DNA from: Casimicrobiaceae bacterium
GTDB taxonomy: Bacteria; Pseudomonadota; Gammaproteobacteria; Burkholderiales; Casimicrobiaceae
Direction of reading: 5' to 3'
DNA: 30,992 nucleotides
Assembly (NCBI GenBank): GCA_035601875.1
Contig: DATNNK010000220.1
Location: 1 to 30,992 of the forward strand
A model generated the notes under the pieces. That model made no database searches and was not told the origin of the DNA. It worked only from the letters and a program-made list of their open reading frames with translations. The position numbers and the translations under genes were made by a program. Positions within the stretch are counted from its first letter, which is position 1; every line of letters begins with the position of its first letter. Shown in pieces: positions 1-30,992 of the stretch.

Positions 1-1
1 C

Positions 2-549
<548 letters not shown>

Positions 550-560
550 GGTCCCGCTCC

Positions 561-1382
561 TCAACGATCAAGAAACGCCAGCACCTCGGCGGTGAAACGA
601 CTTGCCGCTTCGGCATTCGAGATATGCGCCGCGTCGAGTTCCACATGCTCCGCGCCCGCTATGACCTCGGCCATGCGTCTGCCCTCCGCGGGCGGCGTCG
701 ACGCATCGTGGGCGCCGGTAACGATCAGCGTCGGCCGGTCTATTCGCGACAGGGTCGCCCACTGATCCATGTCGCGCACCGCCGCGCACGACGCGACATA
801 TCCCTCTGCGGAGCTTGCGATGAGCATGGCGCGCATTCGCTGCACGGTGTCCGCGGCGGCGTCGCGGAATCTCGGCGTAAACCAGACCTCCATGAGCGCA
901 TCGGCGATGTCGCTGACGCCACCTCTGTTGACTGCGTCGATGCGCGCATTCCATCGCTCGGCAGAGCCGATTCGCGGCGCGGTGTTGCACAGCACCAGCC
1001 TGTCGATGCGTTGCGGCGCATGGACACCCAGCCACATCCCGGCCATGCCACCCATCGACAGGCCGCAGAAGTGCGCGCGATTGATTTTGAGCTCGTCCTG
1101 CAGCGCAACGACATCGCGCGCCAGCCGCTCGATGGTGTACGGTCCCGGCGTAACTTCTGACCGCCCGTGGCCGCGGCTGTCGTACCGCAACACGCGAAAT
1201 CGTGCTGCAAATACGGCGACCTGCGGCTCCCACATGTCGAGATTCGTTCCCAGCGAATTCGACAGCACCAGAAATGGCGCGTCGATCGGGCCATCAAGCC
1301 GGTACCGAATTCGTGCGCCGTCGATCGCGGCGAACGAATCCGACTGCGCCTGCTGCGCCAAAGTTGCCGAATCTCGCGTCAT
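561..1382 (-). CDS. pcaD: 3-oxoadipate enol-lactonase
   Basis: SNSLGTNLDMWEPQ, RYDSRGHGRS, GLSMGG nucleophile elbow, C-terminal AAHISN His. Context between pcaG and pcaC. Confidence 0.93.
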   Translation of the reverse strand: MTRDSATLAQQAQSDSFAAIDGARIRYRLDGPIDAPFLVLSNSLGTNLDMWEPQVAVFAARFRVLRYDSRGHGRSEVTPGPYTIERLARDVVALQDELKINRAHFCGLSMGGMAGMWLGVHAPQRIDRLVLCNTAPRIGSAERWNARIDAVNRGGVSDIADALMEVWFTPRFRDAAADTVQRMRAMLIASSAEGYVASCAAVRDMDQWATLSRIDRPTLIVTGAHDASTPPAEGRRMAEVIAGAEHVELDAAHISNAEAASRFTAEVLAFLDR

Positions 1383-1388
1383 GAGCTA

Positions 1389-1955
1389 CTAGAAATCGAA
1401 AAATACCGTCTCGGCCGGTCCCTGAGACACGACGTTCCACTCGAGGATCGATTTTTCAGAGCCAGCGGTGGCGACGAGCGTTGCGCGCCGGTCGGCTGGT
1501 ACGCGCTGCAACACCGGATCGGCTTCGTTGAGCGGCTCATCGGGAAAGTACATCCGCGTAATGAGGTGTCGCAGCATACCGCGCATAAACACCGTCACGA
1601 CCAGATGCGGAGCCTGTTGCCTGCCGTCAGGACCGGCGACCGGGCCCGGCTTGATAGTGGTGAAGCGAAACGCTCCGCCGCCATCGGTGAGGATGCGTCC
1701 GAAGCCGCGAAAAGCGTTCGCCGCTACGGTTTTCTGGCCATGCTCTGGATGCGCGTACTTGCCTTGCGCATCCGCCTGCCAGATTTCCAGGACTCCATCG
1801 TTGACCGGCTTTCCGTCACCGTCGGACATGCGGCCCCGGATGCTGATTCGTTCTCCGGGCACTCCGGCGGGCGCGATGGCGTCGATCAGCAGCGGCAAGA
1901 ATCCGATCCTGAGATAGGGGCCGACCGTTTGTGAAGGCGTGGTGAGCAGGCTCAT
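1389..1955 (-). CDS. pcaG: protocatechuate 3,4-dioxygenase alpha subunit
   Basis: MSLLTTPSQTVGPY, LEIWQADAQGKY, FTTIKPG, QAPHLVVTVFMRGML..LITRMYFPDE. Start moved to the ATG at 1955. Confidence 0.95.
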   Translation of the reverse strand: MSLLTTPSQTVGPYLRIGFLPLLIDAIAPAGVPGERISIRGRMSDGDGKPVNDGVLEIWQADAQGKYAHPEHGQKTVAANAFRGFGRILTDGGGAFRFTTIKPGPVAGPDGRQQAPHLVVTVFMRGMLRHLITRMYFPDEPLNEADPVLQRVPADRRATLVATAGSEKSILEWNVVSQGPAETVFFDF

Positions 1956-1959
1956 GGTG

Positions 1960-2673
1960 TCAGCTGCGGGTCGTTTCCATCGGCGTCTCTTCGCGTCCGC
2001 GGAGCACCATGTCGAACCGATAGGCAAGCGCGATATTGGGAATGGTCCGCTCCCAGTCGAATTGCGAAATCAGCCTCTCGCGCGCTTTCTCGTTCGGGAT
2101 GCTGTTGTACATCGGGTCATACGGCAGCAGCGGATCGCCCGGAAAATACATTTGCGTCACCAGCCGTTGCACCAGGCCCAGACCGAAGAGGGAAAAATGC
2201 AGGTGCGCGGGACGCCAGGCGTTGTAATGATTGCGCCACGGGTACGCCGCGGGCTTGATGGTGATGAAGCGGTATGCGCCGTCCGCACCAGTCAGAACGC
2301 GGCCGACGCCGGTGAAGTTGGGATCGAGTGGCGCATCGTGGTCGTCGACGTCGTGCCGGTAGCGTCCGGCAGAGTTGGCTTGCCACAGCTCGATGAGCGC
2401 ATTCGCGACCGGCTTGCTGTTTTCGTCCAACAACCGGCCGGAAACGACAATGCGCTCGCCAATCGGCGCGCCTTCGTGTTGCGCGGTGAGATCATGATCG
2501 TTGGGCCCGAGATCGGCGGAGCCGAACAGCGGGCCGGTTACTTCGGAAATAGTGTGCGGCAGATGGACAAGCGGCTTCGAGGGAGCGCGCTTGATGGTCG
2601 AGCGATAACCGGGATAGAGGTGCGCCGGCTGAGTATCGAAATACGGCCGCCGGTAACCGAGAACCTTGCTCAT
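1960..2673 (-). CDS. pcaH: protocatechuate 3,4-dioxygenase beta subunit
   Basis: YRSTIKRAPSKPL, WQANSAGRYRH, DPNFTG, KPAAYPWRNHYNAWRPAHLHFS with the two Tyr and two His Fe(III) ligands. Confidence 0.97.
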   Translation of the reverse strand: MSKVLGYRRPYFDTQPAHLYPGYRSTIKRAPSKPLVHLPHTISEVTGPLFGSADLGPNDHDLTAQHEGAPIGERIVVSGRLLDENSKPVANALIELWQANSAGRYRHDVDDHDAPLDPNFTGVGRVLTGADGAYRFITIKPAAYPWRNHYNAWRPAHLHFSLFGLGLVQRLVTQMYFPGDPLLPYDPMYNSIPNEKARERLISQFDWERTIPNIALAYRFDMVLRGREETPMETTRS

Positions 2674-2793
2674 CGATTGCTCCTCCTTTTCGCGGCTCTC
2701 ATTGATCCGCCCGCCGGGCTCCGAACACTGCGGACTTCGACTGATCCATCGACCGCGCCGCCAAATGAACTCGGGCGTGCGCGATCGAAAACG

Positions 2794-3999
2794 TCAGATG
2801 CGCTCGATGATCATCGCGATGCCCTGCCCGACACCGATGCACATGGTACAGAGCGCGTAACGCCCACCCGTTCGGCGCAACTGATACAGCGCCGTGGTCA
2901 CCAATCTTGCGCCGCTCGCCCCAAGCGGATGGCCGAGCGCGATGGCACCGCCGTTGGGGTTGACGTGTTCTGCGTCGTCGGCGATGCCGTGATCGCGCAG
3001 AACGGCCAGCGCCTGCGACGCGAACGCCTCATTGAGCTCGATCACGTCCATGTCACTCAGCTTCAGCCCAGCCTTGGCGAGCACTTTGCGCATCGCCGGC
3101 GCCGGCCCGAAGCCCATGATGCGCGGCGCAACGCCCGCGACTGCCGCCGCGACCACGCGCGCCTTCGGTTCCAATCCGAATTTCTTCGCCGCCTCTGCCG
3201 ATGCGATGAGCACCGCGCAGGCGCCGTCGTTGACCCCCGAGGCATTGCCTGCCGTGACCGTTCCGTCGGGTTTGACGACGCCTTTGAGCCTGGACAGCGA
3301 TTCCAGCGTCGTGTCGGCCCGCGGATGCTCGTCTTTGTCGACGACGAGCGGATTGCCCTTTTTCTGCGGGATCGTGACCGGAACGATTTCTTCCGCCAGA
3401 CGTCCGTCTTTCATCGCTGCCGCCGCGCGTTGCTGACTGCGCAGGGCGAAAGCGTCCTGGTCCGCGCGCGAGATCTTGAAATCGGCGGCGACGTTCTCGG
3501 CCGTCTCAGGCATCGAGTCGACGCCATATTTCGCCTTCATCAGCGGATTCACGAAGCGCCAGCCGATGGTCGTATCGTAGACCTGCGCCGAGCGCGAAAA
3601 CGCGGACTCGGCCTTGCCCATCACGAACGGCGCTCGCGACATGCTTTCGACACCGCCGGCGATCGTCAGCGAAGCTTCTCCGCTTTTGATGGCGCGCGCG
3701 GCGACGGCGACGGCATCCATGCTCGAGCCGCACAGCCGATTGACGGTCGACCCTGGGACTTCGGTCGGCAATCCTGCCAGCAGCAGCGACATGCGCGCCA
3801 CGTTACGGTTATCTTCGCCGGCCTGGTTGGCGCAGCCGTAGACGACGTCGTCGATCGCTGACCAGTCAACTTTGGTGTTGCGCTCGATCAGCGCACGGAT
3901 CGGCACCGCGCCCAAGTCGTCGGTGCGAACGTTCGCAAGTCCACCACCATAACGTCCAATGGGCGTGCGTACCGCATCACAGATGAAAGCATCCAGCAT
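2794..3999 (-). CDS. pcaF: beta-ketoadipyl-CoA thiolase
   Basis: DAVRTPIGRYGG, GCANQAGEDNRNVARM, NRLCGSSMDA (catalytic Cys), NEAFASQ, GGAIALGHPLG, MCIGVGQG. Context in the pca cluster. Confidence 0.95.
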   Translation of the reverse strand: MLDAFICDAVRTPIGRYGGGLANVRTDDLGAVPIRALIERNTKVDWSAIDDVVYGCANQAGEDNRNVARMSLLLAGLPTEVPGSTVNRLCGSSMDAVAVAARAIKSGEASLTIAGGVESMSRAPFVMGKAESAFSRSAQVYDTTIGWRFVNPLMKAKYGVDSMPETAENVAADFKISRADQDAFALRSQQRAAAAMKDGRLAEEIVPVTIPQKKGNPLVVDKDEHPRADTTLESLSRLKGVVKPDGTVTAGNASGVNDGACAVLIASAEAAKKFGLEPKARVVAAAVAGVAPRIMGFGPAPAMRKVLAKAGLKLSDMDVIELNEAFASQALAVLRDHGIADDAEHVNPNGGAIALGHPLGASGARLVTTALYQLRRTGGRYALCTMCIGVGQGIAMIIERI

Positions 4000-4023
4000 G
4001 GGGTGTCCTAGATAGAGTGCACG

Positions 4024-4677
4024 TTAGCCGGCCGTGGCGGAAGCTCGCCGAAGCGGCACGCCGGTGATGCGGGCGAGCTCGTCGAACGCGAGCCCGTCGA
4101 CGGTCTCGACCACCGCCAGGCCCTCCGGCGTAACGTCGATCACCGCCAGGTCGGTGTAGATGCGATTGACGCACTTCACTCCCGTCAACGGATAAGTGCA
4201 GTGGGCAACGATCTTGCTTTCGCCACCTTTGGTCTGATGATCCATCATGACGAAAACGCGCTTGGCGCCGATGGCCAGATCCATCGCGCCTCCGACCGCG
4301 GGAATCGCATTCGGTGCGCCGGTGTGCCAGTTGGCGAGGTCCCCGGAGGCGGACACCTGGAACGCGCCGAGCACGCAAAAATCGAGATGCCCGCCACGCA
4401 TCATCGCGAATGAATCGGCGTGATGGAAATAGGCGCCGCCAGTGAGCAAAGTGACCGGTTGCTTGCCGGCGTTGATCAGGTCGGGATCCTCGGAACCGGC
4501 AGCCGGCGCCGGACCCATACCGAGCAAACCGTTTTCGCTGTGCAGGAAAATCTCGCGCTCTTTCGGCAGGTGATTGGCGACCATCGTCGGCAAGCCGATG
4601 CCCAGATTGACGTAGGCGCCTTCGGGAATGTCGCGCGCGACGCGGGCGGCCATTTGATCTCGGGTGAAGCGCTTCAT
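4024..4677 (-). CDS. pcaJ: 3-oxoadipate CoA-transferase subunit B
   Basis: MKRFTRDQMAARVARDIPEGAYVNLGIGLPT, HSENGLLGMGP (catalytic Glu), GGAMDLA. Start moved to the ATG at 4677; the track's upstream extension overlaps pcaI. Confidence 0.95.
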   Translation of the reverse strand: MKRFTRDQMAARVARDIPEGAYVNLGIGLPTMVANHLPKEREIFLHSENGLLGMGPAPAAGSEDPDLINAGKQPVTLLTGGAYFHHADSFAMMRGGHLDFCVLGAFQVSASGDLANWHTGAPNAIPAVGGAMDLAIGAKRVFVMMDHQTKGGESKIVAHCTYPLTGVKCVNRIYTDLAVIDVTPEGLAVVETVDGLAFDELARITGVPLRRASATAG

Positions 4678-4687
4678 GGGTGGAACC

Positions 4688-5386
4688 TCATGCGGCAGCC
4701 TGCGGCGGCGAGAGCTGGTCGGGAACATCGATCTCCACGACGCGTTGAACGAAGATCCCCGGCGTGACGATCGCTTCCGGATCCAGTTCACCCAACGCGA
4801 CCACCTTTCGCACCTGCGCGATGGCGCACTTTGCGGCGGAGGCCATGATCGGTCCGAAGTTGCGCGCGGTCTTGCGATACACAAGATTGCCCCAGCGGTC
4901 GCCCTTGTCGGCCTTGATCAGCGCGAAATCCGCGGCGATCGGATATTCGAGCACGTAGCCGCGGCCATTGATGACGCGGGTTTCCTTGCCTTCGGCGAGT
5001 GGTGTCCCATACGCAGTCGGAGTGAAGAATGCTCCGATCCCGGCTCCGGCTGCCCGTATGCGCTCGGCGAGATTGCCCTGCGGCACAAGCTCGAGCTCGA
5101 TCTCGCCCGCATGATAGAGCGCGTCGAAGACATACGAATCGGTCTGCCGTGGAAAGGAACAGATGATCTTGCGCACCCTTTTGGCCTTCAGGAGCGCCGC
5201 GAGGCCGATGTCTGCATTGCCGGCATTGTTGTTCACGATGGTGAGATCGCGTGCCCCGTGCTGGATGAGCGCATCGATGAGCTCGGAGGGCATACCGGCG
5301 GTGCCAAAGCCGCCGATCATGACCGTCGCGCCGTCAGCAATGTCTGCGACAGCGGCGCTGGGCGAGGCAACGGTCTTGTCGATCAT
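4688..5386 (-). CDS. pcaI: 3-oxoadipate CoA-transferase subunit A
   Basis: MIDKTVAS..ADIADGATVMIGGFG, NNNAGN, LVPQGNLAERIRAAGAGIGAF, NLVYRKTARNFGP. GGAGGA RBS before the ATG at 5386. Confidence 0.95.
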   Translation of the reverse strand: MIDKTVASPSAAVADIADGATVMIGGFGTAGMPSELIDALIQHGARDLTIVNNNAGNADIGLAALLKAKRVRKIICSFPRQTDSYVFDALYHAGEIELELVPQGNLAERIRAAGAGIGAFFTPTAYGTPLAEGKETRVINGRGYVLEYPIAADFALIKADKGDRWGNLVYRKTARNFGPIMASAAKCAIAQVRKVVALGELDPEAIVTPGIFVQRVVEIDVPDQLSPPQAAA

Positions 5387-5446
5387 GTCTCCTCCGGCAC
5401 GGGCCTCAGGGCGGCCCCTTAAAGGGATGGCCAAGGGAACCGCCTT

Positions 5447-5546
5447 GTGCGATTATCGGATAATCGTGCGATGAACGAACAAATTTTACCTGGTGGCGAT
5501 GCAGCCGTCAACGGGCGGTTATCGAAATATTGTGCGTTTATCGAAC
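5447..5546. promoter_or_regulatory. four PcaR/PcaU-type operator boxes in the pcaI/pcaR divergent region
   Basis: GTGCGATTATCGGAT (5447-5461), GTGCGATGAACGAAC (5466-5480), GGGCGGTTATCGAAA (5513-5527) and GTGCGTTTATCGAAC (5532-5546) match 12-14 of 15 positions of GTGCGATTATCGAAC. That is the reverse complement of the PcaR box GTTCGATAATCGCAC as I recall it. Confidence 0.8.
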
Positions 5547-5587
5547 TCCGGATAAGATTACCGGTGTCAGTGCTGCGGAAACGCCTC

Positions 5588-6496
5588 ATGCCATCCTCGA
5601 CGATGCGAACGCCAAAAGACCCGCCACTCCCGGGAAAGCGCGCCGCCCGGGCAGCGCCGGTCAAGAAGGATGCGGGCATTGTCGCGCCGAAACCACGGCT
5701 CGTCACGCCGGCGTCGGAGATCGACGGCTTGACCGGCGATCCGAACTTCATGACCTCGCTCGCCCGCGGGCTTGCGGTCATCCGCGCCTTCACGCAGCAG
5801 CGCCGGCACCTCACCATCGCGCAACTGAGCCATCGAACGGGCATACCGCGCGCGGCCGTGCGGCGCTGCCTCTACACGCTGGCAAAACTCGGCTACGTGG
5901 TCGCCGACGAAGCGCGCGGTTACTCGCTGCGGCCCGGCATACTGGCGCTCGGCCATGCCTATCTTTCGTCGACTCCGTTGGCGACGATGGTGCAGCCGCT
6001 CCTCGATCACATCAGCGATGCACTGCACGAGTCGAGCTCGATGGCGGTCCTGGAAAGCGATGAAATCCTCTATATCGCCCGCTCGACGACAACGACCCGC
6101 TTGATGTCGATCGACCTCGGGCTCGGCAGCCGCCTGCCGGCGTATTGCTCATCGATGGGGCGCGTGCTGCTGGCGTCGCTCTCGGGGCAGGAGCTCGACG
6201 CTTATCTTTCGAGGGTGAAGCTCACGCGGCTCACCAAGCGCACGATCGTATCGGCGCCCGAGCTCAAGCGCGCGCTCGACCAAGTTCGCCGCAACGGATT
6301 TTCGCTGGTCGATCAGGAACTGGAAATCGGCTTGCGCTCGATCGCGGTGCCAGTGACGGATCCGTCCGGCAAGGTCGTTGCCTCCATCAACGTCGGCACC
6401 CAGTCGGCTCGGGTGTCGGTCGCCGAGATGGAATCCAAGTTCCTGCCGGCGCTGCTCCACGCCGCGCGCGAGCTGGGCACCTTGCTCCCGCGCTAG
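5588..6496 (+). CDS. pcaR: IclR-family regulator, PcaR/PcaU/PobR subfamily
   Basis: FMTSLARGLAVIRAF...LTIAQLSHRTGIPRAAVRRCLYTL HTH, GSRLPAYCSSMGRVLLA, DQELEIGLRSIAVPV. Divergent from pcaI. Start uncertain (5588 or 5603); the track's start at 5447 runs through the operators. Confidence 0.88.
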   Translation: MPSSTMRTPKDPPLPGKRAARAAPVKKDAGIVAPKPRLVTPASEIDGLTGDPNFMTSLARGLAVIRAFTQQRRHLTIAQLSHRTGIPRAAVRRCLYTLAKLGYVVADEARGYSLRPGILALGHAYLSSTPLATMVQPLLDHISDALHESSSMAVLESDEILYIARSTTTTRLMSIDLGLGSRLPAYCSSMGRVLLASLSGQELDAYLSRVKLTRLTKRTIVSAPELKRALDQVRRNGFSLVDQELEIGLRSIAVPVTDPSGKVVASINVGTQSARVSVAEMESKFLPALLHAARELGTLLPR

Positions 6497-6500
6497 TGCA

Positions 6501-6812
6501 CTAGGAAACCGGTATCTCCATCTCCAAAAGCGCGTAACTCAGCGATTTCCCGTGAGCGTCCAGCGCAAGCGATGTGGTCACCCCGCCGCTCAGCGACCGC
6601 GCGCACACGAATTGGAGCGCCCACAGCGCGGGCAGCTCAAAGCGCCGGATGTCGCCTTCCACGATTCCGCGAAGATGCTTCGCCACAGCGTCGATCGTCA
6701 CCTGCGCCGCGAGCAAGGGATAGTCCTCGGCCCGATACGCGATCAGCGACAGGATCGACGTGTTCCCCTTGTCGCCGGCGCGGCAATGCGCCAGCTCATG
6801 CAGCTTTGGCAT
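6501..6812 (-). CDS. small AtuA-related protein (resembles the C-terminal domain of long AtuA/DUF1446 proteins)
   Basis: MPKLHELAHCRAGDKGNTSILSLIAY...RRFELPALWALQFV...LSGGVTTSLALDAHGKSLS. AH-x-R-x-GDKGN and DxHGK motifs, AAGGAG RBS, overlaps the end of the upstream gene. Confidence 0.82.
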   Translation of the reverse strand: MPKLHELAHCRAGDKGNTSILSLIAYRAEDYPLLAAQVTIDAVAKHLRGIVEGDIRRFELPALWALQFVCARSLSGGVTTSLALDAHGKSLSYALLEMEIPVS

Positions 6813-8139
6813 TGCCTGCATACTCCTTGATGGTGACTTTGGCCGTAACCTGCTCGCGGTCGACCAGCGTCGAGACGATTCCGATCTGCTCGTGTACGTA
6901 CTTGCGCGTGCCACCGCCGCCCGCGGGACCGTTGGTGTAGAGCGCCTCGACCTCCTCGCCGACTATCATCGCCAGCTCGGCCGACTTTGCGCGGGCCGCG
7001 ACCCGCAAACGGACTTCGTAGGGATGCGCCGCAGGGTCGAACGATCTGCCGTGCATCGATGTTGCGCCGATCAGATCGACGCGCATGTCGGGGAATAGGC
7101 GGCCAATACGCTCGCGAATGATCTCGCCCGCGAGTCGGGCTCGCGCGACTGCGTTGGCGCCGGCGTATCCGATTTCGCCCTCACCCACATATCCCGCAAG
7201 ATAGCCCACGCTAACCTTGAGCTCGCGCGGACGCGCCCTGCCGCGCGCGCCGCTCACCGCGACGCGGTCCGAACCGGATTCGCGCAGCGTAACCTTGGAG
7301 AAGTCGGCGATGACGTCCGGCGTAACGTAACCGAAGGGATCGGTAACCTCGTAGAGTAGCTGTTCCTTTGCGTTCGCCAGAGTAATACGCCCGCCGGTGC
7401 CTTCGGCCTTGCCGAAGGTCGCGTCGCCCTCCGGGTCGACGTCGGCGTAGGGGAATCCGAGGTTCGCCATGTCCGGTACCTCCTTGGGTCCGGGTTCCGC
7501 GTAATAGCCTCCGCACAGTTGCCCGGCACACTCGAGCAAATGGCCGACCGACGTTCCCCGCGCCAACCGGTCGTAGTCGTCGAGCGCCCATCCGTAGCGA
7601 TGGGCCATGGGCGCGACGAACAAGGAGGGATCGGCAACGCGGCCGGTGATGACCATGTCGGCTCCTGTTTCGAGCGCGGGCAACAATGCTGCAACGCCAA
7701 GATATGCGTTCGCGGAAACGAGCTCGCCGAAATCGGCGAGCGGCGTGTGTGTCTCGAGGGTGCGCGCAGCCGGATCGATTTCCGCCAGCACGTCGTCGCC
7801 GGTGATCACCGCCACGCGAATCGAAATTCCCTGACGGCGTGCGATAGTAATGACGGCGTCTGCCGCAGCCAGTGGGTTGGCGGCGCCCATGTTGGTGACC
7901 AGCCTGAAGCGGCGTGCCTGGAGCTCTGGCAGCAGAAGCTCGATGCGCCGTTCGAGCAGCGGGTCGTATCCTCGGGCAGGATCCTTGCGCTTGCGAAGTT
8001 GCGCCAGAGCAATCGTGCGCTCGGCCAGGCACTCGAGGACCAGGTAGTCGATCCCGCCTCGTGCGGCGAGAACGACTGCCGGCTCGAGCCGGTCGCCCGA
8101 GAATCCGGCACCGCAACCGATCCGCAGCGGTTTCGCCAT
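6796..8139 (-). CDS. acyclic terpene utilization AtuA family (DUF1446) protein
   Basis: LRIGCGAGFSGDR, DYLVLECLAERT, TNMGAANP, ANAYLG, VITGRVADPSLF, GHLLECAGQLCGGY, EQLLYEV..P..Y.TPDV.ADF, EALYTNGPAGGGG. Confidence 0.9.
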   Translation of the reverse strand: MAKPLRIGCGAGFSGDRLEPAVVLAARGGIDYLVLECLAERTIALAQLRKRKDPARGYDPLLERRIELLLPELQARRFRLVTNMGAANPLAAADAVITIARRQGISIRVAVITGDDVLAEIDPAARTLETHTPLADFGELVSANAYLGVAALLPALETGADMVITGRVADPSLFVAPMAHRYGWALDDYDRLARGTSVGHLLECAGQLCGGYYAEPGPKEVPDMANLGFPYADVDPEGDATFGKAEGTGGRITLANAKEQLLYEVTDPFGYVTPDVIADFSKVTLRESGSDRVAVSGARGRARPRELKVSVGYLAGYVGEGEIGYAGANAVARARLAGEIIRERIGRLFPDMRVDLIGATSMHGRSFDPAAHPYEVRLRVAARAKSAELAMIVGEEVEALYTNGPAGGGGTRKYVHEQIGIVSTLVDREQVTAKVTIKEYAGNAKAA

Positions 8140-8155
8140 GTCGACGTGAGCGGCT

Positions 8156-9163
8156 TCAGTCGCCAGGAAGACTCTGCACTTCGGGAAAGAAGAAATCCTT
8201 CCAGGAGCCGGGCTTGGTCTTGATAGCGCCGATCTTGTACATGAAGTCCGCCGTCTTGCCTACCTTTTGCGGCGTCAGCGTGTACGCGTAATCGGCCGCG
8301 CTGATCATGCCGTAGATGTCGTCGACCGTACTCTTGGTGTCCTTGGCCTGTTCCAGATAGACCTTGGCCGCCGCGCGCTTATCCTTGTTGATGCTATCGA
8401 TCGCTTCTTTCAGCGCGTCATAGAACGCCTTGTAGGATTTCGGATTGGCATCGCGATACTTCGTCGATGTGGCAAGGACAACGGCAGTTGCCGGGCCACC
8501 TAGAATTTCATATGAGGTGGTCAACGTCCTCATGCCAGGAATTTTCATCTCCTGCTCGTGAAATGGTGACGTCGTGAAGTGGGCATCGACTCCACCGCTA
8601 TTGTTGGTGATCGCGAGCAGCCCGTCGGGGTGCGACAGCCCTACGGTCCACGGGTCCAGTCGTGCGTAATTGGCATCACCGAATTCTTTCGCCGCCGCCA
8701 TCTGCAGCATGATGGCTTGAGTCGAGACTTTGATCGACGGCACCGCGATCTTGTCCTTGTCGCTGAAGTCGCGGATCGATTTCACGCTCGGATTGCGCAC
8801 GTTGAGATACAGGGGATAGGTTGTCATTGCCGATAGACCCTTGACCTGCACGTTGCTCTGGGTCTTGTCCCACAAGGTGATCAAAGACGGCGCGCCGACT
8901 GCGATGAACTGGATCGCTCCGCTGATAACGCCATCGTTCATCACACTGGGCCCGGCAACCTTGACCCAATTGACCTTGACATCGCTCAAGCCGGCGGCTT
9001 TGGCGTGTTTTTCGACGAGCTTGTCACGCTGCATCACCATTAGCGGCAGGAAGCTCACGCCATATTGCTGGGCGACGTTGATCTCCGCCAGCTCAGCGTA
9101 GGCCGGCATTCCGGTAACCGCCAGAAACAATGCGAGTACGAACCGATTGATAACAGGCATCAC
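8156..9163 (-). CDS. ABC-type periplasmic substrate-binding protein (NitT/TauT/SsuA-like)
   Basis: Signal peptide ending AYA-E, QQYGVSFLPLMVM, DKIAVPSIKVSTQAIMLQMAA, LSHPDG, HFTTSPF, C-terminal WKDFFFPE. Confidence 0.85.
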   Translation of the reverse strand: MMPVINRFVLALFLAVTGMPAYAELAEINVAQQYGVSFLPLMVMQRDKLVEKHAKAAGLSDVKVNWVKVAGPSVMNDGVISGAIQFIAVGAPSLITLWDKTQSNVQVKGLSAMTTYPLYLNVRNPSVKSIRDFSDKDKIAVPSIKVSTQAIMLQMAAAKEFGDANYARLDPWTVGLSHPDGLLAITNNSGGVDAHFTTSPFHEQEMKIPGMRTLTTSYEILGGPATAVVLATSTKYRDANPKSYKAFYDALKEAIDSINKDKRAAAKVYLEQAKDTKSTVDDIYGMISAADYAYTLTPQKVGKTADFMYKIGAIKTKPGSWKDFFFPEVQSLPGD

Positions 9164-9233
9164 TCCTCCTCGAACAGCATGCGCCGCGGCCTTACTGCTC
9201 GAATTTAGACAACCGGCGCCTAACGTCGATCTC

Positions 9234-11348
9234 CTACTCGATCGGAATCGCGCTTATTGCCAGGACCCCTTGCAGGGCCTGATTGAACAAGCGACCCGCG
9301 TCCTCAGGGAGCAAGTAGCGATTTTGCACCAGCTGGTTGATTATGTTGAGAGCGCTGTAATAATAGCCGACGAACGTATAGCGTTCCGCCAGCGAAGGTC
9401 TTGGGTCGCCATTCGCCATACGATCCGCCTGCGTCTTGGCGAAGGGAACGAAGCCGCCGGTAAAGGCGCAGATTCTGCCTTTGTTATAACCGGTCGTCAC
9501 GACGTTCCAGCCGGTGTAGGTGCCCAAGGGCAACTGATGCAGCACCGAGGGAATGCCTGCGACTTCGTTGCCGTCCGAGTTGACCTTGACGACGTAGGTT
9601 GGAATCACCTGCTTGATCGCTGGCGGTTCCTGGGAAATGACACCCGACATATCGTTGTAGAGGAACGCTGGCCCGAAATCCTGGTCGACCATCGAGTTGA
9701 CGAGTCCGTCGATGGACGGCACGCCGGGGATGGTCGGGAACCCGGTGGCAGCTTTGGTCGCGGCTACGAGCGTGCCATCGGCAAGACGCGGATAGACGCT
9801 CGGCGGTGGATCGATTCCCTTCGTGACCCAATCGCTCAAGGCGACGAAGAGCGCGCGCTGCGTTTCGGTCTCCGGGTTGGGATTGTTCTGCAGCAGACAC
9901 GCGCCGCCGGTGCCGCCGGCGCTACCTGTACTCAGACCGAAGCCACCGGCACCGCCGCCATGAGACGTTCCCGGCATGTAGTACCTGCGCACCTCCGGGG
10001 CAAGCGGAATATCCGCCTTGGCGTCGGTGCCGATCAATCCCGGCGACATGCGCAGGTCCCAGAACTCGGTCGCGCCGAACGATTCGACGATCTTCGGGCA
10101 AGTAAGGCTTATGCGGCACCGGTCGAGCATGCCCGCGGTCTGTCTACTACGCGTGGTGTCCTTGTAGTCTTCCCACCATAGCGCGGGCTCGCTGCCGGGC
10201 TCGTACAACGTCGCGGCGCCGCCAGGGAACGCCCATCGGAAATTAATCGGCGTCTGACGCGCCGCGATGTAGTCGTTGATGCCTTGAATGACGGTGCGCC
10301 TCGACTCGTCTTCGTTGAATCCAAGATGTACGAATGTCTTCAGCGCGTTGCCCGCCTGCGAGGTGCCTTCGGCGAGCACGAACTGAAGGCCGCCGGCAAC
10401 CGGATTCACCGTCCCCATATCGTCCGCCGTCGCGTTGCGGAAGAACGACATCACGTCGCGCATCGCGGCCAAGCCGACGCCGAGAACCATCGGGTCCTTT
10501 GCCGTATAGACGAGCTCATACAGCAGCGTCGGATCTACGCCGTTTTTTAGACAGATCCTGGTCGGGTCCGCGGTACCGGGGAACGGCACCGTGCGGCAAT
10601 CGGCCCAGGCCCAGTCTGTGCTGGCGACGGCCGCGACCGCGCCGGTGACTGCCGTCTGAGATTCCGCGGCATGCGTCGTCAGCGTCGCCTTGGTCGTGTC
10701 CAGGCTCGCTGGTGCGTAGAAGTTCGCGGTAAATGCCCCCGGCGGAACGCTGGTCAACGCGACCGTCGTCGTGTTTGCCGGCTCGTTCCAGAAGCGGAAT
10801 ATCACCGGTCCGGTGATGCTCGATCCGTCGGGATTTTTCGCGATGGGTACCTGCACGGTCTCGTTGGCCGCGTTGGGCAACGGCACCACGTCGCCCTGCC
10901 ATCCGCTCCACAGCAGGGTGTAGCCGCGTTTCTGCATGAACCCGTCGCCGGGATCGCCGCCGATGCTATACGGAAAATTACGGCTGCCCCGATTGACGAC
11001 GTTGTAGAACAGCACACCGTTACCCTTACTCACGTCGATCGGTTTGATCAGCGTGAACGTGGCGGTGTATTCGATGTTGCCGCGCGCGTTGCGCGGGGCG
11101 AACTGGATGTCGGTGATGATGGCGTTGTGCGGATCGTTGGGGTTGATCTCGCCAAACGCGGTGCCGACGAGCTTCTCGTACTGGCCTACGCTTGCGAACG
11201 CCTGGCCGGAGTATGTCGGCGACTCCTTGGTCGCGACGACGATCTTGGTGACACGCGCCTCGGCTTGCGTCGCCATCCGTACGGCGAAGGCAAGTAAGCC
11301 AGGCAGCGCGAACCGGCCGCGTGCGCGGCCACTTTTATCGGACCTCAT
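9234..11348 (-). CDS. large exported alpha/beta-hydrolase-domain protein (about 704 aa)
   Basis: Signal peptide ending AEA-RV, YNVVNRG, GWQGD, LGVGLAAMRD, GTSQAG nucleophile-like motif, YYMPGTSHGGG His, PLGTYTGWN, DPRPSLAERY. Start moved to the ATG at 11348 after a GGAGGA RBS. Confidence 0.82.
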   Translation of the reverse strand: MRSDKSGRARGRFALPGLLAFAVRMATQAEARVTKIVVATKESPTYSGQAFASVGQYEKLVGTAFGEINPNDPHNAIITDIQFAPRNARGNIEYTATFTLIKPIDVSKGNGVLFYNVVNRGSRNFPYSIGGDPGDGFMQKRGYTLLWSGWQGDVVPLPNAANETVQVPIAKNPDGSSITGPVIFRFWNEPANTTTVALTSVPPGAFTANFYAPASLDTTKATLTTHAAESQTAVTGAVAAVASTDWAWADCRTVPFPGTADPTRICLKNGVDPTLLYELVYTAKDPMVLGVGLAAMRDVMSFFRNATADDMGTVNPVAGGLQFVLAEGTSQAGNALKTFVHLGFNEDESRRTVIQGINDYIAARQTPINFRWAFPGGAATLYEPGSEPALWWEDYKDTTRSRQTAGMLDRCRISLTCPKIVESFGATEFWDLRMSPGLIGTDAKADIPLAPEVRRYYMPGTSHGGGAGGFGLSTGSAGGTGGACLLQNNPNPETETQRALFVALSDWVTKGIDPPPSVYPRLADGTLVAATKAATGFPTIPGVPSIDGLVNSMVDQDFGPAFLYNDMSGVISQEPPAIKQVIPTYVVKVNSDGNEVAGIPSVLHQLPLGTYTGWNVVTTGYNKGRICAFTGGFVPFAKTQADRMANGDPRPSLAERYTFVGYYYSALNIINQLVQNRYLLPEDAGRLFNQALQGVLAISAIPIE

Positions 11349-11548
11349 GATGGTTCCTCCAATGTCAATTGACAAACGCCGGTGACCTGCAGGCCTCACT
11401 CGAAGCTTACTCGAATCGGTTCGTCGATCTTGGTCGGTCGACTGTTTTGGTGCCCGCACCGTGGCTCCGCACGGCCGGAGTCTCGTCAGCGCTTGGTATT
11501 GAAGCCGATCGTAATTTATAATGCCAACAAATAATTTTGATCACAGAA

Positions 11549-11563
11549 ATCGGCTTTTTCGAT
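11549..11563. promoter_or_regulatory. possible LysR-type T-N11-A site (ATC-N9-GAT) overlapping the regulator start codon
   Basis: ATCGGCTTTTTCGAT in the AT-rich divergent region. The motif is degenerate, so support is weak. Confidence 0.3.
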
Positions 11564-12479
11564 GAATATAAACCTCCGTCAATTGCGCGCTTTCGTCTCG
11601 ATCAGCCATCTCGGGGGTTTCACCAAGGCCGCCGAGGCGCTCCACGCCACGCAGCCTACATTGAGCGCCCAGATCAACCAGCTCGAGGAATCCCTGGGCG
11701 TGCGACTCTTCGATCGCAGCACGCGATCGGTAACGCTGACTCAGGTGGGGAGAGATCTGCTCCCCGTGGTGGACAAGGTATTGAGCGATCTCGCGGCGGT
11801 CGCGGTGCGCGCGCGCGATGTCGCGCAGAAGAACACCGGACGCGTCGTCGTGGCAGCGTTACCATCGATCTCGTCGACGCTGTTGCCGCAGGCGATTGCC
11901 GGCTTCCTGAAGACTTACCCCGGCATCTCTATCAGTCTCAAGGACGCTCTGGCGGAACGCATCGTTGACATGATCCGCTCCGACGAAGTGGATTTCGGGA
12001 TCAGCAGCTCCGCGATGAACGATCCGCAGATCGAGTTCACGCCGCTTGCGACGGACAGGATGGTATTGGTGCTGCCGCGCGGGCATAAACTCGCGAAATC
12101 CGCGAAGATTTCTCTCGAAGATCTGCTCGATGTTCCATTGATTTTCATGAATCGGGACAGCAGCGTGCGCCGGATCCTCGACGATGCCTACGCGTCGGCC
12201 GGACAGCCCGCGACCCCTTCGTACGAAGCCGCGTTCATGTCCACTGCCATCGGCATGGTCCGTGCAGGCCTCGGTGTGACCTTGCTGCCTTCATCTGCGC
12301 TCGAGGTGAAGACAGCGTCGGACTTGGTCTGCGGTGCGATCAATCACCCGAAGCTCAAGCGAAAGATCGGGATATTGCGTAAACGCCGGCAGTCATTCTC
12401 GCCTGCGGCGGCCTCCTTCGCAGCGTCCTTGCACGCGCTTTCCCGCGACTGGTTCAGGTCCGAGGCGGAGCTGCGATAG
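11562..12479 (+). CDS. LysR-family transcriptional regulator
   Basis: NLRQLRAFVSISHLGGFTKAAEALHATQPTLSAQINQLEESLGVRLFDRSTRSVTLT HTH plus substrate-binding domain. Divergent from the hydrolase operon. Confidence 0.95.
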   Translation: MNINLRQLRAFVSISHLGGFTKAAEALHATQPTLSAQINQLEESLGVRLFDRSTRSVTLTQVGRDLLPVVDKVLSDLAAVAVRARDVAQKNTGRVVVAALPSISSTLLPQAIAGFLKTYPGISISLKDALAERIVDMIRSDEVDFGISSSAMNDPQIEFTPLATDRMVLVLPRGHKLAKSAKISLEDLLDVPLIFMNRDSSVRRILDDAYASAGQPATPSYEAAFMSTAIGMVRAGLGVTLLPSSALEVKTASDLVCGAINHPKLKRKIGILRKRRQSFSPAAASFAASLHALSRDWFRSEAELR

Positions 12480-12488
12480 CGCGAATGC

Positions 12489-13676
12489 TCACGTTTGCGC
12501 CGGAATCGCCCGCACCGACAGCACGCCCTGGATCGCCGAGATCGCATCGACCACCGATGGTTGTACCGGGCTGTCGACGTCGACCAGCGTGTACGCCATT
12601 TCGCCCCGCGATTTGTTCACCATGTTGTGGATGTTGAGCCCGGCGTGTGCCATGGTCGTGGAAATCTGTCCCAACATGTTGGGCACATTCGCGTTGGCGA
12701 TGGCGACGCGATAGGGTGACTCCCGCGGCATGTCGACGTTGGGGAAATTGACCGCGTTGGCGATGGCGCCGTTTTCCAGATATTCGCGCACCTGATCGAC
12801 GACCATGACCGCGCAATTCTCCTCCGCTTCCTCCGTCGACGCGCCCAAGTGCGGCAGCGCAGCGACACCGGGCTGGTGCAGCAGCTTGGCACTCGGAAAG
12901 TCGCAGAGGTAATACTTGAGACGGCGCGCGCGCATCGCCGCGATCACCGCATCCTCGTCGACGATGCCGTCGCGAGCGAAGTTGAGGAGCGCCGCGCCAC
13001 TCTTCATGACCGCCAGCCGCTGGTCGTCGATCAGGTGTCGCGTGACGTCGAGCAAGGGCACGTGCAGGGTGACGAAATCCGACTGCTTGAGGAGCTCCTC
13101 GATGCTGTTGGCTTTGCGCACCGTCGACGGCAGCCGCCACGCCGCGTCGACGGTGATCTCCGGATCGAAGCCGACGACCTTCATCCCGAGCTTGATGGCG
13201 GTGTCGGCCACGAGGCTGCCGATCGCTCCCAGGCCGATGATGCCCAGCGTTCGGTTGGGTAGCTCCACGCCCGCGAACTGCTTTTTCGCGTCCTCGACAC
13301 TTTTTTCCAGGTTCGGCGCCGCGGCATCCAGCTTCGCCACGTAGTCGAGCGCGGGAATCAGGTTGCGCGCCGCCGTCAGCAGGGCTGCCAGCACCAGCTC
13401 CTTCACCGCGTTGGCGTTGGCGCCGGGCGCATTGAACACTGGCACGCCGCGCTTGGACATCGCGTCGACCGGAATGTTGTTCGTTCCCGCGCCGGCGCGG
13501 CCGATTGCCTTGACGCTGGCCGCAATCTCCATCGTGAGCATGTCGAACGAGCGCACGAGTATGGCGTCGGGATGCTCTACCGCCTTCCCGACCGCGTAGC
13601 GCGCGTTCGGAAGGCGGTGCAGCCCCTGACTGGATATCTGGTTGAGGGTAAGGACGTGGTAGCGGGTGTCAGCCAT
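12489..13676 (-). CDS. serA: D-3-phosphoglycerate dehydrogenase with C-terminal ACT domain
   Basis: [60 protein letters not shown] tail [10 protein letters not shown]. Overlaps the end of serC. Confidence 0.92.
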
Positions 13677-14748
13677 ATCGTCTTTCGAAATCCTTCATGT
13701 ATGCGACCAGCGCCTGCACGCCTTCGATGGGCATGGCGTTGTAGATAGAAGCTCTCATGCCGCCGACCGAACGATGCCCCTTGAGCTGCACCATGCCGTG
13801 TTCCTTGGCGCCCTTGAGGAACGCATCGTCCTGCGACTCGTCCTTGAGCCGGAAGGGAATGTTCATGCGCGAACGATCCTGTTTGCGCACCGGGCTGCTG
13901 TAAAACCCGCTGCCGTCGAGATAATCATAGACAAGCGCCGCCTTGGCGACATTCTTCTTCTCGATCGCCGCCAATCCGCCCTGCGCCTGCAGCCATTCGA
14001 ACACCAGGCCGGCGACATAAATGGCGTAGGTCGGCGGCGTGTTGAGCATGGAATCGGCCTCCGCCTGTTCTTTCCAGTTGAATGCGGAAGGGGTCAAGCT
14101 CATCGCGCGACCGAGCAGATCATCGCGCACGATCACCAGCGTGAGCCCGGCCGGACCCATATTCTTTTGCGCCCCGCCGTAGATCACGCCGTACTTCGCG
14201 ACGTCGATGACCCGCGACAGGATATGCGAGGACATATCCGCCACCACGGACGCGTCGCCGGTGTCGGGATCCCACTGATACTCGACACCGCCGATGGTTT
14301 CGTTGGTGCAGACGTGAACGTATGCGGCATCCTTCGAGAGCTGCCAGGTCTCCTGCGCAGGCACGTAGGTGAAATGCTTGTCTTCCGCCGACGCGGCAAT
14401 GTTGACCGTGCAGTATTTCTTCGCTTCCTTGATCGATTTCTTGGACCACTCTCCGGTGTTGACGTAGTCCGCCACCGATCGGCTGCCGAGAAGGTTCATC
14501 GGCACGATGGCATTTTCGGCGACCGCCCCGCCTTGCAGGAACAGAACCTTGTAGTTGGCGGGAATCGCCAGCAATGCGCGCAGATCGGCCTCGGCCTTGT
14601 CGGCGATGCTGATGAATTCCTTGCCGCGATGACTCATTTCCATCACCGACATGCCGCTACCATGCCAATCCAGCATTTCGGCGGCGGCCTTGCGCAACAC
14701 TTGTTCCGGCATGACCGCGGGGCCGGGACTGAAATTGAACACTCGCAT
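13669..14748 (-). CDS. serC: phosphoserine aminotransferase
   Basis: [48 protein letters not shown] (PLP Lys), [20 protein letters not shown]. Confidence 0.97.
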
Positions 14749-14791
14749 GAGATGGATCCGGGGTTATGCCGTCGCGACCGAACGCAACCAA

Positions 14792-14823
14792 CAATGCACG
14801 TTGTTGTCAATGCACATCGTTGT
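14792..14823. repeat. 16-bp tandem direct repeat x2 upstream of serC
   Basis: CAATGCACGTTGTTGT followed by CAATGCACATCGTTGT (14/16 identical). It overlaps the inverted repeat CAACAA-N6-TTGTTG at 14789-14806. Confidence 0.6.
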
Positions 14824-14930
14824 ATATGGCTGGAGTGCGATTTTACTGCATTGGCGCGCTTGCGTAGGGTCGCCGCGTGCGCAATGCGCAGCGCTTGTCT
14901 GATCGGCCAGCTATCCCATAAGATGCGCCC

Positions 14931-15749
14931 ATGATTGCTCGCGTTGTGCGGCACTTGCTCACCCTCCTGCTGTTGGCCGCCGCACAAGCGCTCGCCCAAG
15001 CGCCGCAAACGGTGTTTCTCGACGAGCTGACCTCGAGCGAGCTCCGGGATCAGGTCCGCGCCGGACGGAGGACGATCATCGTTCCGATCGGGGGAACCGA
15101 GCAGAACGGTCCGCACATGGTGCTCGGCAAACATAACGTCCGGGTCAAGGTTCTGGCCGAGAAAATTGCGCTTGCGCTTGGCGACGCACTGGTAGCACCG
15201 GTGATGGCCTACGTGCCTGAGGGCGGCATCAGCCCGCCGACGTCGCACATGCGCTTTCCCGGCACGATCAGCATTCCGGACCAGACATTTCAGCAAATAC
15301 TTGAATATGCCGCGCGAAGCCTTAAGCTGCACGGCTTTCGCGACATCGTTTTCCTCGGTGACCACGGCGGCTACCAGAAGGACGAGCAAGCGGTCGCCGA
15401 TCGCCTGAACCGGGAATGGGCGTCGGCACCGACGCGGGTGCATGCGCTGCCCGAATACTACCGAGCGGCCGCGATCGCGTATGCGGAAGCGCTGCGGCAA
15501 CGCGGCTACCCGAATGATGAAATCGGCACCCATGCAGGGCTCGCCGACACTTCGCTCGCGCTGGCCATCGATCCGCGCCTGGTTCGGCGCGACTTCTTGC
15601 GCTCCGCGCGGGCTCCCGGTGTCGATCGCGCGAGCGAAGGCGTGACCGGTGACCCGCGTCGTGCCAGCGCCGAGCTGGGCCAAGTCGGCGTCGACGCCAT
15701 CGTTGCCCAGACAGTCGACGCGATCAAACGCGCGACGGCGAGACGCTAA
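14931..15749 (+). CDS. creatininase-family protein with signal peptide
   Basis: N-terminal LLTLLLLAAAQALA, IIVPIGGTEQNGPHM, HMRFPGTISI, GDHGGY, THAGLADTS, GVTGDPRRASAELG. Confidence 0.85.
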   Translation: MIARVVRHLLTLLLLAAAQALAQAPQTVFLDELTSSELRDQVRAGRRTIIVPIGGTEQNGPHMVLGKHNVRVKVLAEKIALALGDALVAPVMAYVPEGGISPPTSHMRFPGTISIPDQTFQQILEYAARSLKLHGFRDIVFLGDHGGYQKDEQAVADRLNREWASAPTRVHALPEYYRAAAIAYAEALRQRGYPNDEIGTHAGLADTSLALAIDPRLVRRDFLRSARAPGVDRASEGVTGDPRRASAELGQVGVDAIVAQTVDAIKRATARR

Positions 15750-15806
15750 CCACGCATCAAGGACGTGCTACATCTTTTCCGATCCGAGGAGGTCCAAGGA
15801 GTGCTT

Positions 15807-17000
15807 GTGAAGCGGCGCTTGCATCGGCCTTGGTTGTTGCTGGCGGCTCTCGCCGTCGCGGTTTCGGCCAAGTCCGGCCTCGCCCAAATCGCTCCGCGCC
15901 AAGCGGGGAGCGGACCCGCGCCTGCGGTCGCCGTCGCGCCAGGCATGCCGGCGGTCGTCGACGCCAACAATCTTTACAGCGAAACCGCCAGTGGAAGGAT
16001 GAGCGCGGCGGTCAGCGGCGCGCTGGAGCGCGTGTACGTGCCGAACCTCCAATCGAACGATGTGTACGTGATCGACCCGGCGACATTCAAAGTCGTCGAC
16101 CGTTTCAAGGTCGGCGTCAATCCGCAGCACGTCGTGCCCTCCTGGGACCTGCGCACGCTCTGGGTTGCCAATAATGCGGAGGGTCGCACCGATGGCGCGC
16201 TGACTCCGATCGACCCGAAGACCGGTAAGCCGGGCAAGGCGAAACCCGTGGACGATCCTTACAATATGTACTTCACGCCCGACGGCAGCTCGGCAATCGT
16301 GGTTGCCGAAGCGCTCAAGCGGCTCGACTTCCGCGATCCTCAGACCATGGTGCTGCAGTCGTCGTTGCCCACGCCACAGTGCGACGGCATCAATCACGCG
16401 GACTTCGCAATCGATGGCAGTTATGCGATCTTCACCTGCGAATTCGAGGGCGGCCTGGTCAAGATCGACCCGGTCAACCGGAAGGTACTGGGCTACTTGA
16501 AGCTTTCCAAGCGAGGCATGCCGCAGGATATCCGCGTCTCGCCCGATGGCAAACTGTTCTACGTTGCGGACATGATGGCCAACGGCGTGTTCGTGGTGAA
16601 CGGGGAAACGTTCACCGAAATCGGTTTCGTTGCCACCGGCGTGGGCACGCACGGCTTGTACCCGAGCCGCGACGGCAAGAAGCTCTACATCACCAACCGC
16701 GGTTCGAACAAGATCCACGGACCGCCGCACGGCAAAGGAAGCGTGTCGGTGCTCGATTTCGCGACCCGCAAGGTCGAGGCGACGTGGCCGATCCCGGGCG
16801 GTGGCAGCCCCGACATGGGAAACGTCAGCGCCGACGGCAAGCTGTTGTGGGTCTCCGGCCGGTACGACAACGTCGTCTACGCCATCGACACCACCAGCGG
16901 CTCGGTCAAGACGATACGTGTCGGCACCGAACCGCATGGATTGACGGTCTGGCCACAGCCGGGCCGCTATTCGCTCGGTCACACCGGCAATATGCGCTGA
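15807..17000 (+). CDS. exported YVTN/YncE-type beta-propeller repeat protein
   Basis: GTG start after an AAGGAG RBS, signal peptide, repeated blades (VYVPN..SNDVYVIDP, LFYVADMM, GTHGLYPSRDGKKLYITNRGS, VSADGKLLWVSG, VGTEPHGL). Confidence 0.85.
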   Translation: MKRRLHRPWLLLAALAVAVSAKSGLAQIAPRQAGSGPAPAVAVAPGMPAVVDANNLYSETASGRMSAAVSGALERVYVPNLQSNDVYVIDPATFKVVDRFKVGVNPQHVVPSWDLRTLWVANNAEGRTDGALTPIDPKTGKPGKAKPVDDPYNMYFTPDGSSAIVVAEALKRLDFRDPQTMVLQSSLPTPQCDGINHADFAIDGSYAIFTCEFEGGLVKIDPVNRKVLGYLKLSKRGMPQDIRVSPDGKLFYVADMMANGVFVVNGETFTEIGFVATGVGTHGLYPSRDGKKLYITNRGSNKIHGPPHGKGSVSVLDFATRKVEATWPIPGGGSPDMGNVSADGKLLWVSGRYDNVVYAIDTTSGSVKTIRVGTEPHGLTVWPQPGRYSLGHTGNMR

Positions 17001-17061
17001 TTCGAAATCGCGATGCTGCCATTTACCCTCCGCCGCACCAGACAAGAGGAACCAGAAAACA

Positions 17062-17529
17062 ATGATCAGCGATAGCTTGCTGCAAGGGGTGTACCTGTTC
17101 GCCGACTTGAGTGCCGACGAGCGCGCTTCGTTGGCGAAGATCGCCGAAGAGATGACCTTATCGGCCGGGTTCCCGATTTTTAGCACGGGTGATCCCGCCA
17201 CCGCGCTCTACCTCATCAAGGATGGATCGGTCCGTGTAGCGGTCACATCTTCCGGCGGCAAGACGGTCGACGTCGCGACGCTGGGCTCCGGATCGCACTT
17301 CGGCGAGATGGCGCTCATCGACGGCGCGAAGCGTTCCGCGACCGCGGTGACGCTCGAGCCGACGTCGATGTTCCGCTTCGATTACGACAAGGTCACGACG
17401 CTGCTCGATCGGTCACCGGCGACCGCCGCCAAGCTCTATCGTTCGCTGGCGCGCTTTCTGTCCAACCGCTTGCGCCAGACGACGACCGACATGAGCTACG
17501 CGCGGGAGAAGAACCTCCGCCACTTCTAG
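17062..17529 (+). CDS. stand-alone cyclic-nucleotide-binding domain protein
   Basis: YLFADLS, IFSTGDPATALYLIKDGSV, phosphate-binding cassette FGEMALIDGAKRSATA. 155 aa with no Crp-type HTH. Confidence 0.88.
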   Translation: MISDSLLQGVYLFADLSADERASLAKIAEEMTLSAGFPIFSTGDPATALYLIKDGSVRVAVTSSGGKTVDVATLGSGSHFGEMALIDGAKRSATAVTLEPTSMFRFDYDKVTTLLDRSPATAAKLYRSLARFLSNRLRQTTTDMSYAREKNLRHF

Positions 17530-17540
17530 GGCGACGGGCT

Positions 17541-17821
17541 ATGCCCAAGCTCCGATGGTGGTTGCGCCAACTCGGCCCGGGTTTGGTCACCGGCGCGGCG
17601 GACGACGATCCGAGCGCCATCGCGACGTATTCGCAGGCAGGCGCGAAGTTCGGATACGCAACGGCGTCATCTCCGTTCCGGTGCTCACCGTCATGATGCT
17701 GCTCGCGGGCAACGCCAGGGTGATGGGGGAATTCGTGTCGAGCCCACGGCTCGAAATGCGCTGGCTGGCGACGGCGGTGATGACGGCGCCAGTGTGCGCC
17801 ATGTTTTTTGCAACTGACTGA
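17541..17821 (+). pseudogene. Nramp/MntH divalent metal transporter remnant with a large internal deletion and frameshift
   Basis: Frame from 17541: MPKLRWWLRQLGPGLVTGAADDDPSAIATYSQAGAKFGY (Nramp TM1 motif), stop at 17694-17696. A second frame from 17660 reads NGVISVPVLTVMMLLAGNARVMGEFVSSPRLEMRWLATAVMTAPVCAMFF, resembling the Nramp C-terminal helices. Confidence 0.85.
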
Positions 17822-17856
17822 ATAGATGCGTCGTAACCTGGTTGCGTCACTCGCTG

Positions 17857-18825
17857 TTATTCGACCGTCGCGCCGGATTCCTTCACCAGCCGCACCCAGA
17901 ATTTGGCGTCTTCGGTCAGGAATGCAGCGAAGTCTTCCGGCGAACGGGAGAGCGCGACTTCAGTCCCTTCGCGCGCCAACGCCGCTTTAAATTCGGGCCG
18001 CTGCGCCGCGATACTGGTGGCTTCAAACAGCTTTTTGATGATATCGGACGGCGTACCGGCGGGTACGAAAAATCCATACCAGAACGCTATGCTGAATCCG
18101 GGTACACCCGCTTCTGCCATGCCGGGCACTTCGGGCATCAGCGGCGAACGATCGAGATTGGTCACGGCCAATACACGCAGGCGCCCGGCTCTTACCATCG
18201 GCAGCACCGATGGCGGCGTCGCAAAAGTTACCTGGGTGTCGCCGGCGACGACCGACGCCACTGCCGGTCCGCCGCCCTTGTAAGGTACGTGCACCATGTC
18301 AATGCCGGTGATCCGGCTGAACAGCACGGCACCGAAATGTGGCGCTGAACCGATGCCTGAGGTGGCGTAGTTGAGCTTGCCGGGAGATTTCTTGGCCGCG
18401 GCGATCAGGTCGTTGACCGAGGTGATTCCGGTTGCCGGATTGACCACAATCAGCAATGGCGAAGCAGAGACCTTGGTGATCGGCAATAAATCGCTCGGCC
18501 GGTAGTTGAGCTTGGGATTCAGCGCAGGATTCACCGAAATGCTGGCCGGACTGGCAATCAGCATGCTGTATCCGTCGGGCGACGATTTGGCGACGTTGTC
18601 TGCGGCGATGGATGATCCTGCGCCTGCCCGGTTTTCGATGATGATGGGCTGGCCCAACGCGCGGCCCAAGCCCTCGCCGATGTTCCGCGCAACAATGTCC
18701 GCGGCCCCGCCGGGAGAAAAACCGACCACCAATCGGATCGGTTTGCTGGGATAAGCTTCCGCCAAAGCGTCGGCCCCCATGCTGCACATGACAAGCGCTG
18801 CGGCAAACGCGAAATTGCGCCTCAT
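17857..18825 (-). CDS. Bug/TctC tripartite tricarboxylate transporter substrate-binding protein
   Basis: YPSKPIRLVVGFSPGGAADIVAR, ENRAGAG, PDGYSML, NYATSGIGSAPH, HVPYKGGGPA, WYGFFVPAGTP. Start moved to the ATG at 18825 after an AAGGAG RBS. Confidence 0.93.
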   Translation of the reverse strand: MRRNFAFAAALVMCSMGADALAEAYPSKPIRLVVGFSPGGAADIVARNIGEGLGRALGQPIIIENRAGAGSSIAADNVAKSSPDGYSMLIASPASISVNPALNPKLNYRPSDLLPITKVSASPLLIVVNPATGITSVNDLIAAAKKSPGKLNYATSGIGSAPHFGAVLFSRITGIDMVHVPYKGGGPAVASVVAGDTQVTFATPPSVLPMVRAGRLRVLAVTNLDRSPLMPEVPGMAEAGVPGFSIAFWYGFFVPAGTPSDIIKKLFEATSIAAQRPEFKAALAREGTEVALSRSPEDFAAFLTEDAKFWVRLVKESGATVE

Positions 18826-19823
18826 GATTTCTCCTTGCCTGACGTGGATGCAGGCATGGCAAGCACGATTTTGCCAAGATGGCGGTTCGATTCCATATAC
18901 GCCTTGGCCGCCATGAGTCGTTCGAACGGATAGACCTTGTCGATGAGCGGCCGGATGCGTCCCGCGGCGATCGCCGGCAGCAGATCGGCGACAAAGCCCG
19001 GCACCGCCGCAGCGCGCTGCTCCGCGCTGCGCATTTTGTTCGACACGCCGAACAGCGTCAGACGTTTGACGTGCAGAGCTTGAATGTCGATCTCGCTTTT
19101 CAGTACGCCATCGACATAGCCAACGGTAGCGAGTCGGCCCTCGAAAGCCATCGAGCGCACGCACTCGGCAAACATCGAACCGCCGACCGCGTTGACGACC
19201 AGGTTGACGCCCTTGCCGCCGGTGGCTTTCATCACGGCGTCGTAAAAATCGCCCGCGCGCGTGCACAAACCGAGGTCCAACCCCAGCGTCTTCAGCCGAT
19301 CGAGTTTGTCTTGCGAGCCCGACGTGCCGATCACCTTGGCGCCCAGCACTTTGGCTGCCTGGAGCGCGGCCACGCCGACGCCGGACGAAACGCCGGTCAC
19401 CAACACCCATTCACCGGATGCAAGCCTCCCCTGGGTGACGAGCATGTCGTACACCACCATGAACGTCAGTGGAATCGCCGCGGCTTCCTCCCATGAAAGC
19501 TTGGCCGGTATCGGAATCGCTTCGCGAGAATCCATCAGCGCGTATTCGGCGAACGCACCGGCACAACGCCCCATCACGCGCTGGCCCGCCTTGAGGGTGG
19601 CCACACCCGCGCCAAGCTTGACGACCTCGCCTGCGCCCTCCATCCCGATGGCTTTGGCCGTACCCGCCTTTTGCAGGCCGTGCCCGACAATGAATTCGCC
19701 GCGGTTGAGGCCCGCGGCGCGCATCTGCACCAACACCTGTTGCGGACCCGGTTCGGGTATCGCGGCCTCGCGCAATTCGAGCGTGGCTTGGTCGGCGGTG
19801 GTTTGCATTGAGTAGAACTGCAT
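18822..19823 (-). CDS. zinc-independent MDR-family NADPH:quinone oxidoreductase-like protein
   Basis: PEPGPQQVLV, AAGLNRGE, GMEGAGEV, AAAIPLTF, VLVTGVSSGVG, GKIVL. No Zn-ligand Cys/His cluster is evident. Confidence 0.88.
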   Translation of the reverse strand: MQFYSMQTTADQATLELREAAIPEPGPQQVLVQMRAAGLNRGEFIVGHGLQKAGTAKAIGMEGAGEVVKLGAGVATLKAGQRVMGRCAGAFAEYALMDSREAIPIPAKLSWEEAAAIPLTFMVVYDMLVTQGRLASGEWVLVTGVSSGVGVAALQAAKVLGAKVIGTSGSQDKLDRLKTLGLDLGLCTRAGDFYDAVMKATGGKGVNLVVNAVGGSMFAECVRSMAFEGRLATVGYVDGVLKSEIDIQALHVKRLTLFGVSNKMRSAEQRAAAVPGFVADLLPAIAAGRIRPLIDKVYPFERLMAAKAYMESNRHLGKIVLAMPASTSGKEKS

Positions 19824-19956
19824 CGCGATGCCTTTTGCCGGGGATCGAATAGATAACTGAAAATTTTCTCCTCATCTCCCGTCCTGCTTCCGCGCGCGGG
19901 AAGAGGCTGCGGTGAAGCTCAAGGCCGTCTATCGTGCAATCAAGCGGAACCGAATC

Positions 19957-20766
19957 CTACTTGCCCGCAAAAACCGGCTTGCGCTTTTCCATGAACGCGC
20001 GCCGGCCTTCGGCGTAGTCCTCGCTCTCAAAACAGCCGCGGATCAACTTCTGGCACAACTCGGCGTCGAAGTCCGGCGTAGGCTTGAGGATTTCGCCGAT
20101 CACGGCCTTGGCGGCACGCACTGTCAGCGGTGCATTGACGGCCAGCGCCGCCGTGTATTCGGACAGCAGTGCAGCGAGCGCATCAGGAGGGCAGACGCGG
20201 TTGACCAGGCCCAAAGACCTCGCTTCGTCGGCGTCGATCTTTCGGGCCGTGAAAAACAAATCCTTGGCCGCTCCGGGGCCGATCAGGTCAACCAGGATCT
20301 TCATCGCCGAGTGGCGGTAGCCCAGGCCCAGACGCGCCGCCGGAATGAAGAACACCGAATCGCTGCTCGCGATGCGCAGATCGCAACTGATGGCGACATT
20401 GATGCCACCGCCGACGCAAAAGCCGCGTATGCACGCCAGCGTCGGTTTGCTGAACCGGTAGATACCCGTCAGCGCGGCTTCGGCAATGATTTCATAGCGA
20501 GCAACCGCCTCGCGCGCGGCACGCATGTCCTCAAACTGCGAGATGTCCGCGCCCGACACAAACGCCTTTTCACCGGCGCCGGAGAACACCACCATGCGCA
20601 CCCGGTCATCGCCTTCCGCCTGCGCCAGCAGGACGGGAACGGCTTCCCACATGTCGACCGACAGCGCATTGAGACGCGGCGGATTGTTGAAGCGGATGTG
20701 CAGCGTCGATGCGTCCAGCCACACCTCCACCCGTTCGGTCGGCGATTGATAAGTATTCTCGTCCAT
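19957..20766 (-). CDS. crotonase/enoyl-CoA hydratase superfamily protein
   Basis: FNNPPRLNALS, AFVSGADISQF, KPTLACIRGFCVGGG..AISCDLRIA, DYAEGRRAFMEKRKPVF. Confidence 0.92.
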   Translation of the reverse strand: MDENTYQSPTERVEVWLDASTLHIRFNNPPRLNALSVDMWEAVPVLLAQAEGDDRVRMVVFSGAGEKAFVSGADISQFEDMRAAREAVARYEIIAEAALTGIYRFSKPTLACIRGFCVGGGINVAISCDLRIASSDSVFFIPAARLGLGYRHSAMKILVDLIGPGAAKDLFFTARKIDADEARSLGLVNRVCPPDALAALLSEYTAALAVNAPLTVRAAKAVIGEILKPTPDFDAELCQKLIRGCFESEDYAEGRRAFMEKRKPVFAGK

Positions 20767-21956
20767 CAGTACACTCCGCTTGATTTCATTGGCGCGAGAT
20801 CATCGGCGCCGAGGCCGAGTTCCCCCAGAACTTCCTCGGTATGTTCACCGCGGCGCGGTGCGGCGCGCACAATGCGGCTGGGCGTGCGTTCGAGATGCAC
20901 CGGTTGTCCCATCAGGCGCTGCGGACCAAGCCGGTTGGACACCACGTCCTGCACCATGTGCAAGTGTTGAATCTGCGGTTCTTCAAAGACTTCCTGCACA
21001 TTATTGATATGCCCGCAGGCTACGCCGTCGGCGTTGAAGCGTTCGATCCAGTAATCGCGGTCCTGACTGGAGAGCCGCGCGTTGATGGCAGTGTTGAGCG
21101 CATCGCGATTCACTGAGCGGGTCGCCTTGTCGTGGAAGCGCGCGTCGGTCACCCATTCCGGCGCGCCCAGGGTTGCGCAAAAGCGCTCCCAGATCTTGGA
21201 GCCGAACACCGCGATGTTCATATACCCGTCGCGCGCCTTGTAAACACCGGTTGGAATGCTCGTCGGGTGAAAGTTGCCGGCTTGACCGGCGACTTCGCCG
21301 TCTATGAGCCAGCGCGAGGTCTGAAAATCCATCATGTACACCATGGCTTCAAGCAGCGACGTATGCAGCCATTGCCCTTTGCCTGAGGTTTCGCGCTCGA
21401 GCAGCGCGACCAGGATGCCCTGAGCCGCAAAAATCCCCGCGCACAGATCCGCAATCGGGATACCGACGCGCACCGGCCCTTGTCCCGGCAAGCCGGTGAC
21501 CGACATCAACCCACCCATGCCCTGTGCAATCTGATCGAAGCCGGGCCGCTCGGCCAGCGGACCGGTCTGACCGAAACCGGAGATGCTCGCGTATACCAGT
21601 CGCGGCTGGTCTTTGGAGAGGGATTCGTAGTCGATTCCGAGCCGGAACTTGACGTCGGGACGAAAATTTTCGACCACTACGTCTGCGGTCGCGATCAGCC
21701 GCTTGAGCGCGCTGATGCCTTTGGGTTCTTTTAAGTTAAGCGTCACCGAACGCTTGTTTCGATGCGTGTATTGATAGTCGGAGCCGTCCTGACCGCCGAG
21801 CGTGTCGTCGCCGCGCATGTGGTCCGGCATCTGCACCTGGATGACATCGGCGCCCCAGTCGGCAAGTTGCCGGCACGCCGTCGGCCCGGCCCGGACCTGG
21901 GTGAGATCGATGACGCGAAAGCGTTCCAGGGCGGCGGAAGCGGGCAGGTGAGCCAT
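20766..21956 (-). CDS. class III CoA-transferase (CaiB/BaiF/Frc family)
   Basis: RVIDLTQVRAGP..LADWGADVI, RNKRSVTLNLK, ENFRP, SISGFGQTGP, GFDQIAQGMGGLMS, IPIADLCAG (catalytic Asp). Confidence 0.93.
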   Translation of the reverse strand: MAHLPASAALERFRVIDLTQVRAGPTACRQLADWGADVIQVQMPDHMRGDDTLGGQDGSDYQYTHRNKRSVTLNLKEPKGISALKRLIATADVVVENFRPDVKFRLGIDYESLSKDQPRLVYASISGFGQTGPLAERPGFDQIAQGMGGLMSVTGLPGQGPVRVGIPIADLCAGIFAAQGILVALLERETSGKGQWLHTSLLEAMVYMMDFQTSRWLIDGEVAGQAGNFHPTSIPTGVYKARDGYMNIAVFGSKIWERFCATLGAPEWVTDARFHDKATRSVNRDALNTAINARLSSQDRDYWIERFNADGVACGHINNVQEVFEEPQIQHLHMVQDVVSNRLGPQRLMGQPVHLERTPSRIVRAAPRRGEHTEEVLGELGLGADDLAPMKSSGVY

Positions 21957-21972
21957 CGTAGCGGTCTCGCAA

Positions 21973-22209
21973 TCAGGGCCGGAATGAGGTGGCAGTTGCT
22001 ATGATGAAGCGCCCAAAAGTGTATACATTTTTGGCACCGATGTCCCGAGCTTCGAGGACGCTCTCGACAAGAAGCGGACCGAGCGGCAAACAGCGTAGTG
22101 CCTCGGCGAACTCGACAGCGTGTAAGCGTGCGCCGTGCGCAAAAAAATCCGGGCCGACAGAGTCGACCCGGTCAGGACTTGCGTGCGCCATGTCAGAAGC
22201 AAACTGCAC
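21973..22209 (-). CDS. hypothetical small protein or gene fragment
   Basis: 78-aa ORF ending 16 nt upstream of the co-oriented CoA-transferase start. No recognisable motif, and competing ORFs exist on both strands. Confidence 0.25.
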   Translation of the reverse strand: MQFASDMAHASPDRVDSVGPDFFAHGARLHAVEFAEALRCLPLGPLLVESVLEARDIGAKNVYTFGRFIIATATSFRP

Positions 22210-22439
22210 GACGCGAAATTAAGGGCAGGGATCAGATCGGAGTATCGCCCTGAGGGAGAGGGTTCAGAGTCGTTGCTTCAAGATCTGCCCTACCTGCGAC
22301 GAATTATCCACCCCGCTCCGTCGCCGACCATCAGCCGCGCCCTGATTTGAATGTAGGCGAATCATCCAGCCGATGTAGGACCTTGGCCAGCGCGGGGCCA
22401 CGTACCCGATTGTGAAGCCGTGCCCGACGAGCGCGTCGC

Positions 22440-23207
22440 TCAGTACATCTCGTATTCCACTGTGAAGCGAACCGTCGTGTCAGGAGTGTTGTCGTTCAAT
22501 CCAAACAGGACCGCGCCTTCGTACTTCAGCTTGTTGCGTCCGCCAAGCGGCAGTTTACCGAAGAATGCCGGACCGATCTTGTGCTCGGTCGCGTGGCCGA
22601 AATCGTTCGTTCTGCCCAAACTGCCGAAGCCTTGCACGCCTGGCTCGAAGCGTGAATTGCCGCGCCATTTCACCTGCCACGCGTAGCTCAATCCCGCGCC
22701 CGGCTCGGCGACGGTTCCGAGCACGCGCTCGAGCAGAAAATTCAGGTTGGATTGGATCGCGCCAGACTCGTGCTGGAACATCGGTCCGACCACCAGCAAA
22801 TTCCTGCCGTTGGCGTGATCCCGCGCCAGCTCGGCGAAGAGTCCGACGTCTGCCCAGTAACGACCGGGCTCCGTCAGAGCGAAGATGTTTTCCCATTCGA
22901 GCTCGTCGAGCCTGTAGGATTTGGCCGGCAAGCGCGTATAACCCACCGCAAACTCGCTCTTCCACCACGACGTAAAGCCGTATCCGACGTCGATGACGAG
23001 CTGTCGCTCCCTATCGTCGTCGTGACCCTTCCATTTCTGGTAACCACCGTTGAGCTCGAGCTCCAACTCGCCCTGCACGACGGAGGGCATATCAACCCTG
23101 CTTGCGGGATCGGCGTTGGCGTTCGGAAAGTGGCAAACAGCGATGAATCCAATCAGTGCTGATGGAATCAGGAGGCTCCGGAAATGCGAGACCTTGGCTT
23201 TCCCCAT
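22440..23207 (-). CDS. exported putative outer-membrane beta-barrel protein linked to FTR1
   Basis: Signal peptide ending ANA-D, alternating beta-strand patterns (ELELELNGGY, DVGYGF, LSYAWQVKW, KYEGAVLFGL), and a terminal aromatic residue (VRFTVEYEMY). Start moved to the ATG at 23207; overlaps the end of FTR1. Confidence 0.7.
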   Translation of the reverse strand: MGKAKVSHFRSLLIPSALIGFIAVCHFPNANADPASRVDMPSVVQGELELELNGGYQKWKGHDDDRERQLVIDVGYGFTSWWKSEFAVGYTRLPAKSYRLDELEWENIFALTEPGRYWADVGLFAELARDHANGRNLLVVGPMFQHESGAIQSNLNFLLERVLGTVAEPGAGLSYAWQVKWRGNSRFEPGVQGFGSLGRTNDFGHATEHKIGPAFFGKLPLGGRNKLKYEGAVLFGLNDNTPDTTVRFTVEYEMY

Positions 23208-23992
23208 AGTTTCATTCCCAGCACGATAATGACCACAGTGACAAAGTAGAACGCAAGCTGAATGCCCGCCGGGCGGGCGTCGTAACCGATAAGCGCGTGA
23301 AGCGTCTGGCCGAACAGGGAACGGTCCGAGAGCAGCGCGGACGTATCCCAAAGTCGTGCCCCCATCGGCGGCAGGAGATCGGCCTGGACCAGGAAATTCG
23401 CGGCTTGCGCGGCCATGCCGGCGGCGACAAGAAGCAGCAGCCAATTGGTCGCGGTGAAGAAGTAGCGCATCGGAATCCGGACCAAACCAAGGTACAACGC
23501 AAGTCCGATCCCGGCACCGCCGAGGATGCCCGCACCCACGCCGGCCACCAGATCGATCCAGTCGGAGCCGTTGGCCGCCTGGGCGTAGACGAACAGCACG
23601 GCCTCCGAACCCTCGCGCAGGACGGCGATGGCGACCACCACCAGCAGCGCCGCGAGCGGTCGATGGCCGACCGAGACTTCGCTGCCGACCGATTTCAACT
23701 TCGTCACCAGTGCCTTGCCGTGACTCGACATCCAGATCGCATGCCATCCGATCATGACTACCGCCGCCAGCAGGACGCTCGCGTTGAATACCTCCTGGCC
23801 GATGCCGCTGACAGCAGAGGCAATGGCGCCGGCAAACGCGGCGACCAGTAGAGCGCCACCCACCCCGGCGCCCACCCCAAATCCGACCCATCGTCCCCGA
23901 TCGGGAATACCGCGCGTTGCGGCATAGACAACGCTGATAATCAGCGAAGCCTCCAGTACTTCCCTCAAGACGAGCACTCCGATACCGAGCAT
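23168..23992 (-). CDS. FTR1/EfeU/FtrC-family iron permease
   Basis: Two REXXE motifs (LREVLE, LREGSE), seven-TM-type hydrophobic pattern, LWDTS..LSD.S..GQ.LHALIGY. Confidence 0.93.
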   Translation of the reverse strand: MLGIGVLVLREVLEASLIISVVYAATRGIPDRGRWVGFGVGAGVGGALLVAAFAGAIASAVSGIGQEVFNASVLLAAVVMIGWHAIWMSSHGKALVTKLKSVGSEVSVGHRPLAALLVVVAIAVLREGSEAVLFVYAQAANGSDWIDLVAGVGAGILGGAGIGLALYLGLVRIPMRYFFTATNWLLLLVAAGMAAQAANFLVQADLLPPMGARLWDTSALLSDRSLFGQTLHALIGYDARPAGIQLAFYFVTVVIIVLGMKLWGKPRSRISGAS

Positions 23993-24048
23993 GCGGTTAC
24001 CTTCTCTCGCGCCCGTGGCGCTGATTTCGCCTTAGTGGGCACTCATTT

Positions 24049-24073
24049 GGCTCTGACCCCCGGCTCTGACCCC
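24049..24073. repeat. REP-like tandem GGCTCTGACCCC x2
   Basis: Exact 12-mers at 24049-24060 and 24062-24073, just after the cupredoxin stop codon. They resemble the GGGGTCAGAGCC-type REP half-sites I recall from proteobacteria. Confidence 0.55.
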
Positions 24074-24080
24074 GGTTCTC

Positions 24081-24419
24081 TCACTTGGCTATGAGCACGC
24101 CCTTGGCGCTATCCTTGTTGAAGTCGCCGAAAAAGGGATAGCGGCCGGGTTTCAATGGCCCCACAAAAATAACGACGGTCGCCTTCGCCGGCACCACCTT
24201 CTCCCGATTGAGCTCGTAGCTTTCGAATTCCTCCGGTGTCGCGTCCTGGTTCTCGACCTCCAGCTTGATCTTCTGCCCCGCCGGCACCACCAACTCGGCC
24301 GGCTCGAAACGATGATCGCGGAGGCTCAGCTTGAACGCCGGGTCGTCGGCGCCAGCGGCGCCTACGGCGAGGAGCCCATAGACTGCGACCATCCACCGAA
24401 ATGCGGAACGATTGACCAC
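24081..24419 (-). CDS. periplasmic cupredoxin-domain protein (FtrB/EfeO-N-like)
   Basis: Signal peptide ending AGA-DD, FKLSLRDHRFEPAELVVPAGQK, NQDATPEEFES, IFVGPLKPGRYPFFGDF. Start uncertain (GTG 24419 or ATG 24392); the track's start at 24488 runs through the promoter. Confidence 0.88.
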   Translation of the reverse strand: MVNRSAFRWMVAVYGLLAVGAAGADDPAFKLSLRDHRFEPAELVVPAGQKIKLEVENQDATPEEFESYELNREKVVPAKATVVIFVGPLKPGRYPFFGDFNKDSAKGVLIAK

Positions 24420-24448
24420 GGTGGCCCGATGGTTAAGGAGTGCGAGTA

Positions 24449-24467
24449 GATAATGATAATCGTTCTC
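24449..24467. promoter_or_regulatory. Fur box
   Basis: GATAATGATAATCGTTCTC matches 17 of 19 positions of GATAATGATAATCATTATC and lies upstream of an iron permease operon. Confidence 0.9.
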
Positions 24468-24481
24468 ATTTGTAATTGCAA
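24453..24481 (-). promoter_or_regulatory. sigma70-type promoter of the iron operon
   Basis: Minus strand reads TTGCAA-N17-TATCAT (-35 at 24481-24476, -10 at 24458-24453). The Fur box overlaps the -10 and spacer. Confidence 0.75.
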
Positions 24482-24570
24482 TAGGCAATTACGTACGTGA
24501 CGGGACAACGACGGGCTGCGTACGCCACCGAACGGACAATAAATCGAGCGGGGTACAGACTGGTGTCGCG

Positions 24571-25224
24571 ATGGGCTCGCTCTACCACATCCCGCGAAAA
24601 TCGGCGCTGCTGTCGCTCTTCAAGGCGGCGAGGGTGCGGCTGGCGGCAAACGGCGAGCAAGCTCGTAGGCTTTCGGACACGCGCATCGCTTCGGCTACCA
24701 AAGAAATAAACCAGATCTCGGACGACATCCGAGATGCGAAGGACAGCGGTTCGTCGTGCGACCACATTGATGCGGCGACCAGTCTAGGCAAACCGGCTGA
24801 CCCCGACGTCGCTCTGCCAATAACGGTTACCGTCGGCACCATTCTAAGGGCCGCGCCCAAAGCGCCGGATACGCCTATGCAGGTTGACAAAGGTACCCCC
24901 GTGAATTTGTCAGCGAAAGCGGGCGAAGGTGTGCAATGGCGGGGCGAGTACAACGCCCTCGCGCCTCAGCGTGAAATAGTTGCGTTTGTTTCGCAATTGG
25001 CCGCGCTCGGCTACAGTCCGCGCGAGTTCCGAGTGACTGTCCGGAGCGTGCCGGAGGGACTTGAGGGCACGCGAAGGTGTACGGTTCTGATCGCCCAGCT
25101 TCGGAACGGAGTGCCCTTTCGAGGCAAGCGATACATCGGCGGTCGTGGCGCGGATTGGATCGACGAATTTTCTCGCGACGCGGCGACCACCTTCCCGCGC
25201 CCTATCGACCCGATTCCCGCATAG
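24571..25224 (+). CDS. hypothetical protein (217 aa)
   Basis: Longest ORF filling the gap between the iron promoter and the metallophosphoesterase terminator. No family motif recognised; start uncertain. Confidence 0.5.
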   Translation: MGSLYHIPRKSALLSLFKAARVRLAANGEQARRLSDTRIASATKEINQISDDIRDAKDSGSSCDHIDAATSLGKPADPDVALPITVTVGTILRAAPKAPDTPMQVDKGTPVNLSAKAGEGVQWRGEYNALAPQREIVAFVSQLAALGYSPREFRVTVRSVPEGLEGTRRCTVLIAQLRNGVPFRGKRYIGGRGADWIDEFSRDAATTFPRPIDPIPA

Positions 25225-25291
25225 GGCGTTTGGCCGCTGCATTGACGTCAGCCTGTTAATCGCCCCCGATTATTGGCCAATAATAGGGCCC

Positions 25292-25315
25292 AAGACAAAC
25301 CCGCCGAGGCGGGCT
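25292..25315 (-). terminator. intrinsic terminator of the PAP2-DAGK-metallophosphoesterase operon
   Basis: Minus strand reads AG-CCCGCC-TC-GGCGGG-TTTGTCTTG, a GC hairpin plus T-rich tail about 33 nt after the stop codon. Confidence 0.55.
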
Positions 25316-25347
25316 CGAGTCAGAAATATAGCGGGGTTAGCAGCAGT

Positions 25348-26181
25348 TTAACGACTGCCAGGCCGCGGGGGCGAGAGGCTTTTCCAGCCCCCTTTCGAAC
25401 GCTCGAAGGATTCGCTGCCCATCGACTCGAACACGCTATCCAGCGGCCTCCAACCATGGCGCTGGACTTCGATGCGATTTACCTCGAGATGAATCGCGTT
25501 GAAGGAATTGAGCTCTCCCCTCCCCCGAGTCGATGTCGCGGTCCCTGCCTGAACCACGATAACGTTGTGACTGCCGTCCACGGACTGCATTGCGACGCTG
25601 CCAGCGTCGCTGACGTGCAGATGCCCCGCCAGCAGGAGATCGCAGCGGCAGGCCGAAAGCATATCCATAGCCAGATCAGCCCGCCCGACACGCTCGTTCG
25701 AGGCGCGCCCGTCCGGAAGATCGAACGGATGGTGCGTAACAATGATCTTGATGATTTTCGGGTCGAGCGCGCAGAGGCGCATTTTCGCGTGCTCGATCTG
25801 CATTGAATTGATCCGCCCGCGTTTGAACGTCAGCGACCGCGCAGTATTGATCCCCAGGACCGCCATCTCGTCGTCGGCGTAGAAGGGCTCGAGATCGCCA
25901 GTGATATAGCGCCGGTACTTGTCGAGGGGTCCGGTGAAGCGGGTAAAGACGTTGTGCAAAGGTACGTCATGATTGCCCGGGACAATGATTTGTGGCTCCG
26001 GTAACCGGTCCAGAAAAGCGCGGGCCGCCTGGAACTCGGTGGTGCGGGCACGTTGCGTGAGATCACCCGAGACAGCGACCAGGTCGGGCGCAAGCTTGGC
26101 GATTACCGACGCGAGCGGCGTCAGCAGAGCGTCATCGGTGCGGCCGAAGTGAAGATCCGACAAGTGAACGATAGTGCGCAT
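25348..26181 (-). CDS. calcineurin-like metallophosphoesterase (CpdA/Icc-like fold)
   Basis: All five motifs are present: SDLHFG, SGDLTQ, PGNHD, THHP, AGHLH. Confidence 0.92.
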   Translation of the reverse strand: MRTIVHLSDLHFGRTDDALLTPLASVIAKLAPDLVAVSGDLTQRARTTEFQAARAFLDRLPEPQIIVPGNHDVPLHNVFTRFTGPLDKYRRYITGDLEPFYADDEMAVLGINTARSLTFKRGRINSMQIEHAKMRLCALDPKIIKIIVTHHPFDLPDGRASNERVGRADLAMDMLSACRCDLLLAGHLHVSDAGSVAMQSVDGSHNVIVVQAGTATSTRGRGELNSFNAIHLEVNRIEVQRHGWRPLDSVFESMGSESFERSKGGWKSLSPPRPGSR

Positions 26182-26197
26182 GGACCGTTCGCGTAAT

Positions 26198-27112
26198 CTA
26201 CTCGGAGGCGGAAGGTTGAGGCTTAGGTACGATGACCTTCAACGCTCCAGGCACCACGCGAAATCTAAGCGGTGTTTCCAGGATGCAAATCTCGCCGTCG
26301 GTCGCAACGTGCACTCGCTTGCGCCGCGTCTGGACCTCGATATGCGTCGCGCGAACCGTGTCGAAGTCCCTGGCCTGATCGAGACGGCCAAACAAAGCCC
26401 GCAATGCCAATCGAACGAGGCCCAGGCGTCCCGTGCGATTGGCGACATAGAGGCTGAGCTCACCGCGGTCCAAATGTGCGCGCGCACCAATCCTGAATCC
26501 TTGCATCTCGTATCGATTATTGCCGACAAAGACAAACGGCGTGCGCCGTGCCAACCATTTGCCGTCGACGTTGAGAAGCACCTCCACAAAAGGATAGCGC
26601 CGCAACACCGCGAGCGCCGCCCAGACCGAGGCGGGCCATTTCCCGCGGCCCAGCCGTTGTTGCTGCAGGTGACGTGTTTCCACCAGCTGCGGGTAAATGC
26701 CGAGGCTGGCATTGTTGAGGAAGAAGTGATCGTTGACCGCACCCACGTCGACCTGCGCGCAATATCCTTCGGCAATAGTCGCCACCGCACCTTCAAGATC
26801 GAGCGGGACATGAAGGTCCTTCGCGAAATGATTGAACGTCCCGAGCGGCAGAACGCCCAGGGCAATCCCGCTTCCGATCAGAAGCCCTGCCGCTGCGTTG
26901 AGCGTCCCATCGCCGCCTCCGACGATGATCGTGCTTGGCTCGCGCCGGATCGCAGCGTTTACTTCCTCGAGAAGGTTCTTAGCCGACGTCGTGAGCTTGA
27001 TCTCGATCTGGATTCCCGCGGCCTTGAAGAACCGGTCGAGCTCCGAAGCTACGTAAGCGGCTCCGTCGGAATGAGCCGAAGCGTTGATGATGACGCATAC
27101 GGGTAGAGCCAT
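26198..27112 (-). CDS. soluble diacylglycerol-kinase-family (YegS/DgkB-like) lipid kinase
   Basis: VIINASA, VGGGDGTLN, LPLGTFNHFAKDL, DVGAVNDHFFLNNAS, VATDGE, PGALKVI. Start moved to the ATG at 27112. Confidence 0.9.
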   Translation of the reverse strand: MALPVCVIINASAHSDGAAYVASELDRFFKAAGIQIEIKLTTSAKNLLEEVNAAIRREPSTIIVGGGDGTLNAAAGLLIGSGIALGVLPLGTFNHFAKDLHVPLDLEGAVATIAEGYCAQVDVGAVNDHFFLNNASLGIYPQLVETRHLQQQRLGRGKWPASVWAALAVLRRYPFVEVLLNVDGKWLARRTPFVFVGNNRYEMQGFRIGARAHLDRGELSLYVANRTGRLGLVRLALRALFGRLDQARDFDTVRATHIEVQTRRKRVHVATDGEICILETPLRFRVVPGALKVIVPKPQPSASE

Positions 27113-27113
27113 G

Positions 27114-27803
27114 CTAGCTGTCGGCGTCGACGCCCGCACTTGCCTCCCCGCGCCGGATATAGTGCAAAGCGGCAAAACAGAACGCCAGCCACGCAACACC
27201 CTCGGCAATCCCACCCACTACATCGCTTAGGTAGTGAAGGCCGAGATAGACGCGGCTAAAGGAGACCAGCGCGACCATGAAAACCGCGGCAGCGACGACG
27301 ACGTACGCGGCATAGCGCTGCCTGGCGTTTACCAAAGCATAGATGGACAGCAACCCATAAAACACGGTCGAGGCCATCGCGTGGCCGCTTGGGAAACTGT
27401 AGGTCGGGAGGCTGAAAATCGGATCGTCGAACACGGGACGGCCACGCTGGATGAGATGCTTCAGGCAGAAGTTGAGAAAGTTTCCGCCCAGTACCACGGT
27501 CAACAGGATAGCGGCCTCGGAGTGCCTGCGCCGGTACAAGAGCATGATGCTGCCGGCGACGGCGACGATCGTCAAGGTCGTCGGAGCGCCGAGGAAACTG
27601 ATCGCCGCCATGGCATTCGAAACAATCGGCGTCGCGCGAACGTGCAACCACGTTCCGGCGTTGGCATCGAGCGCCGCCAGCGGCGTGCTCAGGGCGACCG
27701 CAAGAGCGATGACAAGAAACATGCCCGCCGCTACAGAAAACACGACCAAGGTCGGGCCGGGGCCGAGCTCGCGCGTGTTTGGTCCCGAATGAAAATTGTG
27801 CAT
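27114..27803 (-). CDS. PAP2-family membrane phosphatase (undecaprenyl-PP/lipid phosphate phosphatase-like)
   Basis: C1 KHLIQRGRP, C2 PSGHA, C3 SRVYLGLHYLSD, multiple TM segments. Start uncertain (27803 or 27854). Confidence 0.92.
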   Translation of the reverse strand: MHNFHSGPNTRELGPGPTLVVFSVAAGMFLVIALAVALSTPLAALDANAGTWLHVRATPIVSNAMAAISFLGAPTTLTIVAVAGSIMLLYRRRHSEAAILLTVVLGGNFLNFCLKHLIQRGRPVFDDPIFSLPTYSFPSGHAMASTVFYGLLSIYALVNARQRYAAYVVVAAAVFMVALVSFSRVYLGLHYLSDVVGGIAEGVAWLAFCFAALHYIRRGEASAGVDADS

Positions 27804-27901
27804 GGTCGGAGCGGCCGTGGAAGTGCAACTATGACTTTGCCAATGATGTCCCACTACTCGTTAATGGTTATGGTACCTGCTTGGAGTCTTGGACGAACAC
27901 G

Positions 27902-27920
27902 ACGCTATAATTATTAGCGT
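27902..27920. promoter_or_regulatory. palindrome containing a perfect TATAAT in the PAP2/AsmA divergent region
   Basis: ACGCTA-TAATTAT-TAGCGT has 6-bp arms and TATAAT at 27906-27911. There is no well-spaced canonical -35. Confidence 0.35.
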
Positions 27921-28014
27921 TTGACGAAGCTGCGCGTGAGCGATCCGTAAGCAAAGGGTCGGTATTTCTCCGACGGCGAGCAAGTTGATGCACTGACAAA
28001 ACCCATCCATCTGC

Positions 28015-30000
28015 ATGAATCCAGCGAAACGAACCGCTTTGCGCGCGGCCATTGTGCTCGCGACGATGGGCGTCCTTGTTATTGTCGTCCTGTTTTTTCC
28101 CTGGAATCTTCTACGGGGCCCGATCGCGAGCTACTTCGGTCATCAGCTTGGGCGGCCGGTCGCGATCGCCGGCGATTTGAACGTCAAGCTCGGCTGGACT
28201 CCGCGAATCCAGGTTGATGACGTCTCGATCGGCAATGCTCCCTGGTCCGAGGAGCCACAGATGGTGCACGTGCAGAGAATGAACCTGCGCGTCGAGCTTG
28301 TTTCCCTGTTCGCAGGCGCACCGGTCGTTCCCGCCGTCGAACTGGTCGAGCCGCAAGTACTGCTGGAAAAAAACAAGGACGGTGCCGCGAACTGGTTGTT
28401 CGGGGACGGCGGCTACGCGCCCGATGTGCGCTTGGGAACCATCGACGTCGAACGCGGGATCGTGCGTTATCGCAATCCGGCGCTGCGAGCGGACGTCAGT
28501 GTCAAGTTGCAGTCCTCACCCGCCGCGGCGGATACTCCTGCCTCCCTTCGCTTTTCCGGCGACGGTACTTTTCGCGGCGAGGCATTTCGCATCGACGGCC
28601 AAGGTCTCGGTCTCTCCGCGCTGCGCAAGGTCGACGATCCGTATCAGCTCACTTTGCATGCCCGAGCGGGAGCGACCGACGTGCGCTTCGCCGGTACCGT
28701 CGTCCCTTCCGAAGTCGAGCACGTGAAGGGGGAGCTGCAGCTGCAGGGAAAGGATCTGTCGCAACTCTACCCGATCGTTCCGCTTCCGATTCCGTGGACG
28801 CCACCGTACAAGCTGTCGGGCCAGTTGGCGCACAGGGAAAAGCACTGGTCGTATCGGCAGTTCAAAGGTACCGTCGGAGATAGCGACCTCGCGGGCGATT
28901 TTCAGGTCGATTTGTCGCAGGCTCGCCCGTCAGTCACCGCGGATCTAGCGTCGCGCCGCTTCGACTACAAGGATCTGGGAGGATTTGTCGGTCTGCCTCC
29001 GGGAGAACCGACAACGGGCGTGAAAACGGGTGAGCAGCAGCGGTCGACCGTACGTCGCGCCGCCTCGGCCCGCGTGCTTTCGGACGAGCCTTTCAAGCTC
29101 GACCGCTTTCGCATCGCTGACGCCGATATCAAGTTCCGCGGCACCAGCGTCACCTGGACCGCTGCCCCGATCGAGAACCTGTCGACGCACCTGTTTCTGA
29201 AGGACGGCGTTCTTCGCTTCGAGCCGCTCGATTTCGGCATCGGCGGCGGTCACGTGGTCGCGAAAGTGTCGCTCGACGCCAACCGCGAGATCGCGCGCAC
29301 CCAGGCAGATATCGAGGTACGCAACGTCGAGCTTAAACAAATCTTCCCTAAGCTCGCCTCGCCCCAAGGTACCGCGGGACGGTTCGGAGGCCGCGCCGGA
29401 TTCAAGACCCAGGGCAATACGGTTGCCGCGATGTTCGCCTCCGCGAGCGGCGAGGGCGCCATGATCATGCACGGTGGCGAAGCGAGCACGCTGACGCTGG
29501 TGATGACCAATCTCGACCTCGCGCGCGCCGCGGCGCTGCTGCTGCAGGGGGATAATACTTCGGAGATTCGTTGCGCGGTCGCTTCGTTCAGGGTGGCGAA
29601 CGGAGAAATGGTTCCGGATTTGATGGTCATCGATACGACGGCGGTCACCATCAACGGCGATGGCAGCATCAACTTCCGCGACGAGAAGTACGATCTTCAT
29701 CTGAAAGCGAAGTCCAAGAAGCTGAGCTTGCTTGCCTTGCGCGGCCCGATCGTCGTCGGGGGCACCTTCAAGACCCCCGCCATTCATCCGGATGCGGGTC
29801 AGGTCGCTGCCCGTCTCGGTGCGTCTGCCGGACTGGCGGCGGTCACGCCACCGTTGGCATTGCTGGCCCTGGTCGACTTTGGTGGCGCGCCCGACGTCGA
29901 TTGCCGGGCGCTTATCGCCGACGCAAAATTGCCGCCGAGTGCGCGCAGCGACAAGGCGGCCTCGACGGTCCAATCGGGCGCGCCTCCCGCTGCGCGTTAG
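28015..30000 (+). CDS. AsmA-family protein (YhjG-like)
   Basis: N-terminal TM anchor then FPWNLLRGPI...LGRPVAIAGDL, NWLF, LQGKDLSQLYP..PLP.TPPY.L.GQL, VGDSDLAGD, DLGGFVG, C-terminal TIRCAV/GSINFRDE.YDL/LRGPIVVGGTFKTP-type block. Confidence 0.88.
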   Translation: MNPAKRTALRAAIVLATMGVLVIVVLFFPWNLLRGPIASYFGHQLGRPVAIAGDLNVKLGWTPRIQVDDVSIGNAPWSEEPQMVHVQRMNLRVELVSLFAGAPVVPAVELVEPQVLLEKNKDGAANWLFGDGGYAPDVRLGTIDVERGIVRYRNPALRADVSVKLQSSPAAADTPASLRFSGDGTFRGEAFRIDGQGLGLSALRKVDDPYQLTLHARAGATDVRFAGTVVPSEVEHVKGELQLQGKDLSQLYPIVPLPIPWTPPYKLSGQLAHREKHWSYRQFKGTVGDSDLAGDFQVDLSQARPSVTADLASRRFDYKDLGGFVGLPPGEPTTGVKTGEQQRSTVRRAASARVLSDEPFKLDRFRIADADIKFRGTSVTWTAAPIENLSTHLFLKDGVLRFEPLDFGIGGGHVVAKVSLDANREIARTQADIEVRNVELKQIFPKLASPQGTAGRFGGRAGFKTQGNTVAAMFASASGEGAMIMHGGEASTLTLVMTNLDLARAAALLLQGDNTSEIRCAVASFRVANGEMVPDLMVIDTTAVTINGDGSINFRDEKYDLHLKAKSKKLSLLALRGPIVVGGTFKTPAIHPDAGQVAARLGASAGLAAVTPPLALLALVDFGGAPDVDCRALIADAKLPPSARSDKAASTVQSGAPPAAR

Positions 30001-30103
30001 TGCCGCTGCATTCGAGGGCAGATCACGCTCCGAGCACCGTATTCCGCAACCAATCAATCAGGTGAAACCGCCAGCGCTCTCGAGCGAAAGTGGGCAACAC
30101 CGT

Positions 30104-30992
30104 TCAATATCCTAACGCCAAACCCGTTCCTCGCCGGGGATCGTTAGCGCCGTAGAAACGTTCGTTACCGCGCGGCTTGGCACCGAGAGACGGCGCACCG
30201 ACCAGAATGCCCGCGGCGTGGCCCGCCGGTTGGGGATCGGCGAGCCGGTGCCCCATGGCGAGCAGGATCTTGCGCGTATCGGGGCTCAGCGCAAAAGCTT
30301 CGACGTTGGTCGTCTCCGGAAGCCACTGCTGATGGAAACGCGGGGCGTCGATCGCTTCCTGAATGTTCATGCCGTAATCGATCACGTTCAGGATGCAGTG
30401 CACGACCACCGTGATGATGCGGCTGCCACCCGGCGTACCGATCACCAACACCGGTTTGCCGTCGCGCGAAACGATGGTCGGGCTCATGGAGCTTAAGGGC
30501 CGCTTGCCCGGAGTGATCGAGTTGGCCTGCCCCTGTACCAGTCCGTACAGATTGGGCACGCCAAGCTTGGCGGTGAAATCGTCCATCTCGTCGTTCAACA
30601 AGATGCCGGTGTTCGCCGCGGTAACCTTGGCGCCGAACCAATCGTTCAGGGTATAGGTCACCGACACCGCGTTGCCCTGACGGTCGACGATCGAATAGTG
30701 CGTCGTGTTGACACCTTCGTGCGGCGGGACACCGGGTTTCAGATCGCGCGACACGCCTGCCTTGGCCGGATCGATTGCGGCGCGAACTTTCTCCGCGTAA
30801 CTCTTGTCCAGCAGCCGGTCGAGCGGATTCTTCACGAAATCCGAATCGCCCAGATAGCTGTTGCGATCGACGTAGGCGTGCCGCATCGCCTCGATTTGAT
30901 AGTGCACGGCCTGCGCCGATCGAAATCCGAGATCCTTGAGCGGATAGCCCTCGAGGATGTTGAGGATCTCGCAAATCACCACTCCCGAGCCC
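30104..30992 (-). CDS. ggt: gamma-glutamyltransferase, C-terminal part (runs in from the right edge)
   Basis: AMRHAYVDRNSYLGD, autoprocessing Thr in NTTHYSIVD, TYTLNDWFG, LNDEMDDF, KRPLSSMSPT, GTPGGSRII, PRFHQQWLP, GANDPRR. Confidence 0.96.
   Translation of the reverse strand, partial: GSGVVICEILNILEGYPLKDLGFRSAQAVHYQIEAMRHAYVDRNSYLGDSDFVKNPLDRLLDKSYAEKVRAAIDPAKAGVSRDLKPGVPPHEGVNTTHYSIVDRQGNAVSVTYTLNDWFGAKVTAANTGILLNDEMDDFTAKLGVPNLYGLVQGQANSITPGKRPLSSMSPTIVSRDGKPVLVIGTPGGSRIITVVVHCILNVIDYGMNIQEAIDAPRFHQQWLPETTNVEAFALSPDTRKILLAMGHRLADPQPAGHAAGILVGAPSLGAKPRGNERFYGANDPRRGTGLALGY

What the first reader, a model, noticed from the sequence alone, without database searches (positions are those of the whole stretch)
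6501..12479. Uncharacterised LysR-controlled catabolic operon: exported hydrolase, binding protein and two-part AtuA, next to the pob/pca cluster
Seen: four co-directional, closely spaced genes (704-aa exported alpha/beta-hydrolase, periplasmic binding protein, DUF1446/AtuA, small AtuA-C-like protein) divergent from a LysR regulator and abutting pcaR. Known: AtuA/DUF1446 has no established reaction. As I recall, the common small-AtuA loci pair LysR with a CitMHS-type transporter, not a hydrolase and a binding protein. Inference: a pathway in which a periplasmic enzyme cleaves an ester or oligomer, the binding protein captures the product and the AtuA pair processes it, possibly feeding the neighbouring beta-ketoadipate route. 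This is the best candidate for an undescribed system in the window.
Basis: partly seen in the sequence, partly recalled or inferred. Interest (0 to 1): 0.75.

Follow-up and report, generated by a model that had tools for sequence, protein, structure and literature searches.

The report
Exported hydrolase plus split AtuA operon
A soil bacterium carries a real, regulator-controlled gene cassette whose substrate is unknown: an exported hydrolase, a periplasmic binding protein and a two-subunit AtuA enzyme, and the hydrolase and AtuA pair turn up side by side in several bacterial phyla.

Summary
On the minus strand lie an exported 704-aa Abhydrolase_10 hydrolase, a TauA/SsuA-fold binding protein, AtuA (PF07287) and a 106-aa AtuA_ferredoxin partner, divergent from a LysR gene.

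- The hydrolase–AtuA pairing is not chance. It recurs in Burkholderiales, Sphingomonadales, Caulobacterales, Acidobacteriota and Gemmatimonadota, in different gene orders.
- The uptake slot varies: this binding protein (with ABC ATPase and permease genes in two relatives), a TctC protein, or a CitMHS permease.
- The hydrolase is an optional front end. Binding protein–AtuA–small partner is the common core: AtuA orthologs occur in 26 of 40 same-genus species, the hydrolase ortholog in 2.
- The link to pca is not conserved.
- "AtuA has no established reaction" is outdated. PDB 9ERQ/9EVF label an AtuA-family protein as citramalate lyase subunit CmlA, and a preprint uses two-subunit CmlAB to cleave citramalate to pyruvate and acetate. 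The window's AtuA is only a distant relative.

Most likely reading: the hydrolase unmasks an anionic, probably hydroxy-carboxylate, compound in the periplasm. It is imported and then split by a CmlAB-like lyase. The substrate is unknown.

This scan's first readers noted similar LysR/CitMHS/split-AtuA and AtuA/Bug/706-aa-protein modules on other genomes.

The parts
11562..12479 (+). LysR-type transcriptional regulator, divergent from the operon
   Evidence: HTH_1 plus LysR_substrate domains; no NCBIfam equivalog reaches its cut-off. Orthologs of 53-81% identity sit next to the hydrolase in L001, L068, G805 and G826. LysR genes of 47-50% identity sit next to hydrolase homologs in Acidobacteriota.
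11349..11561 (.). Shared control region holding a conserved interrupted dyad GAT-N7-ATC at 11539-11551
   Evidence: The dyad block is the best-conserved part of the intergenic alignment of window, L001 and L068. A promoter-like site for lysR lies at 11493-11522. Its function is inferred, not shown.
9234..11348 (-). Exported 704-aa serine-hydrolase-like protein, Abhydrolase_10 family
   Evidence: PF20091; signal peptide. Model pLDDT is 90.5, with an alpha/beta-hydrolase core at Z about 14 to many esterases and peptidases. Ser330 (motif G-x-S-Q-x-G-N, after strand 323-329 and before helix 331-341), His463, Glu428, Asp446 and Asp397 are invariant in 51 homologs.
8156..9163 (-). Periplasmic substrate-binding protein of the NitT/TauT (TauA/SsuA) class; likely start at the ATG at 9160
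   Evidence: Signal peptide. Model pLDDT is 91.3, with TM about 0.70 to TauA, SsuA, NrtA/CmpA, ThiY and PqqT at 12-20% identity. Orthologs lie directly upstream of AtuA in every related locus, and downstream of ABC ATPase and permease genes in L068 and G805.
6796..8139 (-). AtuA/DUF1446 large subunit, cytoplasmic
   Evidence: PF07287 at 495 bits. A profile of 15 orthologs matches PDB 9erq_A (AtuA family, citramalate lyase subunit CmlA) at E 5e-8 over residues 83-313. Shared motifs are GR-x-x-DP, LECA and LYE-x-x-DP.
6501..6821 (-). Small AtuA_ferredoxin subunit (DUF4387 type), translationally coupled to AtuA
   Evidence: PF23544. Motifs AH-x-R-x-GDKG and D-x-HGK are invariant in 15 orthologs. 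Complex with AtuA predicted: score 0.94, best of 3 controls 0.03 (mark reached by 58 of 80 solved complexes and 2 of 110 mismatched pairs). The invariant residues lie in the interface.

Best explanation
This is a LysR-controlled catabolic operon for an unidentified anionic compound that reaches the cell in masked form, as an ester, lactone or amide.

Steps, each marked shown or inferred:
1. The exported Abhydrolase_10 enzyme has a Ser330/His463 pair plus an acid residue (Glu428 or Asp446). It hydrolyses the precursor in the periplasm. The fold, export signal and conserved residues are shown. The substrate is inferred.
2. The TauA/SsuA-fold binding protein captures the released acid and hands it to a NitT/TauT-type ABC importer. 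The ATPase and permease genes lie inside the operon in the same-genus genome G805 and in L068. They are missing from the window's operon. An 80%-identical permease gene lies on another contig of the same genome (C68). The gene layout is shown. The transport step is inferred.
3. In the cytoplasm, AtuA and its small ferredoxin-fold partner form one heteromeric enzyme. It has the same two-part architecture as the citramalate lyase CmlAB. It cleaves a C-C bond of a hydroxy-carboxylate, for example into a 2-oxo acid plus acetate, feeding central metabolism. The complex is predicted. The chemistry is inferred by analogy with a distant relative.
4. The divergent LysR activates the operon in response to the substrate or its product. 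This is inferred from the arrangement, from the conserved dyad, and from the regulator travelling with the hydrolase.

The hydrolase and LysR are an optional front end that widens what the binding protein-AtuA-small core can use.
For: The same cassette recurs:
- L001, syntenic with the window.
- The P0028 contig, which has different flanks and a TctC protein in the binding-protein slot.
- L068 and same-genus G805, which add ABC ATPase and permease genes.
- G826, rearranged.
- Burkholderiales family f2, as LysR | AtuA-small-TctC-hydrolase.

Among the 80 best hydrolase loci of GTDB species representatives, 11 carry AtuA (10 of them with the small partner as well, L129 only an AtuA fragment at a contig end). 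They come from Betaproteobacteria, Sphingomonas, Novosphingobium, Brevundimonas, Acidobacteriota and Gemmatimonadaceae. In eight of these 11 a CitMHS permease was identified by Pfam: L079, L102, L118, L126, L127, L129 and L131, and it is likely in L142 by layout.

On the hydrolase tree the AtuA-linked rows are scattered. Parsimony needs 9 changes, and at least 6 are forced by well-supported branches.

At genome level in the order, an AtuA homolog is present in 61 of 75 hydrolase-positive genomes against 45 of 325 hydrolase-negative ones. These genomes are not phylogenetically independent.

The AtuA-small complex scores 0.94 against a best control of 0.03.

Precedent for AtuA-family chemistry: PDB 9erq/9evf are named 'AtuA family protein | citramalate lyase, subunit A (cmlA)'. 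[quoted passage not shown] A DUF1446 gene lies next to methylaspartate ammonia-lyase (PMC4682846). AtuA was earlier proposed as the acetate-releasing C-C cleaving step of the Atu pathway (PMC13689101, citing Forster-Fromme 2006).

All uptake partners seen (TctC, CitMHS, TauA-like protein) belong to families that bind or carry anions.

No terminator lies inside the run.

Contigs from two soil metatranscriptome runs cover parts of all four genes, and two of them bridge the binding protein/AtuA junction. This is weak evidence.
Against: - No substrate is identified for any of the three proteins.
- The window's AtuA is only distantly related to CmlA: pairwise E 1.2e-3, and the profile matches only about half the length. 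Lyase chemistry is therefore an analogy.
- Most hydrolase homologs (69 of the 80 best loci) and most AtuA orthologs stand without the other gene.
- L169, with the same flanks as the window, has serC-serA-binding protein-AtuA-small with neither LysR nor hydrolase.
- The window lacks the ABC ATPase and permease genes in the operon.
- Fold searches place the hydrolase no nearer to esterases than to peptidases.
- The RNA-library contigs do not prove transcription or a single transcript.
Confidence: 0.55

Rival explanations
1. Mosaic. The LysR-hydrolase pair and the binding protein-AtuA-small trio are two independent units that lie side by side in this lineage. They do not act on one pathway.
For: L169 has the same serC/serA flank but lacks LysR and the hydrolase. 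L063, L065 and L167 have CMD-binding protein-AtuA-small without the hydrolase. In the genus, AtuA orthologs occur in 26 of 40 species and the hydrolase ortholog in 2. Most hydrolase loci lack AtuA. LysR genes of 47-50% identity accompany the hydrolase alone in Acidobacteriota.
Against: The two units are found together in at least six separately placed lineages of the hydrolase tree, across several phyla. Gene orders differ, and three different uptake proteins sit between or beside them. Genome-level co-occurrence is 81% against 14%. Optional front-end enzymes are usual in catabolic modules.
Confidence: 0.15
2. The cassette is one pathway, but the AtuA pair does something other than C-C cleavage of a hydroxy-acid. 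It could be a hydratase, isomerase or decarboxylase, or act on an amino-acid-derived acid released by a peptidase-like hydrolase.
For: Similarity to CmlA is remote. The best structural neighbours of the hydrolase include S9 and S15 peptidases. One related AtuA locus carries an M20 peptidase in place of the hydrolase (L054). Other partners include CMD-family and lactonase genes.
Against: The only AtuA-family member with a deposited function is a lyase. Several core motifs are shared with CmlA. The older proposal for Pseudomonas AtuA is also a C-C cleavage that releases acetate.
Confidence: 0.2
3. One reading: the operon feeds the neighbouring protocatechuate/beta-ketoadipate route, for example by handling an aromatic ester.
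For: A complete pcaIJFHGDC cluster with pcaR abuts the operon, with a 4-nt gap. A PcaR-like gene lies about 5 kb from hydrolase homologs in L061 and L140. A tannase/feruloyl-esterase gene follows the hydrolase in Brevundimonas.
Against: pcaR adjacency is seen only in the window and the syntenic L001. It is absent from L068, G805, G826, the P0028 contig, the f2 loci and all CitMHS-type loci. pcaR is convergent and belongs to the divergent pcaIJF unit. The operon has its own LysR.
Confidence: 0.05
4. A terpene-type role as in Pseudomonas: the AtuA pair acts on a CoA thioester of a branched acid.
For: Family name and Pfam membership.
Against: None of the annotated flanking genes is an acyl-CoA carboxylase, dehydrogenase, hydratase or ligase partner. 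The consistent partners are exported hydrolases and carboxylate uptake proteins. The protein is the split short form, not the fused form of about 590 aa.
Confidence: 0.03

Closest known systems
CmlAB citramalate lyase (Raoultella planticola; PDB 9ERQ/9EVF chain A 'AtuA family protein / citramalate lyase subunit A')
   Same: Same Pfam family (PF07287). Two-subunit architecture: large AtuA plus a small partner. Shared motifs GR-x-x-DP, LECA and LYE-x-x-DP. Acts on a free carboxylate, not a CoA ester.
   Different: Only remote similarity: pairwise E 1.2e-3, and the profile gives E 5e-8 over residues 83-313. No methylaspartate-pathway neighbours. Here the partners are an exported hydrolase and an importer. 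A profile of the small subunit finds no PDB chain. The substrate is therefore probably different.
Pseudomonas aeruginosa AtuA (acyclic terpene utilisation)
   Same: Family membership. The proposed role is C-C cleavage that releases acetate from a tertiary alcohol.
   Different: Pseudomonas AtuA is a fused single protein in an operon of CoA-dependent enzymes (from my own knowledge and earlier scan notes). The window's genes are split and have no such neighbours.
LysR / CitMHS / split-AtuA cassettes (uncharacterised, widespread)
   Same: The same AtuA-small pair with a divergent LysR. Seen here in L054, L079, L102, L118, L126, L127, L129 and L131.
   Different: In the window the permease is replaced by a periplasmic binding protein.
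TauABC/SsuABC-type (NitT/TauT) ABC importers
   Same: Binding-protein fold, TM about 0.70. Cognate ATPase and permease genes lie in the operon in L068 and G805.
   Different: Only 12-20% identity to any solved member. No ABC genes in the window's operon. The context is carbon catabolism rather than sulfur or nitrogen scavenging.
Exported carboxylesterases with large lids (tannase/feruloyl esterase/MHETase, CE15 glucuronoyl esterases) and S9/S15 peptidases
   Same: Alpha/beta-hydrolase core with a Ser nucleophile elbow and a His loop. Exported, with conserved cysteines.
   Different: No specific affinity. The Z values (about 13-15) are flat across hundreds of chains, and Foldseek E values are 4e-3 or worse. 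The family (7441 cluster representatives at E <= 1e-3) has no characterised member that I could find.

Membership tests
AtuA family (PF07287) | Score above the Pfam gathering cut-off over the full domain | tested here: met
   494.6 bits against a cut-off of 22.8, profile positions 1-436 of 437.
Split AtuA (DUF1446 plus AtuA_ferredoxin/DUF4387 partner) | Separate small gene with PF23544 directly downstream, forming a complex with the large subunit | tested here: met
   PF23544 at 107 bits. 26-nt overlap with AtuA. Predicted complex scores 0.94 against a best control of 0.03; 58 of 80 solved complexes and 2 of 110 mismatched pairs reach the mark. This is a prediction only.
CmlAB citramalate lyase | Close sequence relationship (orthology) to CmlA | tested here: not met
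   phmmer E 1.2e-3 over residues 143-311. Profile E 5e-8 over residues 83-313 only.
CmlAB citramalate lyase | Context of methylaspartate-pathway genes (methylaspartate ammonia-lyase, glutamate mutase, mesaconase) | tested here: not met
   Neighbours are the hydrolase, binding protein, LysR, pca genes and serA/serC.
CmlAB citramalate lyase | Cleavage of (S)-citramalate to pyruvate and acetate | not testable with these tools
   Needs an enzyme assay.
Pseudomonas Atu pathway | atuBCDEF-type CoA-dependent genes beside atuA | tested here: not met
   None among the genes from 160 to 17000.
Abhydrolase_10 (PF20091) | Pfam score above cut-off; catalytic Ser and His conserved | tested here: met
   86.3 bits against a cut-off of 23. 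Ser330 and His463 are invariant in 51 sequences. Catalysis itself was not tested.
NitT/TauT ABC importer | Binding protein with the TauA/SsuA fold | tested here: met
   Foldseek E 1.4e-14, TM 0.70/0.78 to 6ssy (TauA). Profile hits to 3qsl, SsuA and TauA.
NitT/TauT ABC importer | Adjacent ATPase and permease genes | tested here: not met
   A 70-nt gap separates the hydrolase and binding-protein genes in the window. The ABC genes are present in L068 and G805. An 80%-identical permease lies on own contig C68.
LysR-type regulated divergent operon | HTH_1 plus LysR_substrate domains, divergent orientation, dyad operator | tested here: inconclusive
   Domains and orientation are met. A conserved GAT-N7-ATC dyad is seen in three orthologous regions. 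Binding was not tested.
3-hydroxybutyrate-oligomer hydrolase (PF10605) | Detectable profile similarity | tested here: not met
   The atlas lead scored 0.79. hhalign gives probability 0.15%. No Pfam hit even at E <= 10.

The most novel reading that the evidence does not exclude
Abhydrolase_10 hydrolases and split AtuA enzymes together form a widespread, undescribed route in soil bacteria. In this route an exported esterase strips a tertiary hydroxy-di/tricarboxylic acid from plant or fungal conjugates. Candidates are citramalate-, citrate- or 3-hydroxy-3-methylglutarate-like acyl groups. A CoA-independent, CmlAB-like lyase then splits the free acid into a 2- or 3-oxo acid and acetate. This would assign a first function to two large families. 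GH3 glycosidase, TonB-dependent receptor and tannase/esterase genes beside the cassette in Sphingomonas, Novosphingobium, Brevundimonas and an acidobacterium are compatible with acylated plant glycosides as the source.
Probability: 0.25. Interest if true: 0.7.

Novelty: new variant of a known kind. Interest (0 to 1): 0.55.

Why it matters
Two large protein families meet here, and I found no characterised member of either's local branch.
- Abhydrolase_10 has 7441 cluster representatives at E <= 1e-3. Homologs in soil Acidobacteriota, Planctomycetota and Proteobacteria share 55-58% identity with this protein.
- The split AtuA pair has only one functional precedent, the newly deposited CmlAB citramalate lyase.

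Their repeated genetic linkage, always with an anion uptake protein and usually a LysR, gives a concrete and testable pathway hypothesis. The cassette also occurs in cultured strains (Novosphingobium, Sphingomonas, Brevundimonas) where it can be tested.

If the lyase analogy holds, it would extend CoA-independent C-C cleavage of hydroxy-acids beyond glutamate fermentation to aerobic soil carbon turnover. The three-way swap of the uptake component (ABC binding protein, TctC or CitMHS) is a clear example of non-orthologous replacement within one cassette.

Tried and rejected
1. 3HB-oligomer hydrolase lead. The ESM-atlas feature search pointed to PF10605, tannase and DUF6351 clusters at 0.76-0.79, which is noise level. 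Profile-profile comparison with four 3HBOH proteins gave probability 0.15%, and Pfam at E <= 10 shows only PF20091. Rejected.

2. Fold searches for the hydrolase. Foldseek against PDB and Swiss-Prot models gave nothing below E 1e-3. VIA-align gave a flat list of alpha/beta hydrolases at Z 13-15. AFDB clusters returned only unnamed family members. No substrate class follows.

3. PDB search with the small subunit, alone and as a profile. No hit, so I could not confirm that it corresponds to the second chain of 9ERQ.

4. Idea that the binding protein serves a TctAB membrane unit. This came from tctBA lying next to CMD-binding protein-AtuA in L063, L065 and L167. I set it aside once cognate ABC ATPase and permease genes were found in L068 and G805.

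5. Ligand inference from the binding-protein fold. Only the general TauA/SsuA/NrtA/ThiY/PqqT class emerges, at 12-20% identity.

6. pca link. Not conserved.

7. Internal terminators and the hydrolase-binding protein spacer fold. Not different from shuffled sequence, z = -1.04.

8. Expression. Contigs from two soil metatranscriptome runs cover parts of all four genes. By the tool's own warning they cannot show transcription or a single transcript.

9. Literature. I found no paper on PF20091 and no full paper on CmlAB.

10. My first ORF maps of high-GC loci, built from the longest ORFs, were wrong. I replaced them with a GC3-based caller.

Full report
**What is there.** Five genes sit at the stated coordinates.
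- Hydrolase, 9234-11348 (-). It encodes 704 aa starting at an ATG behind GGAGGA, with a signal peptide ending AEA. It matches PF20091 Abhydrolase_10 at 86 bits against a cut-off of 23.
- Binding protein, 8156-9163 (-). The start is more probably the ATG at 9160, which gives 334 aa as in its homologs. It has a signal peptide.
- AtuA, 6796-8139 (-), 447 aa, PF07287 at 495 bits.
- Small AtuA_ferredoxin protein, 6501-6821 (-), 106 aa, PF23544 at 107 bits. Its start overlaps the AtuA stop by 26 nt.
- LysR, 11562-12479 (+), divergent from the run.

The gaps are 70 nt, 16 nt and an overlap. Neither the terminator scan nor a fold of the 70-nt spacer differs from shuffled sequence.

To the left lies a pcaR-type IclR gene. 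It is convergent, with its stop 4 nt from the small gene's stop. Beyond it lie pcaI, J, F, H, G, D and C. To the right of LysR lie a serA-like dehydrogenase and serC.

The genome is a soil MAG of the GTDB order that holds Burkholderiales-type families. It has 3.04 Mb in 541 contigs and is 75.6% complete. Near-identical DNA occurs in soil metagenomes of 12 studies.

**Is the cassette real?** Yes. The same layout recurs in independent DNA:
- Contig L001 (hydrolase 70% identical) has the same five genes and syntenic flanks.
- A 179-kb contig (hydrolase P0028, 65% identical) has LysR | hydrolase-TctC-AtuA-AtuA_ferredoxin in entirely different flanks. The binding-protein slot is filled there by another family.
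- L068 and the same-genus genome G805 have LysR | hydrolase-ABC ATPase-ABC permease-binding protein-AtuA-small.
- Same-genus G826 has small<-AtuA | LysR->hydrolase->binding protein->second hydrolase->TctC.
- Three genomes of another family of the order (f2) have LysR | AtuA-small-TctC-hydrolase.

Among the 80 best hydrolase loci of GTDB species representatives, 11 have AtuA beside the hydrolase; 10 of them also show the small partner, and L129 shows only an AtuA fragment at the contig end. They include an uncultured betaproteobacterium, three Acidobacteriota, a Gemmatimonadaceae MAG, Brevundimonas, Sphingomonas, two Novosphingobium species and another alphaproteobacterium. In the non-Burkholderiales loci a CitMHS-type permease takes the uptake slot.

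On a maximum-likelihood tree of 91 hydrolases the AtuA-linked rows are scattered. Parsimony needs 9 changes, and at least 6 are forced by well-supported branches.

In 400 genomes of the order, an AtuA homolog (E <= 1e-40) is present in 61 of 75 genomes with a hydrolase homolog. It is present in 45 of 325 without one. These genomes are related, so this is descriptive and not a test.

**What is core and what is accessory.** The binding protein is far better conserved than the hydrolase, at 80-87% identity where the hydrolase is about 70%. It always sits directly upstream of AtuA-small. Three contexts show the trio without the hydrolase:
- L063, L065 and L167: tctBA | CMD-binding protein-AtuA-small, followed in two of them by a lactonase.
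- L169: this has the window's own flank (creatininase, serC, serA) but runs straight from serA into binding protein-AtuA-small, with neither LysR nor hydrolase.
- Within the genus: AtuA orthologs (65-78% identity) occur in 26 of 40 species representatives, while hydrolase orthologs (71%) occur in 2.

LysR travels with the hydrolase. Orthologs of 53-81% identity occur in the betaproteobacterial loci. LysR genes of 47-50% identity lie next to lone hydrolase homologs in Bryobacteraceae and Solibacteraceae. So LysR plus hydrolase is an insertion/deletion unit, added as a front end to an uptake-plus-AtuA core.

The AtuA orthologs nearest to the window's in other families (59-65% identity) pair with TctC, an MFS transporter, or CitMHS plus an M20 peptidase.

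**The three proteins.**

*Hydrolase.* The AlphaFold model is confident, at pLDDT 90.5. The core is an alpha/beta-hydrolase fold. Ser330 sits in an invariant G-x-S-Q-x-G-N elbow between strand 323-329 and helix 331-341. His463 follows strand 453-458. Glu428, Asp446 and Asp397 are invariant candidate acids, and several cysteines are near-invariant.

No solved structure stands out. Foldseek E values are 4e-3 or worse. VIA-align gives Z 13-15 for hundreds of esterases and S9/S15 peptidases. The family is large: 7441, 4159 and 975 cluster representatives at E <= 1e-3, 1e-10 and 1e-30. I found no literature on it.

*Binding protein.* The model has pLDDT 91.3. It has the TauA/SsuA/NrtA/ThiY/PqqT fold, with TM about 0.70 at 12-20% identity. 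That class binds small molecules, many of them anions, including sulfonates, nitrate, bicarbonate and the tricarboxylate PQQ. No ligand can be deduced.

Its ABC ATPase and permease genes are in the operon in L068 and G805 but not in the window. An 80%-identical permease gene lies at the start of own contig C68.

*AtuA pair.* The complex predictor gives 0.94 in three runs against a best control of 0.03. That mark was reached by 58 of 80 solved complexes and 2 of 110 mismatched pairs. The counts hold only roughly because my own alignments were used, and a pass may reflect likeness to a solved complex.

The invariant residues of the small subunit (His12, Arg14, Gly16-Gly19, Asp88, Lys92) and invariant AtuA residues (Glu40/Arg41, Tyr212-Lys219, Glu259-Glu264) lie in the interface. 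This suggests a shared active site.

**What AtuA proteins do.**
- A 2026 preprint uses Cml from Raoultella planticola, a gift of the Berg laboratory, expressed as cmlAB with one ribosome-binding site per subunit. [quoted passage not shown]
- This fits the older remark that a DUF1446 gene follows methylaspartate ammonia-lyase in enterobacteria.
- It also fits the annotation of two adjacent AtuA-family genes beside that lyase gene in Prevotella.
- The original proposal for Pseudomonas AtuA was likewise an acetate-releasing C-C cleavage of a tertiary alcohol.

The window's AtuA is a distant relative of CmlA. Pairwise E is 1.2e-3. A 15-sequence profile gives E 5e-8 over residues 83-313, with shared GR-x-x-DP, LECA and LYE-x-x-DP motifs. 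I therefore file it as an AtuA-family member that plausibly works like CmlAB. I do not file it as a citramalate lyase.

**Mechanism proposed.** The hydrolase unmasks an anionic compound outside the cytoplasm. The binding protein and an ABC importer take it up. In other lineages a TctC system or a CitMHS permease does this. The AtuA heteromer then cleaves it. LysR senses the compound or its product.

The best-conserved block of the LysR-hydrolase intergenic region in three orthologous loci is an interrupted dyad, GAT-N7-ATC, at 11539-11551. It is a candidate operator.

In Sphingomonas, Novosphingobium and Brevundimonas the cassette is flanked by GH3 glycosidase and TonB-dependent receptor genes. 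In Brevundimonas there is also a tannase/feruloyl esterase gene. In one acidobacterium there is a CBM48-esterase gene. This hints at plant-derived acylated glycosides as a source, but it is only a hint.

**What is not supported.** The connection to the pca genes is not supported. pcaR adjacency is confined to the window and to syntenic L001.

**Limits.**
- No substrate is known for any component.
- The RNA evidence is weak. Metatranscriptome contigs of related strains cover parts of all four genes, and two of them bridge the binding protein/AtuA junction. They cannot prove transcription.
- Gene maps of fetched loci come from my own GC3-based ORF caller plus tblastn and Pfam.
- The tallies include genomes flagged unpublished (G692, G822, G830). 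No specific claim rests on them.
- Earlier first-reader notes of this scan describe the CitMHS/split-AtuA cassette and an AtuA/DUF4387/Bug/706-aa-protein cluster on other genomes. I saw both arrangements independently.

Noticed in passing
L169:4688-9656 (metagenome contig, binding protein 87% identical): A close relative keeps the window's flank (creatininase, serC, serA) but runs serC-serA-binding protein-AtuA-small with no LysR and no hydrolase. The LysR+hydrolase pair is therefore a clean two-gene insertion or deletion at window positions about 9164-12488.
   Followed up: partly
L063, L065, L167 (Casimicrobiaceae-type contigs): A variant locus reads tctB-tctA (divergent) | CMD-family protein-binding protein-AtuA-small, followed by a 7-bladed lactonase in two of the three contigs. 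No tctC gene lies nearby. It is open whether the TauA-like binding protein can serve a TctAB unit.
   Followed up: partly
L181 (G805:C1:606000-619000) and L068:764-7255: Full six-gene form of the operon, with NitT/TauT-type ABC ATPase and permease genes between the hydrolase and binding-protein genes. The window, L001, L168 and G826 lack these two genes.
   Followed up: yes
own genome, contig C68:106-960: An 80%-identical ortholog of that ABC permease lies at the very start of a 3.2-kb contig, followed by a 2-hydroxyacid-dehydrogenase paralog. The ATPase gene would lie beyond the contig end.
   Followed up: partly
own genome: The MAG has at least 23 TctC (Bug) paralogs but only one TctA. It has five paralogs of the TauA-like binding protein. 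It is a Bug-rich genome with many orphan binding proteins.
   Followed up: no
own genome, contig C47:21-2151: A second, weaker AtuA-family gene (79 bits, in an open frame of 588 aa, so possibly the fused long form) lies next to a TctC gene.
   Followed up: no
L182 (G826:C5:141000-157000): Two hydrolase paralogs lie near each other (69% and 54% identical to the window's), with the binding-protein gene between them and a TctC gene after. An AtuA-small pair (50% identical) lies divergent on the other side of LysR.
   Followed up: partly
L060:7268-10988; L135, L138: Hydrolase homologs without AtuA often sit beside other carboxylate-handling genes in the same direction. Examples are an MmgE/PrpD-family gene (L060) and TctC genes (L135, L138).
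   Followed up: no
L067, L068, L168: In three contigs the AtuA gene is broken into two or three in-frame pieces. In L168 the hydrolase and LysR are fragmented too. These may be assembly errors or decaying copies.
   Followed up: no
window 5447-6496: The pcaR ORF as listed is 349 aa, but family matches begin at residue 99. The true start is probably near 5738, giving about 252 aa.
   Followed up: partly
window 11539-11551: An interrupted dyad GAT-N7-ATC is conserved in the LysR-hydrolase intergenic regions of the window, L001 and L068. It lies 11 nt upstream of the lysR ATG.
   Followed up: partly
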